In this document: positions 1-64,000 of the stretch, piece after piece
Layout of the letters: every line of letters begins with the position of its first letter
How positions within the stretch are numbered: position 1 is the first letter of the stretch
Source of the DNA: Bryobacterales bacterium
GTDB lineage: Bacteria > Acidobacteriota > Terriglobia > Bryobacterales > UBA6623
Direction: 5' to 3'
DNA length: 64,000 bases
Assembly: GCA_965248255.1 (NCBI GenBank)
Contig: CBDFIW010000001.1
Span: forward strand, 1,492 to 65,491
Notes under the pieces: generated by a model
What the model saw: only the letters and a program-made list of their open reading frames with translations
Database searches by the model: none
What the model was told of the DNA's origin: nothing
Made by a program: the position numbers and the translations under genes

Positions 1-943
1 TCTTGATATCCGTCTGGGTGAGCGAGACAAGGGCCCCGTAGAGCGCTGTCGTTCCGCCGACGACCGCAATGACGGTCATCGTCGATGGGGCAAGCACTAA
101 CAGGGGGCTGAACCGAACCAGCAGAAAAGGACCGGCGTTCACCATCGTGGCGGCATGGATCAGGGCCGAAACTGGTGTCGGAGCTTCCATTGCGAACGGC
201 AGCCAGATGTGGAGCGGAACTTGCGCAGACTTCCCCACACAGCCAATGAAGAGAAGGGTCGTAATCAGCGTATTGGCTCCGACCTTCCACTCCGAGCCCA
301 GCCAACCCAGGAGGTTGATGCTCTGTCCACTGATACTCGGGGCGGCCGCCAGAATCTGCTGAATATCAAGGGTCCCATACGTGGCAAACGTCACCACCAC
401 TCCGAACCCGAAGCCGAGATCCGCCACAGCGTTGGTCAAGAAGGCCTTCGTCGCTGCTCTGCCCGCTGCGTTTCGCTCGGCCCAATGAGAAATCAGCAAA
501 TAGGAGCAGATCCCCATGATCTCCCAAAGCATGAACGTCATCAGCAGGCTGTTGCTCATGACGAGCGTCACCATGGCGAAAGTGAACAGTGTCGTAACGG
601 CAAAGAAGCGCCGGTAACGCGGATCCCCGATCATGTACCGCGATGAATAGACGTGTACGACAAAACTCACACCAGTAACCAGGAGGAGCAATAAGACCGT
701 AAGCTGGTCTATGTACAGGCTCAGGTCAACGACGAGGCTTCCTACTTGGATCAGTCGATAGAGCGAGACCGAGATCGGCCCGCCGATCGATACGCTGACC
801 AGTGCCGCTACCGAGAGGGCGAACGACAGTCCAACCGCGGGAACCCCAATCCGATGACTTGTCTCAGCGAATACCCGCCCGCTCAGGGCCAGGGTCAGAA
901 ACGCCGTCAATGGCAGCAGTGGAATGAGTATGAAGATCGACAT
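1..943 (-). CDS. NuoL/MrpA/DabB-like proton-translocating antiporter subunit (N-terminal part; gene runs off the window start)
   Basis: Own translation of the minus strand from ATG at 943-941 gives MSIFILIPLLPLTAFL... It carries ND5/NuoL hallmarks WEIMGICSYLLISHW and GKSAQVPLHIWLPFAMEAPTPVSALIHAATMVNAG. It is absent from the ORF track because there is no stop inside the window. It starts 28 nt downstream of the mrpD stop. Confidence 0.85.
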   Translation of the reverse strand, partial: MSIFILIPLLPLTAFLTLALSGRVFAETSHRIGVPAVGLSFALSVAALVSVSIGGPISVSLYRLIQVGSLVVDLSLYIDQLTVLLLLLVTGVSFVVHVYSSRYMIGDPRYRRFFAVTTLFTFAMVTLVMSNSLLMTFMLWEIMGICSYLLISHWAERNAAGRAATKAFLTNAVADLGFGFGVVVTFATYGTLDIQQILAAAPSISGQSINLLGWLGSEWKVGANTLITTLLFIGCVGKSAQVPLHIWLPFAMEAPTPVSALIHAATMVNAGPFLLVRFSPLLVLAPSTMTVIAVVGGTTALYGALVSLTQTDIK

Positions 944-971
944 CCTGTAAATGTGTCTCGTTATTCCCTGT

Positions 972-2441
972 TCACAAGCCCAGACGACTCGTCGCCTGCA
1001 GCAACACCTGCACAATCCGGTCACTCCACAACCCTAGACCTACGATGGCTACCGAAAGCACTCCGGCGCTGAAGCGTAGTTGGAGAGGAGTCTCAACCTC
1101 CGGAGAACTCGGACCCGTCTGGCCGTCTCGCAGCATGCGTTCCAGGACCTGTATGAAATAGGCCATGGTCAGCAGCGTCGTGAGCAAGATGGCCGCAACT
1201 GCTGCGTAGTTTTCTTTCTCGATCGCACTGAGCACGATGTACCACTTTCCAAAGAAACCACCCGTTGGGGGGAGGCCGATCATCGAGATTGCCGCCACGA
1301 CGAATCCGGTGATTATCCAAGGAGTCGGTAGCCGCGTGCGGCCGAGATCGTCGAGAGTTCGAGCTCCGTACCGCCAACCGACGGCGCCGGCCATGATGAA
1401 CAACAGGCACTGCATCACAGCGTCATTGATTAGGTAGAACAAGCCGCCGGCTACACCTGTCTGATTACCCTGACCCACGCCGACAAGTGCGAGTCCGATG
1501 TGCGCCAGACCCCCGTAGGCGAACCTTCGTTTCAGGTTCTGCTGTGTCAGTGCGAGAACCGCGCCGCCGACCGATGCAAGGGCGCCTACAACCCACAGCA
1601 GCCCGAACATCTTAATAACCCTTTCGTCGTTTCCCGCCGGCAAGACCCAGTACAGAATCCGAATCCAAGCAAGCAGCGCGACCTTCGTCACCAACGCAGC
1701 CAAGAGCGGCGAAACCGCGTCAGGAGCTTCTGTATAGGCGTCGGGCAACCATCCGTGCAGCGGCATCAGCGCCATCTTGATGCCAAGCCCGATGAACATG
1801 AAACTCAGTCCGCCGATCACCGCTTTAGAGGCGAGGAGGTCCGGCACGCGTTGCGCCAGGTCGGCCATGTTCAGGGTGCCTGTCGCCGCATAGAAGTAGC
1901 CCACACCTAGCAAGTAGAACGAAGCGCCCAGCGAGCCCATGATGAGATATCGAAAGGCGGATACCAGGGACCGCCCGCCTGGGACACCCACGAGCGCGTA
2001 TCCTGACAGCGCCGCTATCTCGAGGAAGACGAATACGTTGAAAAGGTCTCCGGCAAAGACAATGCCGGTCAGGCCGGACACCAGGGTCAGAAGGATCGCG
2101 TGGTAGGGCACGGTGCGGCCCCCCAACTCCGTCCCCGCTTCGTGGCGTGTATGAAGCAGCGAGAGGAAAGCGAGCGCACTGAGTGCGAATGCCATGATGC
2201 CGGCGATCTCATCGGCTACCCATTCGATTCCGGCGGGCGGCGCCCATCCGCTGAGGGCGTATCGGATCTCGCCGTGGCTCAAGATCCTCCACAAGGTCGC
2301 CGCCGAAAGAAGGAACATAGCCCCAAGAGCCGTCAACGCAAGCGGACGGCAGCGTCCCGGATCTTTCAAGCCGACAAGCGGCATACAAATCGCCGCCAGA
2401 AACGGAACGAGGAAAACGAGTATGGGAAGGTGATCGCTCAT
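972..2441 (-). CDS. mrpD: Mrp/Mnh antiporter subunit D (NuoM/N-like proton-conducting membrane transporter)
   Basis: 489 aa polytopic protein. Motifs FNVFVFLEIAALSGYALV and PLHGWLPDAYTEAPDAVSPLLAALVTK are typical of the MnhD/NuoN family. Its ATG overlaps the mrpC stop (ATGA). Confidence 0.88.
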   Translation of the reverse strand: MSDHLPILVFLVPFLAAICMPLVGLKDPGRCRPLALTALGAMFLLSAATLWRILSHGEIRYALSGWAPPAGIEWVADEIAGIMAFALSALAFLSLLHTRHEAGTELGGRTVPYHAILLTLVSGLTGIVFAGDLFNVFVFLEIAALSGYALVGVPGGRSLVSAFRYLIMGSLGASFYLLGVGYFYAATGTLNMADLAQRVPDLLASKAVIGGLSFMFIGLGIKMALMPLHGWLPDAYTEAPDAVSPLLAALVTKVALLAWIRILYWVLPAGNDERVIKMFGLLWVVGALASVGGAVLALTQQNLKRRFAYGGLAHIGLALVGVGQGNQTGVAGGLFYLINDAVMQCLLFIMAGAVGWRYGARTLDDLGRTRLPTPWIITGFVVAAISMIGLPPTGGFFGKWYIVLSAIEKENYAAVAAILLTTLLTMAYFIQVLERMLRDGQTGPSSPEVETPLQLRFSAGVLSVAIVGLGLWSDRIVQVLLQATSRLGL

Positions 2442-2833
2442 TCCAGTTTCTTGAGGATCTCGTCCTCGTCCAGGCTGCCGTACTTCTTATAGATCCCGGC
2501 GACCAAGGCAAGCGAGACACCAAGCGTCGCCACTTGCACGACGATCGCAGTCAGGGTCAGCACGTGTGGCAATGGATTCACGTAGGCCTCCGGCTGAACG
2601 GCCGTTTCGCCGGGCATAAGAATCGGAACCGTCGCTCCGTCCTTGGCACTGGTGGTGACAAGGAAGAAAATGACACTCGTCTGAACCAAATAGAGCCCAA
2701 TCAGTTTCTTCACGAGATTGTGGTGCGTGACCGTGATGTAGACCCCCCACAGGAACAAGATGACGAACGCGATGAAGTTCGGCCTCTGTAACCAGGCCTG
2801 CACGAGCTCAACCATGAGAGTCTCCGTTGCCAC
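2438..2833 (-). CDS. mrpC: Mrp/Mnh antiporter subunit C (NuoK-like)
   Basis: Small 3-TM protein with the expected size and operon position for MnhC. The track start at 2833 is GTG. An ATG at 2815 avoids overlap with mrpB and may be the true start. Confidence 0.8.
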   Translation of the reverse strand: MATETLMVELVQAWLQRPNFIAFVILFLWGVYITVTHHNLVKKLIGLYLVQTSVIFFLVTTSAKDGATVPILMPGETAVQPEAYVNPLPHVLTLTAIVVQVATLGVSLALVAGIYKKYGSLDEDEILKKLE

Positions 2834-3290
2834 TAACGACCGACAGACTGTAGACGATCGAGATCGCCGTCACCGCGACATCGACAGCCACGCCGATCTG
2901 CGTCAGCAGGATTCCCAGAAAGCGGCGCGCCGGCGCGGCCAGGCCCGGAACCTCCAGCTCGGCATAGTTCAGGAACTGCCCGCCGCCGATCAGACATAGT
3001 CCACCGACGGCTGCGAAAATCATCAGTCCCACACCGTCGGCCTTCGTGATTCTCTTTGCCACCATCGTCGGCCGGTCAGTAGGACCGAAGACGAGAATCC
3101 CCAGGATGAGACTCGTCCCCAGCATGACCCCGCCCACAAAGCCGCCCCCCGGGCCGTACTGACCGAAGAAGAGGATGTAGACCGCGAAGATCTGAACCAG
3201 GGGAATGAGTCCCCCGCTCAATCGCCGCACAATAATGCTGTCGTGTGGTGACTCGATCACGTCGTGTCTCTCCTCAGCAGCAGCCAGCAC
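2808..3290 (-). CDS. mrpB: Mrp/Mnh antiporter subunit B
   Basis: Membrane protein with an MnhB-like segment (LIPLVQIFAVYILFFGQYGPGGGFVGG). An alternative GTG start at 3260 overlaps the upstream stop as GTGA. Confidence 0.75.
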   Translation of the reverse strand: MLAAAEERHDVIESPHDSIIVRRLSGGLIPLVQIFAVYILFFGQYGPGGGFVGGVMLGTSLILGILVFGPTDRPTMVAKRITKADGVGLMIFAAVGGLCLIGGGQFLNYAELEVPGLAAPARRFLGILLTQIGVAVDVAVTAISIVYSLSVVSGNGDSHG

Positions 3291-3787
3291 GCGATTCCGG
3301 CCGTGAAAATCACGGCCGTCTCCATCAGGGTGTCGAGGGCGCGGTAATCCATCAGAACGGCGGTTACGACATTCGGGGTCTGCGTGTCAGCGAGGCTGTT
3401 CTCGAGATAAAAAGGCGATACGTGCGTGCTGGCCGGAGACGCCGGATCGCCGAACGCGGCGAGGTCGTTCGCGGCGTAGAGCAACAGCAGCCCAAGAAGG
3501 GGCAGACCCACCACGGCGGCGATGGGCGGCGGCGTACGCCGAATCAAAGTGTCGCGGGGGTCAGTCCCAAACAAAGTCAGGACAAAGAAGACCGTCGCCA
3601 AGCCGGCGCCCACGACTGCCTCGACAAAAGCCACGTCAACCGCTCCGAGCCATGCCCAGACGAGTGCGAGAAAGAAGCTATACGACCCCAGGATGAGGAC
3701 GGCGCTCAGGAGGTCCTTCACGACGATGGCCCCACCCGCCGTCAAGATCAGCAGGACCAGCAAGGGTAATTCGAACGAATACGTCAT
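3257..3787 (-). CDS. MrpA C-terminal/MbhD-like (DUF4040) plus MnhB N-terminal-like subunit
   Basis: 176 aa membrane protein. NVVTAVLMDYRALDTLMETAVIFTAGIA matches the conserved MnhB motif (N.VtaIl.dYRg.DTlgE). It sits between mrpG and mrpB, as in Mbh/Mbx-type modules. Confidence 0.7.
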   Translation of the reverse strand: MTYSFELPLLVLLILTAGGAIVVKDLLSAVLILGSYSFFLALVWAWLGAVDVAFVEAVVGAGLATVFFVLTLFGTDPRDTLIRRTPPPIAAVVGLPLLGLLLLYAANDLAAFGDPASPASTHVSPFYLENSLADTQTPNVVTAVLMDYRALDTLMETAVIFTAGIACWLLLRRDTT

Positions 3788-4083
3788 CGCCGATCCTCAC
3801 CCCAAGGCTTCACTCCGGAACGAAGCGCTGCGCGCACCGTCGCATGGCTGATGACCGGGTTGATCAAGTACAGAATCGCCAAGACCACCAGAATTCGAAC
3901 CAAGTTCGGGCTGAAGCCCTGGTTGACCGCCAATCCGGTCAGGAGAAAGAACGCGCCCAGTGAATCCGTGAGTGCGACGGCATGGGAGCGCGTGTATACG
4001 TCGGGTAGGCGCAGCATGCCGAGCGCGGCAACAGCGAGAAAGAACAACCCGACTACGATCAGGGCGATGCTCACGGCGGTCAT
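3784..4083 (-). CDS. mrpG: Mrp/Mnh antiporter subunit G
   Basis: 99 aa, 3 TM. LRLPDVYTRSHAVALTDSLG is typical of MnhG. It has 4-nt overlaps with both neighbours. Confidence 0.85.
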   Translation of the reverse strand: MTAVSIALIVVGLFFLAVAALGMLRLPDVYTRSHAVALTDSLGAFFLLTGLAVNQGFSPNLVRILVVLAILYLINPVISHATVRAALRSGVKPWGEDRR

Positions 4084-4349
4084 GAGGGAGCCCCCCGCTG
4101 TTCGAGGTATTTGGCAATCGCCAAAGCACCCACCAGATTGAGCAGAGCGTACCCGGTGGAAATGTCAACAAACATCTCCACGCGATCGTAGACGGTGCCG
4201 ATGACGACCAACAGAATAATCGCCTTTGTCGAAATTCCATTCAGCCCCAAAACGCGGTCGTAAACGGTAGGTCCGCGAACGACGCGATACAAATAGATGA
4301 TGATCATCACCGCCAAGATGTCTAGCACGAAGAGAAAGAATGTATTCAT
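4080..4349 (-). CDS. mrpF: Mrp/Mnh antiporter subunit F
   Basis: 89 aa. RVVRGPTVYDRVLGLNGISTK is typical of MnhF. It has 4-nt overlaps with mrpE and mrpG. Confidence 0.85.
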   Translation of the reverse strand: MNTFFLFVLDILAVMIIIYLYRVVRGPTVYDRVLGLNGISTKAIILLVVIGTVYDRVEMFVDISTGYALLNLVGALAIAKYLEQRGAPS

Positions 4350-4840
4350 GCCGCACCTTCCCTTGCCTGGAAAACCTCCGCCACCTTGCGCTCCAACCGT
4401 TGGCTATTGAGGTCTTGTAGCGATTCGTCGTCCATGGCATGCACGATGAGCTCATCGCTCCGCGCTTCCGCGGTAACCGTGCCGGGCGTCAATGTGACTG
4501 AGTTACCCAAGAGCACGATGCTCGGTTCGTGGTCCGCCTGAGGTCGATAGCGAACCAACACAGGAGCAATCGGCAACCTCGGGTGGAGAATCAGAAACGA
4601 CAAGTGCAGTCCGCTGACGAAGATCCGTCCGAACAGCCAAGGGAAGAACCGCAAGAGCTGCAGCCAGCGGATTGCAACGTCGGCGGGCCGGGCTGGGTCG
4701 GTATTCAAAAGTGCGACGCCGAATGACGCCACGAGACCGAGAGCGATGTGGGCCGGGCTATAGCTTTCCGTCAGGAGAACCCAAATGACAAAGAGAGCCA
4801 ATGCTTTGTAAGCGAGATGTCTATCGAAAAGGCTGTTCAT
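4346..4840 (-). CDS. mrpE: Mrp/Mnh antiporter subunit E
   Basis: 164 aa with two N-terminal TM segments and GNSVTLTPGTVT, a conserved MnhE motif. It starts 22 nt after the dabA stop. Confidence 0.8.
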   Translation of the reverse strand: MNSLFDRHLAYKALALFVIWVLLTESYSPAHIALGLVASFGVALLNTDPARPADVAIRWLQLLRFFPWLFGRIFVSGLHLSFLILHPRLPIAPVLVRYRPQADHEPSIVLLGNSVTLTPGTVTAEARSDELIVHAMDDESLQDLNSQRLERKVAEVFQAREGAA

Positions 4841-4862
4841 GGAAAAAAGACGACCGGTGGAT

Positions 4863-7800
4863 CTACGCGACCTGTTTCAGCGACAGCGCCTCCCAAGCGG
4901 ATTCAGTGTTGTATCGGTGAAAGGCGTGGGTGTCGGGGTCTAGCGCTAGCAGGTTGACCCAGCCGTTGTGGAATAGTTTCTGGAGGATGTCATGGCGTTC
5001 GATCAGCATCGAAATGCGATCGGTCGGCGCTTCGATGATGGCCAGCAGTCTCATCGGCTCATGATAGTGAAGCGCTCCGTCGTTGACACTTTGCAGCGGA
5101 AGCCCGCTTTGTAGATCGCTTTGGCTTCCAAGCATCACGCCCACACCCGCTACCACGTTGTGGATGACCTTGCTGCCACTACCGTAAACCCAAGGAGCGG
5201 CGGCGGAGTGATAGTACTCCATGTTGATCCATTCGCCGACGATCAGCGGGGCTGTCATGATCTTTTCCAGCAGCCCTCCATCCGGGTCGGCCTCTGGATC
5301 GTAGGAATGCAGGAAGACCCGTCCGTCCAGCGAGAGGCCATGCGTCAGGCTTCGTCTCCCGATGATGAAGCCCACATTGCTCGACAAGCCCCATTCCGGT
5401 CGAGGATTAGCCCAGTCGTCGCTGCGCGCCACCACATGCTCGAAGGCCTTCGCTGCTGACATGTTGGTCGACGTTCCAGGGAGCCGGCCACACCGTTCTT
5501 GAGCCCCATCGGCGCCTGCTTTCTCGAGCACATCCTGCAACACCTGTAGGTCCTCAGCGTGACTCAAGGGCAATTCATCCAGGTCATAGCAACTGAGTCG
5601 ATCGGTCGTCGTATTGTGTTTTCCTGCCAGGAACCACGTATCCTCGGGGATCTCAAGTCCGCTTTGCTTGAGAAGTCTCCGAACCTCGGAACTGTTGGCC
5701 ATGGCGGCGAAGACCCGTGCGTTCGGATCGCCGTGGCTTCCGCCGCAGGCTCCGCAATCGTAGGCGGCCGCGTAGGGATTGTTCTCCGACGTGCTTCCGT
5801 GGCCGGCGACGACCACGAAGCGCCCGAAGTTCTTTGTCAGGCCAATGATCCGCAGCCCGTTGCCCACGAACGTCGCCTGCTCCTCGAGGGTGAAGCCCTC
5901 GGGCAACGCCACGTCTTCGCTGCCTTCGGAATCAGCGTCTGCACGTTCCACCGGTATTCGCGTTGGCACGGCGTTGAAGAACCATCTCTTGATCCGGTCC
6001 CGAATGGCTGCGTACGGTTTCATGACCAGCGTCTTGCCCGCGAGACCGATGGAGAAGAAGAACCCCAATGCATCCACAAGCATGAAGGCGCTGATCGGAT
6101 TCGCCTTCAGATCGTGAAACAGTTCGTCGGAGAGTTGCCACCAACGGCTCCCCGATGCATAGCACTGCAGTGGTTCCTGAGCGCCGGCTCCGGGTGTCTC
6201 GTTCACCGCAAACGAGGGCTTCAGTAGGACGGGGCAGAGCGCCAAACGCCCTGTCGCGTCGAAAGCCTGATGACTGATAGGAATCCCGAAGAAACCGGCG
6301 TAGCCGAACGTCTCGTAGGGCCCCTGTGCCTCGAGGTGCCGGCGAAACGGCTCGGAACGCGCGTCGATACAGAAGATCAATTGCGCGTGAGGGCGGATCT
6401 TCGCTGACTGATCCCCGCCGCGATGAGAAGACAGTTTCCCGACCAGTTCCCTTCGGTATCCATCCTCATACGCTTCTAACCAGACGGCGCTGTGATCATC
6501 CTCAGGAAACACATCCAACCACTCCACCAATGTCTGAGCATCACCCGGAGCAAGCTGTCCCACTTCTTCGGACGTTAGTTCGAGACACTGCGCCAGGTGG
6601 AACAACCGCCACGCACTTCGACACAAGCCGTCCGTCCGAGGGTCACTGTGATGAGAAGGTTCCGCAGTCAGTTCAAGATACTCATCACTATTCGACTGCC
6701 AGTATGTTGTGAGGGCGGACAGAGTTCCCGCGATCCCCCACTCCCGTTGGCACAGCGCGTCTGTCAGCTCGACTTCATAGACCAGACGGACGGCAACGTA
6801 CTGGACGATGTCGATCGGATGCTTCTGTTGACCGGGGTACTCGGGGTTCTCGGTGAGCCAGCGGATAAAACCCGTCCAACCCGGCAGTTGAGCGAACAGC
6901 CGAGACTGATATTCCTTCCTTCGGTCGGGCGGAATCTGCAGCCGATCCAGGCTGAGAGCGATAGCTTCTTCGGCCGAATCCGGCAGTTCACGGATCTTCC
7001 GCGAGAAGTTCTTGATGCCCAGGAAACGGCAGGAAAAGTCGCGCGATGCGAGTTCGCGCCACCCTTTGTAGAAACCGCCTGCCCGCGAGGGCATCTCCCA
7101 GCCGGCCACTCCCTCGTCGAGAAAGGCCGCCGTCCATTTCATCATCTGATCGTTGATCTGTTCGACCAGTGAGGAGCCGGTCAGCGTGTCAAGCCAGTCA
7201 CTGATCGTGCGCTCGGTCGGCAGGGTCGGTTCGGTTGCCGCCGGGGGCGTGTCCTCTCCTTCGGCATCCTGGGGTTCGTGGCTGTCCGAGTCCGCGAGGT
7301 TGAGTGCGGCCAGCGTGGTGTTCCAGAGCTGGCTGACGTACTGCTTCTCTCGATCCTCTGAGGCCTCCGCCGCCTCGACGCGAAGTTTCTCCAGGATGCG
7401 CCGCTTCGATTCATCGGAAAGACCGCCGCAGAACCTCTCGATTCCTTCTTTGGCGTTCAGCGTCCACGTCAAGAGCGACGGCTCCAGCACGTCGATCCCA
7501 TGAAGCAAATGCAGGCGAAAGACCTCGGAGGCCTCAACGTTGCGAGACCCTGCACGGACTCCACCGGAGTCCACGCGCGGGCCAACACGATCCAGGGCTC
7601 CTAGGACGCTCCGCTCCGTGATGCGGCCCTCCCGATAGAGCCGACGGTATTCCTCGTTGGAGAGATAACCCGTTCCACCGAACAGCCTATTCCCTCTCCG
7701 CGCCGCCTCGTCGAACGGCAAATGCTCGAAACCCCGAACCGGGCTGCGGTACGCAAAGGTTTTCAGCGGCCAGATCGGAGATACGGGCTCGCAGGCTTCC

Positions 7801-7877
7801 CCTACTTGCTGACGCAAGTTGTCCCGCCCTTCTGCGGACAAGTTGGCCTTTGGACGCGTGGTCGATTCTGGTGTCAT
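4863..7877 (-). CDS. dabA: DUF2309 family protein, DabA/MpsB-like (putative inorganic-carbon pump catalytic subunit)
   Basis: About 1000 aa. Family hallmarks are IFCIDARSEPFRRHLE...TFGYAGFFG and VVVAGHGSTSENNPYAAAYDCGACGGSHGDPNARV. The track ORF starts at a TTG (7988) that overlaps sulP by 65 nt. The ATG at 7877 (MTPESTT...) leaves a 46-nt gap and is preferred. Confidence 0.9.
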   Translation of the reverse strand: MTPESTTRPKANLSAEGRDNLRQQVGEACEPVSPIWPLKTFAYRSPVRGFEHLPFDEAARRGNRLFGGTGYLSNEEYRRLYREGRITERSVLGALDRVGPRVDSGGVRAGSRNVEASEVFRLHLLHGIDVLEPSLLTWTLNAKEGIERFCGGLSDESKRRILEKLRVEAAEASEDREKQYVSQLWNTTLAALNLADSDSHEPQDAEGEDTPPAATEPTLPTERTISDWLDTLTGSSLVEQINDQMMKWTAAFLDEGVAGWEMPSRAGGFYKGWRELASRDFSCRFLGIKNFSRKIRELPDSAEEAIALSLDRLQIPPDRRKEYQSRLFAQLPGWTGFIRWLTENPEYPGQQKHPIDIVQYVAVRLVYEVELTDALCQREWGIAGTLSALTTYWQSNSDEYLELTAEPSHHSDPRTDGLCRSAWRLFHLAQCLELTSEEVGQLAPGDAQTLVEWLDVFPEDDHSAVWLEAYEDGYRRELVGKLSSHRGGDQSAKIRPHAQLIFCIDARSEPFRRHLEAQGPYETFGYAGFFGIPISHQAFDATGRLALCPVLLKPSFAVNETPGAGAQEPLQCYASGSRWWQLSDELFHDLKANPISAFMLVDALGFFFSIGLAGKTLVMKPYAAIRDRIKRWFFNAVPTRIPVERADADSEGSEDVALPEGFTLEEQATFVGNGLRIIGLTKNFGRFVVVAGHGSTSENNPYAAAYDCGACGGSHGDPNARVFAAMANSSEVRRLLKQSGLEIPEDTWFLAGKHNTTTDRLSCYDLDELPLSHAEDLQVLQDVLEKAGADGAQERCGRLPGTSTNMSAAKAFEHVVARSDDWANPRPEWGLSSNVGFIIGRRSLTHGLSLDGRVFLHSYDPEADPDGGLLEKIMTAPLIVGEWINMEYYHSAAAPWVYGSGSKVIHNVVAGVGVMLGSQSDLQSGLPLQSVNDGALHYHEPMRLLAIIEAPTDRISMLIERHDILQKLFHNGWVNLLALDPDTHAFHRYNTESAWEALSLKQVA

Positions 7878-7923
7878 CGATACCGTCGTTTCAGATACTT
7901 CCCTGTTGAAAATCACACGAGCT

Positions 7924-9561
7924 TCAAGGCCACCGACGCCGAATATGTGCTGCCGTCGGGTACGAGGACACCTTTCGGTGCTGGTCAAGCCCCTTGATAA
8001 CGAGGGTGGCGCCCTGCTCTTGAAACTCCTTCTCCATCTCGTGAAGCTTCTCCATCACCGTGTGGTCAATGAGAGCCGTTTCTGACAGGTCCAGCACCAC
8101 GGGCGACTGGTCCTTCACGGCTTCAAGATGCTTTTTCAATCCGATCCAGGTGCTGAATACCGCCGCGTCCTTCACACGGACCAAAGCCCTGCTTTCATCA
8201 TCGCGTCGAACGTCGACTCCCAGTCGAAACAGTGAGCGCACGGGGGCACCGTTGACGAGATGAATCACCGCCTTTACAGCAATCCCGATGGCGATACCCA
8301 TGAGCAAGTCCGTTGCGAGCACGCCGACGATGGTCGAAACGAAGATGATGAGCTGTTCCCGCCCCACCCGATACATATGAACGAACTCGCGAGGAGACGC
8401 CAACCGGAATCCCGTGAAGACGAGCATCGCCCCAAGCGCTGCCAGTGGGATCTGATTGATCAGGCCGGGGACGAGTGCGACAGAGATAAGTAGGAAAAAC
8501 CCGTGATACATGTTGGCGAAGCGGGTTCTCGCACCGTTGTCAATGTTCGCTCGGCTACGCACGATCTCGGAAATCATGGGTAGCCCACCCACGAAGGCGG
8601 CCACGGTATTACCCACACCGATCGCGAGCAGGTCGCGGTCATGGTTTGTTTTCCTCTTCCAAGGGTCAATCGTATCGACTGCCTTCGCGCTCAAGAGTGA
8701 CTCTACGCTGCCGATCAACGAGAACAGAACGATGTACTTCAATCCGATGCCCGTCGCCACTCCTGAGAAGTCAGGAAACGTCAGCGCGCTAAACATGTTC
8801 TGCGGAACATTGACCAGGAAAGGAGGACCGACGCTGTACTCCGATCCTCCGAACGAGTAGATATGCTCGCGGCCGATTTCAAAATACAGCCCTAGCGGGA
8901 CAGTGATGAGCAGCACCACCATGGGCGCCGGTACGACCTTCACACGCGGATTCTTGATGAAAGGAAACCCGAACATCACGATCAGACTGATGATTCCGAT
9001 CAGCCCGATGACCGGATTCATATTCGCGATGAAGGAGGGAATCTTCGCGATGAGTTCCAAAGGCGACCCTTCCGATCCCAGGCCCAGCGTGACGGGGATC
9101 TGCTTGGCCATGATGATGACGCCGATACTGGCCAGCAAGCCATGGACCGCGGCCGTCGGAAAGAACTCCCCGAGAATGCCCGCCCGAAACAGTCCGAAGA
9201 GAATCTGAATGGCCCCGGCCGCGACGCCGACGCCAAGAGCGAGGCGATATGCCTGGAAATCCGCAGCGGGATCCCTACCGGCCGTAAAACCGAAATCCGT
9301 GACGCAGCCGATCGCGATCACGATAAGACCGGCGGCCGGGCCCTTGATGGTCAGTTCCGAGTTGCTAAAGAAGGTAGCCAGCACCCCGCCGATAATCGCC
9401 GTGAAGATGCCGGCGATCGCAGGATATCCACACGCAAGGGAGATCCCGAGACAAAGCGGTAACGCGATCAGGAAGACGAGAAAACCGGAAAGCAGGTCTG
9501 ACTTCCAGTAAGCCCGGAACCCCGCCGGCGTCCCTATCGGTATTACATCCTGCGTACTCAC
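7924..9561 (-). CDS. sulP: SulP family inorganic anion transporter with C-terminal STAS domain (BicA-like)
   Basis: 545 aa with a polytopic N-terminal region (LIALPLCLGISLACGYPAIAGIFTAIIGG). The C-terminal segment resembles a STAS domain (VVLDLSETALIDHTVMEKLHEMEKEFQEQGATLVIKGL). GTG start. Confidence 0.9.
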   Translation of the reverse strand: MSTQDVIPIGTPAGFRAYWKSDLLSGFLVFLIALPLCLGISLACGYPAIAGIFTAIIGGVLATFFSNSELTIKGPAAGLIVIAIGCVTDFGFTAGRDPAADFQAYRLALGVGVAAGAIQILFGLFRAGILGEFFPTAAVHGLLASIGVIIMAKQIPVTLGLGSEGSPLELIAKIPSFIANMNPVIGLIGIISLIVMFGFPFIKNPRVKVVPAPMVVLLITVPLGLYFEIGREHIYSFGGSEYSVGPPFLVNVPQNMFSALTFPDFSGVATGIGLKYIVLFSLIGSVESLLSAKAVDTIDPWKRKTNHDRDLLAIGVGNTVAAFVGGLPMISEIVRSRANIDNGARTRFANMYHGFFLLISVALVPGLINQIPLAALGAMLVFTGFRLASPREFVHMYRVGREQLIIFVSTIVGVLATDLLMGIAIGIAVKAVIHLVNGAPVRSLFRLGVDVRRDDESRALVRVKDAAVFSTWIGLKKHLEAVKDQSPVVLDLSETALIDHTVMEKLHEMEKEFQEQGATLVIKGLDQHRKVSSYPTAAHIRRRWP

Positions 9562-10490
9562 GGCTGGAGAATCCCCTCACTCGCGGTGGCGAACTTTGAC
9601 GCAAGCGGAACAGCCGCCAGCGCCGCAACCGAGCGCCTGACGGAATCGCAGTAACCAAAACGTTGCCGCTGCTGCGTGATGCATTCGCACCGGCCCTTCA
9701 AGAAGCCACGGACGAGGCAATGGAAGTGTTTCAACATAAGTCTGCACTCTAGAAAACGGTGTTGAAGTTCGTGGCGGACACAGGAGTCGGCACGACGGTG
9801 CCGACGAGCTGTGCCATAGGTACTAACGACTCCGATGATCAGACGATGCCGGAGCCGGCACTCGGTGAGCGCTCGCTAAGGAAAAGCTAGATCAAGGAAT
9901 AGCGACCGACGAGGGGCGGGCCCCGAGGCGGATTGGGACGGGAACCAGTGAATCGATTAGCAGTTGCGAAAGAAGCTATGCCACCGCCCACCACGATACC
10001 TGAACAGGTAGGCTGGAGCGGACAGGACAGGAAACCCACCGTCCTTGGGTCGGATGTCGGAACGTTGAGACAGTTCCCACCGACCGTAACCCAAAGTGGC
10101 TCAATCGCTGCGCGGGCATGACCAGTGTAGGGAATACTTCGGGTCACTCGAGAGCGCGGGCCGTTAGGGCGCAGACGGCGGGCGGGCGTGACTGCACTGA
10201 CGGCGAGCGATGCCCAAAGCGCCGGCAGCAGTACCGTGACTGCGACGCTGCACCGTGCGAGCTGTCTGAGGTGTAAAGCCATTCCGTCCAAGAACGGTTG
10301 TGGGTCGCTCAATGCGCCGGCGACATCAACTGCGATTGTAGCATGGCGGAGCGGGCCGATCGTCTTTGTCCGCAGCCCCTCTCAGCGTCAGCGCGATGAG
10401 CGCAACCCGCACTCCAGTGAATGCGCTCGTGTCCCGCCTCAGCTGGAAATGGAGAGCAGCGTTCCGCCGTTAAGCTAACGGAGGGGACGC

Positions 10491-10799
10491 ATGAGAAAAG
10501 CACGCAAGCACTACAGCGCCGAAGAGAAGGTCGCCATCCTCAAACGGCATCTGCTCGACAAGGAGCCCGTCTCACAACTCTGCGACGAGCTGGCGTTGCA
10601 GCCGACGGTGTTCTACCGCTGGCAGAAGGAGTTCTTTGAGAACGGAGCCGCCGCCTTCCAGACCAAGAACCGTCCGAGCCGCCAGCCCGACCAGGAACGC
10701 ATCGAGCGGCTGGAGAAGAAGATCCAGACCAAGGATGAAGTTCTGGCCGAGTTGATGGCCGAGCACGTGGCGCTAAAAAAAAGTCTTGGGGAACTCTGA
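10491..10799 (+). CDS. IS3-family transposase OrfA (HTH)
   Basis: MRKARKHYSAEEKVAILKRHLLDKEPVSQLCDELALQPTVFYRWQKEF is a typical Transposase_8/IS3 OrfA. It has a coiled-coil tail ending at the slippery site. Confidence 0.9.
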   Translation: MRKARKHYSAEEKVAILKRHLLDKEPVSQLCDELALQPTVFYRWQKEFFENGAAAFQTKNRPSRQPDQERIERLEKKIQTKDEVLAELMAEHVALKKSLGEL

Positions 10800-11756
10800 C
10801 CGGGGTCTGGACGCCGCACGACGTACGGGACCAGATCGTCGATTTCGTGCGGCGCTGGTCGGAGAAGACCGAGATCGGCGTCGGACGCTTCATCGCCTGG
10901 CTCTCCATCGCGCCCAGCAAGTTCTACTCCTGGCGCTGGCGCTACGGCTCGATCAACGAACACAACGGTTGAGTTCCCCGAGATTTCTGGCTCGAAGAAC
11001 GGGAGAAACAGGCCATCGTCGATTTCTATCGTAAGCATCCGCTGGAAGGCTACCGGCGGCTGACGTTCATGATGCTCGACGCCGATGTCGTCGCAGTCAG
11101 CCCGTCGAGCGTCTGGCGGGTGTTGAGTCGAGCGGGTCTGCTGCGCAAGTGGAACGGCAAAACATCACTGAAAGGGACGGGCTTCCAACAGCCGTTGGAG
11201 GCGCATCAACATTGGCATATCGACGTCTCCTACATCAACATCTCGGGCACGTTCTACTACCGGTGCAGCGTGCTGGACGGCTACAGCCGTGCCATCGTGC
11301 ACTGGGACTTGCGCGAGACGATGAGGGAAGCCGACATCGAGATCATTCTCGAGGCCGCCAAGGAGAAATATCCGCAGGCCCGACCGCGGCTCATCTCCGA
11401 CAACGGGCCGCAGTTCATAGCCAAAGGACTTCAAGCAGTTCATCCGCATCTCGGGGATGACGCACGTGAGAACGTCGCCCTACTACCCACAATCGAACGG
11501 CAAGCTGGAGCGTTGGCACAAGTCGTTGAAGAACGAATGCATCCGCCCGGGCGTGCCGCTGACGGCCGAGGAGGCGCGGCGGCTGATCCAGCGCTATGTC
11601 GAGCACTACAACACGGTGCGGCTGCACAGCGCGATCGGGTTTGTGACGCCGGCGGACCTGCTGGCGGGGCGAAGGGACGAGATCCACGCCGCGCGCGACC
11701 GCAAGCTGGAGCAGGCTCGACAGCAACGTCAGCGGCGGCGTCGGCAGGCGGCTTGA
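10781..11756 (+). pseudogene. IS3-family transposase OrfB (DDE/rve), inactivated
   Basis: The -1 frame after A AAA AAA reads KSWGTLTGVWTPHD... It has an in-frame TGA at 10970-10972 (...INEHNG*VPRDFWL, where a Trp is expected). An extra G near 11426 breaks QFIAK|DFKQFIRISGMTHVRTSPYYPQSNGKLERWH. Confidence 0.85.
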
Positions 11757-12210
11757 CGGGGGGAGTTACAATGGCGTTGCCGGGTGAAACGGAAGCGGGC
11801 ACTGCTGGGAAGCAACCGTGCCGAGGGATAGTCCGGCGGGCTCATCGAGACGATGAGGGCGGGCGCGGAAGCCACCTTTCGTGCCCGTCCCCCGAGTTCA
11901 TCGGATCGAAAGACCCGGATGCCTTGAAAATCCCCACCCGCAGGGCGGCATCTCCACTACCGCGGAACGCCCACTCTCCCGTTCCGGCTGAACCAGCACA
12001 CCAGGATAATGGAAACCGCCATGATGAAGATCGACGACCAAGTCTATTGACGCGGAGGATCGCGCACTCTCGGTTGTAGAAACTGACTACTAGGCTGCTA
12101 TTCTCCCGCATTTCCAATTTGATTCAAACCTCTCGACCTTCCGGCGGCCTTGAGCGTCTTTATTCATAGGGGCTAGAGCCCGATGAGGACGCCATGGAGG
12201 CCAACACCCA

Positions 12211-13542
12211 ATGGGTGAAAAACAAAACAAGCCGTTCCAGCTAAGCTTCAACGGTTTGTTGAAAGTCGATTTCCAAGGATCGCGTGTCACTTCCGACGGC
12301 GGGCTGATCCTGGTTCGGGAGTTGGACGAACGGCTCGGGCTCGGGAAGCTGATCGAGGAGCATCTCAGCGACTCGCGACAAGGCTTGAACAAGAAGTTCC
12401 CGCTGGCCGATCTGCTGCGGCAGTCGGTTTACAGCCGACTCGCCGGCTACGAGGACCTCAATGACGCCGTTCGAGTATCCGCCGATCCGACCTTTCGCTT
12501 GATCGGCTCGCAGAAGAACTGGGATCGCGGCGGGGCGCTCACCTCGCGGCTACAGAGCTTCGAGACAGGGCTGCTCGCGAGTGAGGAGAATCTGCTGGGA
12601 TTGATGGCGGTGAACCGCGAGTTGGTCGCGCAAGCCGAGACGACGGACGACTGCGAGCGCGTCGTTCTCGACATGGACTCCACCGAGAGCCCCGTCCATG
12701 GCCAACAAGAAGGCAGCGCCTATAACGGCCATTTCGAGTCCATCTGCTACCACCCACTGTTGCTGTTCAACCAGCACGGCGATTGTCTGGCCGCCAAGCT
12801 GCGTCCCGGCAATGTGCACAGCGCTGACGACTGGGACGAGTTGCTGCTGCCGGAGATCGAGCGCCAACAGGCTGCGGGCAAACAGGTCACCTTCCGCGGC
12901 GATGCGGCCTTTGCTAAGCCGGAGATTTATGAGTCTTCGGAGAAACGCGGAGTGCAGTACGCCATTCGCATTCCGGCCAACAAGAGCCTGGAATTGGAGA
13001 TCGAAGACATCTTGTTTCGCCCGCCGGGAAGGCCCTCCCGGAAGCCCTTGGTGCGCTACAAGAGTTTTCGCTATCAGGCGGAGAGTTGGTCGCAGGCGAG
13101 GCGGATCGTCGCCCAGGTCGAACATCACCAGGGCGAGCTGTTCCCGCGGGTCGGATTCATCGTGACGAGCCTGCGCTTGCCAAGCCGCTCGGTGGTGCGC
13201 TTCTACAACAAGCGCGGCACGGCCGAGCAGTGGATCAAGGAAGGCAAACAGGCCACGCACTGGACGCGGCTGTCGTGCCATCGCTTCCGGGCCAACGAAG
13301 TGCGACTGCAACTCAGCGTGCTGGCCTATAACCTGGGCAACTTGTGGCGGCGGCTGGGGCTGCCGCACAGGATCAAGAGCTGGTCGCTGACGAGCTTGCA
13401 GCAGCGGCTAATGAAGACCGGCGGCCGTCTGGTCAAACATGCCCGCTACTACTGGTTGCTGTTGGCCCAGGGACATCTGAACCGGCGGCTGTTCGGTGAC
13501 ATGCTGAGCAGGATCTGGGCGCTGCCTGTGCCCGGAGGGTAA
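12211..13542 (+). CDS. IS1380-family transposase
   Basis: 443 aa. VTSDGGLILVRELDERLGL...LLRQSVYSRLAGYEDLNDA...STESPVHGQQEGSAYNGHF...FRGDAAFA is typical of the IS1380 family. I could not define the element ends. Confidence 0.88.
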   Translation: MGEKQNKPFQLSFNGLLKVDFQGSRVTSDGGLILVRELDERLGLGKLIEEHLSDSRQGLNKKFPLADLLRQSVYSRLAGYEDLNDAVRVSADPTFRLIGSQKNWDRGGALTSRLQSFETGLLASEENLLGLMAVNRELVAQAETTDDCERVVLDMDSTESPVHGQQEGSAYNGHFESICYHPLLLFNQHGDCLAAKLRPGNVHSADDWDELLLPEIERQQAAGKQVTFRGDAAFAKPEIYESSEKRGVQYAIRIPANKSLELEIEDILFRPPGRPSRKPLVRYKSFRYQAESWSQARRIVAQVEHHQGELFPRVGFIVTSLRLPSRSVVRFYNKRGTAEQWIKEGKQATHWTRLSCHRFRANEVRLQLSVLAYNLGNLWRRLGLPHRIKSWSLTSLQQRLMKTGGRLVKHARYYWLLLAQGHLNRRLFGDMLSRIWALPVPGG

Positions 13543-13746
13543 CGCGGCGAGCGCGGGGCAGCCGGAGCGGGGAGTTGCCGAGAGGCAAGGTCGGAGCGGT
13601 GTCGGCAGAGTGGCCGCTGGCGTTGCCGGAACGCCTTGACCGGACCCGATCTGAAGGCGGACCGGCGAAGAAAGCAGGATCGAACGTGAAAGCAGTGCGA
13701 AAACGTTGCACCGCAGCCGTGGCTCGCCTATGCTGTCAGTACCGGG

Positions 13747-14238
13747 ATGGCCAAAACGGTAATCCTGGTCTGGAAGGGCTTCGAGCATAACTTACTGGTC
13801 GAGGGCAGCTCGAACATCGTCATCGGTCCGAATGTGTTCGACCGTAACCCCGACTACCGTCCCCACGATAGCCGTAATAGCTTGCTGTTTGTCGATTCCG
13901 AGGATTGCACCTTGAACGGGCTGCATATCAACCACGTGAAAGGGGCCGAAGCAGCGCTGACGCTGCGGCGTTGCCGGCGCTTCAATCTGACGAACTCGAT
14001 GGTCCTGAATTTCGAGACGGTCGGGCTACTGCTTGACGACGTCCATGACGTGCGCGTGTCGGACAGCGTGATCCGTGACGATCGCCCTGAGTCGAAGGAC
14101 CCGATCGCGATAAGGCTGACTGGTGGGCGCGGCAATACGATCGTTGATAACCTACTAGCCGGGACGATCGAGGTAGCGGCTGGCTCCGCGCACTTAGAGG
14201 GTAATCTAGTTACGGCGGGGGCGAATCGGACCCGGTGA
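13747..14238 (+). pseudogene. C-terminal fragment of a right-handed parallel beta-helix repeat protein
   Basis: Repetitive N.x(V/I).x.N pattern (NIVIGPNVFDRN, CTLNGLHINH, FNLTNSMVLN, NTIVDNLL). The reading frame stays open upstream into IS1380-flanking sequence with no plausible N-terminus, so it is truncated by the IS pile-up. Confidence 0.6.
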
Positions 14239-14255
14239 TCAGAGGGCGGTTGAGT

Positions 14256-14355
14256 GGGTTTCTCGCAAAGGCGCAAAGAGCCGCTAAGAACGCAAAGAAT
14301 ATCCTTTGATCCTTCTTGGTGGCTTTGCGGTCCTTTGCGCCTTGGCGAGAAACCC
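14256..14355. repeat. ~100-nt imperfect palindrome between convergent genes
   Basis: GGGTTTCTCGCAAAGGCGCAAAG (14256-14278) pairs with CTTTGCGCCTTGGCGAGAAACCC (14333-14355). The inner part also contains GCAAAG/CTTTGC units. It abuts the stop of the oxidoreductase gene. Confidence 0.6.
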
Positions 14356-15690
14356 TCACCCCAATTTCCAAGGCTTGCGGTACTCGTAATGCAGATAGCC
14401 ATTGGCCTGTTCGCTATTGGTGAAGCGCTCATTCATGCGGTCCCAAACCAGGTGTTGTCGGGTTCTGTAGGCGATGTTCGCGACGTTGGCGGTCGTGGTT
14501 GACCGGTGGGCGGTTTCGACGTCGCAGTTCGGTTTCTCGCGGCTCTTGATGCAGTCGAGGAAATTGCGGATGTGGAAGCGGGTGTCGGCGCGGTCTTCGA
14601 CTCGCTTGGCTTCCATCTGGGGCTCGAACGAAGAGCGGTACCTGTTGCGGCGCTCGCGACCCTGCGGCAGCGGGTCGCCGCCGGGGGAGGCACCGGCGGC
14701 GTTCTTCTCGGGTATGACCTCGTAGCCGTCGCCGTGGACGTAGACGGTCCCTTTCGTCCCGCGCCATTCCGCCAGAAAGGGCTTGCTCGCGCTGACGGGT
14801 GCGGCGTTGCAGCCGAAGTCCGAAAACGTCACCAGCGTCGCGCCGGGGAACTGCCACAACGCTTCCATCGTGTCGACGGTTTGGCGATTGTCTTGGATGG
14901 CGTACTTGCCGCCGATGGCCGTGACCGAAAGCGGCGCGTCCTGGCCGAGGCCCCATTGGATCAGGTCGAGAAAGTGGACGCCGTTGTCGGTTAGTTGTCC
15001 GCCCGAGTAGTCGTAGAACCAGCGGAACTTGTAGCTGAAACGGTTCTCGTTGTATTTGGCGGCGGGCGCGGGGCCTAGGTAGAGGTCCCAGTCGATGTCG
15101 GCCGGCGGGTCGGCATCGCGCGGGCTGCCGATGCCGTGTGGGTACTCGTTGGCAACGCGGGCGCAGCGCGCGACGGTGATGTGTCCGATGCCGCCCGAGC
15201 GGACGAAGTCGGCGGCTTCCTTGCAATACGGCGCCGAGCGGCGCTGTATGCCGACTTGGACGACCCGGCCGCGCGCCTTGGCGGTCTCGATCATGCGGCG
15301 CCCTTCATGGATGGTGAGCGAGAGGGGCTTCTCCACGTAGACGTCTTTGCCGGCATTGCACGCGTCGATCATCATCAGGGCGTGCCAGTGGTCAGGGGAG
15401 GCGACGACGACGGCGTCGATGTCGGGTTTTGAGATGAGGTGGCGGTAGTCCTTGTAGAGGGTCGGGCTGGTGCCCGCGACTTCGGCGGCGTTGTCCATAT
15501 AGTCGGAACGGATGTCACAGACAGCGACAATCTGCTGGTCGGCGTATTCCTTTGTGGCACGCACCAGCGACGTACCGCGGTTGCCGACGCCGATGAAACC
15601 GAGGCGGACACGGTCGTTGGCGCCGAGGATGCGTTGATAGGAAAGGGCCGCGAGCGTAGCGGCTTGTGTGAACTTGCGGCGGGTCGTCAT
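14356..15690 (-). CDS. Gfo/Idh/MocA family oxidoreductase with twin-arginine signal
   Basis: MTTRRKFTQAATLAALS is a Tat-like leader. The Rossmann motif is LGFIGVGNRG, and EKP is in VYVEKPLS. The track start at 15768 lies inside the IS630 terminal repeat, so the ATG at 15690 is preferred. Confidence 0.88.
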   Translation of the reverse strand: MTTRRKFTQAATLAALSYQRILGANDRVRLGFIGVGNRGTSLVRATKEYADQQIVAVCDIRSDYMDNAAEVAGTSPTLYKDYRHLISKPDIDAVVVASPDHWHALMMIDACNAGKDVYVEKPLSLTIHEGRRMIETAKARGRVVQVGIQRRSAPYCKEAADFVRSGGIGHITVARCARVANEYPHGIGSPRDADPPADIDWDLYLGPAPAAKYNENRFSYKFRWFYDYSGGQLTDNGVHFLDLIQWGLGQDAPLSVTAIGGKYAIQDNRQTVDTMEALWQFPGATLVTFSDFGCNAAPVSASKPFLAEWRGTKGTVYVHGDGYEVIPEKNAAGASPGGDPLPQGRERRNRYRSSFEPQMEAKRVEDRADTRFHIRNFLDCIKSREKPNCDVETAHRSTTTANVANIAYRTRQHLVWDRMNERFTNSEQANGYLHYEYRKPWKLG

Positions 15691-15777
15691 CGTGGGGATT
15701 GTAGATTCTACCTTAGCGTGTGCGCCCGATTTTAGTCGACGATAGTTTGTGTCTATTGAGTCCCGCATAATACCACG

Positions 15778-16275
15778 TCAGTCGAAACAAAGAGAAGACT
15801 GTTTCCAGAAAGCCGTGATCAAGCGCGGTTTGCGTCTCATGCGGCGTAGCGCTTTGCGGGCCCGCTCGTTCAACTCCCCGTAGTCCTTCGGGCAGACGTT
15901 GGGCAGCTCGTGCTGCTTCCAGTAGGACCAGAACCAGATGTACTCCACCGGGTTCAGCTCCGGCGCATAGGGTGGCAGGTACTCGGTTTCGATGTGGCCC
16001 ACGGAGAGCTCGATGAACTCCCGCACCAGGCGGCTGCGATGGGCCGGCAGTCGATCCCAGATGATCAGCAGCGGCCGGTCGATGTGGCGTACCAGCGCTT
16101 TGAGAAAGTCGATCACCTCCTGCTCGCCGATCGCGCCGGGATAGAGTCGGAAGTAGAAGTTGCGCAGCGTCAGCCCCGCCGACACCGAAAGCTTCTCCCA
16201 GTTGAAGTTGAACTGCAGCACGGGTGTTTGGCCGCGCGGCGCCCAGGTACGGCAACGATGCGGCTTCTCGCTCAA
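15778..16275 (-). pseudogene. IS630-family transposase, C-terminal DDE half of copy A
   Basis: 165 aa, highly similar by eye to the copy B ORF2 (PHRCRTWAPRGQTPVLQ...PPYAPELNPVEYIW). It is separated from its N-terminal half by the IS1595 insertion. Confidence 0.9.
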
Positions 16276-16342
16276 TCCACTTTCGTCGATGAAGACGAGC
16301 GTGCGGCCTTCGGTTTGGGCTTTTTTTTAGGGGCTGTCCTAG

Positions 16343-17005
16343 CTAAGGGTGATTCTGTCTCAATTTGATCCATGTCTTCAATTGGTTAAGCAGTGTCCGG
16401 TGGTTACCGCCATTGAAGCGCCATTCGCACTCCTTCAGGAAGAGGTGAAAACTCTGTTTGGGCACCCCGTTGAAGCGCCGAAGATGCCGCTTTGCCTGGT
16501 TCCAGAAGTTCTCGATCCCATTGATGTGGTTCCGTTCGTCGACGAACCGTTCCGAGTGGTTGATCCGAACATGGTGGAAGTCCGACACATCCAGAGCATC
16601 GTAGCTCGAAAAGCCATCCGTGTAGACGATGCTGTCGGGCTGGATCAGGCGCTCCATGATCGGCATCAACGTGTCCGTACGGGCATTGGGGATCATCACC
16701 GTGTAGACCCTTCCTCCACCCTTCAAAAGCCCGAAAACCGGGACTTTCCCGCCAGCACCACGACCGCGTTTGCCCCTGCGGCGACCACCGAAGTAACTCT
16801 CGTCCACTTCGATTTCGCCGCAAACCGAAGAGGCTTTCTGGGTCTCCTCGGCAATCACCGTGCGAATCCGTGTATAGAACGAAGCGGCCGTGTTCCGATG
16901 AACCCCGACAAGCTCAGCCGCCGCCCGTGCCGTCGTCTCGGCAACGAAGTGCTCCACCAACCGATCCCGCTTCGCCTTGCTCAGCCGACTACGCCGTTCG
17001 TACAT
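16343..17005 (-). CDS. IS1595-family transposase (ISXO2-like DDE)
   Basis: 220 aa. EVDESYFGG...VPVFGLL...IVYTDGFSSYDAL...INHSERFVD...HINGIENFWNQAKRHLRRFNG is typical of short IS1595/IS1016-group transposases. Confidence 0.88.
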   Translation of the reverse strand: MYERRSRLSKAKRDRLVEHFVAETTARAAAELVGVHRNTAASFYTRIRTVIAEETQKASSVCGEIEVDESYFGGRRRGKRGRGAGGKVPVFGLLKGGGRVYTVMIPNARTDTLMPIMERLIQPDSIVYTDGFSSYDALDVSDFHHVRINHSERFVDERNHINGIENFWNQAKRHLRRFNGVPKQSFHLFLKECEWRFNGGNHRTLLNQLKTWIKLRQNHP

Positions 17006-17023
17006 ATCGCCATCCTATCCCTA

Positions 17024-18117
17024 TTGAATCCCGCAAATTATTATGACACTTTTTGACAGTGTGGAGCATCTATATATGTATGGGCAACCCCAAAGGTGTG
17101 AAGCGGGATTTCAAGGCGCTGGAGAAGCGCCGTTTCGAAGCGATGCGGCTGCTCCACCAAGGCCACAATCAGTCCGAGACGGCGAGACGGCTGAACGTCG
17201 CTCGCCAAACCGTCAGTGAGTGGCGGCGGCAATACCGCGAGCAGGGTGCGGCCGGACTCCGCCAGGCCGGGCGCGCCGGACGCAAGCCGCTCCTCGATGC
17301 CGCACAACGCGAACGCCTGACGTCGCTGCTGCTGGAAGGCCCGGAAGCCCACGGCTTCCCAACGCCCCTGTGGAGCTGTCCGCGGGTGGCTCGGCTGACC
17401 GGAGACGAGTTCGGGGTCGCATACCACGCAGGCCACGCCTGGAAGATCCTGCGAGCGCTCGACTGGAGCCCGCAACGCCCGGCCGGAAAGGCGCGCGAGC
17501 GCAACGAAGAGCGGATCCGCACCTGGAAGCGCAAGACCTGGAAGCGCATTAAAAAAAAGCCCAAAACGAAGGCCGTACGCTCGTCTTCATCGACGAAAGC
17601 GGATTGAGTCAGAAGCCGCATCGCTGCCGCACCTGGGCGCCACGTGGCCAAACACCGGTGCTGCAGTTTAACTTCAACTGGGAGAAGCTTTCCGTCTCGG
17701 CGGGGCTGACGCTGCGTAACTTCTACTTCCGGCTCTATCCCGGTGCGATCGGCAAAGAGCAAGTGACCGACTTTCTCAAGGCGTTGGTACGTCATATCGA
17801 TCGCCCGCTGCTGATCGTCTGGGATCGGCTGCCGGCGCACCGTAGCCGCCTGGTGCAAGAGTTCATCGAACTCTCCGAAGGCCACATCGCAACCGAGTAC
17901 TTGCCACCCTATGCGCCGGAGTTGAATCCGGTGGAATACATCTGGGCTTACTGGAAGCAGCACGAGTTGCCGAACGTCTGTCCGAAAGACTACGGCGAGC
18001 TGAACGAGCGGGCCCGCAAGGCACTCCGCCGCATGTACCGCAAACCGCGTTTGATCACGGCCTTCTGGAAACAGTCTTCTCTTTGTTTTGACTGACTCTA
18101 TATTATGCGGGAGTCAA
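17024..18117 (+). mobile_element. IS630-family copy B (complete), nested inside the IS1595 element
   Basis: Imperfect terminal repeats are TTGAATCCCGCAAATTA... and ...TATGCGGGAGTCAA. It is flanked by TA at 17022-17023 and 18118-18119, the characteristic IS630 target duplication. Confidence 0.88.
17053..18095 (+). CDS. IS630-family transposase (two ORFs, probable -1 frameshift)
   Basis: ORF1 is 17053-17607 (HTH) and ORF2 is 17604-18095 (DDE). Slipping -1 on A8G at 17551-17559 gives ...WKRIKKKAQNEGRTLVFIDESGLSQKPHRC. That restores the conserved first catalytic-Asp region. Confidence 0.85.
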
Positions 18118-18849
18118 TAAGCAATCTGCTTAGCTAGGACAGCCCCTTTTTTTAATCCGCCGCCAGGTCTTGTGCTTCCAGGTGCGGATCGCCTCTTCGT
18201 TGCGCTCCCGCGCTTGGCCGACAGGACGTTGCGGGCTCCAGTTCAGCGCCTGCAGGATCTTCCAGACGTGGCCTTCGTGATAGTTGACGCCGAACTCGTC
18301 TCCGATCACACGAGCCACCCGCGGGCAGGTCCACAGCGGCGTCGGGAAGCCGTGGGCTTCGGGGCCTTCGAGCAACAGCGACGCCAGCCGTTCCAACTGC
18401 GCGGCATCTAACAGAGGCTTGCGTCCGGCGCGCCCGGCGCGGCGCAACCCGGCCGGACCCTGCTGGCGGTATTGCCGCCGCCACTCACTGACCGTTTGTC
18501 GAGCGACCTTCAGACATCTGGCCGTCTCGGACTGATTGTGGCCTTGGTCGAGCAGCCGCATCGCTTCGAAACGGCGCTTCTCTAGCCCGGTTCTCTCACC
18601 AGATCGGCAGGAGGGCGGGGTTGGGCTGGTTTTTTCGGACGGGCGGGCGCACAGCGGATGAATGAACGCGCCGAGGCGGCTGGTGAAGCTTCCCAAGGAG
18701 CCCCGCGGCCCCTTTCGAAGTGCCGTTTTTGACTTTCTCTCGATTCTTCAGACACTTCCGCCTTGAGCGTCAAAACGGCGCCTTTTCGGAAGTTCGTTTG
18801 TTCTCAACCAGCTACTGGTAGCGGTGACCGCAACGCTCGCCAGACCGCC

Positions 18850-19215
18850 TCACCCTTCGGCCAACGACAACCACACCCGCCGCGCCGTCACCTTGACTCG
18901 CAAGGCTTGCAGGTTCCCAGCGCCGCAGTTGAACGCGAAGTCGACCAGCGCCGCCTCTTGTTCCTCCGTCAAAGGAACATAAATCAGATTCCCGACCGCT
19001 CCAGCGGCTACCGCAAGATCCTTCTCCAGAAGCCGCCTCGCCTCGTCTTCATCCACCAACGGCTCGAACCGTGACAGGTCGGCACCCTTCTCGCGGCTCA
19101 GCAGGTGACCGTAGCCGATCGTCGGGAACCCGACCGGGTCGTGGTAGGGGCCAAGCGACAACCCTTCGTGATGCGTTGCCAGCTCGGCTGCGATCTCGAT
19201 GGCGTCCTGGCTCAC
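18850..19215 (-). CDS. GH24 phage lysozyme (endolysin), possibly C-terminally truncated or frameshifted
   Basis: HEGLSLGPYHDPVGFPTIGYGHLL is the T4-lysozyme-type catalytic region, and LTEEQEAALVDFAFNCGAGN also matches. The expected C-terminal helices are missing after ...GNLQALR. Confidence 0.8.
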   Translation of the reverse strand: MSQDAIEIAAELATHHEGLSLGPYHDPVGFPTIGYGHLLSREKGADLSRFEPLVDEDEARRLLEKDLAVAAGAVGNLIYVPLTEEQEAALVDFAFNCGAGNLQALRVKVTARRVWLSLAEG

Positions 19216-19239
19216 CCTTACGTCCTTCTTTGCCTACCC

Positions 19240-19665
19240 CTACTTCATCATCGCCGCCCGGCCCGTGAAAAATAGGTTCATCAGGGCCTTCCTGGCGACT
19301 TCCCATCGGAAGTACTCACCCTCTGAGTTGATCTGGTACCTGCATTGGCCCTGACTGCTCAGGCTCAACGTTACCCTGAACATGGTGTCCCTGCAGTGGT
19401 CTTGGACGGCTATGGTTTTTTTGTCTTCGACGACAAAGCAGACTCCTTTTTGAACACCTGTTTCGTGCCTGAGAACACAAAACTCTTTCTCGGACACCGC
19501 CGTGAATTCAAGATGGGCATTTTGCCCCTCAAGCAGCTTCTTGTTCCTTTCGCTGGCGCTTGCCTGTACGTCGCTTTGAAGCAGCGCGAACTCGCAAGCA
19601 ACAGAGCATTCTTCAGTAGCTTTTACCCAGTTAAAATTGTGGTCTTCCGGCGTCGGTGTATCCAT
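19240..19665 (-). CDS. hypothetical protein (AT-richer cargo gene)
   Basis: ATG at 19665 is preceded by GAGGAGG, directly after the stop of the upstream small gene. I recognised no motif. The sequence is visibly lower in GC than its flanks. Confidence 0.55.
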   Translation of the reverse strand: MDTPTPEDHNFNWVKATEECSVACEFALLQSDVQASASERNKKLLEGQNAHLEFTAVSEKEFCVLRHETGVQKGVCFVVEDKKTIAVQDHCRDTMFRVTLSLSSQGQCRYQINSEGEYFRWEVARKALMNLFFTGRAAMMK

Positions 19666-20002
19666 GGCCTCCTCGCTACGCAAACTCAGCCCTTCGGATA
19701 TGCCCATCTTGTGCAGCAGCCCGTTTCAGGAGCGGCTTTACGAAGCCGAGCGGAAGTTTCTCTCTCAATTCCTGGGCGATGGTCACTTCTCGAACGATGG
19801 AGCAAAGCGATTGCTCGATATCTTCTTTGTCGGGGTATCCATGAAGTTCCACGAAATCCGGCTTCTTGCCTTGCGCTGCATCTTGTAGGAGACTCTGCGC
19901 GTTTTCCAGATCATCTGCCATGCGCTTCGCCTCGTCTTGCAAGCAAGTAAGCCTCCTAACAGCAGCCTGACGTTTCAATATGAGTTCATCAATTTTGGCT
20001 TG

Positions 20003-21028
20003 ACTGGGGTATTTACTTGACTCAGGTGACCCCTACATCTTGTGGTCGACAGAAGCAGCATTTTCAGTGCCGCCGATGATGGACTTGTATGGCACGGGGT
20101 CGATGGCGACCGCCTGTTGCACAAGTCGATAGAAGAGCTTCCCTCGGCTGCGAGAGTTGCGTCGATTAAAGCGGAAGGTAAACTCGTCCAGGTAGTAGTC
20201 CAGATGCTCGGGGTTGACGGCCCCCTGATGCGTCCCCAGCAGCCAACGCTTCAAAAGCGACGCCACGCGGTGCACTCGGGGCAGCAGCTTCGAGGCCGAC
20301 TCCGGCCCCTCATCGAGGAACGTTACTTCGTGCCGGTAGCCGCGCTTCTGTAGCGGCTCATAGCCCAGCCAGCCGTCGGTATGAACCGTGCTGCCCCGTT
20401 CAATCGCTTCTTCGACAAAGGGCATCAAGCTTTCTGCGCTCGCATCCCGGACTCTGCGCATCCGAAGCCGTCCCGTTCCCCTGCCGTCCTCCTGGGCGGC
20501 GATGGCAATCAACGATTTGGTATAGGTCTGGCGACCGCGCACGCCCTCTTCTGGGCTGCCCCAGTACGTCTCGTCCACCTCCACACGGCCGCTGAGGCGG
20601 TCGCGACCGGGGCGCACCATGGCGCGGCGCAACTTGTGCAGCCAGCTCCAGGCCGTCTTGTAGCTGCCCAGCCCCAAGACTCGCTGCAGCCCCAGGGCAC
20701 TCACTCCGTTTTTCTGACTGGTCACCCACCAGATGGCTCGCAACCACAGCCGCAGGGGCTGACGAGTGTCCTGGAACACCGTGCCAGCGGTGACCGAGGT
20801 CTGCCGACCGCAGCCCGAGCACTCCCACAGCCCTTGCCGGACCGGCCAAGCCGCGCCGTGTCCGCAGCGCGGACAGCGGAATCCTTCCGGCCAGCGCAGC
20901 TGGAACAGATAATCCCGACAAGCCTCCTCCGTCGCAAAGCGGGCCTCGAACTCAGCCAAGTTCCGCGGATAGTCCTCCATCGCACCGCATACTACATCTT
21001 GGGGCTACCTGAGTCAAGTAAATACCCC
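20003..21028 (-). mobile_element. IS1595-family insertion sequence (second, unrelated copy)
   Basis: Inverted repeats are GGGGTATTTACTTGACTCAGGT (20006-20027) and ACCTGAGTCAAGTAAATACCCC (21007-21028). The direct repeat ATTTTGGCTTG occurs at 19992-20002 and 21029-21039. Confidence 0.85.
20033..20980 (-). CDS. IS1595-family transposase with N-terminal zinc ribbon
   Basis: 315 aa. FRCPRCGHGAAW...WECSGCGRQTSVTAGTVFQDTRQPLRLWLRAIWWV...VEVDETYWG...TVHTDGWLGY. Confidence 0.9.
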   Translation of the reverse strand: MEDYPRNLAEFEARFATEEACRDYLFQLRWPEGFRCPRCGHGAAWPVRQGLWECSGCGRQTSVTAGTVFQDTRQPLRLWLRAIWWVTSQKNGVSALGLQRVLGLGSYKTAWSWLHKLRRAMVRPGRDRLSGRVEVDETYWGSPEEGVRGRQTYTKSLIAIAAQEDGRGTGRLRMRRVRDASAESLMPFVEEAIERGSTVHTDGWLGYEPLQKRGYRHEVTFLDEGPESASKLLPRVHRVASLLKRWLLGTHQGAVNPEHLDYYLDEFTFRFNRRNSRSRGKLFYRLVQQAVAIDPVPYKSIIGGTENAASVDHKM

Positions 21029-21094
21029 ATTTTGGCTTGTTCTTCCTGAGACATATTCGCTAGGCCCTCCTTTGAGGGTTGAAAAACAAGAAGC

Positions 21095-21646
21095 TCACCG
21101 CTGCCCCGCCGCCCGCTGCCTGGTCCTCCAGCCGAACCAGAAACCGATCACCACCGCCAGCACGTCCTGGTCGAAGGTGGTCCACGACCCCTCCGCCGTC
21201 AGCGAGCCGACAACCTTGTCGTGCCATTCGCCGCCCGCCGCCGTGTAGAGCGAGTAGAGCAGCGCCATCTTGACCGTGCCCCACAACCCTACGATCCAGT
21301 AGGTGATTGCGGGCCGCACCGCAGCCGAGAAAAGATCCGTTAACGTGAACAAAAGAAAGGCCCTGCTGAACGTTTTAGGAGCGATAACCGCGTTCTCGCC
21401 CACATGACCCGCAGCGGCATTCAACAGCTGCACGCCGTAGCTCTCTCTCGGCTTGCGGGCGCTGCGCAAATCCGCCGCGTCCGCCGCCGTCTCGATCTCC
21501 CGCATGCGCCACTCGTGCTCTTTCGAGGCGTGCGTGAGCCGCAGCTCCAGCATCTCCATTTCCTGCTTGTGGTCGAGGCGCTGCTTGAAAAGTTTGACGA
21601 CATCCGGCAGGAATGGCGCGACGAATCCCGCAATGGCTCCGAGCAT
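21095..21646 (-). CDS. membrane protein, possible 3-TM phage/GTA-type holin
   Basis: 183 aa. The N-terminal amphipathic/coiled-coil region is followed by hydrophobic segments (AFLLFTLTDLF, ITYWIVGLWG, VLAVVIGFWFGW). It sits in the lysis region. Confidence 0.45.
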   Translation of the reverse strand: MLGAIAGFVAPFLPDVVKLFKQRLDHKQEMEMLELRLTHASKEHEWRMREIETAADAADLRSARKPRESYGVQLLNAAAGHVGENAVIAPKTFSRAFLLFTLTDLFSAAVRPAITYWIVGLWGTVKMALLYSLYTAAGGEWHDKVVGSLTAEGSWTTFDQDVLAVVIGFWFGWRTRQRAAGQR

Positions 21647-21648
21647 GG

Positions 21649-21981
21649 CTAACCGCCCCCCCCCCCCGATCCGTGCTTGTCGCCGTTGATGCCCGACCGG
21701 GCGAGCGCGATCTGCATCTTGTTGACCAGCCTTTTGATCTCGGTCAGGTCCTTGTGGATCTCGCCCGGCATCTTGTCGAGGCGCATGTTGAGTTCGGACT
21801 TGGCACTGTCGATGCGCCTGTGCAGCGTGCCGACATCAGCGCCGAGATTGCTGACTTTCTCGTCGATCGCGCCTTGCCATTTGGCCGCCGCCTGGTCGCG
21901 GGCCGATATGCGCAGGTAGAGACCCAAGAAGCTCACCGCCGTGCCGCTGAGCGCGAGCATCAGCGCGACTTGCGGGTCCAT
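21649..21981 (-). CDS. membrane-anchored coiled-coil protein (hypothetical, lysis region)
   Basis: ATG at 21981 (MDPQVALMLALSGTAVSFLGLYL...) lies 2 nt after the upstream stop. It has an N-terminal TM segment, a coiled coil and a Gly-rich tail. The longer track ORF is an unsupported extension. Confidence 0.5.
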   Translation of the reverse strand: MDPQVALMLALSGTAVSFLGLYLRISARDQAAAKWQGAIDEKVSNLGADVGTLHRRIDSAKSELNMRLDKMPGEIHKDLTEIKRLVNKMQIALARSGINGDKHGSGGGGG

Positions 21982-21983
21982 TT

Positions 21984-22328
21984 CTAGTTCCCTCTCTCCG
22001 CGTGAATTTCCCTGTGTATCTGGCCGAGCCGAGGGAACAGCCGGTACAGCGCCCAGATGCTCACCCCCATCCCCGCCAGCCAACTCAGCCAGTCGCACAC
22101 TGATTTGACCGGTGAGCCACCCCTCGCCACGTCGAAGACCTCGCGGAACGAGATGATCACGAACGACACGAGCGCCGGCAGAATCAGGTCCCACCAACCG
22201 CGCGTCTGGGGCCACCATGAGACCTTGCGCTCCAAGTACCAGAAGCCATACAGCGCCAGCAGGACCACGCCCGCCGAGCTGAAGAAGTGGATTACAGCGC
22301 GTTCGAGAACCAAAACAAAATCAGCCAT
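21984..22328 (-). CDS. small polytopic membrane protein (hypothetical)
   Basis: 114 aa with about 3 hydrophobic segments. It is the first gene after the AT-rich intergenic region. Confidence 0.5.
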   Translation of the reverse strand: MADFVLVLERAVIHFFSSAGVVLLALYGFWYLERKVSWWPQTRGWWDLILPALVSFVIISFREVFDVARGGSPVKSVCDWLSWLAGMGVSIWALYRLFPRLGQIHREIHAERGN

Positions 22329-22335
22329 TTACGTT

Positions 22336-22526
22336 CTAGTACTTGGTTGCAAAAGTAAGCGTAATTATGACCACTTGGACGAACCTATCTATTTCTCAGG
22401 GGTTGCAGAACTTCGCACTTCGTTCGACCAACGCCTATCTGTGCGCGAATCCACTGAAAACAAAGACGAGGACAGAATTCCGGAAGGTCATGTGTTATGA
22501 CGCGCACTTTTGCGATTAAGTACTAG
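22336..22526. repeat. 21-bp inverted repeat pair in an AT-rich intergenic region
   Basis: CTAGTACTTGGTTGCAAAAGT (22336-22356) matches the reverse complement of ACTTTTGCGATTAAGTACTAG (22506-22526) at 18 of 21 positions. Confidence 0.6.
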
Positions 22527-22666
22527 TCTCATTGTAGGATCGACCCCCCTGTCGGCGCCAGAAAAACGAGGAAAAAATGAGCCTCGAAACCAGCCCGTCG
22601 TGTGATTCAGCGTTCTCTCCTTTGTTGGATTGTTGGGTGATTACGTCGCCAAAGCCAAGCAGGTAA

Positions 22667-23518
22667 TCATCCATCCGGATACTCCTGCCACTGTTCACCG
22701 TCGAGCGTGTTGCCGTTCGCCTTCGGTGTCCGCCCGCCCCACTGCTTGAAGAAGAAAGGCACACCCGCGGACTGGCATTGGTCACAAATAAACCTAGCCC
22801 AATCCGGTTCCATAGGTCTTGTACTGGATCCGCTCTCGCCACCGACAACGATCCAGTCGAGCGCACACTTCTTGCCGTCATAGATCCGTTCTCCATCGAT
22901 GCCGCTCAGAAAATTCGAGCTACAAGGGTCGCTTTCGTGGGTGCTATCAAAGTTGATCGGACCGAGAAGTGGCTCCGCACTCACCCACCGCACCGCCGCC
23001 AGGGTTTCGAGCAACGGTGGAATGCGCTCGTCGGCGCGCTTCTGGTCCTCGACGGATACGCCCAGCCAGACGTTGGGAAATGGGAACTGAAGAAGACGGA
23101 TGAAAGGGTACCCAAGTTCTCGGGCTGGCTTTTCCCAATGCTTCACGTTTTGGGAGCGCGAGGCCAGATAGTCGCGCATCCGCACGGCCCGTTTGGTGAG
23201 CACCTGAAACGTATGCCGATGCGCCATCATGGCCATAACCGCGAACACGCGATCAATGAACTCGTCCGGGACGTCCTTGTGGAACAAATCGCTCATCGAA
23301 TTGACAAACACCCGCCTCGGCTTCTTCCACCCAAGCGGCTTCCGAAGCCGCTCGGGACGAAGCGTCAGATCGAACCCCGTCTCGTACGGATGGCCGGGGA
23401 CACCCCGGAAACGCTCGGAGAAGCGCTCGGCGTAACAGTGCTTGCAGCCTGGGCTTACCTTGGTGCACCCGGTCACCGGATTCCAGGTCTCTTCCGTCCA
23501 CTCGATGCGGCTGCTCAT
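22667..23518 (-). CDS. phage Gp37/Gp68 family protein (DUF5131)
   Basis: MSSRIEWTEETWNPVTGCTKVSPGCKHCYAERFSERF is the characteristic N-terminus of this family. The start is the ATG at 23518. The 422-aa track ORF is an upstream extension. Confidence 0.85.
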   Translation of the reverse strand: MSSRIEWTEETWNPVTGCTKVSPGCKHCYAERFSERFRGVPGHPYETGFDLTLRPERLRKPLGWKKPRRVFVNSMSDLFHKDVPDEFIDRVFAVMAMMAHRHTFQVLTKRAVRMRDYLASRSQNVKHWEKPARELGYPFIRLLQFPFPNVWLGVSVEDQKRADERIPPLLETLAAVRWVSAEPLLGPINFDSTHESDPCSSNFLSGIDGERIYDGKKCALDWIVVGGESGSSTRPMEPDWARFICDQCQSAGVPFFFKQWGGRTPKANGNTLDGEQWQEYPDG

Positions 23519-23760
23519 GCCCGCCCTTCCTGTTCTGCCCGTACCGCCGTAAGCGGCGCCGCCTCCCGCCGTGCTCCGTGCGGTTCCATGTCCCACTGCG
23601 GCGCGGCGATCCGCCCCCCACAGCCCAGACAGCGCACGTAGGCCCCTTCCTCGTCCCGGCGCGGCGTCGTGATATGGCGGTGAGCGCAACACCTGGACAG
23701 TCTCAGAAGCGCCCAGGACAGGAACACTACGACACCAACGGCAACGGTGAAATCGCTCAT
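23515..23760 (-). CDS. small membrane-anchored protein with CxxC (hypothetical)
   Basis: MSDFTVAVGVVVFLSWALL... then RCLGCGG. Its ATG overlaps the upstream stop as ATGA. Confidence 0.45.
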   Translation of the reverse strand: MSDFTVAVGVVVFLSWALLRLSRCCAHRHITTPRRDEEGAYVRCLGCGGRIAAPQWDMEPHGARREAAPLTAVRAEQEGRA

Positions 23761-23993
23761 CAAACCTGCTCCTTTCCGTTTCGCGTACATTCGCCGGTGT
23801 GCGGGCGGTAGCATATCTCGCCCGAAAGCAGCGACATCGGGGCTGCCGACAACGCGAACCTGCTTCCGACAGGCGTGCGCACCGTGAACACCTGGGCGCC
23901 GCACCACGGGCATAGGCCCTTCCCGACCAGTTCATAGCGGGCTCTTTGCAACTCGCCTGCGGTCATCGGCCACTCCTTGTAGGCTTGATTCAC
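23760..23993 (-). CDS. small cysteine-containing hypothetical protein
   Basis: 77 aa with CPWCG and further Cys residues. It is translationally coupled on both sides. Confidence 0.45.
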   Translation of the reverse strand: MNQAYKEWPMTAGELQRARYELVGKGLCPWCGAQVFTVRTPVGSRFALSAAPMSLLSGEICYRPHTGECTRNGKEQV

Positions 23994-24310
23994 GCTTGAT
24001 GGGTCCCTTCAACGCCGCGCTTTTCCCTCTCCGCGGTCCGAGAGCACAGATGCTCCGCTGCCCTTCGCAGGTGGTCAAGGGCGTCCGCATTCTCTTGGCA
24101 ATGGAACTTGCTTTGCTGATAGAACTCGATGCGTCCGATGACGGCTGCAACAACGTCTTCCACAAACGCCCCGTTAGGCTCTCGCCTGTCTTCGCCACGT
24201 CCCAGCGGCCCGTTTTGCCACGAGATCGTGAACCCCCGGCCTGAAGAAACGCCTCCAGCCGGGTTTCCCGCTTTGTCAAGCCAATGCTCTTCGAAAATTT
24301 CAGTCTTCAT
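23990..24310 (-). CDS. hypothetical phage protein
   Basis: ATG at 24310 is preceded by AAGGAGA (MKTEIFEEHWLDKAGNPAGG...). I recognised no motif. Confidence 0.5.
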   Translation of the reverse strand: MKTEIFEEHWLDKAGNPAGGVSSGRGFTISWQNGPLGRGEDRREPNGAFVEDVVAAVIGRIEFYQQSKFHCQENADALDHLRRAAEHLCSRTAEREKRGVEGTHQA

Positions 24311-24671
24311 CTGTTTTCTCCTTTGGTTGATTGTTTCCACCCGTGGCCGCCAGCGCTGCGATGTAGGTGTACGCCTTGCCGCTGCGCATCATGCCGGGGG
24401 AGATTCTGAGAACCCGCCAGCCGAGCAGCAGCGCCTCGGCGTCTTTCTCGCGGTCCTTCTCGTAGCCCCCGACACGCTGATGACCGCCGCCCCCTCCCCG
24501 GTAGACGAGGCCGTCGAACTCGACGGCGAGTTTTATGTCCGTGCGGGCGAAATCGAACCTCCAGCGGCGCGTCTCGTGGAAGCGCAACTCCCGCTGCCAA
24601 AGGCCGGGCTGAAACAAATCCAGCCACAGCCAAAGCGTTTCCTCGCCGGCGCTTTTTGCCTGACGGCTCAC
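24300..24671 (-). CDS. Vsr/DUF559-like PD-(D/E)XK endonuclease domain protein
   Basis: RWRFDFARTDIKLAVEFDGLVY...EKDREKDAEALLLGWRVLRI follows the D...(E/D)xDG...K...GW.VLR pattern of the DUF559/Vsr-like family. Its GTG start overlaps the upstream stop (GTGA). Confidence 0.6.
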   Translation of the reverse strand: MSRQAKSAGEETLWLWLDLFQPGLWQRELRFHETRRWRFDFARTDIKLAVEFDGLVYRGGGGGHQRVGGYEKDREKDAEALLLGWRVLRISPGMMRSGKAYTYIAALAATGGNNQPKEKTDED

Positions 24672-25084
24672 GACACCCCCTCCTCTCTGCCATCCGGCAT
24701 GTAGAAGAACCAGCGGCGGGTCCGCATCGCGGTCAGAAACAGCGTGATGACCGGCTGGCCGTTGCGCTGGAACAGCTTGTGTTGAGTCGTGGCGCGCCGG
24801 AACACCACATCCCCCGGCCGGCGCAGGAACACTTGACCGCGCATCACCTCCACGCGCTCACCCTCGAGATGCAGGCTGACGCTCGCCCAGGGATGGTCAT
24901 GGACGCCTCTTCCGGGGTCGGAGGCAAGCGTCTTGTGCAGATAGATGTTGAAGAATCGGTTGCGCGGAATGACGTGCCAGCGGCTCAGATAGCGCCCGCC
25001 AATAACCCTGTCGGGCGGCCGGGACTCCATGATGCGCCGCGCGAATCGCAACAGCCTAACTCGCACGAAGTTGGGAAGTCTCAT
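24668..25084 (-). CDS. hypothetical protein with cupin-like HxH motif
   Basis: GRGVHDHPWASVSLHLEGE resembles cupin motif 1, G(x)nHxH...E. The ATG at 25084 is preferred over the track start. Confidence 0.4.
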   Translation of the reverse strand: MRLPNFVRVRLLRFARRIMESRPPDRVIGGRYLSRWHVIPRNRFFNIYLHKTLASDPGRGVHDHPWASVSLHLEGERVEVMRGQVFLRRPGDVVFRRATTQHKLFQRNGQPVITLFLTAMRTRRWFFYMPDGREEGVS

Positions 25085-26252
25085 GGCTCTCCTGCGGCCC
25101 ATCCTCGATCTGAACACTCGCCAGCAGCGGCGCTTCGGCCTCGATCCGCCGGAGGCTGAGAGCGGCGAATTCGGCGTTTAACTCGATCAGAATTGCGGCG
25201 CGGCCCAGCCGCCGCGCGACCAGGCCGACCGTGCCCGCTCCCGCGAACGGATCGAGCACGACCGCGGGGACTGGGTCGCCCGCATCGCAGGCGCAGCTCA
25301 GCTGCCATCCGGCCGAACTATGGACGGCCTCAAGCCGTCTGTTGAATCCGGCTGTCTCGTCACTCCGCTCGACGGAACGCGGCCCGTTCGTGGTTCGGTT
25401 TCCGGGGTTTCGGTAGTTCTTCCGCACGATCCGCTCGAACGGCGCTCCGCAGACCGCGCAACATCCCTTTTCACTAGTGCCCGCCTTGATGCACGGCTCA
25501 ACTAACCTTGTCGGCATGGCGGCGAAATAGGCCGCAGGGAAGCCTTCGGTCGCCAGATTCAGCACGTTGCGAAGATTTGCTCCCATGGCTTGCTGCCGCA
25601 CCCTGGGCATCGCGTCCCAGCGGTCGTTGAAACCCTGGTGCCTGCGGGAATGGCCGCGCTGCTTGTCCGGCTTCTCTTTCCATGTGCCTGAGCGCCGGTC
25701 GCTCGGGTCTGAACCTTTAGCGGGCTTCGTTTCACCATCTTTGCGTCTTGCGTGCGCTCCTCCAGTAAGCGGAAACCGCACGGCGAACGAGTCGTAGAAG
25801 TAGCGCTTCTGCTTGGTCAGCAGATACAGCTTTTCGTGCGCCGATGTCGGCCGGTCCATCACGCCCTCGGGCAGCGGGTTTTTCTTGGCCCAAACAATCT
25901 CCGAGCGCAGCCACCAACCGTCGGCTTGCAGCGCCAGCGCGACGCGGGCTGGCATCATCAGCAATTGCTTCGCGGCAAGGCCCGTCGCCGGACGAACACC
26001 CGCGTAGGCATCACCGTAGTTGAGCCATAGGGTTCCGTCCGGGCGCAGCACGCGCCGCACCTCCCGGAACACGCGCACCAACACGTCGAGATGCGCGTCG
26101 AAGGTCGCTTCCAGGCCGATCATCTTCTCTTCGCCGCCGTAAGCCCGCAGGCCCCAGTAGGGCGGCGAAGTCACCACGCAATGCACCGACTCGTCCGGCA
26201 GTTGGGCCAGACGCTCGAACACGTCGCCGACCAGGATGCGAATGTCTTTCAT
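25056..26252 (-). CDS. DNA methyltransferase (beta-class, N6-adenine or N4-cytosine)
   Basis: Catalytic motif VVTSPPYWGL lies near the N-terminus and the AdoMet motif VLDPFAGAGTVG near the C-terminus. A basic insert contains CCAVCG. Its ATG at 26252 overlaps the upstream stop (ATGA). Confidence 0.85.
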   Translation of the reverse strand: MKDIRILVGDVFERLAQLPDESVHCVVTSPPYWGLRAYGGEEKMIGLEATFDAHLDVLVRVFREVRRVLRPDGTLWLNYGDAYAGVRPATGLAAKQLLMMPARVALALQADGWWLRSEIVWAKKNPLPEGVMDRPTSAHEKLYLLTKQKRYFYDSFAVRFPLTGGAHARRKDGETKPAKGSDPSDRRSGTWKEKPDKQRGHSRRHQGFNDRWDAMPRVRQQAMGANLRNVLNLATEGFPAAYFAAMPTRLVEPCIKAGTSEKGCCAVCGAPFERIVRKNYRNPGNRTTNGPRSVERSDETAGFNRRLEAVHSSAGWQLSCACDAGDPVPAVVLDPFAGAGTVGLVARRLGRAAILIELNAEFAALSLRRIEAEAPLLASVQIEDGPQESHETSQLRAS

Positions 26253-26827
26253 GCCGCCTTGAGTTCCACCAGCCATGGCTCCCGAGAGCCGCGCGGCGTC
26301 GCCAGTCCCTCCAGCGCGAACTGGCAGCCGTGTTCAATCGGGGCGATGCCCGACGGATCGCTGACGGGCCACACCACGGCGCAGCCCGCGAGCGGCTTCA
26401 TCCAGACCCAGCTGCGGGGGAAATAGAGCTCGCCGCCCTCGTAATCGTGGTTCAGAAACAGCATCCAACGCCGTGCCGCGGGTGACTTGATATCCGGCCG
26501 CAACCGCGGCGGACGGACGCCGCTGTCGCGCTTGACCAGACGTGTCTCCACGGCAACATCGTTGCCGGCGAGGTCCCGCCGCACGCAGTCGATCAGATCG
26601 GCGATCAGCGTGTAGCTCGGCCGCCGGAGAACAACCGTCTCGATGTCACGCGGGCCGAGCTCGGGTTTTCCGCAAAGGCCCGCGGCGATCTGTCCCAAGT
26701 TGATGAGTTGCAGGCACTCCTGTGGCTGCACAAACCCCTCGATGTAGCGGATGCGGTGTTTTTCCCGGGTGCGTGTCACCGACAACCACTGCGGCGGCAG
26801 TTTCTTCGCAAATTCGGCGTATTCCAT
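26249..26827 (-). CDS. 2OG-Fe(II) oxygenase-like (prolyl-4-hydroxylase-type) protein, catalytic triad uncertain
   Basis: RRWMLFLNHDYEGGELYFP resembles the t.l.YLN....GGEL.F strand of P4H-type dioxygenases. A distal His candidate sits in APIEHGCQF. The expected HxD position reads RLRPD. Confidence 0.45.
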   Translation of the reverse strand: MEYAEFAKKLPPQWLSVTRTREKHRIRYIEGFVQPQECLQLINLGQIAAGLCGKPELGPRDIETVVLRRPSYTLIADLIDCVRRDLAGNDVAVETRLVKRDSGVRPPRLRPDIKSPAARRWMLFLNHDYEGGELYFPRSWVWMKPLAGCAVVWPVSDPSGIAPIEHGCQFALEGLATPRGSREPWLVELKAA

Positions 26828-26828
26828 G

Positions 26829-29321
26829 TCAGTCTTCCTCCGGCACGGCGCTGCCCAGATCGACCCCGTGCTGCTTGCACACCTCGATCGGGATGCGTAC
26901 GGCGCGCAGCCGCATGCGGTGGAAGCGCAGCGGATACGTCGTCACCGAGGCCCCCTGGAGCTGCCCTAGCAGCCGCCGCAGGTCGACGTTTTCAAACGCC
27001 GTGCGTCGTAGTTCGTTGAGCAGTGAGGGGTGCGCGGTGGCGATCACCAAGGCGTCGTCGTCGTCGAGCCGCACGCCGTAGCTCGCCGGCAGCTTGACGT
27101 CATACTTCACCGGATCGCTCAGCAGGTCGAGAAGCGGCACCCGCTCCACACCCCGCGCCTGCACGCGCAGATTGAGGATTTCCCGTAGCGCGTCGCCGGC
27201 GTCGTTGCGCGCCGTTCCGACATGAGCGTCGGAGAGTGGCGGCACTATTCCCCTCTCGCCCGTCCACCAACGCCAACCGGCCGTGAGCGCGCCACCGATC
27301 AGGCTGCCGCGCGTTCCGTGGCCGATGCGCATCATCTCGCGCGAGACCGACACGGCCTCCTCGACGATCTCGTGCCCCTCATGAATCAGCGCCGTGCGGA
27401 TGCGCTCGCTGGCGCCGTTCGCCAACGAGTCGTCGATGCCACGTTCGACCGCCGGCCAGTCCTCGACGCCCTCTTGCGAGAGATGGACCAGCTGGAAGCG
27501 GCTGGCGTCGGCCGCCCGCAGGTTCGCCAGCTTGGTCGAACTCATGCAGACCGAGAAGCGCGGGTTCAAGGTCTGCACAGCGTCGCCGTCGGCGCGGATC
27601 CTCTCTCCGTCCCCACCCGCGGCGATCCGTATCACGTCCATCAACCCCTCGATCCACCGCCGGTCGGGTTCGGCCTCGTCGAGAATCAGCGGCAGGGAAT
27701 CCGAGCGCATGCGCCGCGCGATCGCCGCCGGGGTGGCGTCCGCCACGCGCACCACCATGGGACCCAGCAGACGGGCCGCGACGCGCTTCAACAGCCAACT
27801 CTTGCCCGTCTCGGCCGCCGCCGCCATCCAGATATGAGGCCGCCACTCCAAGGCGCCGCCGACGACGCTGGACACCAGCCAGCCGAGAAAGCGCCTGCCG
27901 TCCAATGGCTGCCGCCAGCGGTAACGCTCGACGGCCTCGGCGACGCGCTTGCGCTCGGCGGGCTTGGCGCTTTGCTCGGCGACATTAATGCGCGCGCCGG
28001 TGACGCAGTGCCAGCCGCCCTCCAGGCTGTCGAGTTCCTGTTCTCTGCCGTCGACCAGCAGGCGGTCGCCCAGATTCCACACGTAGCGGCCCTTGTCGGT
28101 GCGGAAGTAGCCCCGCCCGACCACCCGCGAGAGGTCGATTTGGCCTTGACGATCCGCCGCGCGGATCAGCGCCGACCCCACCGAATGACAGACCGGCCGC
28201 GTCAGCGATGGCTCTCGTAGGGTTTCGAGCCACCAGTTGTAGGCGGCCAGTGAGATCAAGGTCGAGGATTGCGTGAGCGCCGGGCGCGAATAGAGCAGGA
28301 TGCGGTGCGTGCGCAGCTTCACGGCCACGCTGTCGGCAGCATTGCCGAGGATGCGGAAATACTGGTTCTCAGCGACGATGGCCGGTGGTGGAGGCGGCGG
28401 TTCCTTCTTTTTCTTCGGCTGCTTCGGATCGGCCTGCTTTTCCCGTGCCTGCTCGGCCTCGGGCGATTTCCAGGGCGCGGCCAGGCGGCCGAGCCAGTTC
28501 TGGGCGGCTTGCCGGCCGCCGCCCTCGGCGATCTCGTCGGCGATGTCACGGTGATCCTCTCCCTCGGGCAGGGCGACCCTAATGTCCGAGCACCCCAGCG
28601 CGCCGAGGTGCTCGGCGAGGGCCAGCATGCACCCTCGGCCATCGCTGTCGGCGTCGGAGACCAGCAGCACGCGGCGGCCGCCGAGCGGCGACCAATCGGT
28701 GCGTTTCCATGACTTCGCGCCTCCCGCCCAACTCGTCACGACCACCTTGGGGAAAGTCGCGGTCACAGCGTCGGCGCACTTTTCGCCCTCGACGACCATC
28801 ACTTGCTTGTCACGGGGCGCTTGGGCCATCTCCCACAAGCGGTACAGCGGCCGTCCTTCGCTGAGCGCCAACTGGACGTTCCAGCCGTCTTTGCCGTTGC
28901 GCTTTGCCGGTGTGTAGGGCAGGCACTTCGGACCCTTGGCGAAGCGGCAGATCGTGAAGGCGGGTGTCCCGTCAGCCAGCAGGTAGCGATGCCGCGCGAC
29001 TGCGTCGTCGGGCAGGCGCGGGACCCAATGCGGCGGCTCTTTCTTGCGCGGTTTTGGCTGCGCCGGCTGACGGCCGTTCTGCAACGCGCCCCTGACCGCC
29101 CGCAGTGCATTCTTCTGGCTCCAGCCGTGCTTTTTCTGCAAGTAGGTCACGGCGTCCCCTTCCGCGCCGCAGCCGTGGCAGCAGTAGACGTCCTTGTCGA
29201 CGTTGACGCTCAACGACGGCGTCTTGTCGTCGTGAAAGGGGCATTTCGCCATGCGCTCCTGCCCCTTGCCGCGCAGCGTGACGCCGTCCTCGCGCAGTAG
29301 GTCAACTAGCTTTTGAGTCAT
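26829..29321 (-). CDS. phage/plasmid primase-helicase (CHC2 zinc finger + TOPRIM + P-loop domain)
   Basis: CPFHDDKTPSLSV...YCCHGCGAEGDAVTYL is a DnaG-type zinc finger. VVEGEKCADAV and LLVSDADSDGRG are TOPRIM acidic motifs. AAAETGKSWLL with LPLILDEAEPD gives Walker A and B. Confidence 0.8.
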   Translation of the reverse strand: MTQKLVDLLREDGVTLRGKGQERMAKCPFHDDKTPSLSVNVDKDVYCCHGCGAEGDAVTYLQKKHGWSQKNALRAVRGALQNGRQPAQPKPRKKEPPHWVPRLPDDAVARHRYLLADGTPAFTICRFAKGPKCLPYTPAKRNGKDGWNVQLALSEGRPLYRLWEMAQAPRDKQVMVVEGEKCADAVTATFPKVVVTSWAGGAKSWKRTDWSPLGGRRVLLVSDADSDGRGCMLALAEHLGALGCSDIRVALPEGEDHRDIADEIAEGGGRQAAQNWLGRLAAPWKSPEAEQAREKQADPKQPKKKKEPPPPPPAIVAENQYFRILGNAADSVAVKLRTHRILLYSRPALTQSSTLISLAAYNWWLETLREPSLTRPVCHSVGSALIRAADRQGQIDLSRVVGRGYFRTDKGRYVWNLGDRLLVDGREQELDSLEGGWHCVTGARINVAEQSAKPAERKRVAEAVERYRWRQPLDGRRFLGWLVSSVVGGALEWRPHIWMAAAAETGKSWLLKRVAARLLGPMVVRVADATPAAIARRMRSDSLPLILDEAEPDRRWIEGLMDVIRIAAGGDGERIRADGDAVQTLNPRFSVCMSSTKLANLRAADASRFQLVHLSQEGVEDWPAVERGIDDSLANGASERIRTALIHEGHEIVEEAVSVSREMMRIGHGTRGSLIGGALTAGWRWWTGERGIVPPLSDAHVGTARNDAGDALREILNLRVQARGVERVPLLDLLSDPVKYDVKLPASYGVRLDDDDALVIATAHPSLLNELRRTAFENVDLRRLLGQLQGASVTTYPLRFHRMRLRAVRIPIEVCKQHGVDLGSAVPEED

Positions 29322-30717
29322 TCTCGATCGGCACCTTCAGCACGGCCGCGAGAGTTCGCGCCCAGCCCGGCTTGAAGCCGAAGTCCTCGCCGATTCTGAC
29401 CAGCCCCCGGTATCCCTCCCGTCTGCGCATGACAGCGGCGATGCGCGTTTTCATTGCACGCCGGGAAATCTTTGGACGGCGCTCGGACGGCGCGGCATCG
29501 CTCAGTTCGGTCTCAACCTCGACCGGGGCGGGCAAGGCATGTTCGGCGCCGCAGGAGGGGCAGGCCGACAGGCGTGAGGGGTAGACCTCGGCGCACTCCG
29601 AGCAGCAGCGCTGACGCTGGGCGGCCGGGCGCTTGTCGACGGTCGTGCCCTGTCTGGTTCCGTCGAGATCCCAGTGCCGGTTTTCCTCCGGCAGGCCGAG
29701 GTCCCAGGAGTTGCCGGCTAAGTCGAGCAACAGGGCGGTTTTTCCTTTTCCGGGCCGCATCGCGCGGCCCGCCTGCTGCAAGTACATCGTGACGCTCTTG
29801 GTCGGGCGGGCCGCCATGATCACTTCGCATTCGGGCACGTCGGTGCCCTCGGAGATCAGATCCACGTTCGAGACGACCTGGATCAAGCCCTCGCCGAACT
29901 CCTTGAGCACCAGGTCGCGGCGCCGCACGTCCGTCTCGGCGTCGATGTGCTCGGCCCGGAAGCCCTCTTTCTTCAAGCTCTCGACCACCGCCTTGCTGTG
30001 GCGCCGGTTCACGGCGAAGAAGATGGCCCGCTTGCCGGCCCCATAGCGGCGGTAAGCCGCTGCTCCGGCCGCGATCACCTGATCGGTCAACCGCTCGTCG
30101 AGGTCCTTCTTGTTCCAATCGCCCGCTATCGTGCGGACACCGGCGGTCGACAGACCCTGTACGGGACGCAGGACCCGCATCGGAGCTAGATGGCCCCGCT
30201 CGACCAGCTCAACGATCGATGGACCCTGTACCAGAGCGTCGAAGTGATCGCCCAACGGTTTTCCGTCGAGCCGTCCCGGCGTCGCCGTCAGGCCGAGCAC
30301 CCTGGTCGAGGGGAAGCGGTTCAGCACGTTCTCCCAGGTTTTCGCCTTCACGTGGTGCGCCTCGTCGACGATCACGAGGTTGGGTTTCAGCCAGTGGGTC
30401 TCGCGGCGGTTGATGGACTGCACCGAGGCGATCTGGAAACGCGCCCAGCGTGTCTCGGCGTGGCCGGCGGCGATGATGCCGTATTGGTCGCCCAGCCCCG
30501 CTTGGGTGAGCGTCTTGGCGAACTGGCGCACCAGCTCGCGGCGATGGACCAGCACCAACGCCTGCTTGCCGTTCTCGGCCAGCCTGGAGGCGATATAGCC
30601 GGCCACGATCGTCTTGCCCGCCCCGGTAGGCAGCTGGTAGACGACGGCACGGACGCGCCGCAGCTCTTGCCGCAGTCGGGAGACGTCCTCCAGCTGATAG
30701 TCATGCGGGGTGAGCAT
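29302..30717 (-). CDS. SF2 DEAD/DEAH-box helicase with C-terminal zinc ribbon
   Basis: Motif I is QLPTGAGKT, motif II is VIVDEAHH and motif III is LGLTATP. The C-terminus has CCSEC...CPSCG. Confidence 0.85.
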   Translation of the reverse strand: MLTPHDYQLEDVSRLRQELRRVRAVVYQLPTGAGKTIVAGYIASRLAENGKQALVLVHRRELVRQFAKTLTQAGLGDQYGIIAAGHAETRWARFQIASVQSINRRETHWLKPNLVIVDEAHHVKAKTWENVLNRFPSTRVLGLTATPGRLDGKPLGDHFDALVQGPSIVELVERGHLAPMRVLRPVQGLSTAGVRTIAGDWNKKDLDERLTDQVIAAGAAAYRRYGAGKRAIFFAVNRRHSKAVVESLKKEGFRAEHIDAETDVRRRDLVLKEFGEGLIQVVSNVDLISEGTDVPECEVIMAARPTKSVTMYLQQAGRAMRPGKGKTALLLDLAGNSWDLGLPEENRHWDLDGTRQGTTVDKRPAAQRQRCCSECAEVYPSRLSACPSCGAEHALPAPVEVETELSDAAPSERRPKISRRAMKTRIAAVMRRREGYRGLVRIGEDFGFKPGWARTLAAVLKVPIENDSKAS

Positions 30718-32470
30718 CGGGGATCCTCCCTTCCTCTACCGTGACCGTGGCCCAACGCTGGGGAAACAGTTCGCGCCCTCCGGTGGCGCAAACGATCACC
30801 GACAAGCCGCTCTCGGCGGCAAGGGCGTCGCACAACACGACCAGCTGCGTCAGCCCATCGGCGTCGAGCACATCCGCTCCGTCCAGAACGGCGTAGTTAT
30901 TGCCCAGCGCCAGCGCGACCCCGGCCTGAAGCGCTGTCTGCGCCCGCCACTGCTCCGAAGTCGAGCACAGCGCCACGGGCCGCTCCCCGGCACTGACGGC
31001 GTAGGATTGGTCGAGCTTGACCAGCGGCCAGTTAGTTAACTCATGCACCCGCCGAAGGCCCCTCGCCAACCGCCCCAAGCCCTCCTTCATGGCGCGGCCG
31101 CGGATGCCGCGTGGCCCAAGCAAGTCCGCGATCAGCGAGTAGGAGGCGGCCGAGCGGTGGGCTTCGGTGGCTTCGGCGCGCTTTTGGATCAGATTCAGCG
31201 CCTCACGCCGCGACTCGACCTCTTGTTCGGCCAGCGCGATCCGCTCCTCGGACTCGTCCGCCTTGACCGGGCTGTCCGCGCCACCGGCTTGCGCTTCCGC
31301 CGCCCGTAGATCCGCGGCAACATCGGCCCTGGCTTCCTCGGCCCGCTCGCGCTGCTTGAGAATCGGCAGGCCCTTCTGCTTCGCCGCGGTCAGCTTCTGG
31401 CGTAGAAAGTCGAGTCTTTCGCTGAGTTCCTCTCCGCGCTTCTCCCACTCCCCGATACGCTGCTGGAGGGCCGCGTCGTCCTCCGCCGCGTAGAGCGCGT
31501 GATCCCGCACCACGATCTTTCCGCCGCACAAAGGACAGGGCCTGCCGTCGCTCGGCTGGGGCTTCGAGCGCTGGTGCTCTTTGTATTTGTCCTTCGCTTC
31601 GATACCGTCCGTTCGAATCCCGGCGATCTCTTCCTCGACCGCATCCGCCGCTTTTCTGACCTCGTCGAGCCGCCGGGCCGCATCGTCCCTTCTTTCGCGC
31701 AGCCCGGGCAGCCGCGCGGCGGCGTTTTGCGCCTGTTGCGCTTCCGCTGCCGAGACCGCTCCCGAGACATGAAGCGCCTGCAGAACGTCCCGCGCGTCAC
31801 CGAGCGCGGCTTCGGCCTCGAGCGGCGTTACGCCGTCGTAGTCCGACCTCCAGCCGGCAGGCGTCCAGTTGGGGGCCTTCGCCGTGCCGTATGGTTCGCC
31901 CGTGATCGAGGACCAGTCGCGCTTGCTTTCCTTCGCCTTGGCCCGGTAAACTCCCTCGACCGACTCCCACCCCTGCTCCCGCAGGACCTCGATGACATCC
32001 GCCACCATGCGCTCGCCGGCGAGAGCGGAGCGCAGTTCCTTCTTCAGCTCGTCCTCGATGTGCTCGGGCAGCGGCAGGAAAGCCGACTCCCAGATCTCCC
32101 CGCGGGCGCGGGCAGTGGCGCGGGAGATGAAATCCGTTAGTCCGACAGCTGCACGGTGCAGCGGCGGGGGAGCCTCGGCGAACACCCTCATAGCCTTTTC
32201 CGCCAACACCCAACGGAGGTACTCCGCTCCGCCTGGACCCGACAGCAGGACCTCACCGTAGTCGGTCCCCTCGCGGAGGTAGGGTTTCGCGGTCGGCGCC
32301 AGCCCTAGAGGATTAGCCTCGCGCGACAGCACCGAGCCGATCGCCGTGGCGAGCGACGTCTTGCCCGCGGCGTTCGGGCCGGCGATGCCCAGCGGCGCGG
32401 CTTTCGGCAGGGGGATCGCCGCCTGCTCGATGCCCAGCACGTTGCTGACGGTGACGACAAGCTCCGCCAT
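30701..32470 (-). CDS. SMC/Rad50/SbcC-like ATPase with coiled coil and CxxC hook
   Basis: Walker A is GPNAAGKTS. A long charged coiled-coil is interrupted by RPCPLCGG. The C-terminus has YAVLDGADVLD (Walker B/D-loop-like). Confidence 0.7.
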   Translation of the reverse strand: MAELVVTVSNVLGIEQAAIPLPKAAPLGIAGPNAAGKTSLATAIGSVLSREANPLGLAPTAKPYLREGTDYGEVLLSGPGGAEYLRWVLAEKAMRVFAEAPPPLHRAAVGLTDFISRATARARGEIWESAFLPLPEHIEDELKKELRSALAGERMVADVIEVLREQGWESVEGVYRAKAKESKRDWSSITGEPYGTAKAPNWTPAGWRSDYDGVTPLEAEAALGDARDVLQALHVSGAVSAAEAQQAQNAAARLPGLRERRDDAARRLDEVRKAADAVEEEIAGIRTDGIEAKDKYKEHQRSKPQPSDGRPCPLCGGKIVVRDHALYAAEDDAALQQRIGEWEKRGEELSERLDFLRQKLTAAKQKGLPILKQRERAEEARADVAADLRAAEAQAGGADSPVKADESEERIALAEQEVESRREALNLIQKRAEATEAHRSAASYSLIADLLGPRGIRGRAMKEGLGRLARGLRRVHELTNWPLVKLDQSYAVSAGERPVALCSTSEQWRAQTALQAGVALALGNNYAVLDGADVLDADGLTQLVVLCDALAAESGLSVIVCATGGRELFPQRWATVTVEEGRIPDAHPA

Positions 32471-32472
32471 CA

Positions 32473-33327
32473 CTAGAACTCGTCGCCTCCCCAGCGATCC
32501 GTGTCGTTGGGTTCGTTATCTTGTTCTTGCGGCGCAGGTCCTTCGATCTGTTCCGGCTCGGGCTTGCCGTTTTGTTCCTGCCTGGCCTGCCAATCGCCGC
32601 CGCCTTGCGATTCCATCTCCACCGCGGACGTGTCCGCTTCCTCTGATGCCGGCCAGAAGTCATCCATCGCTGTGCGGGCTAGACCACGGATCGGCAAGCG
32701 CTTCAGCAGCGTCCGCAGCGCCGTTTTTTCGGCCATCTGCGCGTAGTCCGTTACCCAGGGGCCGTCGTTGCGCGCCGGAGAACGCTTCCTGCGAGCATCG
32801 ATCTCATCGCGGGAGAGGACCGTGAATTCCGGCTCTGGATTGCCCGGTATGTGGGCCACGGCGTAGGCCGCGATGATCTCTTTGTCATCGCGCCCGCCAT
32901 CCAGCTTCGTGACGTGGCGTAAGACCGGGTGTAGCCCGTCCTCATACTCGAACTCATCGGCAACGTAGACGCAGCGCGCCCGCAGCACAATCCCCTTGAT
33001 GGACTCACGGCACTTGTCGAGCATGCCGCCGATCATGATGTCGAGACGCGCCCTCCGCTTCCCGCCGCTTTTGGGTTTGACGGGAACGATCACGGCGGAG
33101 TGGCCGTCGGGCATCAAGCCGCGTTCCGCGCAGGCGAGCAGCGCCCGCCGCAGCGACTGGGCATCGCACTCGCCGATCCTGGGGTTCGTCAGCAGGGCGT
33201 TGAGCGCCACCCGTGAGAAATAGTCGGGACTGACGTTGATTCGCTTAAGGTGCGGCTCGGCGTCGACCGCGGCGCGCTCAACTGTTTGTCTGCATACTTG
33301 AAGTTGTTCTTTGGATTGACTTGGCAT
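32473..33327 (-). CDS. recT: RecT-family single-strand annealing recombinase
   Basis: The start is the ATG at 33327 with an upstream GAAGGA. LLACAERGLMPDGHSAVIVP...MIGGM...IAAYAVA...WVTDYAQMAEKTALRTLLKRLP resembles RecT. Confidence 0.7.
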   Translation of the reverse strand: MPSQSKEQLQVCRQTVERAAVDAEPHLKRINVSPDYFSRVALNALLTNPRIGECDAQSLRRALLACAERGLMPDGHSAVIVPVKPKSGGKRRARLDIMIGGMLDKCRESIKGIVLRARCVYVADEFEYEDGLHPVLRHVTKLDGGRDDKEIIAAYAVAHIPGNPEPEFTVLSRDEIDARRKRSPARNDGPWVTDYAQMAEKTALRTLLKRLPIRGLARTAMDDFWPASEEADTSAVEMESQGGGDWQARQEQNGKPEPEQIEGPAPQEQDNEPNDTDRWGGDEF

Positions 33328-34040
33328 GTTGTTCCTTCTTTCTGTCGTGGAAGCACCCGCGAGGCACAATCGCTCACCCGGCATTGGGTGCAGTGCACGC
33401 CGGGATTGGGCAGCGGCTCGCTGCCGCCGTCGAAGAGTTCAACGACGCGCCGCACCACCGCCATCGCGTCCGCCCTGGCCGGGCCGGAGGGACGGAATTC
33501 GATGTGCGCCGCCTCGGGCCTGCCGACGCGCGGGCGCGGGCAGGCGATCAGGCCGACCGAGGCAGGCCCTTCGCCCTCGGCCTCGAGCGCCGCGGCATAG
33601 GCTCCCAGTTGCAGCCAGGAGTGGTAGGCGGCATGGCCGGTCTTGACATCGAGCACGGCCTTGCCGAGCCCGGTATCGACCACGAAGTCGCACGTTCCCG
33701 TGATCACTGCGCCCTCGATCAGCGCGCGGACCGGCATCTCGCGTGCCAGCACCTTCCAGCCGACTGGATCGACCGTGGCCTCGATCGCTTTGACGACCAT
33801 GTTGATCTGTGCCTTCGCGTGCCTTGCGGTCGGCGTGCGGTCATCGAAGAGTGCCGGCTCCGGCATGGCGGGAAGCTCTTCCCCCGCCAGCCTGGCGTGT
33901 ACCGCCGAGCCGATCCAGGACGCAATATGCTCCCCGGCGAAGGGCTTGGCTTCGGGGTGCAGGCAGTCCCACATCGCCCGCCGCTCGCAGCTCCGCCAAG
34001 CAGCCAGACGCGAAGGATGAATCTCAACGCACCCGTACAC
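33189..34040 (-). CDS. PD-(D/E)XK (Cas4/RecB-like) exonuclease
   Basis: IHPSRLAAWRSCERRAMW is followed by GTCDFVVD...AVLDVKTG, a D...D/ExK core. The C-terminus has Cys residues (HCTQCRVSDC). The 3' end overlaps the recT start by about 140 nt, so the stop may be affected by an indel. Confidence 0.6.
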   Translation of the reverse strand: MYGCVEIHPSRLAAWRSCERRAMWDCLHPEAKPFAGEHIASWIGSAVHARLAGEELPAMPEPALFDDRTPTARHAKAQINMVVKAIEATVDPVGWKVLAREMPVRALIEGAVITGTCDFVVDTGLGKAVLDVKTGHAAYHSWLQLGAYAAALEAEGEGPASVGLIACPRPRVGRPEAAHIEFRPSGPARADAMAVVRRVVELFDGGSEPLPNPGVHCTQCRVSDCASRVLPRQKEGTTCQVNPKNNFKYADKQLSAPRSTPSRTLSESTSVPTISHGWRSTPC

Positions 34041-34218
34041 GCCGGCCCCTCTCTAAAAAAACTGGGAATGGAAACGGGGCGCGGACAGAATTGTCCAAAT
34101 GTTTGTCCAAATACTGAGTGTTGGTGGGTGTGGATAGGATTATTTGAACACTGTATTCAAACCAGTTAGCATCTATTGACCCCTTGTTTGTTCTTAGCCA
34201 TTGACTTAAGATGCCTCC
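34041..34218 (-). promoter_or_regulatory. only sizeable intergenic gap in the phage block, with operator-like repeats
   Basis: Tandem TTGTCCAAAT at 34091-34100 and 34103-34112. Palindrome TTTGAA-N7-TTCAAA at 34143-34161. The region is visibly AT-richer than its flanks. Confidence 0.35.
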
Positions 34219-35793
34219 CTAGAGATAGTCCACAAAGTCGTCTTCGCCTTCGGGCTCCGGTTCCTCGGGAGCCACAATCTCGGCCGCGATCTCGGCGGCG
34301 TGGGCGTGGGCCTCGGCGTCGATGACGGGCCGCGCCTGGGCCTCGATCTCCTTCAGACCCCGCAGCAGCCGTTTCTCCTGGCCCCGCTTGCGCTTGGCCT
34401 TCAAGTCGGCGATACGCGACTCCTCGGCCCAGCGACGCCGCTCGGCCAGCTTCGCCACGCACACCCGTTGCCCGTCGTGGTTGATCCAGACCCTCGAATC
34501 ATCGAAGAAGTCGTACTCGACCTCGACCCGGCGTCCGTCGAGCAGCAGCAAGAGTTCGGGGGCGCGATAGACGCGGTTGTAGAACTCGACCGCGCCGCGC
34601 CGCGCGACGCGTTCCTCGGAAGGCCGCGGCAGCGCCTCGGGGGGAATCCCGACCGGATTGCGCTCCAGGCTCGCCCAGATGTCGGCCGGCGCGCAGCCCA
34701 GGTTCGGCTGCGGTGTGTGGTTGTAGGCCGCGATGTACTCCTTGATCGCCTCGGCGTATTGGGGCAGCGACGGCAGCTTGACCCGTTTGTCGCGGATCGA
34801 ATGCTTCAGGCGGCGGATATCGTCGTCGGTGCGGCAGTGGCCGCAATAGGACGAGAAGCGTTTCCCCACCCGCTCCTCGAACCAGCGGAACCAGCCCTCA
34901 ATCAAACCCTTGCCCTTGGCGTTGCCCGGCTCCTCGGTGATGATGTCGATCCCCAGCCGTCGCAGCCAGCCCAGCGATTCGTCGGTCAACAGACGGTTGA
35001 TGAACCCCGAGCCGGGATCGACGTGCAGCGCCGCCGGCACATGATCCTCGCTCTTCAAGGCATGGCAGAGACTATGCAAGGTCGAGACCGCGCTCTCGGC
35101 ATCGCTCAAGCCAAAGCCGGTCACGTAGCCCGAGCGGATGTCGATCCAGATCGTCAACTCGGGGCGGTAGTGGCCCCCCGAGGCCGGGTGCCGCACGAAC
35201 ACGTCCGAGAGGTGGCCGTCGCCCTCATAGATCAGACCGACTTCGATCACCCTTCTGTCGCGCCGGACGTAGGGGCCGAGGTTTTGTTTGTAGTAGTGCC
35301 AGCCCGCACGCTTGGGCGAGTTCTCGCCCGCCACGGCCGCGGGCAACGATCCGAAGTAACGCCTGACGCGGGAGTTGGTGGCACCGGGGTAACCCTCGCC
35401 CCTGAGCCAGTAGGCGACGGTGGCCATTGCCGGACGCGTCGGCGAGTTATACAACTCGATCGCCCGCACCTCCCAGCCGTAGGGCTTTCGTTGCCGCCCG
35501 CGACGCCGGTCCATCAGAGCCGCCACGCCGCCCGCGATCCAGGCCGCGTGCAGGCGGCGCAACGTGCCCGCCGAGGGCAGCGAGGCGTCGCGGCCGCGTA
35601 ATTGGCCGATGACGTGAGAGAGGCTGTATCCGCTGTCTACGAGTTTGTCGATGCGCCGGCACACCCGGACGCGCTCCAGCACGCGCGGATCGAAGCGCAC
35701 CAGCTTCGATTGCGGCCGGCGAGAGGAGACGGAGGGGGGAAGAGCCGTGGCCCGCTCGGGCATCGCCACGACCTGATCCGAAACAGCGCTCAT
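34219..35793 (-). CDS. MuA/TnsB-type DDE transposase (rve core + Mu-transposase C-terminal-like domain)
   Basis: The start is the ATG at 35793, an ATGA overlap with the upstream gene. WIDIRSGYV...LHVDPGSGF...AKGKGLIEGWF gives the D, D, E context. RGAVEFYNRVYRAPELL...GRRVEVEYDFFDDSRVWI resembles the Mu transposase C-terminal domain. Confidence 0.8.
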   Translation of the reverse strand: MSAVSDQVVAMPERATALPPSVSSRRPQSKLVRFDPRVLERVRVCRRIDKLVDSGYSLSHVIGQLRGRDASLPSAGTLRRLHAAWIAGGVAALMDRRRGRQRKPYGWEVRAIELYNSPTRPAMATVAYWLRGEGYPGATNSRVRRYFGSLPAAVAGENSPKRAGWHYYKQNLGPYVRRDRRVIEVGLIYEGDGHLSDVFVRHPASGGHYRPELTIWIDIRSGYVTGFGLSDAESAVSTLHSLCHALKSEDHVPAALHVDPGSGFINRLLTDESLGWLRRLGIDIITEEPGNAKGKGLIEGWFRWFEERVGKRFSSYCGHCRTDDDIRRLKHSIRDKRVKLPSLPQYAEAIKEYIAAYNHTPQPNLGCAPADIWASLERNPVGIPPEALPRPSEERVARRGAVEFYNRVYRAPELLLLLDGRRVEVEYDFFDDSRVWINHDGQRVCVAKLAERRRWAEESRIADLKAKRKRGQEKRLLRGLKEIEAQARPVIDAEAHAHAAEIAAEIVAPEEPEPEGEDDFVDYL

Positions 35794-36980
35794 CGCCCCG
35801 CCTTTCTCGGCCGGCCCCTCGGGCGGCGCGGCGCGGGTTCCGATTGCGGCGGCTTGCGGGGCCGGCCCCGGCCGCGCTTGATCTCGCCTGAGCGGACCCG
35901 CCCATCCTCGCGCAACACGGCCTCTCCCTCCATGCGGCGCAGATGCGTTTCGCGCCACAGAGCCAGTTGCCGTGCTTGCTCGATGCTCAGCGGTGCCGGT
36001 TGCTGCTCGGGGTTCCAATCATCCGGCAGCCAGTCGGCCAGATCGTGTTCGAGTGCCTTGAGGAGTTCGCCCGCGGCGGCGTAGACTGACGCGGCATGGA
36101 GATAAAGGGGCCTCGCGGCGGCCGCGAAATTTACCGCGCGTTCCGAACTTCTCTCGCCCAGGTCCGGGGACCGTGGCAGCTCGTCGGCCAAACGGCGGAT
36201 CGCTCCGATCCTCGCCAATGCCTGATCCGACAGCGCCGCGGCTTCCGACCGCGTCCGGGTCACCGAGGCCGGGTATTCCGAGCCCGCCACCGCCACCCCG
36301 TCCATCGACCGCAACTGCCAGTTCTCCTGCTTCAGGCTCTCCACCTGCTTCGCCGCGGTCTCGTTCCGCGCTTCGAGCTTGCGGATGCGGTCCTGCAACA
36401 TCTCGACCGACATGCAATCGAGTGCCGTCGGGTTCCAGCCCTGTTTCGCCGCCTCCTCTAAAACGTCGGGGTCGACGCGGGCCAGCGGCTCCAGCTTCGA
36501 TTGCGGCAGGTTGATCAGCCGCAACTGTTTCGCCACCGGCGTCATCAGCAGCCGCGCGACGAGCATCGCACGCTCCGCGCTGCGGTGCGGAATATGAAGC
36601 TTCCGCAGTAGCGGCAGAAACTCGCCGTGCGGCGTGCGTTCCTTGGCCCACAGCAGGTAATAGCCCCTTCTCACCCTCGACCGGGCTGCGCGGTTCTCCT
36701 CTTCCGCCGCCAGATCCAGCGCCTCGCTCACGTCGGAAGGCTCGACGACATTGAGCTGCTGCCCCAGCGCCCGCAGGCGTTCGGCGATTTCCGCCGCTTC
36801 CGTACCGGCGTAAGGATTTTCGGAGGGGGCAAATGCGCCAAGGTTGGCGCTTTTGGATTTCTCAGATCCGCCAAGATTGGCGTTTTCGGATTCCCTGGGA
36901 GCTTCAAATTCGCCAACTTGGCGAATTTGGTTTTTTGGAGGTTTTTCCGAGACAGGTGAAAGGGGTTGTGCCGCACTCAT
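35790..36980 (-). CDS. DUF3102-like protein with C-terminal AT-hooks
   Basis: GYYLLWAKERTPHGEFLPLLRKLHIPHRSAERAMLVARL resembles DUF3102. The C-terminus has KRGRGRPRK and PRGRPRK. The ATG at 36980 is preferred over the track start. Confidence 0.6.
   Translation of the reverse strand: MSAAQPLSPVSEKPPKNQIRQVGEFEAPRESENANLGGSEKSKSANLGAFAPSENPYAGTEAAEIAERLRALGQQLNVVEPSDVSEALDLAAEEENRAARSRVRRGYYLLWAKERTPHGEFLPLLRKLHIPHRSAERAMLVARLLMTPVAKQLRLINLPQSKLEPLARVDPDVLEEAAKQGWNPTALDCMSVEMLQDRIRKLEARNETAAKQVESLKQENWQLRSMDGVAVAGSEYPASVTRTRSEAAALSDQALARIGAIRRLADELPRSPDLGERSSERAVNFAAAARPLYLHAASVYAAAGELLKALEHDLADWLPDDWNPEQQPAPLSIEQARQLALWRETHLRRMEGEAVLREDGRVRSGEIKRGRGRPRKPPQSEPAPRRPRGRPRKAGR
36830..36930. repeat. 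three ~30-bp direct repeats, each centred on CGCCAA-N1-2-TTGGCG
   Basis: Palindromic cores are at 36835-36850 (GCGCCAAGGTTGGCGC), 36869-36882 (CGCCAAGATTGGCG) and 36910-36924 (TCGCCAACTTGGCGA). Each is followed by a TTTTGGATT-like tail. Confidence 0.7.
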
Positions 36981-37013
36981 CGGACGGCCCCCCTTTCCTC
37001 GGCCCGCTCTTCC

Positions 37014-37036
37014 CCCTTCCCCCGTAGGGGGAAGGG
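37014..37036. repeat. perfect 10-bp stem / 3-nt loop hairpin near the phage-like element end
   Basis: CCCTTCCCCC GTA GGGGGAAGGG. There is no U-tract on either strand. Confidence 0.6.
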
Positions 37037-37047
37037 CCTGGAGGGTG

Positions 37048-38039
37048 TCATGCGGTACAGCCAAATGCGGCCGCCCTGGCCCGCTCGTTCAGCTCGCCGT
37101 AGTCTTTCGGACAGACGTTCGGCAACTCGTGCTGCTTCCAGTAAGCCCAGATGTATTCCACCGGATTCAACTCCGGCGCATAGGGTGGCAAGTACTCGGT
37201 TGCGATGTGGCCTTCGGAGAGTTCGATGAACTCTTGCACCAGGCGGCTACGGTGCGCCGGCAGCCGATCCCAGACGATCAGCAGCGGGCGATCGATATGA
37301 CGTACCAACGCCTTGAGAAAGTCGGTCACTTGCTCTTTGCCGATCGCACCGGGATAGAGCCGGAAGTAGAAGTTACGCAGCGTCAGCCCCGCCGAGACGG
37401 AAAGCTTCTCCCAGTTGAAGTTAAACTGCAGCACCGGTGTTTGGCCACGTGGCGCCCAGGTGCGGCAGCGATGCGGCTTCTGACTCAATCCGCTTTCGTC
37501 GATGAAGACGAGCGTACGGCCTTCGTTTTGGGCTTTTTTTTAATGCGCTTCCAGGTCTTGCGCTTCCAGGTGCGGATCCGCTCTTCGTTGCGCTCGCGCG
37601 CCTTTCCGGCCGGGCGTTGCGGGCTCCAGTCGAGCGCTCGCAGGATCTTCCAGGCGTGGCCTGCGTGGTATGCGACCCCGAACTCGTCTCCGATCAGCCG
37701 AGCCACCCGCGGACAGCTCCACAGGGGCGTTGGGAAGCCGTGGGCTTCCGGGCCTTCCAGCAGCAGCGACGTCAGGCGTTCGCGTTGTGCGGCATCGAGG
37801 AGCGGCTTGCGTCCGGCGCGCCCGGCCTGGCGGAGTCCGGCCGCACCCTGCTCGCGGTATTGCCGCCGCCACTCACTGACGGTTTGGCGAGCGACGTTCA
37901 GCCGTCTCGCCGTCTCGGACTGATTGTGGCCTTGGTGGAGCAGCCGCATCGCTTCGAAACGGCGCTTCTCCAGCGCCTTGAAATCCCGCTTCACACCTTT
38001 GGGGTTGCCCATACATATATAGATGCTCCACACTGTCAA
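37048..38039 (-). pseudogene. IS630-family transposase of copy D, C-terminus replaced
   Basis: The ORFs 37485-38039 and 37048-37488 match copy B except at the end, which reads ...NERARAAAFGCTA* instead of ...NERARKALRRMYRKPRLITAF.... Confidence 0.8.
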
Positions 38040-38067
38040 AAAGTGTCATAATAATTTGCGGGATTCA
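37051..38067 (-). mobile_element. IS630-family copy D, 3'-truncated
   Basis: Nearly identical to copy B, with the T8 slippery run at 37534-37541. The 5' terminal repeat ...GCGGGATTCAA ends at 38067 and is followed by TA. Homology to copy B is lost left of 37051, so about 95 nt including the other terminal repeat is missing. Confidence 0.85.
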
Positions 38068-40006
38068 ATAGGTAGGCCCTCGCAAGCTTTCCCTGTCACA
38101 CCACCGGGCATACGGGTCCCGTACCACGGCGGTTCGGAGGAGTTAAGCGTTCGAAGATGCCGACAATCTGGGAAGGCCGAGCGAATCGAAATAGACATTG
38201 GGCAGCGCTTGCTGGACAGCCGCGTGCCGCGACATGGCCCACAAACCAGTGGCGGAACCGGCGGCAATGGCCGCACGATAATGCGGCACGCCCAATCGCC
38301 GTAGGTTGGCGAATCGGGTCGGCCCATTCCCCCACTGCCGCCAGGTCATCATGCGGAGTCTCCGGCGGATCCGCGCATCCAGGTTGCGAAACACCAGCGG
38401 GTCTTGGCTGAAGCCAAAGTAGCTCCGCCAGCCGAGCAGATACGGCCTCAATGAGCCGATCATCCGCTCAATGCTGATCCCGCGCGTCCTGCTCGTCAGC
38501 TCTCGCACTCGCGCTTGGAACCTTTGCAACGCCTCGGGCGATATCAATCGCTGAGGCTCCGCTCCGGTCGTCAAGCGAAAGCCTAAGAACTTCCGATCGT
38601 TGGGTCGAGCCACCGCACTCTTCGATTTGTTGACCTTGAGTCGGAGTTTCTTTGTAAGAAACTTACAGACGCCGGCCATCACCCGTTCCCCCGCCCTGCG
38701 ACTGCGAACGTAGATGTTACAGTCGCCGGCGTAGCGGCAGAAGCGATGGCCGCGCCGTTCCAACTCGCGATCCAAATCGCCGAGCACGAGGTTCGACAAC
38801 AACGGCGACAACGGTCCGCCTTGTGGCGTGCCTTCGTCGGCAGGACTCACCAGCCCGTCGTCCATCACCCCGACGGTTAGAAACGCCCGGATGAGTTTCA
38901 GCAATCGCTTGTCGGGGACACGTTTGGCGACACGAGCCATCAGCAGGTCATGGTTGACTCGATCGAAGAACTTCTCCAGATCGATGTCTACGACCCACTG
39001 ATAGCCTGCGGCGACGTAGGCTTGCGCCTGAGTCACCGCCTGATGCGCCGAACGTCCCGGTCGGAAGCCATAGCTGTTGTTGGAAAACGTCGGGTCCCAG
39101 CGCTTCTGCAGAACCTGCAAGACCGCTTGCTGGATCAGTCGGTCGAGCACCGTAGGGATGCCCAACTTCCTGACCCCGCCGCCGGGCTTCGGGATTTCCA
39201 CCCTGCGCACCGGTTGCGGTTTGTACGTTCCTTGAAGCAACTGTTCCCGGATGGCTGGCCAGTGCTTGCGAAGGTCGTCCAGCGTTTCGTCGATGGTCTT
39301 GCCATCAACACCCGGACTCCCTTTGTTACCCCGAACTTGTTTCCAAGCCTTTACGAGATTGCTTCGCTCGCACACCTCCTCCATCAGTCGTTCTTCTCGC
39401 GTCGGGCTTTCAGATTCCCGCTTCACCGCGGACGGTTCGGTCCCTTGCCGAGCGCGCCTCGGGGCTTCACCCTTTGGCTCGTCCATGAAGGCCAGTCGTT
39501 GCTGGGTTTTCTGCCGCTTGCCGTCCATGAGTTGCGAGTCTTACTTGCCGCTCTCTTCCGTTCGGGCCTTCGGCCATCGTTCTCGGTTCGGCCTATCTGT
39601 TGGCTCCGTTTTTCGACTTGTGGAGTGCCTTACTAGCCTTGCCGACTGCATGGCCTACTATGCCCTCTGCTGACTTCTGCGCCCCGATCAGGTCGCCTCG
39701 CGGCTCCCCCAGTCCCAAACAGCGGGACGGAACGCAGACCTCCCGGGGTAAGTCTGACCGCCTTCGCCGCACACCTGCCGAATCTACAGCCTTGGCCCTT
39801 GATGGAACTGGACTTCGCGATCAGTTGTCCGCTCGTCCGACCAAAGATGCCTCTTATCCGGTTTCTGTTCGTCAGGTCGCGGTTTTGTTCCACGCTTCCT
39901 CTGGACCCCGCCTCGCGACGACGCCCTTGCGCTTCCCTAGCACTTCACCTCCATCAGGCTGTGCAGAGGACTTTCACCTCCAAGCTGTCAGACATGCCCG
40001 GCACAC
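38068..40006 (-). mobile_element. group II intron, copy 1 (ribozyme + intron-encoded protein)
   Basis: The 5' end is GTGTGCCGGG... and the 3' end is ...GCGAGGGCCTACCTAT. A domain V-like hairpin, CCGCCGTGGTACGGGACCCGTATGCCCGGTGG, lies downstream of the ORF. Boundaries were set by where the two copies diverge. Confidence 0.85.
38143..39528 (-). CDS. group II intron reverse transcriptase/maturase (no En domain)
   Basis: 461 aa with RT motifs RPGRSAHQA, VVDIDLEKFFD, PQGGPLSPLLSN and RYAGDCNIYV. A maturase X-like region follows (LRPYLLGWRSYFGF). Confidence 0.9.
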   Translation of the reverse strand: MDGKRQKTQQRLAFMDEPKGEAPRRARQGTEPSAVKRESESPTREERLMEEVCERSNLVKAWKQVRGNKGSPGVDGKTIDETLDDLRKHWPAIREQLLQGTYKPQPVRRVEIPKPGGGVRKLGIPTVLDRLIQQAVLQVLQKRWDPTFSNNSYGFRPGRSAHQAVTQAQAYVAAGYQWVVDIDLEKFFDRVNHDLLMARVAKRVPDKRLLKLIRAFLTVGVMDDGLVSPADEGTPQGGPLSPLLSNLVLGDLDRELERRGHRFCRYAGDCNIYVRSRRAGERVMAGVCKFLTKKLRLKVNKSKSAVARPNDRKFLGFRLTTGAEPQRLISPEALQRFQARVRELTSRTRGISIERMIGSLRPYLLGWRSYFGFSQDPLVFRNLDARIRRRLRMMTWRQWGNGPTRFANLRRLGVPHYRAAIAAGSATGLWAMSRHAAVQQALPNVYFDSLGLPRLSASSNA

Positions 40007-40420
40007 AACCAAGACGGCGAGGGCGCCGTCGGCGGGCAAACCTGTATTGCGAAAGCGTTCCGCGGTCGCTCGCCGACCCGACCAACCCGAGCCGTCAATG
40101 CAGGTGACTTTGCCGGTCTCGGCCTCGTAGTACATGATCAGCAGGTGGCCCCCGATGCCGGCACGGTGCGGCTCGACAACAGTACTGGCGAAAGTCGCCG
40201 CAACGCCCGCGTCGAGGGCATTCCCCCCTTGTTCCAACATGCGGTATCCCGCCATAGCAGTGGCATAGTGGCCAGCGGCAACCATGTGCTTCTTTCCCAA
40301 AATGACGGGACGCCAGGTTCGACTCTGTGCCACCAGGGTCGACTGCAGAAGGATAAAACCGATGGCGATCACCGCCGAGTAGTGGAGTGGCGGGCGAGGT
40401 CTCCTATTCATCTGGTTCAC
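40007..40420 (-). pseudogene. ggt: gamma-glutamyltransferase, N-terminal fragment ending at the intron 5' junction
   Basis: Signal-like N-terminus, then AAGHYATAMAGYRMLEQGGNALDAGVAATFASTVVEPHRAGIGGHLLIMYY...IDGSGW, typical of the GGT family. The rest of the gene (catalytic Thr region) is not found in the window. Confidence 0.75.
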
Positions 40421-40752
40421 TCCGCGTTAGCGTCCATGGGCACTTCCACATCCAACAAGGGTGCATACTGCTGCGCGCCGAACATATCCGGGTCCCCAGG
40501 GCCACCGGTAGACTGCTCACGGTAAATGGTGAACTTGATGGCAAATGCGGGTGCGAACTCGACAAAATCGGAAATGCGTTCTTGCGGAATACCATAGAGT
40601 CGGGCCACCGACTCACGCGTGAGGACTTGGCTGTCTCTCACCAGATCGTAAGTCTCTTTGTCGGTGAAAATGACGTCGAAGGTGATCTTGTCGACTCCGG
40701 CGTTCTTGCTGCGGATGGTCTTTGCCAAATCCGACAGTTTCTTACTAGGCAT
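40417..40752 (-). CDS. DUF4387 domain protein (AtuA-associated)
   Basis: 111 aa. LSDLAKTIRSKNAGVDKITFDVIFTDKETYDLV...FAIKFTI matches my recollection of the DUF4387 family. It follows the AtuA-like gene. Confidence 0.65.
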   Translation of the reverse strand: MPSKKLSDLAKTIRSKNAGVDKITFDVIFTDKETYDLVRDSQVLTRESVARLYGIPQERISDFVEFAPAFAIKFTIYREQSTGGPGDPDMFGAQQYAPLLDVEVPMDANAE

Positions 40753-40762
40753 GGCGACTTCC

Positions 40763-42137
40763 TTATTCCCCGGCCTCGGTCATATGTACGGGAAACAGTT
40801 CCAGGGGATCGTCGACGCGCAAGGTGTGACTCATGGTCCAGCGGTAGGCAGGCTTGCCCGGAAGTACCTCGTTCAATCCAAGGACCGCCACCATACCGGC
40901 CGTACCCTTGGACTCCGGTATCCGGGCGTAAAAGGTCTGGCGGGTGGCGATTCCGCAGACCTCTTCGGCCATCTCCTTGGTGGGGGCAATGCCCTGAATC
41001 ACTAGACAGACCTCGTGGGATCTGGTTTTGCACGGCTCGAGATTGCCCATCACAGCATCCCTGCCGTAGACGTGGAAGAAGAGCTGATAGCCTTCATCGC
41101 CGAACTTCTCTCGCACGTGAGCCCTGCACCACTCGATCATCTTGTCCACGTTAGCGATCGTATCTGGGTCACGGATGCCGACGATCCCGACGTAGCGCTC
41201 ACCGACCTTGCCGGATCCTTCCAGTTTCACTCGAAACTCAGTGGCCGGTCTGAATTCGGGCCCCGTGACTCGAGTCGTCTTCTCGTCGTAACTGCTCGTA
41301 GCGGCACTGCCTCATGTCTAGGACCCCGCCGGCGACGTGCTCGTAGTAGGGATCGGCACGCTCATACATGGCGTGCCCAGCGACCGAGGCCACAGTGCAG
41401 CGCTGCTCAGGATGCATCGCGGTCACTTTCACGTCTTGCATCGAGACTTCCCCGATGACACTCTCCTTCCCTCCATAGGGTTCGGCGCAGAAGGAGGCGC
41501 ACTCGAGGACCTTGCCCAAGTAGTAGGGGAAGCTCTCGGGGAACCCGGCCCGGATTGCAGGAGCGGCAAAGATCGCATTATCGCTGCCTCGGCCGCCGAT
41601 GATCACGTCGGCCCCTAGGTCCAGTAGCTTCATGTAGGGATGAACCCCCGCAAGGGCCACAATGCGGTCCGTCATCTCGATATCCTGCAAAGTCAGTTCG
41701 GATCGGCCGTGGAGGCCTTCAATCGCTCCGCCTTGGTGCAGCTTCTTGCGTAGTGAGTCCTTCTCGACCTCGGAGTAGAAGTAGCCGAGCCTGAAACCGG
41801 ACAGCTTATGCTTCGCCGCCAGATCCTTGATGATCCCAACGTAGAGGTCCACGCGGCTGTTGGCGCCGGTGTCTCCGGCCGATCCGATGATCATGGGCAC
41901 TCCTACGCTGCGGGAGGCCAGGAGCATCTGCTCAAGATCTTGCGTTTGGCTGTCCAGCGGACTGCACGAGGTGTCGCTACCCAGCAGCACCGGGCCAATA
42001 TCATCGCTTCCCGAATCCGCCACTATGAAATCCGGATTCATCTCCACTCCTCGCCGGAAGCTGTCGATCTTGAATGGAGTGTAGCCGAGGTGCCCAGTAG
42101 GACAGAGGAATCGCTTAGTCGTGTTCTTCACCGTCAT
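40763..42137 (-). pseudogene. AtuA-like (DUF1446) acyclic terpene utilisation family protein, frameshifted
   Basis: The N-terminal ORF is 41238-42167 and the C-terminal ORF is 40763-41230. The frame of the downstream ORF is open upstream as ...SYDEKTTRVTGPEFRPATEFRVKLEGSGK. That indicates a 1-nt frameshift near 41290. Confidence 0.7.
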
Positions 42138-42594
42138 TCTTCTTTGGGGCCGGCCCGTACACAGCATAGTACCTCACGACCGGAGCAAGCCAAGAGAGTG
42201 AGAATGCAATTTGAGCGACGCCTGAGACGACGCCCACCGGGCCTATTTCCACAATTTTCCACAATAAAGGGCATGTCCGGGATTGCCTAGGTTGAGATCC
42301 TACTGCTCTTTCCGCTATGCAGTCGGTGGTGGACATCCCGATCGCAGGCTGTTTCAGATCGTGAAGAACTCTGTCGTCCGAGTTGCGTATCGTCCGCATT
42401 CGCTCTTGTAGTGCGAATCGCGAAAGGCGGCATGCGGCGTCTTGGGCCACACTGACTCGACCGTAGACTCCGCCTGCACCAAGCTAGTCGCGAACTGATG
42501 TGCGATCGCAACGCGTGGGTTGAGAGCTCAATCGGCAACCCGGATTGGTTCTTGCTTGCAGACGATCGGACCCAGGCGCCCGGGTGAATGCACA

Positions 42595-43990
42595 CTACTC
42601 GGAGTCACCCTCATCCGCACTGACCACTTCGGCTTCTCTTTCGCGGAGCTGGTCGGGCGGCCGAGCGAACCAGCCGATCAGGTATTTCGACAACAGCAGA
42701 CAGGCGCAACAAGCGATCGACAGCGATACGACCGTCCCCCCGATGTAGTCCCGGATGATCAGCTGCGGGACGACGACGATCACGCCGATCGAGACAAGAG
42801 ACATTCCCAGATAGGCGATGCCGAAATCCTCCAACGTCTTCGATCGGAACTTCGGGTCTACGATGCGCAGCAGAGAAATTCCCACGGCGATCACGCCGGT
42901 GTTCCAACCGTAGGTGAATAGACTCCGCTCCAGCCAGAAATTCCGGAAAATCTTTCTACCGACAAACCAGAAGAAGGCAACAGAGTAGACAAGACCAAAA
43001 AGGCACATCACGGCGAGTGGGAGTGCGTATTCCATTACGACCTTGATCTTGATCGAAGCGATCGCGAAGGCTACGAGATAGTCCGACGCTGTCGAACCGA
43101 TCCGTTCCATGACACGAGGGTCTACAAAGATTCCCAGGCCTAACCCGTCCAAGGTTTTTTGGATCAGAGCTCCTGCGAGCATGGCGATCGCGAAAAGCGG
43201 CAGGACGAAGTTTTCGGGTAGCACAGATGCGACTAGATCGTTCGCCAGGTGGGCCAGGCCGAAGGCCGCGAGGACTAGAGCAATGTGCCAAGCAAGGGGG
43301 TCGATCGCAATTGGACTTACCGTTTCCTGGCCGAGCGGTCTTCTCTGGTGTGGCGGGAGGAATCCCTTTCGGATGCTTTCTGGTAGTTCGTGAGGGGTCT
43401 TGACAAGCCGGGTCCAGCCCCGTTTTGTCGCCACGTTGATGATAAGAATCCCGCCAACAACGCCGCTCAGCAGACCGACCGTGGAGAAGGTGTAAGCGAT
43501 GGTCAAAGCATCTTTCCAACCGGCCTCTTGCAGGACTTGGCCGATGGCAGTGGCCGTGCCGTGCCCTCCAGCAAAGCCAGCAGGCAGGAGAAGAGCGAAG
43601 CCCACGTCGAGGTCCGGGAAGAGAGTTCGCAGTAGGAACATCCCGAGCAGCAGCGCCGCGGCATATTGCCTGATCTCGCTGGCGACGTTGTAGAAGAATG
43701 TGTCCCCCCGCGCGGCGAATAAGATGACCGCCCGAACCCTCTCTCGCCCCCATGAACAGTGTGCCGAACAGGAGCGCCACCAGAAACGATCGATAGGCAT
43801 CGAGCGCGAGGTTTCCGCTGGACGTTTCCTGGAACGGAATCAGACCGAGATTCCGGGTGCTTCCAATGAGGCCAATGAACCCGGCCAGCATCGCCGAGGG
43901 CAGGTAGATCCGCTGCAGGAAAGCTGACCACGACCGCAAGACGTGGGCCAGGATCAACAAGAGCGACATGAGCGCGAAATCGAGGACCAT
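42595..43990 (-). pseudogene. gltS: sodium/glutamate symporter (GltS/ESS family)-like, frameshifted
   Basis: The N-terminal 85 or so codons are in the frame of 42956-43990 and the remainder in the frame of 42595-43800. The switch is best placed at the 7-nt C/G homopolymer at 43702-43708 (...LIRRAGG | DTFFYNVASE...). Confidence 0.65.
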
Positions 43991-44246
43991 ATTGAGTCAG
44001 GACTAGGATCGATTCTACTGTTTCCGTCATGCCGATCAGACGGCATCTTGCCTCGAATCCCATCCGGCGCGGCCACAGATCCTCTTTCTAGGCCAGGGTC
44101 TACGCTGCGCTCTGCGCGATTAGTGACGCGAACCTTAGGACCGTATCGACCGTGCGGCGGGCGAACAGCGGTGGAAAGAGGGGGTGTCAGCGGGTGCCGC
44201 CGCATTGTCGATAGAGGTTATAGGAGGAAGCCGGGCTCAGGCCTGG

Positions 44247-44747
44247 CTATGTGGATTGTAGGGGTTTGCTCGGTCGTCGGACAGCAGGAGGAGGACCTTT
44301 CGTGAGTCGAACGGGGCTTGGATCGCCCGGATTGCTCTGATGTGTGGAAGCAAGGAAGTCCTCGAAGACGGGCGAATCAGCCCCACAGAAAGACGCAGGG
44401 CGCGGCAGTGCTAAGCGCCTCCTTGCGGCCAGGGCCCGCGGCACGGTGAACACGACATGGCAGTAACGCACGGGAAGCAGTTCCTTGGCCCGTGCGGCCA
44501 GCCAGCGGTCGCGCGCCGCCGACTGACACTTCGGGCAGTGTCGGTTGCAGCACGAGTTGTAAGCGATCCGTTCGGCCGAGCAAGAATCGCACTGTTCGAT
44601 GTGAGCGCCCTGGGCGGCGCTGCGACACGAGCCGATGTCGCGAAGGGTCTTGCGTTGGCGGCTGGAGAGACGGTGTCCCCAGCGTTTGAGCAACTCCCCT
44701 TCGTGTTGGTGAATGACAGCGGCCACTTCCAGCCGATGGCGGCTCAT
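44247..44747 (-). pseudogene. IS91-family transposase, N-terminal zinc-binding fragment only
   Basis: CRSAAQGAHIEQCDSCSAERIAYNSCCNRHCPKCQSAARDRWLAARAKELLPVRYCHVVFTVP is typical of the IS91 N-terminal domain. Similarity is lost after this point and the HUH/Y catalytic part is absent. Confidence 0.75.
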
Positions 44748-45619
44748 CGCCGGCGGCCATCACCGTCGTGAGTGAGTCCCTCACGAATCTCGAGTTCTTC
44801 CAAAGGACTCGTGATCCCCTGCGGGCGCGGTTCTGCGACATGCAGATACCGCGCCGTCGTCTTGAGGCTGACGTGCCCTAGCAAGACCTGGATGGTGCGC
44901 AGATCCGTTCCCGCTTCGAGCAGATGTGTGGCGAACGAATGTCGCGGGATGTGCGGCGTCGCCGGCTTGCGGATACCCGCCTTGCGGCCGAGCTTTTGGC
45001 AGATCTGCCGCACCCCCGAGGGGCGCAGCTTGGCGCCGCGCATACGCCCCGGAAACAACAACTCGTTCGGCTTCGCCCAGCGCCAGTACAGACGCAGCAA
45101 CTCCAGTAGCTTCGGTGACAGCATCACCTGCCGAGGCTTCTGTCCTTTGCCACGGCGCACCAGGATCACCATCCGCTCCGAGTCAATGTCGCCCGGTTCG
45201 AGCTGCAACACTTCGTCGAGACGCAACCCGGCTCCGTAGAACACTCCCAGGATCGCGCGATGCTTCAGATTCACCGTCTCGTCCAGCAGCACCGTCACTT
45301 CTTCGCGGCTGAGCACGACGGGGACTCGACGCCGGATCTTGGGTCGAGCGATCCGTTCGACAACCCAAGGTTGCTGGAGTGTTTGGCTGTAGAAGAACTT
45401 CAGCGCCGCCGTGCGCACCCCGAACGTCGATCCTGCGAGTTGACGCTGCTCGATCAAGTACAGTTGATACTCGCGAATCTGCTCCGGGCCCAGTTGCTCC
45501 GGCGACTGGCCGAAATAGCGGGCGAAATCCTCAACGGCCTTGGTATAGCTGCGCATCGTCTGCGGCGAGTAGTTGCGCCACCGCAGGTCTTCGATCATCC
45601 TCTGACGTAGCTTGGTCAT
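44744..45619 (-). CDS. tyrosine recombinase/integrase (IS91-associated type)
   Basis: 291 aa with an N-terminal SAM-like domain. The catalytic context is GAGLRLDEV...[38 protein letters not shown] (R...HxxR...Y). It has a 4-nt overlap with the IS91 fragment. Confidence 0.85.
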
Positions 45620-45725
45620 GAACGACCTCCTTTCGGTCGCTCCTTGTTGCGCTACCTCAACAAAGCCTCAATACCTCCCCCCTGCAGGCCCTCCCCTCAC
45701 CTCTGCCGCGCATAGCGGCTTGGTT

Positions 45726-47665
45726 GTGTGCCGGGCATGTCTGACAGCTTGGAGGTGAAAGTCCTCTGCACAGCCTGATGGAGGTGAAGTGCTAGGGAAG
45801 CGCAAGGGCGTCGTCGCGAGGCGGGGTCCAGAGGAAGCGTGGAACAAAACCGCGACCTGACGAACAGAAACCGGATAAGAGGCATCTTTGGTCGGACGAG
45901 CGGACAACTGATCGCGAAGTCCAGTTCCATCAAGGGCCAAGGCTGTAGATTCGGCAGGTGTGCGGCGAAGGCGGTCAGACTTACCCCGGGAGGTCTGCGT
46001 TCCGTCCCGCTGTTTGGGACTGGGGGGAGCCGCGAGGCGACCTGATCGGGGCGCAGAAGTCAGCAGAGGGCATAGTAGGCCATGCAGTCGGCAAGGCTAG
46101 TAAGGCACTCCACAAGTCGAAAGACGGAGCCAACAGATAGGCCGAACCGAGAACGATGGCCGAAGGCCCGAACGGAAGAGAGCGGCAAGTAAGACTCGCA
46201 ACTCATGGACGGCAAGCGGCAGAAAACCCAGCAACGACTGGCCTTCATGGACGAGCCAAAGGGTGAAGCCCCGAGGCGCGCTCGGCAAGGGACCGAACCG
46301 TCCGCGGTGAAGCGGGAATCTGAAAGCGCGGCGCGAGAAGAACGACTGATGGAGGAGGTGTGCGAGCGAAGCAATCCCGTAAAGGCTTGGAAACAAGTTC
46401 GGGGTAACAAAGGGAGTCCGGGTGTTGATGGCAAGACCATCGACGAAACGCTGGACGACCTTCGCAAGCACTGGCCAGCCATCCGGGAACAGTTGCTTCA
46501 AGGAACGTACAAACCGCAACCGGTGCGCAGGGTGGAAATCCCGAAGCCCGGCGGCGGGGTCAGGAAGTTGGGCATCCCTACGGTGCTCGACCGACTGATC
46601 CAGCAAGCGGTCTTGCAGGTTCTGCAGAAGCGCTGGGACCCGACGTTTTCCAACAACAGCTATGGCTTCCGACCGGGACGTTCGGCGCATCAGGCGGTGA
46701 CTCAGGCGCAAGCCTACGTCGCCGCAGGCTATCAGTGGGTCGTAGACATCGATCTGGAGAAGTTCTTCGATCGAGTCAACCATGACCTGCTGATGGCTCG
46801 TGTCGCCAAACGTGTCCCCGACAAGCGATTGCTGAAACTCATCCGGGCGTTTCTAACCGTCGGGGTGATGGACGACGGGCTGGTGAGTCCTGCCGACGAA
46901 GGCACGCCACAAGGCGGACCGTTGTCGCCGTTGTTGTCGAACCTCGTGCTCGGCGATTTGGATCGCGAGTTGGAACGGCGCGGCCATCGCTTCTGCCGCT
47001 ACGCCGGCGACTGTAACATCTACGTTCGCAGTCGCAGGGCGGGGGAACGGGTGATGGCCGGCGTCTGTAAGTTTCTTACAAAGAAACTCCGACTCAAGGT
47101 CAACAAATCGAAGAGTGCGGTGGCTCGACCCAACGATCGGAAGTTCTTAGGCTTTCGCTTGACGACCGGAGCGGAGCCTCAGCGATTGATATCGCCCGAG
47201 GCGTTGCAAAGGTTCCAAGCGCGAGTGCGAGAGCTGACGAGCAGGACGCGCGGGATCAGCATTGAGCGGATGATCGGCTCATTGAGGCCGTATCTGCTCG
47301 GCTGGCGGAGCTACTTTGGCTTCAGCCAAGACCCGCTGGTGTTTCGCAACCTGGATGCGCGGATCCGCCGGAGACTCCGCATGATGACCTGGCGGCAGTG
47401 GGGGAATGGGCCGACCCGATTCGCCAACCTACGGCGATTGGGCGTGCCGCATTATCGTGCGGCCATTGCCGCCGGTTCCGCCACTGGTTTGTGGGCCATG
47501 TCGCGGCACGCGGCTGTCCAGCAAGCGCTGCCCAATGTCTATTTCGATTCGCTCGGCCTTCCCAGATTGTCGGCATCTTCGAACGCTTAACTCCTCCGAA
47601 CCGCCGTGGTACGGGACCCGTATGCCCGGTGGTGTGACAGGGAAAGCTTGCGAGGGCCTACCTAT
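45726..47665 (+). mobile_element. group II intron, copy 2
   Basis: Same termini as copy 1. It is 1 nt longer because of a G6 versus G5 run in the 5' region. It is in inverted orientation relative to copy 1. Confidence 0.85.
46205..47590 (+). CDS. group II intron reverse transcriptase/maturase
   Basis: 461 aa. It differs from copy 1 at three residues in the N-terminal region (SESAARE vs SESPTRE; SNPVKAW vs SNLVKAW). Confidence 0.9.
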   Translation: MDGKRQKTQQRLAFMDEPKGEAPRRARQGTEPSAVKRESESAAREERLMEEVCERSNPVKAWKQVRGNKGSPGVDGKTIDETLDDLRKHWPAIREQLLQGTYKPQPVRRVEIPKPGGGVRKLGIPTVLDRLIQQAVLQVLQKRWDPTFSNNSYGFRPGRSAHQAVTQAQAYVAAGYQWVVDIDLEKFFDRVNHDLLMARVAKRVPDKRLLKLIRAFLTVGVMDDGLVSPADEGTPQGGPLSPLLSNLVLGDLDRELERRGHRFCRYAGDCNIYVRSRRAGERVMAGVCKFLTKKLRLKVNKSKSAVARPNDRKFLGFRLTTGAEPQRLISPEALQRFQARVRELTSRTRGISIERMIGSLRPYLLGWRSYFGFSQDPLVFRNLDARIRRRLRMMTWRQWGNGPTRFANLRRLGVPHYRAAIAAGSATGLWAMSRHAAVQQALPNVYFDSLGLPRLSASSNA

Positions 47666-47883
47666 GTCGATCAACAACCCTTTCGTTGAGCTATCCGGTC
47701 GTAGCACCGCCAGGCCCTTGAGGTGGGGCCGTTTTGCGACTACTCCGACAACCTTCTGAGGGCTTCAGGTGGACGATAGATGATGGTGTAAACGCGATAC
47801 CCGATATTACCCGACATCTATCCTCGGACTCACGGTTTCGGGCCTGATAGGGATCGTCGAAACCTATGCTGACTGTTGAAAGG

Positions 47884-49455
47884 CAATGATAATGTCCCCC
47901 TGAGCAGGCAATAGAAATGTCCCCTAATCTGAAGCTCCACGAGGAGGTGAAAGATTGGGAAGGACATGGATGAGCGACAAGGAGCTGAGACGTAGTGAGG
48001 TGTTAGGCCGGGTGCGGCGTGGGGAGTGGAAGTTGAGCGAGGCGGCCATGCGGCTGGAGATCAGCTATCGCCAAGCCAAACGCCTGTGGAGCCGCTATCG
48101 CAAGGGCGGTGCCAAAGCGCTGGTGCACGGCAACGTCGGCCGCCGCTCGAACCGGGCCAAGCCGGCGGAGTTTCGTCAGCGCGTGATGGCCTTGGTGCGG
48201 GACACTATGGGGGCGAGCCGCAGCAGCGCTTCGGGCCGACACTGGCCGCGGAGCAGTTGCGAGAGGATCACGGCCTGGAGGTATCGGTGCGCACGCTGCG
48301 ACGCTGGATGCTCGCTGCCGGGCTGTGGAGCCGCCGCCGCAAGCGCCGGCCCCATCGCACCAGGCGGCAGCGCAAAGCGCACTTCGGCGAGCTGCTGCAA
48401 CTCGACGGCAGCTTCCACGATTGGCTCGAGCAGCGCGCTCCGCGGGGCTGTTTGATGAACCTGGTCGACGACGCCACCGGGACAGCACTGTGCCGCTTCA
48501 GCAAAGAAGAAACCACCTGGGCGGCGGCGGACTTGCTGGCCGCTTGGGTGCGGGCCTACGGTGTACCGCAGGCGCTCTACCTGGACCGCAAGAGTGTCTA
48601 CCAGCGACGCGCGACGACCAGCGAGCTGATCGAAGGCATCGAGCCCGAGACGCAGTTCGGGCGCATGTGTGCGAAGCTCGGCATCACGATCCTGGCGGCG
48701 GGCTCGCCGCAAGCCAAGGGACGTGTCGAACGCCATCACGGCACGCACCAAGACCGCCTGATCAAGAAGATGCGGCTGCGCGGGATCGTCGATTATGAGG
48801 CGGCGAACCGTTATCTCGACCAGGAGTACTTGGGCGAGCACAACGAGCGCTTCGCCTGCGAGCCGACGGTGGGAGCGGACTTTCACCAGGCGCTACCCCG
48901 TGGCACCGAGCTGCGACGAGTGTTCTGTTTCGAGTACGACCGGGTGGTAAGCAACGAGCGGGTGGTGCGTTTCGAGAATCGCTGCTTGCAGTTGAAGCCG
49001 AAACGCAACCAGGGGGTGGGGGCGGGTGCACGGGTGACGGTCCAACAGTGGCGCGATCAGAGCTTGCAGGTGAGGTTTGAGGAGCACGAGATCGAGCACG
49101 AAGTGATCGCCACGCCGGTGCCGCAGCCGCGGGTGAAGCCGGCAGCGCAGCGGCGTCCGGGGGGCGGGCGCAAGCCGGCGGCGAACCACCCCTGGCGGCG
49201 AGTTGTATTGGGGAAAACACGATCTGCGAATTCATAAGAGGGCTGTGGAAATGCCGGATCGGACGGAAAGCGTGGAAAACCTTCTCGAGGCCGCCGTGCC
49301 GGGTTCGAGGAGCGGTGGATGGTTTTCCACCCTTCCCACCGCCCCTTGGAAATCGCTCACGCGATTCCCACAGTTCCACAGCCCCGACGACGACGATTCT
49401 CCCCTACCACCCAGGGGACACTTCTACTGCCTTGCCGCAGGGGACATTTCTATTG
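47884..49455 (+). mobile_element. ISNCY-family insertion sequence
   Basis: Each end carries two copies of a ~17-nt motif. CAATGATAATGTCCCCC (47884-47900) and CAATAGAAATGTCCCCT (47909-47925) are on the left. Their inverted counterparts are at 49413-49429 and 49439-49455. Confidence 0.7.
47955..49237 (+). pseudogene. ISNCY-family transposase (HTH + rve), frameshifted
   Basis: The N-terminus MSDKELRRSEVLGRVRRGEWKLSEAAMRLEISYRQAKRLWSRYRKGGAKALVHGN is in one frame. HYGGEPQQRFGPTLAAEQL...LQLDGSFHDW...SPQAKGRVERHHG is in another. A 1-nt deletion near 48203 (GAC-(C)AC-TAT) explains the break. Confidence 0.85.
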
Positions 49456-49815
49456 GGCCTTGACAATTCTTTGGCCGAGATTTGCGAACGCGGGTTACAA
49501 TGAAAGAGGGTCCGTGGTCCGAAATGACAGAGCACACACTGTGGGCTGAGATCGCGCGTTTGCAGCGAATGCAGCTCGATCCCAGCTTGTGGAAGAGTGT
49601 AGAAGAAGCCGCCGAGTTACTTACCGAAGGGCGCTTTCTCGAGGCTCAAGCGTTGGTTGAGAACGCTGAGGCACGAGCGCGGCTGGCCGCGACGGCAGCC
49701 CTGTAAGTCCCTAAGGGTTCGGCGGCTCGATGACCCGTCCAATAGCGCAAATGTGTTCTGCGCCTCGAATTCAGAGAAGATCGGAACTATGTTGCTTGCT
49801 TTGCGGGCCGTATGT

Positions 49816-50560
49816 TCAGTTCACGAAGCGTACCCAGCCGAACCAGTTTGGAGAGTGAAACGAGCGGGGCACATCGGTTGGCAGCGGCGACCAGAGACTA
49901 AGGCCGCTGCGTTGACCGCTCCTGAGAGGCCGTCCCTGCGGCAAACCTTCCAGGCGGTTCAAGTTAAGCCGCCAACGATCGCCGATGCGGGGCGGTGTGT
50001 GCACGGCGTCCCTGGCGAAGTTCGCCAACGGGATAGCCAGCTCAAGGACCCAGTGGTCGTCGACGGGTGAGGGGTCCTTCTTCCGACGGCCTTGCCAGGT
50101 TGCTCGGTAGCGCACGCCTTCCGGTTTCCAGGTTGGCGGGGCCCGTCCACCAATCGGTCTTGCAGCGGTTGAGCATCGTCCCGATGGCGTTGATCTCGAA
50201 GGTGTAGTAGTTGCGCACGTTGGAGGGGTTGGGGCTGAGGAAGATCTCGACGCAGTCGTCCCGCGAGACGGGACCGTGGCGCTCGATGATGTAGGCCGAG
50301 ATGCGCTTGTCGATGCAGTAGTAGCCGATGTAGAGGTTCTCGTTGTCCCAGACCATCTTGGCGACCGTCTGTTGTTTGTCGGCGGGCGCGGGCGGCAAGA
50401 AGTGGAAATCGCCGACGGAGGACGCTTTCTTCCAGGCCTCTTCATCGAGCTTGGCGTCGATCACGATGGCGGAGGCGGCTCGGTGAAGGTCGTAGTTGGA
50501 GTGCTGCTGCGCGGAAAGAGCTGCGCAGGTGCTCATCAGGATTCCCAGTCGCAGCCACAT
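49816..50560 (-). pseudogene. secreted carbohydrate-binding family 9 (CBM9/DOMON-like) protein, frameshifted
   Basis: Signal peptide MWLRLGILMSTCAALSAQQ. DAKLDEEAWKKA...NLYIGYYC...DDCVEIFLSPN...YYTFEINAIG is in one frame. TWKPEGVRYRATWQG...HWVLELAIPL...GDRWRLNLNR is in another. An extra nucleotide near 50137 explains the break. Confidence 0.65.
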
Positions 50561-50724
50561 ACGGTTGCTTTCCCTCTTCGGTTGTAGGCCTTGGGCGGGC
50601 ACAGCGGTCCGCCCCTACAAACGGTTACCTATGTCGCGGTCAGTTCAACACCTACTGATCGTTAGGCCGACCTCGCCATCCGTCTGCGACGACGGCGATT
50701 CCCAGCAGAGAGACCAAGCATGCG

Positions 50725-51843
50725 TCAGCCGTCCGACAGCGCCCGGTCGAGCGCTTCGACATAGAAGTACTCGCCCCACATGACCGATTCGTTGACCCCC
50801 AGACCAAGGTGAAGGTGATAGACGCCTTCGGTCAGGATGCCCTCCCAATCCGGCCGGCCAACTGCCAGGAAGGGCTCCTGCGAGAGGGTCACCAGCATGT
50901 GTCGCGCTGTCTCAGCGTAGAGAACGGCCTTACCGGGATCTGTCGTGAGCTTCGCCAAGCGCAGCAATCCCGCGGCGATGATGGCTGCCGCGGAACTGTC
51001 GAGGTGTTGGGGTTGATCAGCCGGCGTGTCGTAGTCGAAAAGCGGCACGGCGTTGGCGGGCGTTTCGCGGATAAAGAAGTCGGCGCAGGCTTCGGCAGTG
51101 CGCAAGAACCGCGCATCGCGGACCAGTTTGTAAGAAGCCGTGAACCCGTAGATCGCCCATGCCAACCCACGCGACCAGCAGGAATCGCCACGGACTCCCT
51201 GCTGCGTTGTTTGGCGCAAGAACTCTCCTGTTTCGAGGTCGAACATACCCTCGTGTGACGAGCTGCCGTCGCCGCGGATGAGCACCCGCCGCGTCGTTAG
51301 GCAATGCTCGATCGCGACGTTCATCAGCCTCTCGTCGCCGGTTTGGAGGGTGGCGTAGAAGATGATCCCGACGTTGGCCATGATGTCGATGAACAACGAG
51401 TCGGGCCCCATGAACGAGCACAGATATTGCCCCTTTTCCTTGAAGCGCAGGGCTAGAGTGCTTCCCGCTTGAATGACTACGTCGTTAAGTTGTCTTTCTC
51501 CGGTGAGCTTGTACCAGCGGTGATACGTCGAAAGGAAGATGAAACCGAGGTCGTGGACGTCGCGGTCCATCTTGCGTGGCTCGAGCGGCGTGGTGTAGCG
51601 CTCGGCCTGGTTCTTCCATTCGGCATCCCCCGTGCGGGCATGGAAGATCCACATCATGCCGGGCAGAAAGCCGTCGCACCAGTGCGTCCAGGCCTCGCCG
51701 GCATGCCGCCAACGTCCCTGCCGGGTATACATCGGGTAGAAATCGGGATCGCGTTCGATCAGAGCTTTGACTTGCTTCTGGGCGAAGTCGAAAGCGCGCT
51801 CGAGCGTGGGCCGCCAGGTAGACGAAGGGCAAATCTCGATCAT
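50725..51843 (-). CDS. glycoside hydrolase family 88-like (unsaturated glucuronyl hydrolase family)
   Basis: The start is the ATG at 51843. EAWTHWCDGFLPGMMWIF...DVHDLGFIFLSTY...CWSRGLAWAIYGF is typical of GH88/GH105 (alpha/alpha)6 hydrolases. The track ORF is an upstream extension. Confidence 0.75.
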   Translation of the reverse strand: MIEICPSSTWRPTLERAFDFAQKQVKALIERDPDFYPMYTRQGRWRHAGEAWTHWCDGFLPGMMWIFHARTGDAEWKNQAERYTTPLEPRKMDRDVHDLGFIFLSTYHRWYKLTGERQLNDVVIQAGSTLALRFKEKGQYLCSFMGPDSLFIDIMANVGIIFYATLQTGDERLMNVAIEHCLTTRRVLIRGDGSSSHEGMFDLETGEFLRQTTQQGVRGDSCWSRGLAWAIYGFTASYKLVRDARFLRTAEACADFFIRETPANAVPLFDYDTPADQPQHLDSSAAAIIAAGLLRLAKLTTDPGKAVLYAETARHMLVTLSQEPFLAVGRPDWEGILTEGVYHLHLGLGVNESVMWGEYFYVEALDRALSDG

Positions 51844-51898
51844 GAGAGGGACCAGTGTAGCAGGGCGGTTAACGGGGACCGGCCGGGGCTGGAGGACC

Positions 51899-52246
51899 TT
51901 AGCCCGCGTCGGATTTCTTGAGGTACGCGTCGCGGTTCTCGCGCGACTCGAAATAGAAAGTCTCTCCGTCGATCTCCGTTTTGACCGCAAGGCGCTCGTC
52001 GATGTAGGTACCCGAGACCGGGTCGCGTACGAGCCGGCCGGCTTCAACCGGGGGCTCCGAGGCCTGGCCACCGCGCGAGGGGCGCGCCGCGTCGTTTTCC
52101 TGCGACGAGCCCATGACGCGCTTGACGGCGTTGATCACATCGACGATCAGCCAGCGAGCCAGCGCCAGCAGGATGCCGATGAAGATGAGGATGATGAGGT
52201 TGCGCAAGGTTGCAACTCGCGACCGGGTTCCACCCGCAAACGGCAA
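51899..52246 (-). CDS. membrane-anchored YHS/TRASH-like domain protein
   Basis: N-terminal TM segment (LIILIFIGILLALARWLIV). The C-terminus VRDPVSGTYIDERLAVKTEIDGETFYFESRENRDAYLKK resembles a YHS domain with Ser in place of Cys. Confidence 0.5.
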   Translation of the reverse strand: MPFAGGTRSRVATLRNLIILIFIGILLALARWLIVDVINAVKRVMGSSQENDAARPSRGGQASEPPVEAGRLVRDPVSGTYIDERLAVKTEIDGETFYFESRENRDAYLKKSDAG

Positions 52247-52315
52247 AGGGCGTCGGCCTTCTGACCGGCGCCCTTCGCGCGAACGAATCGTGCCGATGAC
52301 CCTCGAGCAGCCGGT

Positions 52316-53461
52316 TTACTGCTTCTTCCGGCGTTTGCGTTTCTTGGCGTCGGGGTTCTGGTAGCTGGTCGAGACGCTACCCTTCAAACTTTGAATCATC
52401 GCCTGGGCCTGAGCTGCGTACGGCCCGCTCGGGTTGGAGCTGACGCAAGCCTCGAAGGCCTCAATCGTGCCCGGGACCGGTTGAATCGAGCCGTCTGCGC
52501 CCATTTTCGCCTGTGCCATCATCGTGACGCCGAGCTGGTAGTGTGCAGGGCTGTAGGTCGGGTCGATCTCAATGGCTTTGCGGAACGCGTCGACCGCCCC
52601 GTCGGTGTTTTGATTGTTGATCATGACAGCGCCCAGGTTGAAGTAGTACTTCCCTGCGTTCCCTGGATCGAGGGTCGCCGCCTTTTCCAACTCGACAAAC
52701 CCCTCCTCCTCGTTACCGTTCTTGATCATCTCGAGAGCCAAGTTGTTCCGGAAGCCGGCGTTGTCGGGCTGGATCTCAAGCGCCTTGAGATAGGCTTGGA
52801 TCGAGCTGTCTCGCGCGGTTTTGGCGTCGTCACCTCGCAACGCACCGGCGTACGCAGACTGTGCTCGACCGAGCTGGGCCCAAGGGGCAACCTGTTTAGC
52901 ATCGAGCGCACCGGCTGTCTCGAAGCTGGCAATCGCGAGTTTGTAGTTCCTGGCGTCCATCGCGTCCATGCCGGCGTTGAAGGCGTCGTTCAACTCCTTG
53001 TTCCTGCTGATCTGCTGGCGACGCTTTTTGAGCGACGCCTCATAGGCCTTGCGCTGGTCGGGAGTCATACCGCGCAACTGCTGCTCGGTCATCTGACCCT
53101 TGTTGGCGGCTGCGCGTTCGCTCGCCAGCTTGGCCAGATCGAAGTCCAACTTGGTCGGCTCGCCGGCGCTGGACGGCTTGACATTGTTGACCTTGCCCTT
53201 CTGGTTGCCGCCGACTTCCAGAGTGATGTTGTAGACCCCCATGGGCAGGAAACCGAATAGATACTCACCACGCTTGTTGGTCTTGACCTCTTGCTTGCCC
53301 CGCATTTCCTGACGCTCGGCGCGCACAACCGCCCCTTGGAGAGGCTGGCCGTCTGGACCGATGACCTTGCCCCCAAGCTTGCCCATCTGGCCGTAGGAAA
53401 TTCCGGTTGGCAGTAACAGTGCGACCGCCAACAAGGCGGTCCGATACGCTTTAGCAAACAT
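52316..53461 (-). CDS. secreted carboxypeptidase-regulatory-like domain + TPR repeat protein
   Basis: The start is the ATG at 53461, with a signal peptide. GGKVIGPDGQPLQGAVVRA...TNKRGEYLFGFLPMGVYNITL is followed by several TPR-like A..YY.LG / A...F.KA..IDP repeats. Confidence 0.75.
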   Translation of the reverse strand: MFAKAYRTALLAVALLLPTGISYGQMGKLGGKVIGPDGQPLQGAVVRAERQEMRGKQEVKTNKRGEYLFGFLPMGVYNITLEVGGNQKGKVNNVKPSSAGEPTKLDFDLAKLASERAAANKGQMTEQQLRGMTPDQRKAYEASLKKRRQQISRNKELNDAFNAGMDAMDARNYKLAIASFETAGALDAKQVAPWAQLGRAQSAYAGALRGDDAKTARDSSIQAYLKALEIQPDNAGFRNNLALEMIKNGNEEEGFVELEKAATLDPGNAGKYYFNLGAVMINNQNTDGAVDAFRKAIEIDPTYSPAHYQLGVTMMAQAKMGADGSIQPVPGTIEAFEACVSSNPSGPYAAQAQAMIQSLKGSVSTSYQNPDAKKRKRRKKQ

Positions 53462-53678
53462 GCTCGACTCCTTGGTAGAACACCTCATTCTACCTGCTCA
53501 GAATACAACATCCTGGCCGTCAAGGCCAAACGGATAAGGGGACCGCCGGGCGTCCAACGGAGGCGTTAGAAAAGACGAGCAGGAACCCTATTTCGTTACC
53601 AGCAGACTGCCCGCGGCGGCTCGGGCCGGCCGGTAACCTCCGGCGAGAAACGGATGGTTCGACCCCAGAGGGTGTTGC

Positions 53679-54380
53679 CTAAAGGGCCGCTACGCGTGAT
53701 TCATAAGCTATTGGGTCGGGAACTCCGGCTCGTTCGAAAGCCCGAAGGCGCAACACGCAGCTGTCGCAGCAGCCGCAAGCCCTTTCCGACGAGCGATAGC
53801 ATGACCAGGTCAGATGCAGAGGCGCACCGATGGCGACACCCCGGCGTACGATTTCGGTCTTCGAGAAGCCGATCAACGGTGTCTCGATTCGAATGCTAGT
53901 GTTCGGCTTCGTTCCGGTCTCGATCACCCGGTTGAACGCTTCGTAATAGGCTGGACGGCAGTCCGGATAACCAGAGCTATCCTGCTCGACCGCACCCACA
54001 AACAGGGCGTCGGCGCCGAGCACTTCGGCCCAAGAAACAGCGGCTGAGAGGAAGTGGGCGTTGCGAAAAGGGACGTAGGTGATGGGTATTTCCCCTTGAG
54101 CCGCGGCCACGAGGTCGGCGTTGGGAACGGCCAGCGAGCGGTCGGTTAAGGCTGATCCTCCGATCGCCCGCATGTAGTTCTGATTGATGCGCAGGCGGCA
54201 TTCAGCGCCGAGAGAATCGGCGATCTCATCGAAAGCCCTATTCTCGCGCTCCTCGGTGCGTTGGCCATAGGAGGAATGCAGGACGGCGAGGCGATGCGTC
54301 GTGGCGGCGATCGTCGCCGTCACGCAACTGTCCATGCCTCCGCTGAGCAGCACGACGGCGATGGGCCGCTGGGATGACAT
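53679..54380 (-). CDS. queC: 7-cyano-7-deazaguanine synthase
   Basis: The PP-loop is VVLLSGGMDS. TYVPFRN is present. The C-terminal zinc cluster is CYRSSERACGCCDSCVLR. Confidence 0.9.
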   Translation of the reverse strand: MSSQRPIAVVLLSGGMDSCVTATIAATTHRLAVLHSSYGQRTEERENRAFDEIADSLGAECRLRINQNYMRAIGGSALTDRSLAVPNADLVAAAQGEIPITYVPFRNAHFLSAAVSWAEVLGADALFVGAVEQDSSGYPDCRPAYYEAFNRVIETGTKPNTSIRIETPLIGFSKTEIVRRGVAIGAPLHLTWSCYRSSERACGCCDSCVLRLRAFERAGVPDPIAYESRVAAL

Positions 54381-54468
54381 TGGTCCTCATGATATCGCGG
54401 GCGGCAACGCCGCTTGCGCGCGGTAGCCGCGATAAAGAAAACGTTCTGATCTGATTACGCGACTCGGT

Positions 54469-55374
54469 TTACGGGGCGCTTTGGGCGCGGCGAGTCGGAG
54501 AAGGCTTATCCACGAAGCTTTGCAATTCCTGGAGCTGTGCCTCGGCGTTCGGCGCGATGTTGCTGTAGGGGTATCGCTGGACGACCGAGCGAAACTCGGC
54601 TGCGGCTTCGTTCAGGCGGTTGAGCTTCATCAACGACATGCCCTTCTTGTACTGGGCATCGGGCGTGATGGTTCCCTCGGGGTACCTTTCGAGCACAAGG
54701 TCGAAGTTGCGGATGGCATCCTCGAAGTTGCCTTGCTGGTAGGCAAGCGCGCCCAAGTGATACTGCGCCTCGGAAGCCCGTACCGACTGGCCATGTTCGC
54801 GAAGGTAGTCTTGGAACTCCTGACGGGCCAGCTCGTAGTTGCCGCGGTTGAAGTCCATCAAGGCCGCATTGAAGAGGGTCTCGGAAGCCCCCACGCTCGG
54901 GACCGGCGGCGGGTTCCTCGACGTGAGGGCGCCTTCATCAAGGCTGCCCGGAGGCGGCAGCGTGGTCAGGTGGTTCTTGATGTCGGCGACTTCCTGCTGA
55001 ACCTTGGTAATCCTGCTGATGAGGGCTTCGATCTGGTCACGCAGGCCCCCGAACTCGGCGGCCATCGTGTCCACCCGTGTGCTCATTGAGGCCATGGGCC
55101 GGACAACCGACTCCCCCTGCTGGGCGATGCTGCGGTCGATCACGGCCATGCGCTGCGTCATGCGCTTGGTCTCTTCGAGATTCTGTTTCATCAGCTCTTC
55201 GAGCACAGCCATACGCTCGAAGTACTGGCTCTTGAATTGGCGAACCTCGTTCTGGAGCAGAGCCATGTCCCGCTGAAGCTGCAGGATCTCTTTGGCAACC
55301 GGAAAGGCCGGGCCAGCCCAGGCCAGACCCAGCACTATGACGGGCAGCAGTCCAGCAAGCGGGTGCCGGACCAT
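54469..55374 (-). CDS. ybgF: Tol-Pal system protein YbgF/CpoB
   Basis: Signal/TM segment, a long coiled coil, then C-terminal TPR repeats (YELARQEFQDYL, AQYHLGALAY, AQYKKGMSLMKL). It sits directly downstream of pal. The ATG at 55374 is preferred. Confidence 0.8.
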   Translation of the reverse strand: MVRHPLAGLLPVIVLGLAWAGPAFPVAKEILQLQRDMALLQNEVRQFKSQYFERMAVLEELMKQNLEETKRMTQRMAVIDRSIAQQGESVVRPMASMSTRVDTMAAEFGGLRDQIEALISRITKVQQEVADIKNHLTTLPPPGSLDEGALTSRNPPPVPSVGASETLFNAALMDFNRGNYELARQEFQDYLREHGQSVRASEAQYHLGALAYQQGNFEDAIRNFDLVLERYPEGTITPDAQYKKGMSLMKLNRLNEAAAEFRSVVQRYPYSNIAPNAEAQLQELQSFVDKPSPTRRAQSAP

Positions 55375-55580
55375 CGAGTGAGATCTTCCTTCCCCGCTCA
55401 CGACAGGTAACTCCACTTGACAGACGCCTCAGACCGGCGCGCGGTTGCAGCCGCCGCGTTTCTCAATCTTCCTGCTCTACCTTACCAAAAACCGAACCCG
55501 GAAAAACAAACAGGGATGCGCCCCTGGGGCGGCTCAGGCGCCCGGGGGAACGCATCCCTGCAATCTAACTCACCGGCTGG

Positions 55581-56345
55581 CTAGCGGGCCGCCGAGAAGT
55601 GCGCCCGGCGGTTGCGCTGCCAACAGCTTTCGTCCGACGCGGTGCACTGCGGTCGCTCTTCGCCGTAGCTGATGGTGGTCAGTTTGCCGGCAGGAACGCC
55701 CTGGTTGACCAGGTTGTCCCGTGCCGCGGTAGCACGCTGATCACCCAATGCCAAGTTGTACTCGTTGGTGCCCCGCTCATCGCAGTGCCCCTCGACCACG
55801 ACCCGCCCGCTCGCGTAGTCGTTGAACAGCCGCTTCAACGCACTCGCGTTCGACCGCAACGTCGCCGCGGCATCCGAGCGGATATCGCTCTTGTCGTAGT
55901 CGAAGTAAGCGTCCCGAACTGCACTGCTTAAAGCGTCGGGGAACTCGGGCTTGGGTGGCGGCGGCGGTGGCGGTGGCGGCGGCACGCGCACGGTAACGGT
56001 GGCCGTCGCGCTGGCTTCTCCTCCTTGGCCTTTCACAGTGAGCGTATACGTGGTCGTCTGGGTCGGGAAGACCTCGCGACTGCCATTGACACGCACCGAC
56101 CCGATGCCCTGGTTCAACGATGCGCTGGTCGCGTTGCTGGACGACCATTTCAGCGTCGCCGACTTACCCCGCTCGATGGAACTGGGCTCGGCTGTCAGGC
56201 TCGCCGTCGGCCTCGCTGGTGGCGGTGGCTCCACCTCCGGTGGCGGTGGCGGCGGCGGTGGCACGGGTGCCTCCTTGCAGCCAACCGCGAATAGAGCTAA
56301 GAATACGCTGAGGATAATCAGCGCGATTTGACGCTTCCGTTGCAT
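55581..56345 (-). CDS. pal: peptidoglycan-associated lipoprotein Pal (OmpA family) with extra domain
   Basis: The start is the ATG at 56345 and the lipobox is LFAVGC. The OmpA-like C-terminus is VVVEGHCDERGTNEYNLALGDQRATAARDNLV. An extra ~90 aa beta-rich segment is flanked by poly-Pro. Confidence 0.85.
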   Translation of the reverse strand: MQRKRQIALIILSVFLALFAVGCKEAPVPPPPPPPPEVEPPPPARPTASLTAEPSSIERGKSATLKWSSSNATSASLNQGIGSVRVNGSREVFPTQTTTYTLTVKGQGGEASATATVTVRVPPPPPPPPPPKPEFPDALSSAVRDAYFDYDKSDIRSDAAATLRSNASALKRLFNDYASGRVVVEGHCDERGTNEYNLALGDQRATAARDNLVNQGVPAGKLTTISYGEERPQCTASDESCWQRNRRAHFSAAR

Positions 56346-56479
56346 GTGAAGTCCTATGCCTCCTCCGAATGTTCTGCGGCACGTATGACTGCGGCGTGCA
56401 CAGAAGGAAATGATAGCAGGTCTTGCGCCTTTTGCAAGTACTCCTGTTCTCAATGGCGGCGGCCCCGCGAGCCTGCCGT

Positions 56480-57859
56480 CTACTTCACGCCCCACACGGG
56501 CTGTTGATTACGCCCGGCCGAGGTGAGCCGCTTGAGCTGCGTTCCGTCCGCCCGCATGGTCCAGATCTGCGTCGTGCCTTGGCGGTCGGACGAGAAAACA
56601 ATGTGGGTACCGCTGGGGGACCAGTACGGATTCTCGTTCCTCCCGGCTCCATAAGTCAACTGCACCATATGGCGCGTGGCGACGTTCAGGATGAAGACGT
56701 TGTAATTGCCCGGCTCGAACCCACGCGTCCAGGCGAAAGCGACATGCTCCCCCTGGGGATCCCAAGAGGGCTGCACCGCGTCCCCTCCACCCAGCGACAG
56801 TTTCTGGATGTTCGCTCCCTCGATGTCCATTAAGTAGATCTGAGGGAGCCCGGATCGTCCCGAGGTAAAGGCGATTTGCGCTCCGGTTTTCGGGTTGATC
56901 GCGGGGTCCACGGCGATAGACCGTGAATACGATATCCTGCGGAAGTTCCTGCCGTCAAGGTCCGCGATGTAAATCTGCGAGACCTCGGACGCCGTTGAAG
57001 CGTACACGAGCGACAGGCCGTCGGGCGTGAAAGCGGGTGTCGCGTTCATCGAGGCGCGTTGATTGTAGAACGTCAGCCGGCGGTTGGTTTCGAGCGAGTG
57101 AACGAAGATCTCGGGGTTGCCGTTAACGTAGGTTGTGAAAGCGATCTTAGTGGCGTCGGTCGAAACGGCGGGTGTGAGGCAAAGATTCTTGTATTGGGTG
57201 ATCGGCTTCTGGTTGCTGCCGTCGTAGTCCATCGACCAGATCTCTTGATCGCCGGTACGGTCGGAGACAAAGTAGATCCTCGACCCAGCCAGGCCTAGCC
57301 CCAGCCCAAGGTTCGTCAGGATGTCTCGGGCGAACTCATGCGCCAACTGGCGCGCGCCGTCTGTATCAGGCGACGAGAAGTAGCGCTTGCCGAAGATGTG
57401 AGCGTTCGGCAGGCTTTCCTGGACGGCGTCGTAGAGATAACCCGAGAGCACCAGGCGATCGCCCAAGAGCGCCAGAAACCCGAAGGTCAGATAGCGGGCG
57501 GTGACCGGCGGCTGCGACCACCCCATCAACCACAAGCCGCGCGCGCCGGGATCCCCTGGCAGGCCCTTGTCGCCCGCCTTCAGTTCCTCGGGACGGCGGG
57601 GTGGTGTTCGAGGATAGAAGCTCTTCGAGATCATCCGGAACTGGGCCGAGCTGTCGAGGTCGTTCCAGAGCGTGTTGTTGAAAGCACGCACTGGCTCGTC
57701 GGCGTCAACCGGGCCCTCCATGTCGGGCACGGCGATACGCGGGACCTGCCCGCCCTCGGTGATGTCGATCGTTAGATCCGGGCGCTGGGCCGGAGCGGAG
57801 CCGGCCACGAGCATGACGAGAAGGAAGCCGACGATCGGTGAAGAGAGTTGTTTGATCAT
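56480..57859 (-). CDS. tolB: Tol-Pal system beta-propeller protein TolB
   Basis: The start is the ATG at 57859, an ATGA overlap with tolA, with a signal peptide. Repeated PxFSPDG-like blades are present (PAFTPDG, PSWDPQG, PYWSPSG). Confidence 0.88.
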   Translation of the reverse strand: MIKQLSSPIVGFLLVMLVAGSAPAQRPDLTIDITEGGQVPRIAVPDMEGPVDADEPVRAFNNTLWNDLDSSAQFRMISKSFYPRTPPRRPEELKAGDKGLPGDPGARGLWLMGWSQPPVTARYLTFGFLALLGDRLVLSGYLYDAVQESLPNAHIFGKRYFSSPDTDGARQLAHEFARDILTNLGLGLGLAGSRIYFVSDRTGDQEIWSMDYDGSNQKPITQYKNLCLTPAVSTDATKIAFTTYVNGNPEIFVHSLETNRRLTFYNQRASMNATPAFTPDGLSLVYASTASEVSQIYIADLDGRNFRRISYSRSIAVDPAINPKTGAQIAFTSGRSGLPQIYLMDIEGANIQKLSLGGGDAVQPSWDPQGEHVAFAWTRGFEPGNYNVFILNVATRHMVQLTYGAGRNENPYWSPSGTHIVFSSDRQGTTQIWTMRADGTQLKRLTSAGRNQQPVWGVK

Positions 57860-58638
57860 TGCAGTTGGAACCACATTTCGACTTGAATGGAACTCTTGCG
57901 CAACGCAGGCGGCAGCGGCTGCAGCGGGTCGGCATTGGCCACTGCGCGATGAGCCGAGTAGTCGAGCGAACGATTGCCGCTCGATTGCACGACTCGCGTG
58001 TTGCGAATGGCGCCGTTTCTCAAGATCACGAATACGACCCCGGCCTTCCGCCGGCTGGCGCCCGCCGCTTGGCCTAGGGTCTTGCGCCACTCGGCGGCCA
58101 CACGCCGCTGCAAGGCTTCGGCGTACCACCCGAAGCGCGCTCCAAACGGGCTGCTGCTGCCGAATCCGACGCCCCCACCGCCGGCTTTGCGCTGTCCCGC
58201 GTAGAGCGGCGAGCTGACCGCCGCGCCGGTGGAGGACGAAACTTGATTCTTGGGGGCCGGCTTTTGGGTCTTCTGCGCGTTCGAAGGCGGCCGTCGTCGT
58301 CGCCGCTGCTTCTCGACCGGGACGGCGTCTGGTTCATCGGCGGGCTCAGGCTGCGGCGTCGCTCGAGTGGGCGCGGGGACGGAGGGGACCTCGTGCTCGA
58401 CCGGATTCACGACCGGCCTTTCCACCTTGGCCCGTGATCGGGTTAAGGGCACGCCTTGGGTAATGTTGATCGGAACGGCGCTTCCGGGCCGCGCGTTGGG
58501 ATCACCCAACGAAACCGGTGTGTCGAACATGCCCCAGGCGACCGTCGTCGCGAACAGCGCCAGGTGGCAGCCGATTGACCACCCCAACGGCCGCTTGAGC
58601 CGTTCGGTTTGCTCCAGGGGATCGAAACGATGACTCAT
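57856..58638 (-). CDS. tolA: TolA/TonB-family energy transducer
   Basis: The start is the ATG at 58638. It has an N-terminal TM segment and a Pro/Lys/Arg-rich linker. The TonB_C-like end is VVFVILRNGAIRNTRVVQSSGNRSLDYSAHRAV. Confidence 0.75.
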   Translation of the reverse strand: MSHRFDPLEQTERLKRPLGWSIGCHLALFATTVAWGMFDTPVSLGDPNARPGSAVPINITQGVPLTRSRAKVERPVVNPVEHEVPSVPAPTRATPQPEPADEPDAVPVEKQRRRRRPPSNAQKTQKPAPKNQVSSSTGAAVSSPLYAGQRKAGGGGVGFGSSSPFGARFGWYAEALQRRVAAEWRKTLGQAAGASRRKAGVVFVILRNGAIRNTRVVQSSGNRSLDYSAHRAVANADPLQPLPPALRKSSIQVEMWFQLQ

Positions 58639-59057
58639 CGTCTTCGTCGCGGCAGCCGCTCGAGTGGCTTGGTCACGATATTGACGGCCACATTCCCGGC
58701 CCCGCATTCAGCAACGACCTGCACGATCACTTCCCAGGGAGTGGTGCGATGCGCCCGCAGGTAGACACCCGGCTGCTCGCCGCCCTTCTCTTTGATACGC
58801 GGCACGATGTCATAGATGCTGATCGGCTCGGTATTGAAGTACAACTCGCCCTTCGAGGTGATGTTGATGAAGTCGAAGTCTTCGCTGCTCGCCGCCACTT
58901 CGCGCGTCTTGGGCACGTCGATCTCGAGCCCGAACTCGACCACGCCCGCCGTGATCATGAAGATGATCAGCAGAACCAGCACCACGTCGACGAACGGCGT
59001 GATGTTGATGTCAGCGATCGACTCCTCTTGTTGCTCGCTCCGGTTCGTAAACGCCAT
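58635..59057 (-). CDS. tolR: biopolymer transport protein TolR/ExbD
   Basis: INITPFVDVVLVLLIIFM is typical of ExbD/TolR. It sits between tolQ and tolA. Confidence 0.85.
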   Translation of the reverse strand: MAFTNRSEQQEESIADINITPFVDVVLVLLIIFMITAGVVEFGLEIDVPKTREVAASSEDFDFINITSKGELYFNTEPISIYDIVPRIKEKGGEQPGVYLRAHRTTPWEVIVQVVAECGAGNVAVNIVTKPLERLPRRRR

Positions 59058-59829
59058 CGGTTTCTCCGTAGCTGCGTTCGGCAAGGTTGAAGAATTCCAG
59101 GCCGAAGTCGTCCATGCGCGCGCGGATCTCTCGAATGCGCTGCGAGAACAGGTTGAAGAAGATGAGCGCGGGAATGGCGGCGAACAGACCGAAGGCGGTG
59201 GCGATGAGCGCTTCGGCGATGCCGGGCGCGACCGCGCGAAGCGTCGCTCCTCCCGCTTCCCCCAGGCCGCGGAAAGCGTCCAGCACGCCCCAGACGGTCC
59301 CGAACAGCCCGATGAACGGCGTGGCCGAGGCCGTCGTCGCTAGCCAACCCATGTTGCGCTGCAGGTGAGCCACCTCTTCATTGATGCCCAACTGCAGGCA
59401 GCGTTCGAGCGATGCGGCGTTGCGCAGCCGGCCCAGGTTGTTCACTTGCCGGGCCACTTCCTCGTATCCGAACTCGAAGACGGTTACCAGCGGCGCTGGC
59501 CGGTACTGTTCGCTCGCGGCGTTCATCTCGGCGAGCTGATTGATGCGCCGAAAGGCGCTCAAGAACCGTTTGTCATTACGCCGCGAGGTCCTGAGCAGGC
59601 TCTGTTTCGAGAACGCAATCGTCCAAGAGAGAATCGAGAACACCAGCAAGACCGCGAGCACCACTCCCGCCAGCGGCGAGGAGTCAAGGACGAGGTCGAG
59701 AAAACTGGTTTGGTCGAGCGCACCCGAGGAGACCAAGGCCTCGGTGGCCTCGATCGCGTCGCCGGTCTCGTTTGTGCTGGTGGGATCAGCCGCCTGCAGC
59801 AGGAGGGCAAAGAAGCCTGAAACAGTCAA
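59011..59829 (-). CDS. tolQ: MotA/TolQ/ExbB proton channel protein
   Basis: LATTASATPFIGLFGTVWGVLDAF and IAEALIATAFGLFAAIPA are typical of TolQ/ExbB. Confidence 0.88.
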   Translation of the reverse strand: MTVSGFFALLLQAADPTSTNETGDAIEATEALVSSGALDQTSFLDLVLDSSPLAGVVLAVLLVFSILSWTIAFSKQSLLRTSRRNDKRFLSAFRRINQLAEMNAASEQYRPAPLVTVFEFGYEEVARQVNNLGRLRNAASLERCLQLGINEEVAHLQRNMGWLATTASATPFIGLFGTVWGVLDAFRGLGEAGGATLRAVAPGIAEALIATAFGLFAAIPALIFFNLFSQRIREIRARMDDFGLEFFNLAERSYGETDGVYEPERATRGVDR

Positions 59830-60174
59830 AACGTCTCCTTGGATGTTGCGAGCCGTCTTTCAAGGGCCCAAGCGGCAGACTGTTCTTCCGCTGGCCTGTC
59901 ACCGCTTACACAACCGGCAGTCGCAAAGCCGGCTCTCCTCAGTGCCGACGGCCAACCAGGGAACGCCTCGGAGGGTCGTCTTCCCACGACCCAGTCCTCA
60001 TGAATTTAGCACATATAATGGGTACGTGGAATCTTGGACGTAGCCGCGCTGCCGGAAGGTTTCACTGTTTTTTGCTCCCCAGTCCCGCCGCCGAGTGTTC
60101 CGTCACGGGGAGTCTCACGACGGAAGGGGCATGCCACGGCGTGCCGAGCCCCCACATCTCCGAGCCGCAGCTTT

Positions 60175-61884
60175 ATGTTGCAAGAGTTGAATGTCGAAGG
60201 CTATGCCGTCGTCGCCAAGCTGCGCGTGCGGTTTCAGCCCGGCTTGAACCTGCTGACGGGCGAGACCGGCAGCGGCAAGTCGATCGTGGTCGGCGCGCTG
60301 TCGCTGTTGCTCGGCGCCCGGGCGGCCACGGAGGTGATCCGGTCAGGCTGTCGCCGGGCCAGGATCGCCGGTGTGTTCGAGGTGACCGAGACACCGCCGT
60401 TGACGGCGCTGCTGTCGGAAAGCGGCGTCGAGTTGGAGCAAGGCGAGCTGATCGTCGAGCGCGAGGTGCTCGACAACGGCAAGTCGCGAGCCTACGTCAA
60501 CGGCCGGTTGGTGACACTGGCCTTTCTGCGGTCGTTGGCGCCGCTGTTGGGCGACATTCACGGCCAGCACGAGCAACAAAGTCTGTTCTCGGCGCGCACG
60601 CAGCTCGACATGCTCGACGCCTTTGCGGGGACGGCCGACGACAGCGCCCAGGTCGCCGACATCTACCGCGCTTGGCGTCGGGCTGACGAAAGGCTGCGGG
60701 AGTTACGGGGGAACGAACAGGAACGTTTGAGGTTGTCAGACCTTTATCGCTTCCAGCACCGCGAGATCGGTGAAGCCAAGCTCGACCCGGCGGAGGTCGA
60801 ACAGTTGACGCGGCGCCGCGACGTTTTGGGGAACCTGGCGCGCGTCGAGGAGAACGCCACGCTTGCCTATGACGTGCTCTATGATTCCTCCGTCTCGGCT
60901 ACCACGCAACTAGCGGCGGCGCAGAAGGCATTAGGGGATTTGATCGCGTTGGACCCCTCGCTTGGCTCGCTCAAGGAGCGGCTGGAAGGAGCGCGGGCAA
61001 ACATCGAGGACGCCGCGTTCGAGATTCGCAGCTACGTCGACCGCTTGGAACCTGACCCCGACGCGTTCGCGGCGATCGAAGACCGGCTGGCATTGATCGA
61101 GGGGCTCAAGCGCAAATACGGGGCGACGGTCGAAGAAGTGTTGGCCTACGGCCGCGAAGTCGAGACCCGGCTTGAAGAATTGCAGTCCAGCGATACCGCG
61201 ATTGCGCAGACGGAACAACAACGCCAGGTGGCGGCGGGTCAATACGAGGCGCTGGCGAAGAGCCTGTCCGAGCGCCGTCGCAAAGCGGCCGCGAAGCTGC
61301 AATCGCAAGTTGAGAAAGAGCTCGCCTCGCTCGCGATGCAGAAGGCACGGTTCGAAATCGCTTTCGAAGAGCCCGCAGAGGGGGCCGCCGGCTGGAGCGC
61401 CTCGGGATCGGACCGCGTGCGGTTTCTGGTATCGGCGAACCCGGGCCAACCTCCGCGACCGATGGCACAGGTGGCGTCGGGGGGTGAGCTGTCGCGCATC
61501 ACGCTGGCGCTCAAGAGCTGTTTGGTTTCAACCTTCGGCAAAAGGCGTAGGGCGGACGCGCCACGTACGCTCGTGTTTGACGAGATCGATAGCGGCGTCG
61601 GCGGCCGAGTCGCCGACGCCCTGGGCCGGCGGCTGAAGAAGCTTTCCGACAGTCACCAGGTGCTGTGTGTCACGCACCTGCCGCAGATCGCAGGGTTTGC
61701 CGACGCGCACTACTTCGTCGAGAAGGAAGAGCGCGAGAGCGAGACGTTTGCCTCGGTCGCCGAGTTGTCGGAGCCCCAGCGCGTCGACGAGCTGGCGCGC
61801 ATGCTTTCCGGCGCCGAGGTGACCTCGACCGCCGTGAAGCACGCCCACCAGATGTTGAAAGCCAATCGGCAGAAGGCAGGATAG
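60175..61884 (+). CDS. recN: DNA repair protein RecN
   Basis: The start is the ATG at 60175 (MLQELNVEGYAVV). Walker A is LTGETGSGKS. A long coiled-coil follows, then the C-terminal SGGELSRITLALK and LVFDEIDSGVGG. Confidence 0.9.
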   Translation: MLQELNVEGYAVVAKLRVRFQPGLNLLTGETGSGKSIVVGALSLLLGARAATEVIRSGCRRARIAGVFEVTETPPLTALLSESGVELEQGELIVEREVLDNGKSRAYVNGRLVTLAFLRSLAPLLGDIHGQHEQQSLFSARTQLDMLDAFAGTADDSAQVADIYRAWRRADERLRELRGNEQERLRLSDLYRFQHREIGEAKLDPAEVEQLTRRRDVLGNLARVEENATLAYDVLYDSSVSATTQLAAAQKALGDLIALDPSLGSLKERLEGARANIEDAAFEIRSYVDRLEPDPDAFAAIEDRLALIEGLKRKYGATVEEVLAYGREVETRLEELQSSDTAIAQTEQQRQVAAGQYEALAKSLSERRRKAAAKLQSQVEKELASLAMQKARFEIAFEEPAEGAAGWSASGSDRVRFLVSANPGQPPRPMAQVASGGELSRITLALKSCLVSTFGKRRRADAPRTLVFDEIDSGVGGRVADALGRRLKKLSDSHQVLCVTHLPQIAGFADAHYFVEKEERESETFASVAELSEPQRVDELARMLSGAEVTSTAVKHAHQMLKANRQKAG

Positions 61885-62043
61885 GGGCTGCCCCCCCCCA
61901 CTCAGACCGGCACCCCTCCTTGCGTCGAGCGGCTTCGGGGCGGAAGGGGCTTGAGCGCGGCGTCCTCGCCGGCTTGGTCTTGCTCAACGCGGGCTGACGC
62001 CCCGCGGCGCCGAGTGCTGTTAGCGGCTGCCTCTTGATTTCTA

Positions 62044-62906
62044 ATGAGCTTACTTCCTGAACTCGATCTTCCCTATCTTTGTGACACCGCCCGACAGGCC
62101 GGCGAGGGCATACTCGATGTCTATCACACCGACTTCGGTGTCTTCCGCAAGAGCGACGCCTCACCGGTAACCGAAGCCGACCGGCGCGCCCACAAAGCGA
62201 TCAAGGCGCGTCTCGCCGAGCGCTATCCGCAAGTCCCCATCCTCTCGGAAGAGAGCAGCGAACACGCGCCGTACGAAGTCCGCCGCCAGTGGCCGAGCTA
62301 TTGGCTGGTCGATCCTCTCGATGGCACGAAAGAATTCATCAAGCGCAACGGACAGTTCACCGTCAACATTGCGTTGATCGAAGACTCGCGGCCGGTGGCC
62401 GGTGTCGTCTACGCTCCCGCCCGCCGGTTGCTCTACTACGGCACCCTTCCGGGCAGGGCCTTCAAGGCGGAAAACGACGCTGCACCCCGGTGCGGCTCGA
62501 GCGCGCGGGGCGTGACGACGGCCGCCGGGTCATCGCCGGCAGCCTCTCCCACCCCAGCCCCGAGATGGAGGTGTTCGTCGCCGAGCAGCGCCGCCGCTAT
62601 CCGCGTGTCGAGTTCATCGCCATGGGCAGCTCGCTCAAGATCTGCATGGTGGCGGACGGCGCCGCGGACATCTACCCCCGCCTGGGCCCGACCATGGAGT
62701 GGGATACGGCCGCCGCGCACGCCGTGGCCAATGCCGCCGGTTGCCGGGTCGTGCGGTACGGCAGCGACGAAGAGCTCCGCTATAACAAACAAGACCTCCT
62801 AAACGAATGGTTCGTGGTGTGGCGCAAGTCTCCAGACTTGCCGTCTCGCGACTCTTCGCGAGACAGGGCGCCGACCGAGCACGATCGTGCCAAGCGGTGG
62901 ACCTGA
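62044..62906 (+). pseudogene. cysQ: 3'(2'),5'-bisphosphate nucleotidase CysQ-like (inositol monophosphatase family), frameshifted
   Basis: SEES...WLVDPLDGTKEFI is in the first frame. IAMGSSLKICMVADGAADIYPRLGPTMEWDTAAAHAV is in the second. The switch maps to the C4 run at 62485-62488, and one more C would restore ...NDAAPPVRLER.... Confidence 0.75.
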
Positions 62907-62967
62907 GTCCCGAAGAATCGGGACTCGGCAAGCCTGGAGGCTTACGCCACAAGGTTAAGATACAGCC

Positions 62968-64000
62968 ATGCTCAAACGTATCCTCCTGCCTCTGCTGCTG
63001 ATGGCCTTGGCCGCCCTGGCCCAAACCGACACGCAATGGACGCCCGAACTGTCTATGCAGGTGGACTCCATCGGGGATGTCATGCCCTCTCCGAATGGCG
63101 AGTGGGTCGCCTACACCCGAAGCCGCACTGTGATGGAAGAAACCCGCAGCGAATTCGTCACGCAGATCTATCTGGCGCGCGCGGACGGCTCACGCCGCTT
63201 TCAACTCACCGCGGGCGAGGAAAGCTCAGCCGCCCCGGCCTTCTCGCCCGATAGCGGGTTCGTCTACTTCCTCTCCGACCGCTCAGGCAAACAGAACCTG
63301 TGGCGCATTTCGGTCGCCGGCGGCGAGGCCGAACGCCTCACCGACTGGGGCGGCAAGATCGGCGGGTTCCGCGTCTCGCCTGATGGCAAGTCGATCGCCT
63401 TCCGCGGCCGCAAGTCCGACCCCGATCAGAGAAAGGCCGAGAAGGAGAAACGCGACTTTCGCGTCATTGACGAAAACCCGGAGAACCACGCACTGTGGAT
63501 CGTCTCGACAGCGGCCAAGGCTGGAGAGGCCGACCCGGAACGCGTGTTCGAGCCCCCCTATCACGTGGCCCGCTTCGAGTGGTCCCCCGATTCGAACAAG
63601 ATCGTCTTCGAACACTGGCCGCGGCCCGAGCCGCCTTACCGGTTTGAGGCTGACATCTCGGAAGTCGACGTCACGAGCGGCGAGACCAAGGCGCTGGCCG
63701 ACTCAGAGCGCGTCGAGCACTCGCCCTACTACTCGCGCGACGACCGCCTGCTGGCCTACGTTCGCAGTTCCGAGTTGGGCCGCTGGGCCGGCGAGGGGCG
63801 TCTGGTCGTCCTCGATCTCACAAGTGGCAAAAGCCGCGCCCTGCCGGTCACGCAGGACGAATTCGGACGCGGCTCGAACCTGCTGGGGTTTTCCCCCGAT
63901 TCGAAACAACTCTACTTCACCGAAACAAACAAGACCCGCAACGTTTTGCAGTCGATCGGCCTCGACGAGGTCGCCGCGAGCCTCGATCAGCCTTCCCGAG
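62968..64000 (+). CDS. secreted S9-family peptidase-like protein, N-terminal beta-propeller part (runs off window end)
   Basis: Own translation from ATG 62968 gives MLKRILLPLLLMALAALAQ (signal). Repeated FSPDS/VSPDG/WSPDS blade motifs follow. There is no stop before 64000, so it is absent from the ORF track. The catalytic domain is not in the window. Confidence 0.6.
   Translation, partial: MLKRILLPLLLMALAALAQTDTQWTPELSMQVDSIGDVMPSPNGEWVAYTRSRTVMEETRSEFVTQIYLARADGSRRFQLTAGEESSAAPAFSPDSGFVYFLSDRSGKQNLWRISVAGGEAERLTDWGGKIGGFRVSPDGKSIAFRGRKSDPDQRKAEKEKRDFRVIDENPENHALWIVSTAAKAGEADPERVFEPPYHVARFEWSPDSNKIVFEHWPRPEPPYRFEADISEVDVTSGETKALADSERVEHSPYYSRDDRLLAYVRSSELGRWAGEGRLVVLDLTSGKSRALPVTQDEFGRGSNLLGFSPDSKQLYFTETNKTRNVLQSIGLDEVAASLDQPSR

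What the first reader, a model, noticed from the sequence alone, without database searches (positions are those of the whole stretch)
1..9561. DabA (DUF2309) embedded in a complete Mrp/Mbh-type multi-subunit antiporter module, preceded by a BicA-like SulP transporter
Seen in sequence: ten collinear minus-strand genes are packed with ATGA/GTGA overlaps or gaps under 50 nt. The order is SulP+STAS (7924-9561), DabA (4863-7877), MrpE, F, G, a DUF4040/MnhB-like subunit, MrpB, MrpC, MrpD, and a NuoL/MrpA-like subunit that leaves the window at nt 1.

DabA keeps the CID.RSE and GHGS...DCGACGG segments. In characterised DabA these provide the Cys/Asp/His/Cys zinc site.

Established knowledge: characterised DAB/Mps inorganic-carbon pumps are two-component, one DUF2309 protein plus one NuoL-like PF00361 protein. 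BicA bicarbonate transporters belong to SulP. The E-F-G-B-B-C-D order is the arrangement used in Mbh/Mbx-type respiratory modules.

Inference: DabA may dock onto a full multi-subunit cation-translocating module rather than a lone DabB. That would give an Mrp-energised vectorial CO2 hydration machine, co-expressed with an anion transporter. I do not know of a described system with this architecture.
Basis: partly seen in the sequence, partly recalled or inferred. Interest (0 to 1): 0.85.

Follow-up and report, generated by a model that had tools for sequence, protein, structure and literature searches.

The report
DabA CO2-hydratase built into Mrp operon
A CO2-capturing enzyme subunit (DabA) that is normally paired with one membrane protein is encoded here inside a complete multi-subunit ion-antiporter operon. 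The arrangement is strictly conserved in over a hundred genomes and metagenome contigs from four bacterial phyla, which points to a larger, so far undescribed class of energy-coupled inorganic-carbon pump.

Summary
They are tightly packed, and no terminator-like hairpin lies between genes.

Three corrections apply:
- The gene cut by the window edge is a true NuoL/NdhF-type subunit, not an MrpA-type or DabB-type one.
- In every relative an eleventh gene follows it, a NuoM-type subunit.
- The "DUF4040" gene is the split C-terminal domain of MrpA (MbhD and MbhE fused). SulP matches only at family level and is not a BicA orthologue.

The order dabA-mrpEFG-mrpA(C)-mrpB-C-D-nuoL-nuoM recurs in 44 species-level genomes and one further MAG. 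These come from Acidobacteriota, Gammaproteobacteria, Nitrospirota and Planctomycetota. A reverse search with an Mrp subunit alone found DabA upstream in 39 of 39 informative metagenome contigs.

The DabA zinc ligands, the coupling leucine and the membrane hairpin are conserved. These DabAs form their own clade, and its partners are NuoL/NuoM-type rather than short DabB.

Best reading (inferred, not shown): one complex in which DabA caps a complex-I-like/Mrp membrane arm, giving ion-gradient-driven CO2 hydration, possibly linked to Na+.

Earlier papers noticed parts of the cluster (ybcC-nuoL-nuoM-sulP; Mrp plus NuoL/M in Nitrospira) but not the whole. I class it as a new variant of a known kind.

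The parts
7924..9561 (-). SulP-family anion transporter with a C-terminal STAS domain (545 aa). First gene of the cluster. Its substrate is not assignable.
   Evidence: Pfam PF00916 (3.7e-55) plus weak, sub-threshold STAS matches. NCBIfam gives generic sulP. The BicA equivalog scores 123 bits against a cut-off of 880, and DauA 160 against 614. Best PDB match is 6ki1_A at 2e-18. Adjacent to dabA in 42 of 43 informative genomes and 7 of 16 metagenome contigs.
4863..7877 (-). DabA (PF10070/DUF2309), 1004 aa: the beta-carbonic-anhydrase-like catalytic subunit of a vectorial CO2 hydratase.
   Evidence: Pfam E=3.6e-260. PDB DabA2 9rd0_A at 3.9e-114. C503, D505, R507, H693 and C708 are invariant in 74 sequences. 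L831 corresponds to DabA2 L658. The only hydrophobic segment is 592-620 with D602; AF2 models it as a helical hairpin, H567-591 and H594-617.
4346..4840 (-). MrpE/MbhA-like subunit
   Evidence: PF01899, 1.1e-31. H134 is invariant in 99 family members.
4080..4349 (-). MrpF/MbhB-like subunit
   Evidence: PF04066. PDB 6cfw_B at 9e-11 and 6z16_F at 3.6e-7. D31 (equivalent to D29f) is invariant. N37 replaces D35f in 110 of 113 members.
3784..4083 (-). MrpG/MbhC-like subunit
   Evidence: PF03334, 3.9e-21. H34 is invariant.
3257..3787 (-). MbhD and MbhE fused: the split-off C-terminal domain of MrpA (DUF4040)
   Evidence: PF13244 plus PF20501. NCBIfam NF009159 scores 155 against a cut-off of 141. It aligns to MrpA residues of about 600-810 in 7d3u_A and 6z16_A, and to MbhD and MbhE in 6cfw. 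E56, D152 and E156 are invariant in 125 members.
2808..3290 (-). MrpB/MbhF-like subunit
   Evidence: PF04039, 1.3e-19.
2438..2833 (-). MrpC/MbhG/NuoK-like subunit. The true start may be the ATG at about 2815.
   Evidence: PF00420. PDB 6u8y_G at 3.5e-16 and 6cfw_G at 9e-13. Q51-T52-S53 are invariant where Mrp and MBH carry His/Asp cation ligands.
972..2441 (-). MrpD/MbhH-type antiporter-like subunit (489 aa)
   Evidence: PF00361. PDB 6u8y_H at 3e-57, 7qru_D at 1e-48, 6cfw_H at 2e-47, NuoN at 1e-30. The TM5 Glu and TM7 Lys are conserved.
1..943 (-). N-terminal 314 aa of a NuoL/NdhF-type subunit, cut by the window edge. It is full length (about 690-750 aa) in relatives. A NuoM-type gene follows it there, outside the window.
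   Evidence: PF00662 plus PF00361. The full-length orthologue at L001:16957-19137 matches 6hum_F at 2e-79 and E. coli NuoL at 4e-73, against MrpA at 1e-37 and DabB2 at 6e-32. TIGR01974 scores 459 against a cut-off of 407.5. The next gene, L001:19085-20734, matches NuoM 8qby_M at 6e-120.
9562..10351 (-). Upstream region conserved with the closest relatives. It holds a small ORF (9887-10312, 141 aa, no Pfam match). A promoter or leader role is possible, and membership in the cluster is uncertain.
   Evidence: Nucleotide homology of about 82% to L001-L003 runs from 1 to about 10351 and then stops. No Pfam hit. No Rfam hit.

Best explanation
The operon encodes one dedicated inorganic-carbon acquisition machine. 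Its order is (sulP)-dabA-mrpE-F-G-mrpA(C)-mrpB-C-D-nuoL-nuoM.

What is shown:
- DabA carries an intact DAB-type catalytic and coupling signature.
- The cluster is inherited as a unit across four phyla.

What is inferred:
- DabA sits on the cytoplasmic face of the NuoL-type subunit, as DabA does on DabB in the solved DAB structures. It inserts its helical hairpin into that subunit.
- The NuoM-type subunit takes the place that the half-size DabC occupies in DAB1.
- MrpD and the small subunits (MrpC, MrpA(C), B, F, G, E) continue the chain. This matches the NuoL-NuoM-NuoN-NuoK/J order of complex I and the MrpA(N)-MrpD-small-subunit order of Mrp.
- Ion flow through this arm drives the conformational cycle that makes CO2 hydration to bicarbonate one-directional in the cytoplasm.
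- The Mrp small-subunit module adds a second ion path, most likely Na+ or another cation exchanged against H+. Carbon capture would then be tied to the Na+ cycle rather than to proton-motive force alone, which would suit marine and alkaline habitats.
- SulP, where present, moves an anion of the same pathway, probably bicarbonate.

In the mostly heterotrophic hosts the product would feed carboxylases. In Nitrospira it would feed autotrophy.
For: - Family assignments are confirmed.
- DabA matches the solved DabA2 at 3.9e-114, with zinc ligands, L831 (=L658) and the hairpin with D602 all conserved.
- The gene order E-F-G-A(C)-B-C-D-L-M is identical in all 40 genomes long enough to show it. One of them has the L-M pair inverted. 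A Pirellulales MAG has the same order with independent gene calls and Pfam labels, plus a beta-CA gene upstream.
- The flanks are not conserved, so the unit is exactly this cluster.
- In the reverse test, 39 of 39 informative metagenome contigs found through MrpA(C) alone carry dabA upstream of mrpE.
- All subunits diverge in parallel across lineages, and the small Mrp subunits are the most conserved.
- The DabA, NuoL and NuoM trees are congruent. The DabAs of this architecture form one clade with NuoL/NuoM partners, separate from the short-DabB clades.
- Only one gene in the operon supplies a NuoL-type domain with a lateral helix. DabA needs a NuoL-like partner, and a split-MrpA Mrp module needs an MrpA(N) equivalent, so both requirements converge on the same protein (subunit homologies from PMC7419157).
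- In DAB1, DabC superposes on the NuoM helices next to the NuoL-like DabB (bioRxiv 10.64898/2026.05.01.722082).
- The dabA and nuoL genes flank the mrp genes instead of lying together. That is what one would expect of one assembly rather than two.
- The essential MrpA(C) carboxylates (E56, D152, E156), MrpF D31, and the TM5 Glu and TM7 Lys of all three large subunits are invariant.
Against: - No experiment or complex prediction shows DabA, NuoL/NuoM and the Mrp subunits in one particle.
- A Nitrospira subclade keeps dabA-nuoL-nuoM without mrp genes in cis. A DabA-NuoL-NuoM core can therefore probably work alone.
- DabA has no insertion specific to the Mrp-linked members.
- The canonical Mrp cation ligands are changed: MrpF D35 is Asn, and the MrpC His pair is replaced by Thr/Ile within an invariant Q-T-S motif. 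Na+ specificity therefore cannot be assumed.
- The characterised DAB2 is proton-coupled and independent of Na+ (PMC13144422).
- SulP linkage is not universal.
Confidence: 0.55

Rival explanations
1. The operon makes two complexes.

The first is a DAB1-like trimer, DabA-NuoL-NuoM, that performs PMF-driven CO2 hydration on its own.

The second is an MBH-like Mrp subcomplex (MrpD plus MrpA(C), B, C, E, F, G) that acts as a cation/H+ antiporter. It would maintain the Na+ gradient for a Na+-dependent SulP bicarbonate symporter. It would also balance the proton load of CO2 hydration.

On this reading, co-expression rather than physical coupling explains the linkage.
For: - Nitrospira loci keep dabA-nuoL-nuoM without mrp genes.
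- In MBH, a module with the same gene order works with a single MrpD-type subunit (6cfw matches; PMC7419157).
- A cooperation model between BicA and Na+/H+ antiporters has been proposed for Ca. N. alkalitolerans and Aphanothece (PMC7784846).
- In L011 the nuoL-nuoM pair is inverted as its own unit.
- DabA has no Mrp-specific insertion.
Against: - The mrp genes sit between dabA and nuoL in about 80 loci instead of being appended.
- The cluster encodes no MbhI-like lateral-helix protein, so the Mrp subcomplex would lack the helix that clamps MrpA(C) in Mrp and MBH.
- No close relative of this Mrp module was found without dabA. The score was 39 of 39, although the scan reached only relatives of at least 69% identity.
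- SulP is often absent next to the cluster while the mrp genes never are.
Confidence: 0.3
2. The cluster is primarily a pH/Na+ homeostasis device rather than a carbon supply system. DabA hydrates CO2 to generate cytoplasmic protons at alkaline external pH. SulP exports the bicarbonate. The Mrp arm exchanges Na+ for H+.
For: - Mrp antiporters serve alkaline and saline adaptation (PMC5703873; PMC7784846).
- Hosts are largely marine or haloalkaline heterotrophs, judging from record names.
- Prokaryotic CAs have been linked to pH regulation (bioRxiv 10.1101/476713).
Against: - All characterised DabA systems accumulate bicarbonate for carboxylation.
- The DabA coupling signature is the same as in the carbon-concentrating DABs.
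- A beta-CA gene accompanies the cluster in L160.
- No experiment supports a proton-supply role.
Confidence: 0.08
3. The complex runs in the energy-conserving direction. An exergonic reaction at the DUF2309 subunit drives ion export through several antiporter-like subunits, as was proposed before the function of DabA was known.
For: PMC5700660 proposed this for ybcC-nuoL(-nuoM) operons. It suggested that more membrane subunits mean more ions moved.
Against: Solved DAB2 and DAB1 structures and assays show a latent carbonic anhydrase whose design blocks bicarbonate dehydration and which needs PMF (PMC13144422). The catalytic and coupling residues are the same here.
Confidence: 0.03

Closest known systems
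DAB1 / DAB2 (DabA-DabB(-DabC)) vectorial carbonic anhydrases of Halothiobacillus neapolitanus and Thermocrinis albus; MpsAB of Staphylococcus aureus
   Same: - PF10070 catalytic subunit with a Cys/Asp/His/Cys zinc site.
- Leu at the L658 position.
- A membrane-inserting helical hairpin with an acidic residue.
- A PF00361 NuoL-like partner encoded in the same operon.
- As in DAB1, a third membrane subunit stands at the NuoM position.
   Different: - The partner is a full-length NuoL/NdhF-type protein of about 700 aa with the C-terminal half and lateral helix. It keeps the TM8 His and TM12 Lys. It is not a 460-560 aa DabB, which has Tyr and Arg at those positions.
- The third subunit is a full NuoM, not the half-size DabC.
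- Seven Mrp genes lie between dabA and nuoL.
- The DabAs form a separate clade.
Group 3 Mrp (CPA3) Na+/H+ antiporters with split MrpA and two large subunits, for example Aphanothece halophytica mrpCD1D2EFGAB
   Same: All Mrp subunit types are present. MrpA is split into a NuoL-like protein and a DUF4040 protein, and the gene order is irregular. The essential MrpA(C) carboxylates and MrpF D29 are conserved.
   Different: - It carries DabA and an extra NuoM-type subunit.
- The NuoL-like protein scores as true NuoL, not MrpA.
- MrpF D35 is replaced by Asn, and the MrpC His/His site by Thr/Ile within an invariant QTS motif.
- Antiport activity is untested.
Cyanobacterial NDH-1MS / NDH-1MS' (NdhF3/NdhD3/CupA, NdhF4/NdhD4/CupB) CO2-uptake complexes
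   Same: The concept is the same: a zinc CO2-hydrating protein attached to the NuoL-type/NuoM-type end of a multi-subunit complex-I-like membrane arm, giving vectorial CO2 hydration (abstract; PMC13144422). The best PDB match of the NuoL-type subunit is cyanobacterial NdhF1.
   Different: - There is no redox module: no NuoH, B, C, D or I, and no ferredoxin site.
- The catalytic protein is DabA, not CupA/B.
- The proximal part of the arm is made of Mrp small subunits. Energy would therefore come from an ion gradient, not from electron transfer.
MBH / MBS respiratory complexes of Pyrococcus (Mrp-derived module MbhA-H)
   Same: The gene order is identical: E-F-G-(D,E)-B-C-D. The small subunits and MrpD find their best structural relatives in 6cfw and 6u8y. 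Entry 6u8y also holds two antiporter-like chains.
   Different: There is no hydrogenase or sulfane-reductase module, no MbhM/NuoH, and no MbhI. MbhD and MbhE are fused. NuoL, NuoM and DabA are added.
ybcC-nuoL-nuoM-sulP neighbourhood ('clade C') of Klimchuk et al. 2017, and the Mrp plus NuoL/NuoM plus bicA locus of Ca. Nitrospira alkalitolerans (Daebeler et al. 2020)
   Same: These are probably the same evolutionary lineage. They show the DUF2309 gene upstream of nuoL together with NuoM and SulP genes, or group 3 mrp genes followed by NuoL- and NuoM-like genes with bicA nearby.
   Different: Neither paper connects all three parts. The first does not mention Mrp small subunits and predates the known function of DabA. 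The second does not mention DUF2309/DabA.

Membership tests
DAB (DabA/PF10070 vectorial carbonic anhydrase) | PF10070 domain over the whole protein | tested here: met
   866 bits, E=3.6e-260, profile positions 2-747 of 747. PDB 9rd0_A at 3.9e-114.
DAB (DabA/PF10070 vectorial carbonic anhydrase) | Zinc ligands Cys-x-Asp ... His ... Cys, plus the Asp-Arg dyad | tested here: met
   C503, D505, R507, H693 and C708 align to the DabA2 site and are invariant in 74 of 74 sequences.
DAB (DabA/PF10070 vectorial carbonic anhydrase) | Hydrophobic Leu in place of the Gln/His of canonical beta-CAs (DabA2 L658) | tested here: met
   Window L831 in RPEWGL aligns to L658. It is Leu in all 55 members of this clade.
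DAB (DabA/PF10070 vectorial carbonic anhydrase) | Membrane-inserting finger/elbow helical hairpin with an acidic residue | tested here: met
   The only hydrophobic segment is 592-620, with D602 present in 56 of 74 sequences. AF2 models helices 567-591 and 594-617. It aligns to the DabA2 region around E444. Insertion into the partner was not tested.
DAB (DabA/PF10070 vectorial carbonic anhydrase) | Partner is a DabB-type subunit: short, about 550 aa, in the DabB clade of PF00361 | tested here: not met
   The partner is NuoL-type: 6hum_F at 2e-79 against DabB2 at 6e-32, and TIGR01974 above its cut-off. It forms a clade separate from short DabB and sister to the NuoL of nuo operons. It has His and Lys where DabB has Tyr and Arg.
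DAB (DabA/PF10070 vectorial carbonic anhydrase) | Energy-coupled DIC accumulation / rescue of CA-free E. coli | not testable with these tools
   This needs an experiment.
Mrp (CPA3) cation/proton antiporter | Homologues of all seven subunits MrpA-G in one cluster | tested here: met
   E, F, G, A(C), B, C and D, plus a NuoL-type protein that stands in for A(N). MrpA is split, as in group 3.
Mrp (CPA3) cation/proton antiporter | Essential carboxylates of MrpA(C) (E706, D792, E796) and MrpF D29 | tested here: met
   E56 (equivalent to MbhD E69, the E706 homologue), D152 and E156 are invariant in 125 members. MrpF D31 is invariant in 113.
Mrp (CPA3) cation/proton antiporter | Cation-coordinating MrpC H37/H40 (or Asp/His in MBH) and MrpF D35 | tested here: not met
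   In the alignment with 6z16_C, H37c falls on window T52 and H40c on I55, within an invariant Q51-T52-S53 motif. MrpF has N37 in 110 of 113 members.
Mrp (CPA3) cation/proton antiporter | Na+(K+)/H+ antiport activity | not testable with these tools
   This needs complementation of E. coli KNabc or vesicle assays.
MBH/MBS/MBX-type respiratory complexes | Mrp-like module in the order MbhA-H | tested here: met
   The order is E-F-G-(D+E)-B-C-D. Subunit mapping is from PMC7419157.
MBH/MBS/MBX-type respiratory complexes | Attached redox module (NuoH/MbhM and NuoB/C/D/I-like subunits) | tested here: not met
   None of the cluster proteins belongs to these families. No flanking family is conserved in more than 9 of 44 loci.
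Complex I / cyanobacterial NDH-1MS | NuoL- and NuoM-type subunits | tested here: met
Complex I / cyanobacterial NDH-1MS | Q-module and peripheral arm, NuoH/A/J/N, CupA/CupB | tested here: not met
   Absent from the cluster and from its conserved boundaries.
BicA bicarbonate transporter | SulP transmembrane domain plus STAS domain | tested here: met
   PF00916 scores above its cut-off. The STAS matches are weak and below the gathering scores.
BicA bicarbonate transporter | Orthology to BicA (NCBIfam equivalog NF050096) | tested here: not met
   123 bits against a cut-off of 880. The DauA and generic sulP models score higher. The PDB BicA domain 6ki1_A matches only at 2e-18, similar to other SLC26 proteins.

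The most novel reading that the evidence does not exclude
This would be a third structural class of DAB inorganic-carbon pump. It would be a redox-free counterpart of cyanobacterial NDH-1MS. DabA caps a complex-I-like arm of three antiporter-like subunits (NuoL, NuoM, MrpD). The proximal end of that arm is the Mrp small-subunit cation channel. CO2 hydration would therefore be driven by, or obligatorily exchanged against, a Na+ (cation) gradient rather than by proton-motive force alone. The class is widespread in marine heterotrophs, including Bryobacterales MAGs whose isolate names resemble sponge-symbiont bins. It also occurs in some Nitrospirota, Gammaproteobacteria and Planctomycetota.
Probability: 0.35. 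Interest if true: 0.85.

Novelty: new variant of a known kind. Interest (0 to 1): 0.7.

Why it matters
DAB complexes have only just been solved, and they are described as two- or three-subunit, proton-coupled machines. A conserved and environmentally abundant version wired into a full Mrp/complex-I-like arm matters for four reasons.

1. It would show that vectorial CO2 hydration has been grafted onto modular ion-translocating arms at least twice. The other case is CupA on NDH-1.
2. It offers a natural system for asking how many ions are needed, and which ions drive the reaction.
3. It bears on the open DAB (H+) versus MpsAB (Na+) question.
4. It suggests that many marine heterotrophs and symbionts invest about 10 kb of operon in capturing CO2. 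That is relevant to anaplerotic and dark carbon fixation budgets, and to engineering carbon-concentrating modules.

Annotation pipelines currently label these genes as unrelated 'NADH dehydrogenase', 'Na+/H+ antiporter' and 'DUF2309' entries.

Tried and rejected
- **Source contig.** I therefore used the closest relatives, L001-L003 (82% nt identity), for the part beyond nt 1.
- **Nearest Mrp modules not linked to DabA.** The MrpD homologue search listed only hits of at least 57% identity. The metagenome scan kept only MrpA(C) relatives of at least 69% identity. The point where this Mrp lineage joins stand-alone Mrp was not reached.
- **Insertions in DabA specific to Mrp-linked members.** None was found.
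- **Conserved flanking genes such as regulators or RuBisCO.** None was found. A beta-CA gene lies nearby in only one of the Mrp-embedded loci.
- **DabA structure model.** The AF2 model has mean pLDDT 70.8. Foldseek against the PDB gave only weak hits to carboxysomal beta-CA (E=0.013). That library copy ends at April 2026 and returned no DabA2 (9rd0) match. The model added little beyond the sequence match.
- **Regulatory signals.** The terminator and promoter scan gave no intergenic terminator and no clear sigma-70 promoter. Rfam found no regulatory RNA in the cluster.
- **Chance adjacency or decayed genes.** This is rejected by the conservation data. Only L058 shows a fragmented dabA.
- **DabB-like signatures in the NuoL-type partner.** There are only weak hints: R157, and two N-terminal loops missing as in DabB. 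The comparison rests on five closely related genuine NuoL sequences.

Full report
**1. The observation**

The region 1-9561 carries ten collinear minus-strand genes.
- SulP with a weak STAS match (7924-9561)
- DabA/PF10070, E=3.6e-260 (4863-7877, ATG at 7877)
- MrpE (4346-4840)
- MrpF (4080-4349)
- MrpG (3784-4083)
- a DUF4040 protein (3257-3787)
- MrpB (2808-3290)
- MrpC (2438-2833)
- MrpD (972-2441)
- a PF00662 plus PF00361 protein that starts at 943 and is cut by the window edge

Junctions are 4-nt overlaps, longer overlaps, or gaps of 22-46 nt. The terminator-like matches (16, against 10.9 +/- 4.1 in shuffles) all lie inside coding sequence. None sits between genes. Rfam finds nothing in the cluster.

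**2. What the subunits really are**

- The DUF4040 protein holds the MbhD and MbhE domains in one chain. It aligns to residues of about 600-810 of MrpA in solved Mrp complexes. It is therefore the split-off C-terminal domain of MrpA, not a second MrpB.
- MrpD finds MbsH, MrpD and MbhH as its best solved relatives.
- The truncated last gene is complete in the closest relatives, where it has about 726 aa. It is a true NuoL/NdhF-type subunit:
  - 6hum_F matches at 2e-79 over residues 6-612, which covers the C-terminal half.
  - E. coli NuoL matches at 4e-73, against MrpA at 1e-37 and DabB2 at 6e-32.
  - It passes the NCBIfam NuoL subfamily cut-off.
- In every relative that extends far enough, a further gene follows. 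It matches NuoM/Nad4 at 6e-120.
- The cluster is therefore eleven genes long and runs past the window edge.
- SulP is only a generic family member. The BicA equivalog scores 123 bits against a cut-off of 880, and PDB matches are weak.

**3. Conservation**

*Forward scan.* I scanned one genome per species with DabA and classified all ORFs by phmmer.
- The same architecture occurs in 44 genomes: 37 Bryobacterales/Acidobacteriota MAGs, 5 Gammaproteobacteria (Arenicellaceae, Pseudohongiella and others) and 2 Nitrospiraceae.
- All 40 loci long enough have the order E-F-G-A(C)-B-C-D-NuoL-NuoM. In one of them the NuoL-NuoM pair is inverted.
- SulP is adjacent in 42 of 43 informative loci.
- A Pirellulales MAG (L160) shows the same eleven genes, with independent gene calls and Pfam labels, preceded by a beta-carbonic anhydrase gene.
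- No flanking gene family is shared by more than 9 of the 44 loci. The conserved unit is exactly this cluster.

*Reverse scan.* I scanned metagenomes with an alignment of the MrpA(C) subunit alone.
- It returned more than 344 relatives.
- Of the 80 kept, all 39 with at least 1.6 kb upstream carry dabA directly before mrpE.
- In that set SulP is adjacent in only 7 of 16 informative contigs. The invariant core is therefore dabA to nuoM.

All subunits diverge in parallel between lineages. The small Mrp subunits are the best conserved.

**4. Phylogeny**

In a neighbour-joining tree of 74 DabAs, the Mrp-embedded proteins form one clade.
- That clade also includes a Nitrospira group with dabA-nuoL(about 745 aa)-nuoM.
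- It is separate from DabAs paired with short DabB proteins of 460-550 aa.
- Two Mrp-embedded Nitrospiraceae loci branch at the base of the Nitrospira group that lacks mrp genes. Loss of the mrp genes is therefore the simpler history.

The trees of the large membrane subunits agree.
- The DAB-linked NuoL proteins are sister to the NuoL of nuo operons from the same phylum.
- The terminal subunit is sister to genuine NuoM.
- Short DabBs are a different branch.

The DAB-linked NuoL keeps the TM8 His and TM12 Lys of NuoL, where short DabBs have Tyr and Arg. It also keeps the whole C-terminal half that DabB lacks.

**5. Functional residues**

*DabA.*
- C503, D505, R507, H693 and C708 are invariant. 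They align with the zinc site of solved DabA2.
- L831 corresponds to L658 of DabA2, the hydrophobic replacement that makes the enzyme latent (PMC13144422). It is Leu throughout this clade.
- The single hydrophobic stretch (592-620, with D602) matches the 'finger/elbow' hairpin that inserts into DabB. An AlphaFold2 model of moderate confidence shows it as a helical hairpin.

*Mrp part.* Residue roles follow the Mrp structure paper (PMC7419157).
- The essential MrpA(C) carboxylates are invariant (E56, D152, E156). So are MrpF D31, MrpG H34, MrpE H134, and the TM5 Glu and TM7 Lys of all three large subunits.
- Two canonical cation-path positions are changed in a family-specific and strictly conserved way. 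MrpF D35 is Asn in 110 of 113 members. The MrpC His pair (Asp/His in MBH) is replaced: H37c aligns to T52 and H40c to I55, within an invariant Gln-Thr-Ser motif.
- The module is under strong purifying selection, but its ion specificity cannot be read from sequence.

**6. How it most likely works**

*Shown.* This is a dedicated module that is inherited and transferred as a unit, and it contains a catalytically intact DAB-type enzyme.

*Inferred.* The operon encodes one complex.
- Only one protein in the operon supplies a NuoL-type domain with a lateral helix.
- DabA needs such a partner in both solved DABs.
- A split-MrpA Mrp module needs it as its MrpA(N).
- The mrp genes lie between dabA and nuoL rather than beside them.
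- In DAB1 the small DabC occupies the position of the NuoM helices next to the NuoL-like subunit. A full NuoM fits that position here.

The predicted chain is DabA/NuoL-NuoM-MrpD-(MrpC, MrpA(C), MrpB)-MrpF-MrpG-MrpE. It mirrors NuoL-M-N-K/J in complex I and MrpA(N)-D-small subunits in Mrp. Ion flow along this arm would gate the buried active site and make CO2 hydration one-directional, as proposed for DAB2. The Mrp small-subunit channel would add a second ion path, which could tie carbon capture to the Na+ cycle.

This makes the system a redox-free analogue of cyanobacterial NDH-1MS, in which CupA sits on NdhF3/NdhD3.

I put this model at about 0.55. The Na+-coupling step is much less certain, at about 0.35.

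*Main rival (about 0.3).* Two co-expressed complexes: a DabA-NuoL-NuoM trimer, which exists alone in Nitrospira, plus an MBH-like Mrp antiporter that services Na+ and pH balance for SulP and DabA.

*Minor rivals.* A pH-homeostasis role, and the pre-2019 idea of an ion-exporting energy converter.

**7. What is known already**

Literature searches and reading gave the following.
- DABs are described as DabA-DabB, DabA-DabB-DabC, or fused proteins. They are treated as not attached to larger complexes.
- Klimchuk et al. 2017 noted that ybcC (DUF2309) upstream of nuoL often comes with NuoM and SulP genes. They speculated that more membrane subunits mean more ions moved. They did not mention Mrp small subunits, and the enzyme's function was then unknown.
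- Daebeler et al. 2020 drew a 'group 3 Mrp' locus in Ca. Nitrospira alkalitolerans with two extra NuoL/NuoM-like genes and bicA nearby. They proposed Mrp-BicA cooperation but did not mention DUF2309.
- I found no paper that describes DabA embedded in an Mrp operon.

The searchable library holds open-access papers only, so a description elsewhere cannot be excluded. I class the finding as a new variant of a known kind.

**8. Caveats**

- The trees are neighbour-joining trees on MAFFT alignments without support values.
- Classification of neighbours used phmmer with the window's proteins, not curated HMMs. The exceptions are the window, L001 and L160.
- Most genomes are MAGs.
- Habitat statements rest on record names.
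- Nothing here tests transcription, assembly or transport.

**9. Context of the window**

Homology with the closest relatives stops about 790 nt upstream of sulP. Beyond that the window holds:
- several IS elements
- a Mu-like element with raised G+C
- two identical inverted group II introns
- ordinary housekeeping genes

No RuBisCO or carboxysome genes were seen among the larger ORFs tested.

Noticed in passing
window 11069-21000: An IS-rich zone lies directly beyond the sulP end of the cluster. It holds an rve integrase (11069-12079), a DDE_Tnp_1_4 transposase (12211-13542), an IS630-like HTH plus DDE_3 in two ORFs (17053-18095), a second HTH fragment (18130-18696), and an IS1595 transposase (20033-20980). 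Homology with the closest relatives ends at about 10351.
   Followed up: partly
window 22667-37064: A probable Mu-like transposable prophage or integrated element with raised G+C (0.63-0.67). It encodes DUF5131, an N6/N4 DNA methylase, an 830-aa CHC2 primase-like protein, a ResIII/DEAD helicase, a PD-(D/E)XK nuclease, RecT, and a Mu-type transposase (rve plus Mu-transpos_C).
   Followed up: partly
window 38068-40016 and 45716-47665: Two 100% identical group II intron copies lie in inverted orientation. Each has an RT/maturase ORF and Rfam RF02001/RF01998 matches. They bracket about 5.7 kb that holds AtuA-like, Na+/glutamate-symporter-like and phage-integrase genes.
   Followed up: partly
window 9887-10312 (-): A small ORF (141 aa, no Pfam match) lies upstream of sulP, inside the stretch conserved at about 82% nt identity with L001-L003. 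It could be a real small gene or a leader or regulatory region of the operon.
   Followed up: partly
L052, L053, L056, L061 (Nitrosomonas, Methylomonas and relatives); L063, L071, L072, L077 (Pirellula/Planctomycetaceae): Other multi-subunit DabA neighbourhoods exist. One is mrpD-dabA-dabB(about 530 aa)-mrpD-mrpD, and another is dabA-dabB-mrpD(about 470 aa). Extra PF00361 subunits around DabA therefore seem common beyond the Mrp-embedded class.
   Followed up: no
L064 (Ca. Kuenenia MAG) 2407-10480: Three DabA-like ORFs lie in tandem on one contig.
   Followed up: no
DabA alignment, window residue L831: The position of DabA2 L658 is Leu in all 55 DabAs of the NuoL/NuoM-partner clade. It is His in 18 DabAs of the short-DabB clades sampled here. 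This hints at catalytic subtypes within PF10070.
   Followed up: no
L160 7785-8450 (Pirellulales MAG GCA_039831705.1): A conventional beta-carbonic anhydrase gene (PF00484) lies directly upstream of sulP-dabA-mrp-nuoLM. It is the only Mrp-embedded locus with one. Beta-CA genes also lie near DabA in L047, L053, L056 and L069, and one is fused to SulP in L079.
   Followed up: partly
L011 17025-20667; L058 9959-12924: In L011 the nuoL-nuoM pair is inverted but still adjacent to the cluster. In L058 dabA is broken into five ORFs, which means either a pseudogene or assembly errors.
   Followed up: no
MrpF N37 (window about 4239-4241) and MrpC Q51-T52-S53 (window about 2675-2683): These substitutions are family-specific and nearly invariant. 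They fall at positions that coordinate cations in solved Mrp and MBH complexes: D35f becomes N, H37c becomes T, and H40c becomes I.
   Followed up: partly
window 53679-61884: Ordinary housekeeping genes: QueC, a Tol-Pal-like set (TPR CpoB-like, OmpA/Pal-like, TolB-like PD40) and a RecN/SMC-like ATPase.
   Followed up: no

Follow-up and report, generated by a model that had tools for sequence, protein, structure and literature searches.

Do four tightly packed prophage genes encode a single molecular system, or do they merely share an operon? The question is raised by positions 24300-26827 of a 64,000-nucleotide stretch of DNA from a Bryobacterales bacterium (hereafter, the window), where an initial annotation, made from the sequence alone, had recognised a coupled block encoding a 2OG-oxygenase-like protein, a DNA methyltransferase, a cupin and a Vsr/DUF559-like nuclease. 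The four open reading frames are indeed present at these coordinates on the minus strand, and the junctions described for them (ATGA, a 29-nt overlap and GTGA) can all be read directly off the sequence. One base separates the TGA stop of the upstream primase gene from the ATG of the first, a 192-aa gene. This overlaps the methyltransferase gene (ATG at 26252) in an ATGA; the methyltransferase gene, which ends at 25056, overlaps the cupin gene by 29 nt (cupin ATG at 25084, with GGAG before it); and the cupin gene overlaps the 123-aa nuclease gene in a GTGA, the GTG start lying at 24671. The phage setting was also correctly read, since RecT, exonuclease and Mu transposase genes all lie within the window. 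Lysozyme is present in related prophages, and the host element is a temperate prophage with a Mu-like transposase, of a Bryobacterales-type host.

Other genes are coupled just as tightly. From RecT (32473-33384) to a DUF5131 gene (22667-23515), every junction lies between -29 and +1 nt, with 11 consecutive junctions tightly packed in one minus-strand early operon. The nuclease gene overlaps the next gene, which encodes a Tad1-like protein, by 11 nt; this is joined in turn by a GTGA to the gene for a 77-aa protein, and 1-nt overlaps follow at 23760 and 23515. The interval from about 34 kb down to 22.6 kb contains no terminator-like site on the minus strand; one follows the DUF5131 gene, at 22596-22579. 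Close packing is thus an operon-wide feature.

We compared gene content across about 17 related prophages, most of the close relatives coming from one metagenome/MAG set and being non-independent samples. All four genes lie side by side in just the window, L089, L099 and L102, the last with a truncated nuclease. The methylase is absent from L098 and L103, truncated in L003 and split in L004; the cupin is absent from L001, L002, L100 and L003; and an inserted gene separates the nuclease in L090-92, L098, L100 and L103. The linkage, whose conservation the initial annotation had itself named as a check, is therefore not conserved, the methylase, cupin and nuclease having been lost, truncated or separated independently. 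This independent loss argues that the block is not one four-gene machine, and the three genes appear to be independently swappable accessory genes. The 192-aa gene alone of the four stays with the primase across the relatives.

The 192-aa protein (26249-26827) was identified by profile homology as a ligand-less P4H-like member of the double-stranded beta-helix superfamily. It carries the P4H-like strand motif FLNHDYEGGELYFP picked out in the initial annotation, and its LNxDYxGGELYFP hairpin is almost identical to that of P4H-type 2OG-Fe(II) oxygenases (3itq; marine-phage phrog_61), which are of similar size (about 200 aa). A profile of the family matched the B. anthracis P4H 3itq (E 1.7e-8) and P3H1 8k0e (1e-4) in the PDB, and hhalign of the family against genuine phage 2OG oxygenases gave 99.1% (E 1.4e-18) over about 160 columns. 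Unlike these enzymes, it has R-P-D for HxD, serine for the distal histidine and glutamine for the 2OG-binding arginine. In the profile-profile alignment, the RLRPD previously noted at the HxD position puts R110 on the histidine and D112 on the aspartate, S159 falls on the distal histidine, and Q169 aligns to the conserved arginine of SGxRY. The doubt that had been voiced about oxygenase activity was well placed, given that catalytic ligands are absent in the alignment.

This loss extends beyond the window. There is no invariant histidine in either the close or the wider family. Among the 150 listed matches surveyed, the triad is absent from the close family; HxD and a distal His...R/K are both present in 95 of the 126 weaker listed matches, 117 of which have a recognisable core motif. 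The window protein has no Pfam match, and only 3 of 27 family members matched 2OG-FeII_Oxy_3 (best E 3e-4, 22 bits against a cut-off of 27); genuine P4H-type 2OG oxygenases differ from it in this respect, as it scores below all Pfam thresholds. An AF2 model of the protein, built from an alignment of 4 sequences only, had a pLDDT of 40, too low for the model to be used. By profile homology, the protein is a divergent offshoot of the P4H-type 2OG-oxygenase fold superfamily from which the iron triad and the 2OG arginine have been lost.

The position of this gene is informative. It is the last gene of a conserved replication module that begins with a 590-aa SMC/AAA_23-like ATPase (30701-32473; weak NCBIfam SMC-related and PADLOC LmuB matches), continues with a 471-aa SF2 helicase (ResIII/DEAD plus Helicase_C; 29302-30717; Pfam ResIII 8.7e-27, Helicase_C 2.5e-15; phrog_16 DNA helicase 2e-88), and includes an 830-aa CHC2 zinc-finger/Toprim primase with a C-terminal extension (26829-29321; Pfam Zn_ribbon_DnaG 2.2e-18; phrog_35358 DNA primase 4.6e-42), all on the minus strand. 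Syntenic orthologues of the ATPase, at 32-38% identity, occur in L095, L096 and L097, and orthologues of the primase in L094-L097 are 40-45% identical. The 192-aa gene lies directly downstream of the primase in all close relatives. Homologues at 29-35% identity retain a place next to or near it: in L095 and L096/L104 the gene overlaps the stop codon of the primase, in L097 it comes straight after a split primase, and in L094 it is found three small genes farther downstream. The genes that come after the homologue vary in the distant loci (two C5 methylases, an HTH protein or small ORFs). Genuine phage 2OG oxygenases of phrog_61, in contrast to this primase-linked family, are found in other contexts. 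Since homologues at 29-35% identity are still found directly after the CHC2 primase, the 192-aa gene, inherited along with the ATPase, helicase and primase, belongs with these and not with the methylase. Its product would support the primase or replisome as an accessory or scaffold protein, not as an oxygenase.

The ATGA overlap with the methylase gene could instead be taken to mean that the 192-aa protein works with the methyltransferase, regulating it or setting its specificity, and is not a replication factor, in agreement with the methylase immediately following it in most close relatives and with the C5 methylases found in L095. We consider this quite improbable: no methylase follows the 192-aa gene in L098, L103, L096/L104, L094 or L097, the primase module being the only partner that is invariant across 29-35% identity. 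Moreover, 253 phage records gave tblastn matches to the methylase family, and none in the phage collection matched the 192-aa protein. We therefore retain the assignment to the replication module.

The methyltransferase itself (398 aa; 25056-26252) was called a beta-class enzyme in the initial annotation, and this is borne out by a Pfam N6_N4_Mtase (PF01555) match of 1.1e-36 (127.3 bits against a gathering threshold of 26.7), by a PADLOC MTase_II match of 6.9e-73, and by motif IV (TSPPYW, residues 28-33) and motif I (DPFAGAGT, near residue 340), both conserved in relatives. The basic, Cys-containing insert is also present, as a CxxC...CxC (Cys4) arrangement in which the SPPY and the four cysteines are conserved in relatives and the loop between the cysteines is deletable. 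In the order of its motifs (IV then I), its SPPY and FxGxG sequences, its early-region location and the lack of an evident cognate restriction enzyme, it resembles phage orphan beta-class methyltransferases (PADLOC MTase_II/oMTase and, distantly, CcrM); it differs from them in its basic insert within CxxC...CxC, which is length-variable among relatives. An SPPY motif IV suggests an N4-cytosine target. By these sequence criteria it is an ordinary phage orphan beta-class N4C/N6A amino-methyltransferase, which would methylate the phage DNA and so evade host restriction.

The third gene encodes a 138-aa protein (24668-25084; phrog_4786, 2.1e-33) in which the GVHDHPW of cupin motif 1 is present as described. 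Its AF2 model is confident (pLDDT 92.6, pTM 0.85), and the structure search that the initial annotation had called for yielded the jelly-roll: 384 PDB matches in Foldseek at E <= 1e-3, all those listed being cupins. The best TM scores were with thiol dioxygenases (6xb9, 0.68), with a range of 0.60-0.68 at 14-20% identity. Five residues (H50, H62, H64, E79 and H102) are invariant in 40 cupin sequences, H62 and H64 of the HxH together with H102 forming the predicted metal site. The protein thus resembles the 3-His thiol dioxygenases (CDO and the 3-mercaptopropionate dioxygenase 6xb9) in its barrel and HxH...H triad (TM 0.65-0.68), but it is shorter (138 versus about 190-200 aa), the comparison is one of global fold at 14-20% identity, and the Cys-Tyr crosslink and substrate arginine of CDO were not identified. 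Phage records label phrog_4786 proteins 'cysteine dioxygenase', a bare annotation of viral homologues that are uncharacterised. Sequence and model together indicate a 3-His cupin with its invariant site intact, whose family is frequent in the early regions of phages (83 phage records).

With the intact metal site of the cupin, one further proposal can be weighed. The initial annotation had envisaged, from two putative metal-dependent folds on either side of a methylase, either a pathway of DNA base hypermodification or a self/non-self nuclease module dependent on modification; in the former, the methylase would add a methyl group that the 192-aa protein and/or the cupin oxidise further, in the manner of TET/JBP-like chemistry. 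Tight coupling of the four genes, the superfamily membership of the 192-aa protein, the 3-His site of the cupin and the order 192-aa gene-methylase-cupin in several close relatives are all compatible with such a pathway. Against these stand the missing His-Asp-His triad and 2OG arginine throughout the 192-aa family and the behaviour of each gene without the others. The 192-aa gene persists without the methylase in L098, L103, L094 and L096, and with C5 methylases in L095; a truncated (L003) or split (L004) methylase has intact neighbours; and the cupin occurs without the methylase in L098 and L103, and without one beside it in Mycobacterium, Gordonia, Burkholderia and Caulobacter phages. Indeed, none of six phage neighbourhoods inspected had a Pfam-confirmed methylase beside the cupin, and only that of a Labrenzia phage had an annotated DNA methyltransferase, two genes downstream and without Pfam confirmation. 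With the 192-aa family ligand-less and tracking the primase, and the linkage not conserved, neither form of the proposal is supported, and we regard hypermodification as highly improbable. A facultative functional link between the cupin and this methylase subfamily may exist, in view of the gene order kept in several close relatives and of the reversed cupin-methylase adjacency in the distant L097. More probably, the cupin would be an active metalloenzyme acting on a small molecule or nucleic acid, independently of the methylase.

The last of the four genes encodes a 123-aa candidate small nuclease (24300-24671; phrog_503, 8.6e-23) of a DUF559-like or Vsr-fold-like kind. The DFA...VEFDG...GWRVLR pattern attributed to it was found, and residues E28, H32, D40, E51, H64, E75 and K76 are invariant in the family. 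Its DUF559 (PF04480) match is sub-threshold (17.3 versus 20.6 bits, E 0.0045), and the family profile matches the I-Bth0305I nuclease domain 3r3p weakly (E 0.018). The family occurs in 14 phage records, and phage relatives carry DUF559 or Vsr annotations. Although it shares the D...(V/I)E.DG...H...EK...GW.VLR pattern with DUF559/Vsr-like nucleases, it differs from Vsr in having no Vsr-family match (Pfam, E <= 0.1), no zinc-binding cysteines and no tie to a C5 methylase in the window. Indeed, it contains no cysteine at all, and the Vsr zinc site is consequently absent.

Vsr-Dcm pairs are well established, and the nuclease might similarly be paired with a methyltransferase, either as a Vsr-type nickase for sites of deaminated methylcytosine or as the nuclease of an R-M-like or modification-dependent module. 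In the window, L089, L099 and L001 the SPPY methylase is its neighbour or lies close by, and in most close relatives the operon also encodes a C5 cytosine methylase, about 1 kb farther downstream. However, besides lacking a Pfam Vsr match and the zinc site, the nuclease remains intact in L098, L103 and L003, which lack the N4/N6 methylase or have a truncated one, and in the window and L103, whose loci show no detectable C5 methylase. In addition, L090-92 have an inserted gene that parts the nuclease from both the cupin and the methylase, and a remote homologue is located instead behind a giant protein with a ParB domain. Pairing is therefore unlikely, and we favour a DUF559-like PD-(D/E)XK-type nuclease that would act alone. 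In sum, the initial annotation had assigned all four proteins to the right folds or families, and the residual novelty of the block is modest.

What lies downstream, again on the minus strand, suggests what the accessory genes may have in common. Directly after the nuclease is a 106-aa homologue of Tad1 (Thoeris anti-defence 1; 23990-24310), which matched PDB entry 8kbb over residues 32-105 (phmmer, E 1.5e-8), 7uav and 8kbg at 2e-4, and phrog_2428 at 3e-20; its orthologues in L089, L091 and L092 have an Acb2_Tad1_hairpin Pfam match. It is followed by the 77-aa Cys-rich protein p77 (23760-23993), conserved at 78-85% in relatives, and by an 81-aa protein with a hydrophobic N-terminus (23515-23760), a homologue of the relatives' 59-aa gene (the L001 protein shows 65% identity by tblastn at 23760-23590). 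Most relatives have a C5 methylase in the slot that follows the 81-aa gene; in the window this slot is empty, and no C5 methylase was found anywhere. The DUF5131 (phage Gp37/Gp68) gene (282 aa; 22667-23515; Pfam 2e-96; PADLOC PDC-M41B/M30B about 1e-88) forms the conserved end of this variable cassette.

Tad3-like, Fic and C5-methylase genes occupy the cassette slot in relatives and, together with the neighbouring Tad1 homologue, they make counter-defence the most likely theme of the variable genes. The cassette resembles phage anti-defence clusters (Tad1/Acb2-type sponges plus orphan methylases) in having a Tad1 homologue directly downstream of the nuclease, Tad3-like, Fic and extra methylase genes in the relatives' slot, and a high gene turnover between conserved flanks; it differs in that its status as an 'island' is judged from about 17 related prophages only. 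By guilt by association, the cupin (phrog_4786) and nuclease (phrog_503) may have counter-defence roles too, a reading that fits a cassette of Tad1, Tad3-like and orphan-methylase genes. As a counter-defence effector, the cupin might for example break down a signal of host immunity or carry out a nucleotide modification.

These results are best accommodated by a model, which we consider probable, whereby the block marks a boundary within one long early operon, at which a conserved replication module ends and a variable counter-defence cassette begins. A hypermodification or self/non-self system would have been new; the evidence points to an ordinary mosaic of phage early genes. A bolder view, to which we give a small but appreciable chance, is that the triad-less P4H-like protein is an obligate, hitherto unrecognised subunit of an SMC-like ATPase/helicase/primase replisome, and/or that the cupin and DUF559-like nuclease are new counter-defence effectors. 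If the former were true, phage replication would have co-opted a catalytically dead oxygenase fold. A small, unannotated family of the 2OG-oxygenase fold, which has lost all its catalytic ligands and been kept near the primase over deep divergence, is a candidate pseudoenzyme replication factor, and the Tad1-anchored variable slot of Acidobacteria/Binatia prophages nominates the 3-His cupin and DUF559-like families for counter-defence screens.

On the minus strand, the four ORFs that had been described between positions 26827 and 24300 were recovered, namely those for the 192-aa P4H-like protein (D; 26249-26827), the 398-aa DNA methyltransferase (M; 25056-26252), the 138-aa cupin (C; 24668-25084) and the 123-aa DUF559-like protein (V; 24300-24671). 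Each of the junctions proposed in the initial annotation (ATGA, a 29-nt overlap and GTGA) could be read back on the reverse strand, and every peptide motif it quoted from the four proteins was found. The primase gene ends with TGA at 26831-26829, and the ATG of D follows one base on, at 26827. The stop codon of D overlaps the ATG of M at 26252 (ATGA; a second possible ATG lies at 26276), M ends at 25056, 29 nt past the ATG of C at 25084, which has GGAG five bases before it, and the stop codon of C overlaps the GTG start of V at 24671 (GTGA). Such tight packing is not peculiar to these four genes. Upstream, RecT and the ATPase gene overlap by 1 nt, the ATPase and helicase genes by 17 nt, and the helicase and primase genes by 20 nt; downstream, the gene for a Tad1 homologue (ATG at 24310) overlaps that of V by 11 nt and is followed by a GTGA overlap at the start of the next gene (23993) and by 1-nt overlaps at 23760 and 23515. 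A search for terminator-like sites on the minus strand from about 34 kb to 22.6 kb found none, and one is present at 22596-22579 (minus strand), after the DUF5131 gene. Since the packing extends beyond the four genes and no terminator-like site interrupts it, D-M-C-V is part of a single long early operon.

Other products of this operon are RecT and a PD-(D/E)XK-type exonuclease, together with an SMC-like ATPase, an SF2 helicase and a CHC2 primase. Upstream of the operon lies the gene for a 599-aa Mu-type transposase (34219-36018, minus strand; Mu-transpos_C and rve; phrog_310, 6e-85), and the co-occurrence of a transposase with primase-helicase replication genes is unusual for a Mu-like phage. 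The ATPase-like protein (590 aa; 30701-32473, minus strand), which has weak similarity to SMC/AAA_23, LmuB and PtuA-like ATPases, heads the helicase-primase-D module in all relatives (32-38% identity). Phage lysozyme, tail-X and holin genes are present in related prophages. The closest species-representative genomes with such prophages are Bryobacterales MAGs, some of which hold up to three, and a Candidatus Binatia MAG holds one distant relative; megablast of the region against a phage collection found no similar DNA. A protein identical to D is encoded on a 3.26-Mb contig. Base composition did not clearly point to a foreign source for the four genes (GC 0.63-0.65, against 0.66-0.68 in the replication genes). 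Shortly after the early operon, the prophage region is interrupted by an IS1595-family transposase gene (20033-20980, minus strand; DDE_Tnp_IS1595, 9e-31, and a zinc ribbon). Elsewhere in the window, a group II intron occurs twice, once on each strand (39652-39922, minus strand; 45810-46081, plus strand); both copies score 122.4 bits with Rfam RF02001, and one has a maturase ORF (RVT_1 and GIIM; 38143-39528, minus strand). Between the two introns are apparent host genes (AtuA-like and glutamate symporter-like).

The initial annotation had suggested that D, M, C and V could be a hypermodification pathway or a modification-dependent nuclease module, and had named a lack of conserved linkage as refuting this. 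We compared the window proteins with 19 related loci by tblastn, and searched the relatives' extra genes against the window. The linkage was not conserved. The order D-M-C-V was found in the window, L089, L099 and L102 (V truncated in the last), and D-M-C-x-V (x, an inserted gene) in L090-92. Other loci carry D-M-V (L001/L002/L101), D-M-x-V (L100), D with an 82-aa methylase and V (L003), or D with a split methylase and C (L004), while L098 and L103 have D-C-x-V without a methylase. Among the distant loci, D occurs alone in L094 and L096/L104, with C5 methylases in L095, and apart from a C-M pair in L097. M, C and V are each dispensable on their own, with D as the sole constant.

What accompanies D is the primase. 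D lies directly after it in every close relative, and the distant homologues (D 29-35% and primase 40-45% identical) retain the same ATPase-helicase-primase synteny: D overlaps the primase stop codon in L095 and L096/L104, comes straight after a primase that is split in L097, and is set off from the primase by three small genes in L094. The gene after D in these distant loci varies wholly (two C5 methylases in L095, an HTH protein in L096, small ORFs in L094 and L097). The constant synteny on one side and the differing genes on the other show D to be the final gene of the conserved replication module, and its link to the methylase to be local and recent.

The family to which D belongs is small. 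D had no match in Pfam or NCBIfam, its match to phrog_61 ('2OG-Fe(II) oxygenase') is local (residues 121-154), and a search of 5.8 billion proteins yielded four 90%-clusters in all. When 1.84 billion representatives were searched with a profile, 185 proteins matched at E < 1e-3, 22 of them at E < 1e-10, the better matches being about 200-250 aa long and sharing the pattern W.LFLNxDYxGGELYFPTR...P.AG..V.WP..IP.GIAP..GYQF.L.G. PDB searches with single sequences of D, C and V gave only noise, and the AF2 model of D, built from a four-sequence alignment, was discarded as unusable (pLDDT 40), so that its fold stands on profile evidence. The family profile matched the Bacillus anthracis prolyl 4-hydroxylase 3itq (E 1.7e-8) and also human P3H1, and an hhalign comparison with genuine 2OG oxygenases of phages, ten sequences from viral contigs, gave 99.1% probability (E 1.4e-18, 160 columns). 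On these matches, the homology of D to the P4H-type fold is solid.

Its catalytic positions, however, are largely replaced. In the hhalign alignment, the His and Asp of HxD correspond to R110 and D112, the distal His to S159 and the 2OG-binding Arg to Q169. No His is invariant among the four close sequences or the 27-member family, and a motif survey of the 150 listed profile-search matches divided them cleanly: the catalytic triad is absent from the close family, whereas 95 of 126 weaker matches (117 with a recognisable core motif) carry HxD together with a distal His that precedes Arg/Lys. A search of viral contigs, whose matches served as a positive control and not as relatives, matched residues 122-171 and recovered almost exclusively genuine HxD...H oxygenases. 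Given the replaced positions, the lack of an invariant His and the outcome of the motif survey, D is no Fe(II)/2OG oxygenase of the conventional kind; it may be a non-catalytic or non-oxygenase accessory at the primase or replisome.

M is a methyltransferase (Pfam N6_N4_Mtase, 127 bits; PADLOC Type II MTase, 7e-73), distantly CcrM-like and with the beta-class motif order (motif IV SPPY, motif I FAGAG). A Ser-Pro-Pro-Tyr motif IV is typical of N4-cytosine enzymes. Its relatives keep SPPY and four cysteines (CxxC...CxC) around a basic loop that is partly or wholly missing in L001 and L097. Homologues occur in 253 phage records, and no restriction partner for M was evident.

The cupin-like fold proposed for C was borne out, since the Foldseek matches listed for its AF2 model (pLDDT 92.6) are all cupins, the best being thiol dioxygenases (6xb9, TM 0.68; 4qma, 0.65) together with auxin-binding protein. 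C matches phrog_4786 (2e-33), none of its 108 homologues has a Pfam domain, and H50, H62, H64, E79 and H102 are invariant in 40 sequences. The closest viral matches are phage proteins that have not been characterised, and members of the cupin family turn up in 83 phage records (Mycobacterium, Gordonia, Xylella, Burkholderia, Caulobacter Cr30 and others), mostly under the label 'cysteine dioxygenase', given without evidence, and a literature search on phage 'cysteine dioxygenase', cupin anti-defence and DUF5131 found no functional study. A general association of the cupin with methylases was considered and rejected: in the six neighbourhoods inspected, among them those in Marinobacter, Caulobacter, Gordonia and Mycobacterium phages, the genes beside the cupin are early or replication genes and not methylases, and the annotated methyltransferase beside the cupin in Burkholderia PE067 ('_059') is a DUF1376 protein. 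A possible exception comes from a Labrenzia phage, in which the gene two places from the cupin is annotated as a putative DNA methyltransferase, an annotation that a Pfam scan did not confirm. In the distant locus L097 (8455-10100), a cupin homologue (33% identity) overlaps, and lies directly upstream of, a 43%-identical methylase, in the reverse of the window's order; this pair hints at a facultative association.

V had been called a Vsr/DUF559-type nuclease. It matches phrog_503 (9e-23) and, below threshold, Pfam DUF559, and phage homologues carry either DUF559 or Vsr annotation. Since it contains no cysteine and has no Vsr Pfam match, V is DUF559-like and not a Vsr orthologue. E28, H32, D40, E51, H64, E75 and K76 are invariant, and the family profile weakly matches the PD-(D/E)XK homing-endonuclease domain 3r3p (E 0.018). 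V is intact in loci without M, and also where a C5 methylase is undetectable (the window and L103), which argues against an R-M-like dependency, or a strict one of the Vsr-methylase kind. A C5 methylase that the window lacks is nevertheless present downstream in most close relatives, so V may have a looser, Vsr-like relation to a cytosine methylase.

The gene after V (23990-24310, minus strand; 106 aa) encodes a homologue of Tad1 (Thoeris anti-defence 1); the initial annotation had left it out of the block. Precomputed Acb2_Tad1_hairpin matches exist for its orthologues; our own Pfam scan reproduced neither these nor the precomputed Phage_P22_Y8K6 matches, and a search of PDB sequences was used in their place, which confirmed the homology to Tad1 (phmmer; 8kbb, E 1.5e-8; 7uav, 2e-4). 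Where the window has this stretch from the nuclease gene to DUF5131, related Bryobacterales prophages carry Tad3-like, Fic, C5-methylase and P22_Y8K6-like genes by precomputed Pfam (L090:7615-8043, L092:9316-9789, L001:10506-11555 and L091:6678-7007), none of which was found in the window by tblastn. The boundary of the cassette is DUF5131 (Gp37/Gp68; 22667-23515, minus strand), a conserved end that matches PADLOC candidate families. This protein has a Cys-rich N-terminus, matches the candidate defence families PDC-M41B/M30B (~1e-88) and weakly resembles 'radical SAM mobile pair protein A'. Together, the Tad1 homologue, the slot genes of the relatives and the orphan methylase make the variable region look like a high-turnover counter-defence cassette, in which C and V would be candidates by association only.

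The initial fold calls for the four proteins were thus correct, and the unified system built on them is unsupported, as M, C and V vary independently and D lacks the triad. The arrangement is a phage early-operon mosaic, a known kind. Most useful is what is left: a P4H-like family that lacks the catalytic ligands and keeps its place beside a phage primase, and a variable cassette, anchored by a Tad1 homologue, which makes two common but uncharacterised phage families candidates for anti-defence tests.

Follow-up and report, generated by a model that had tools for sequence, protein, structure and literature searches.

Two inverted copies of one group II intron

The window analysed here is a 64,000-nt stretch of DNA from a Bryobacterales bacterium (GCA_965248255.1 CBDFIW010000001.1:1492-65491), in which two group II introns of 99.7% identity are inverted relative to each other, about 5.7 kb apart (Table 1). 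Repeat comparison within the window places the arms of the inverted repeat at 38068-39710/46023-47665 and 39706-40016/45716-46026. Pairwise alignment of copies A and B gives four substitutions and one G5/G6 indel, with three of the four substitutions altering the N-terminal 60 aa of the encoded protein (A42P, A43T and P58L). This agrees with the preliminary description of the pair, except that the 3' boundary given there, 47665, proved 6 nt short. The intron ends in ...CCTATGTCGAT at 47671: GTCGAT is present at all 15 intact 3' ends in the genome, divergence starts only past it, and relatives in other genomes share the same terminus.

Homology between the copies breaks at CCTA(T), where an IS630-type element sits in the TA of CCTA/TGTCGAT in copy A. 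This insertion cost copy A its final 7 nt and, with them, its 3' splice site, so that the copy is dead; copy B is structurally complete. The element has TTGA...TCAA ends and a TA duplication, its junctions reading TTCT-TA-[TTGA...TCAA]-TA-GGC in another intron copy and CCTA-[TTGAATCCC...] in copy A, and its insertion at a TA with TA duplication marks it as a putative member of the IS630 family. In the segment between the introns, Pfam recovers a G_glu_transpept fragment, DUF4387, AtuA, Glt_symporter, Zn_Tnp_IS91 and Phage_integrase, matching the genes named previously; AtuA and the symporter are each broken into two ORFs.

Table 1. Coordinates of the introns and associated features in the window.
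Feature	Position	Strand	Remarks
IS630-type element	37078..38068	-	First 991 of 1094 bp; cuts 3' end of copy A; transposase ORFs 37048-37488 and 37485-38039
Intron copy A	38069..40006	-	Without last 7 nt; IS630-type insertion at a TA
Copy A intron-encoded protein	38143..39528	-	461 aa, 3 residues off copy B; YAGD codons 38722-38733
Copy A domain I EBS1 loop	39821-39828	-	
Copy A 5' exon signal	40007..40030	-	Within ggt coding sequence; hairpin GACGGCG-CCCT-CGCCGTC, then IBS1 TTGGTT
ggt (gamma-glutamyltranspeptidase) 5' part	40007..40420	-	Pfam positions 2-81
Segment between inverted copies	40007..45725	.	Contains both 5' exons
Truncated IS91-family unit	44136..45725	-	Integrase 44744-45619, Zn_Tnp_IS91 fragment 44247-44747; end carries copy B homing hairpin
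Copy B 5' exon signal	45705..45725	+	Hairpin GCCGC-GCATA-GCGGC (45705-45719), then IBS1 TTGGTT (45720-45725)
Intron copy B	45726..47671	+	1946 nt, structurally complete, GTGTG to GTCGAT; 5' end by alignment, 3' end by 15/15 genome copies and relatives
Rfam RF02001 match, copy B	45810-45980		
Copy B domain I loop ACAACTGA with EBS1 (AACUGA)	45904..45911	+	Covariation with 5' exon in relatives
Rfam RF01998 match, copy B	46022-46081		
Copy B intron-encoded protein	46205..47590	+	461 aa, RVT_1 and GIIM, no endonuclease domain (Pfam, PDB alignment); YAGD codons 47000-47011
Domain V	47601..47632	+	RNAalifold, 27 sequences: 12 pairs, one with compensatory changes
Domain VI	47636..47668	+	Bulged A47664, 7 nt before 3' end

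Ribozyme structure and intron-encoded protein

Both copies give gathering-level Rfam matches to group-II-D1D4-3 (122.4 bits) and group-II-D1D4-1 (37 bits), and the terminal features of group II introns are present, with GTGTG at 45726 and an end in which CCUA (its A47664 unpaired) is followed by UGUCGAU. The Rfam domain V/VI model RF00029 had no match even at E 1. The absence of these domains, which the preliminary description had named as a refuting outcome, was nevertheless not observed, since RNAalifold recovers both: across 27 sequences they comprise 23 pairs and show compensatory changes at 6, including domain V pair 14/24 (AU to GC in 10 sequences), while the domain VI pairs at columns 40/72 and 41/71 vary on both sides. 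Domain V begins C-CGC-CGUG, and CGC instead of the AGC catalytic triad is a mark of class C introns.

The ORF lies in domain IV and encodes RT and maturase (X) domains (Pfam RVT_1, E 1.1e-39; GIIM, E 5.3e-19), leaving a ribozyme of about 560 nt outside it; no third Pfam domain was found in the 461-aa protein. The best solved relatives are IIC enzymes, with GsI-IIC RT (PDB 6AR1) at E 4e-140 over residues 48-456, followed by 7UIM, 5HHJ and 5HHL, and IIB and IIA enzymes score far below them. Having only RT and maturase domains, GsI-IIC RT as closest solved relative and a hairpin target, the intron is assigned from its sequence to class C (IIC), a grouping by PDB match ranking and domain content.

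Both ORFs contain FCRYAGDCNIYV, in which the codons TAC GCC GGC GAC spell the YAGD that had been reported for the pair. In alignments with 6AR1 and 7UIM the glycine falls on the first D of YADD, and is thus indeed in place of the first catalytic Asp.

Target site

The preliminary description held that both copies follow the letters CTTGGTT in otherwise unrelated flanks. The shared letters stand; the flanks have in common a hairpin that ends directly before TTGGTT in each. A hairpin of -10.3 kcal/mol or lower directly precedes IBS1 at 10 of 10 distinct 5' junctions, compared with 3.85% of 2000 control sites, and the insertion sites include at least five unrelated hairpin sequences. Many copies beyond the pair follow the same rule of hairpin plus IBS1. 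The suggestion that the shared letters reflect a homing requirement holds for IBS1, which pairs with the EBS1 AACUGA located in a domain I loop and covaries with it in relatives, but without the hairpin it describes the target incompletely. Pairing is complete (6/6) here and in the relatives G010, G019, G021 and one G005 copy, both sides having changed, and over 25 distinct junctions the mean is 5.04 pairs versus 4.19 in shuffles (shuffle maximum 4.6). Class C introns recognise their exons through EBS1-IBS1 and EBS3-IBS3, with no EBS2. Of 15 copies here, 11 have C as the first base of the 3' exon, and an EBS3 was not located. Different loci, and different genomes, share the sequence 24-26 nt downstream of the insertion point, and no conservation was seen upstream of the hairpin.

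Insertion directly after a DNA stem-loop, and not at a homing site of 20-35 bp, is what the sections of PMC4424553 on class C introns describe. GsI-IIC, B.h.I1 and the Eubacterium rectale intron (PDB 6AR1, 7UIM; PMC1702495, PMC4424553) likewise combine a protein without endonuclease domain, a small ribozyme and insertion just past a DNA hairpin with a short IBS1. The present intron differs from them in that it prefers a subterminal IS91-family hairpin followed by TTGGTT to a U-tract terminator or attC site, and in its altered RT active site.

A young intron family with an altered active site

Although it was initially described as present twice, the intron occurs in this genome in 18 copies at 99.7-100% identity (13 full-length, 2 IS630-interrupted and 3 truncated); its 5' junctions are of at least 10 kinds and its 3' flanks of about 14. 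It is a young family in a Bryobacterales-like host genome that is rich in insertion sequences. All 13 full-length ORFs are intact, and their polymorphisms comprise four non-synonymous and two synonymous sites. An intact YADD in RT block 5 is expected of the autonomously mobile form of a retroelement; here the motif is YAGD in all 17 copies that cover it. A YADD copy, which the preliminary description had named as a sign of artefact, is absent from this near-identical family. The genome also contains a fragment at 88% identity (contig 2:660180) that reads ADD, and a paralogue at 75% identity that has an intact 462-aa ORF with YADD; the glycine is therefore derived.

It is extremely unlikely that the true codon is GAC and that GGC arose through an error of assembly or base calling in this long-read metagenome-assembled genome. 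The G5/G6 difference does lie in a homopolymer, and the exact YAGD protein is absent from a collection of 15 billion proteins, so that no independent assembly confirms it. However, GGC is a substitution and not a homopolymer indel, it was called at 17 separately assembled loci with different haplotypes, the same context (6 bases before and 20 after) was called A in the 88% fragment, and natural YAGD and YAAD variants are found elsewhere.

YAGD departs from the canonical motif but is not unprecedented, as TeI4h of Thermosynechococcus elongatus (Mohr, Ghanem, Lambowitz 2010, PMC2882425) carries a natural YAGD in RT block 5. According to that article, mobility at 37 C was 2.5e-5 % with the native motif and 3.4% with YADD restored, a difference of about 10^5-fold, in line with the earlier expectation that the change would cripple reverse transcription. 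Its abstract describes trans-mobilisation and insertion into other mobile elements for T. elongatus introns, one lineage of which has proliferated to 28 copies, and these features resemble the present case. Unlike the family studied here, which is IIC and has YAGD in every scorable copy, TeI4h belongs to IIB (CL-type), has a long homing site and is a single defective copy among YADD relatives. O.i.I2 of Oceanobacillus iheyensis, which PMC4424553 singles out as the one bacterial intron known to have a degenerate protein, also lacks an intact YADD while its ORF is still open; it is a single ML-class copy in radC with several motifs lost, whereas the present intron is multicopy with one residue changed.

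A uniform motif could also have arisen if a YADD master made the burst and the D-to-G change later spread by gene conversion (concerted evolution), which would make the family a set of immobile relics. Recombination among the copies is real: the variable sites fail the four-gamete test, with all four combinations at sites 398 and 652, halves of ggt have been exchanged between copies, and the first 103 nt of the YADD paralogue show one difference from the YAGD family, compared with about 75% identity elsewhere. Nevertheless, all 17 copies carry the G while a further 12 sites are polymorphic, so that unbiased conversion would have to fix one site alone. A simpler reading is that the G was already present in the founder of the burst, and we consider spread by conversion improbable.

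Association with IS91-family elements and routes of spread

Ten intron copies are found in IS91-family elements, about 25 nt in from the end. Three such units, F1 (3 copies), F2 (3) and F3 (4), code for both an integrase and a Y2/Zn IS91 transposase (in F2 and F3, Y2_Tnp at E 4e-64 and 9e-65 together with Zn_Tnp_IS91 and an upstream Phage_integrase gene, in keeping with the Y2 HUH transposase and N-terminal zinc-binding domain of the IS91 family), and the intron is present in every copy in which that end is intact (10/10). The IS91-family unit of the window, in which only the Zn domain and integrase are kept, has three repeats in the genome, each with an intron. This occupancy and position suggest that introns may have been copied along with IS91-family elements. 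In most of the IS91-linked copies, the IS end past the intron has been exchanged for unrelated DNA, which requires additional recombination. In 11 of 80 loci of other phyla there is an upstream integrase gene on the opposite strand, and the link between this intron clade and IS91 ends apparently spans several phyla; it was not found in titles or abstracts among the matches listed for both terms.

We assign a probability of about 0.7 to the explanation that this is a young IIC family with hairpin plus IBS1 homing and a YAGD change in its founder, which spread by IS91 carriage and rare retromobility and was later reshuffled by recombination. The intron RNA would recognise a DNA hairpin and then form a 5-6 nt pairing with the domain I loop (EBS1 AACUGA, IBS1 UUGGUU), the first 3' exon base being mostly C. 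Its usual home would be near one end of integrase-carrying IS91-family elements, about 25 nt inwards, and look-alike hairpins would be struck occasionally, namely the interior of ggt, a REP-like palindrome and two terminator-like hairpins. The derived change (GAC to GGC) in every copy would, to judge from its counterpart in TeI4h, reduce retrohoming by 3-5 orders of magnitude without abolishing it. Two routes of multiplication are then envisaged. Introns within IS91-type elements would be duplicated when these transpose, with no need of RT; and the RNA would, rarely, reverse splice into new hairpins, followed by cDNA synthesis. Since at least four ectopic hairpin sites are occupied, reverse splicing and cDNA synthesis are still needed, and the latter could be provided by residual activity of the YAGD enzyme or, in trans, by the single intact YADD paralogue. 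The paralogue protein is 61% identical to that of the YAGD family and its RNA differs around the ORF start codon, where the protein is expected to bind, so that cross-recognition is conjectural; a sister family that reads YAAD (G010, see below) has no close YADD relative in its assembly. It also counts against our explanation that the numbers of 5' junctions and 3' flanks are large for an enzyme possibly impaired 10^3- to 10^5-fold. So does the origin of the mobility figures, which come from a cyanobacterial IIB intron and not from the present protein.

Mobility in the clade might instead be independent of the intron's own polymerase site, with the RNA reverse spliced into single-stranded hairpin DNA and then copied by another polymerase, be it one of the host, a distant RT or the replication that accompanies IS91 rolling-circle intermediates. 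The intron could then do without the first Asp, or even benefit from losing it. The evidence that bears on this comes largely from a sister family in another genus, G010 (Bryobacterales metagenome-assembled genome CBDBHI01), which is likewise multicopy, with an 84% identical protein, and follows the hairpin plus IBS1 rule (UUCGUC with GACGAA). It differs in its EBS1 and in having Ala for the same Asp: all six copies, which are identical and have three kinds of 5' flank, read YAAD, and related assemblies have YTAD. Among database members of 99% identity, 8 sequences have YAAD and 5 have YTAD, while a 96% relative reads YADD. The residue was lost a second time, independently, in the sister family, whose assembly holds no close YADD relative (other RT matches are at most 42% identical), and the intactness of all full-length ORFs in the present family fits the same view. 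Against it, other multicopy families of the wider clade retain YADD (73 YADD and 1 FADD among 80 loci), and the families are too young, given the few non-synonymous and synonymous changes, for intact ORFs to reveal selection. Moreover, for introns that lack an endonuclease domain, retromobility independent of RT has no precedent known to us. Polymerase-independent copying therefore appears quite unlikely.

A broader proposition, which we advance only as a doubtful one, is that a IIC lineage residing in IS91-family ends keeps multiplying after losing the first catalytic Asp, and that this happened twice independently (YAGD; YAAD, then YTAD). If so, the protein would serve as maturase and integration factor only, with DNA copying left to IS91 rolling-circle transposition, a helper RT or a host polymerase. 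Intron derivatives unable to move are thought not to last. A young family with a common change at the catalytic site in 17 scorable copies, and a sister family that lost the same residue, offer a natural test bed for asking how much RT activity intron spread requires, whether a helper RT or carrier transposon can substitute for it, and whether attenuation aids persistence.

Recombination between intron copies

Once inserted, the 1.9-kb copies recombine with one another by homology. The 5.7 kb between copies A and B could in principle be inverted in this way, and the repeats are long (1.94 kb) and 99.7% identical in a genome where recombination between copies has occurred elsewhere. That the pair constitutes a functional switch is very unlikely, as it represents merely 2 of 18 scattered copies, copy A being an ectopic strike in ggt and copy B occupying the standard IS91-end site. 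The genes in between look partly broken, and nothing points to regulated inversion. Homologous recombination between intron copies has split ggt across two contigs: the 5' half adjoins copy A on contig 1, and the 3' half (Pfam positions 84-506) starts directly after a different intron copy at contig 3:2175937. The intron copies have thereby reshaped the genome, dividing one gene over two contigs.

Intron copies and their boundaries

The window carries inverted 1.94-kb repeats that hold two copies of a group II intron, copy A and copy B, whose positions are collected in the table below. Pairwise alignment of the two copies shows four substitutions and one G5/G6 indel, and three of the four substitutions alter residues 42, 43 and 58 of the 461-aa ORF. 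FCRYAGDCNIYV is read in both ORFs. The Rfam models for group II domains D1-D4 match both copies above the gathering score, RVT_1 and GIIM domains are found in the intron ORF using Pfam, and the genes named in the preliminary description within the 5.7 kb between the copies were borne out by the same database. That description had given two copies of the element, while the whole genome (8.0 Mb, 4 contigs) holds 18 copies at 99.7-100% identity: 13 spanning positions 1-1940, 2 interrupted by an IS630-type element and 3 truncated.

The 3' ends first proposed are the points where copies A and B stop matching, but the intron runs on through GTCGAT. This hexamer is present at 15 of 15 intact 3' ends across the genome, with divergence only beyond it, and the introns of relatives in other genomes terminate in ...CCUAU(G/C)(U/C)CGAU. 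We considered GTCGAT as exon sequence and rejected this assignment, as an empty related IS91 end reads hairpin-TTCGTT-CAAACGG without GTCGAT, and a second intron begins right behind GTCGAT at contig 4:1258694. Taken together, these observations set the limits of the complete intron as entered for copy B.

Copy A is short at its 3' end because an IS630-type element has inserted in the TA of CCTA/TGTCGAT, and it therefore lacks the 3' splice site and part of domain VI. The ends of this element (TTGA...TCAA) and the TA duplication are legible in another intron copy that is also interrupted. The 7 nt missing from copy A were not found beyond the IS630-type element (36700-38080 searched), and the IS630-type copy at this place is itself cut at about 990 of 1094 bp. 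The 1094-bp element gives 246 matching segments in the genome at E 1e-10 or better (99.9-100% identical among the 40 matches listed), and three intron copies are interrupted by it.

Features of the window discussed in the text
Feature	Position	Strand	Remarks
Intron copy A	38068/38069-40006	-	
Intron copy B	45726-47671	+	1946 nt; 3' end from genome copies, relatives and empty site
Inverted repeat, arm with copy A	38068-40016		
Inverted repeat, arm with copy B	45716-47665		
IS630-type copy beside copy A	37078-38068		
EBS1 loop	45904-45911		
G5/G6 run	46022-46027		intron position 297
AtuA-like gene	40763-42167		two ORFs
Glt-symporter-like gene	42595-43990		overlapping ORFs in two frames

At the G5/G6 run the family divides 10 to 7, a division that agrees only partly with the other variants; as the run is a homopolymer in a long-read assembly, the difference may in part be a calling error. 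The interrupted frames of the AtuA-like and Glt-symporter-like genes may be frameshifts or assembly indels.

Class C anatomy and target site

The intron has the anatomy of class C (IIC). The best solved relatives of its protein are IIC enzymes, namely the GsI-IIC RT 6AR1 (E 4e-140), 7UIM, 5HHJ and 5HHL, with IIB and IIA enzymes far behind, and no endonuclease domain was found in the protein using Pfam. Analysis of 27 distinct 3' ends with RNAalifold recovered domains V and VI as 23 pairs, with changes to both partners in 6 of them, together with an unpaired A 7 nt ahead of the intron 3' end. These domains rest on alignment and covariation instead of an Rfam match, as the Rfam domain V/VI family gave none at E up to 1 over 45600-47800. 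Folded as a single sequence, the last 78 nt did not outperform shuffles (z -0.33), and this fold was left unused.

The 17 intron 5' ends in the genome fall into 10 distinct flank types, and in all 10 the final exon hexamer is preceded, at a distance of 0-2 nt, by a hairpin of -10.3 kcal/mol or better, an energy reached by only 3.85% of 2000 random GGTT control sites. The exon hexamers (IBS1) UUGGUU, CCAGUU and CCGGUU pair with AACUGA, the EBS1 in a domain I loop, and the two elements covary in the genomes of relatives: GACGAA-UUCGUC in G010, AACGAA-UUCGUU in G019 and GACUGA-UUAGUC in G005. Over 25 distinct junctions we obtained a mean of 5.04 of 6 EBS1-IBS1 pairs versus 4.19 in shuffles, the pattern extraction having fitted 27 of 80 loci from species genomes, with the other 53 left out. 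One parsed locus, L074, has 2 of 6 pairs, and its 5' end may be wrongly placed. AACCGG, at about intron position 145, was dropped as EBS1 since the Rfam model places it within a stem; covariation is seen with the loop ACAACTGA. The 3' exon begins with C in 11 of 15 copies.

A hairpin followed by a short IBS1 is the class C rule (PMC4424553; PMC1702495). The CTTGGTT initially noticed in front of both introns, and likened to an IBS1, is therefore IBS1 only in its last six bases, the first C being the last base of the hairpin stem.

Two further sites deserve mention. The truncated copy at contig 2:41881-42255 (intron positions 1-376) sits after the exon TTCGTC, which suits the EBS1 of the G010 family (GACGAA) and not the AACUGA of its own family; it may be left over from an earlier intron that recombination has replaced. 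The REP-like perfect palindrome GGCACGGCATGCCGTGCC occurs genome-wide well over a hundred times (e.g. contig 4:1268341), usually bordered by CCTACAT and its complement, and the intron is inserted at one copy of the palindrome that precedes CGGTT.

A derived YAGD motif throughout the family

YAGD is read in 17 of the 17 family copies covering the motif, and its Gly stands opposite the first Asp of YADD in the alignment to the solved IIC relatives. Two older relatives in the same genome carry Asp: a fragment of 88% identity at contig 2:660180 reads ADDCNIYV, and a paralogue of 75% identity at contig 4:1258694 has YADD in an intact 462-aa ORF at 1259159-1260547. It follows that Gly is the derived state, reached by a single GAC to GGC transition. 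Variation among the copies is seen at twelve further sites, of which 6 lie in the ORF (4 non-synonymous, 2 synonymous), and two variable sites occur in all four combinations, which indicates that the copies recombine; a less likely rival explanation for the uniform motif is that the G allele spread later among the copies by conversion.

The GGC codon, at intron positions 1281-1283, is unlikely to be an artefact, because the substitution recurs across 17 loci of differing haplotype, and in the 88% fragment an A is called within the same sequence context. The intron protein itself was not found in any independent assembly within the protein collection searched. Scanning metagenomes with a 35-nt pattern around the codon returned 6 contigs, all with the A allele; at only 67-74% identity to the intron, these neither confirm nor refute YAGD.

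No YAGD was found among the 120 best database proteins (113 YADD, 5 YAAD, 1 FADD, 1 YGDD), and the 80 loci comprise 73 YADD, 1 FADD and 6 YAAD. All six YAAD loci come from one Bryobacterales metagenome-assembled genome, G010, where they are identical over 1945 nt, have three kinds of 5' flank, and also obey the hairpin and IBS1 rule. Database members of the G010 cluster (99% alike) read YAAD in 8 sequences and YTAD in 5, and a 96% relative of the cluster has YADD. A close YADD relative was not found in G010, where the remaining RT matches reach at most 42% identity. YADD is kept by other multicopy families of the wider clade. Close relatives of the intron occur in 6 of the 77 species genomes of the host family, and none was found in the three other genomes of the same genus.

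G010 is very rich in group II-type RTs, with 35 RT matches at E 1e-5 or better and a 529-aa open frame at 12 or more places. In a related database protein, P0001 (707 aa), most of the RT domain is duplicated internally in tandem, giving two YADD blocks.

The motif has a precedent in TeI4h of Thermosynechococcus elongatus, which naturally carries YAGD. As reported in PMC2882425, mobility with the native protein is 2.5e-5 % at 37 C and 6.7e-2 % at 48 C, rising to 3.4% and 100%, respectively, when YAGD is changed to YADD, and the authors class YAGD with mutations impairing retromobility. The variant is thus strongly attenuating and not null, as is already in print; in contrast to TeI4h, here a whole family carries it. 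Degenerate proteins are rare in bacterial introns according to a review, which names one case (PMC4424553).

Association with IS91-type elements and multiplication of the family

Ten intron copies with long common 5' flanks belong to three repeated IS91-family units, F1 (3 copies), F2 (3) and F3 (4). In F2 and F3 there are genes for an integrase and for a Y2 transposase carrying an IS91 zinc domain, and copy B adjoins a truncated F1. Relative to the integrase, the intron is on the opposite strand, about 100 nt upstream of the integrase start, and it is present in every copy of F1-F3 that keeps the intron-bearing end; one F3 copy is without that end, and one 93% relative is empty, with a variant hairpin (TTCGTT). 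Downstream of the insertion point, 24-26 nt of similar sequence recur at several loci in this genome as well as in G010, G019 and G021, which places the target site within the IS91-type element. An integrase is found in the same position at 11 of the 80 loci, in genomes of Vicinamibacterales, Alphaproteobacteria and Planctomycetota.

These arrangements suggest that transposition of IS91-type elements could copy the intron without any RT, and that copy number rose partly by riding on such elements. The remaining increase would be attributed to rare retrotransposition into look-alike hairpins, at no fewer than four unrelated sites: ggt (the gamma-glutamyltranspeptidase gene), the REP-like palindrome and two terminator-like hairpins. 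The cDNA could be supplied by either the weak YAGD enzyme or the YADD paralogue. The paralogue is located directly 3' of a family copy and has its first 103 nt in common with the family; its protein is only 61% identical to the family protein, and its RNA differs around the ORF start codon. A less likely rival explanation is mobility with no need for the intron's own RT.

Two IS91-type ends meet tail to tail at contig 3:1246740-1246880. One has the variant hairpin (GCCGCGCGAGCGGC+TTCGTT) and is the sole site seen without an intron; the other carries the intron.

Recombination between copies

Recombination between copies has also separated the two parts of one gene. In copy A the 5' exon is the beginning of ggt (Pfam positions 2-81). 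Pfam positions 84-506 start right behind another intron copy, at contig 3:2175937, which itself has an IS91-type end as its 5' exon. The frame is continuous over the junction (...AVLV/PGAVEAL...), and the two parts are collinear with a full-length paralogue. Thus ggt once held the intron, and a later exchange between two intron copies parted its halves. The DNA 3' of copy B, considered as the continuation of ggt, was rejected by frame translation and inspection, the continuation being that on contig 3. Mechanically, the 5.7-kb segment bounded by the two copies could invert; both 5' exons lie inside this segment.

Three elements are stacked at one IS91-type end at contig 4:1255654-1260640 (locus L026): a YAGD family intron, interrupted by IS630, is followed by the YADD paralogue with no base between. 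Evidently the intron that arrived later made use of the 5' exon of the resident one and landed in front of it. The first 103 nt of the paralogue (L026:3195-3297, compared with 45726-45828 of the window) differ from the YAGD family at 1 position, whereas the rest is about 75% identical, which points to either gene conversion or a template switch at the 5' end of the RNA.
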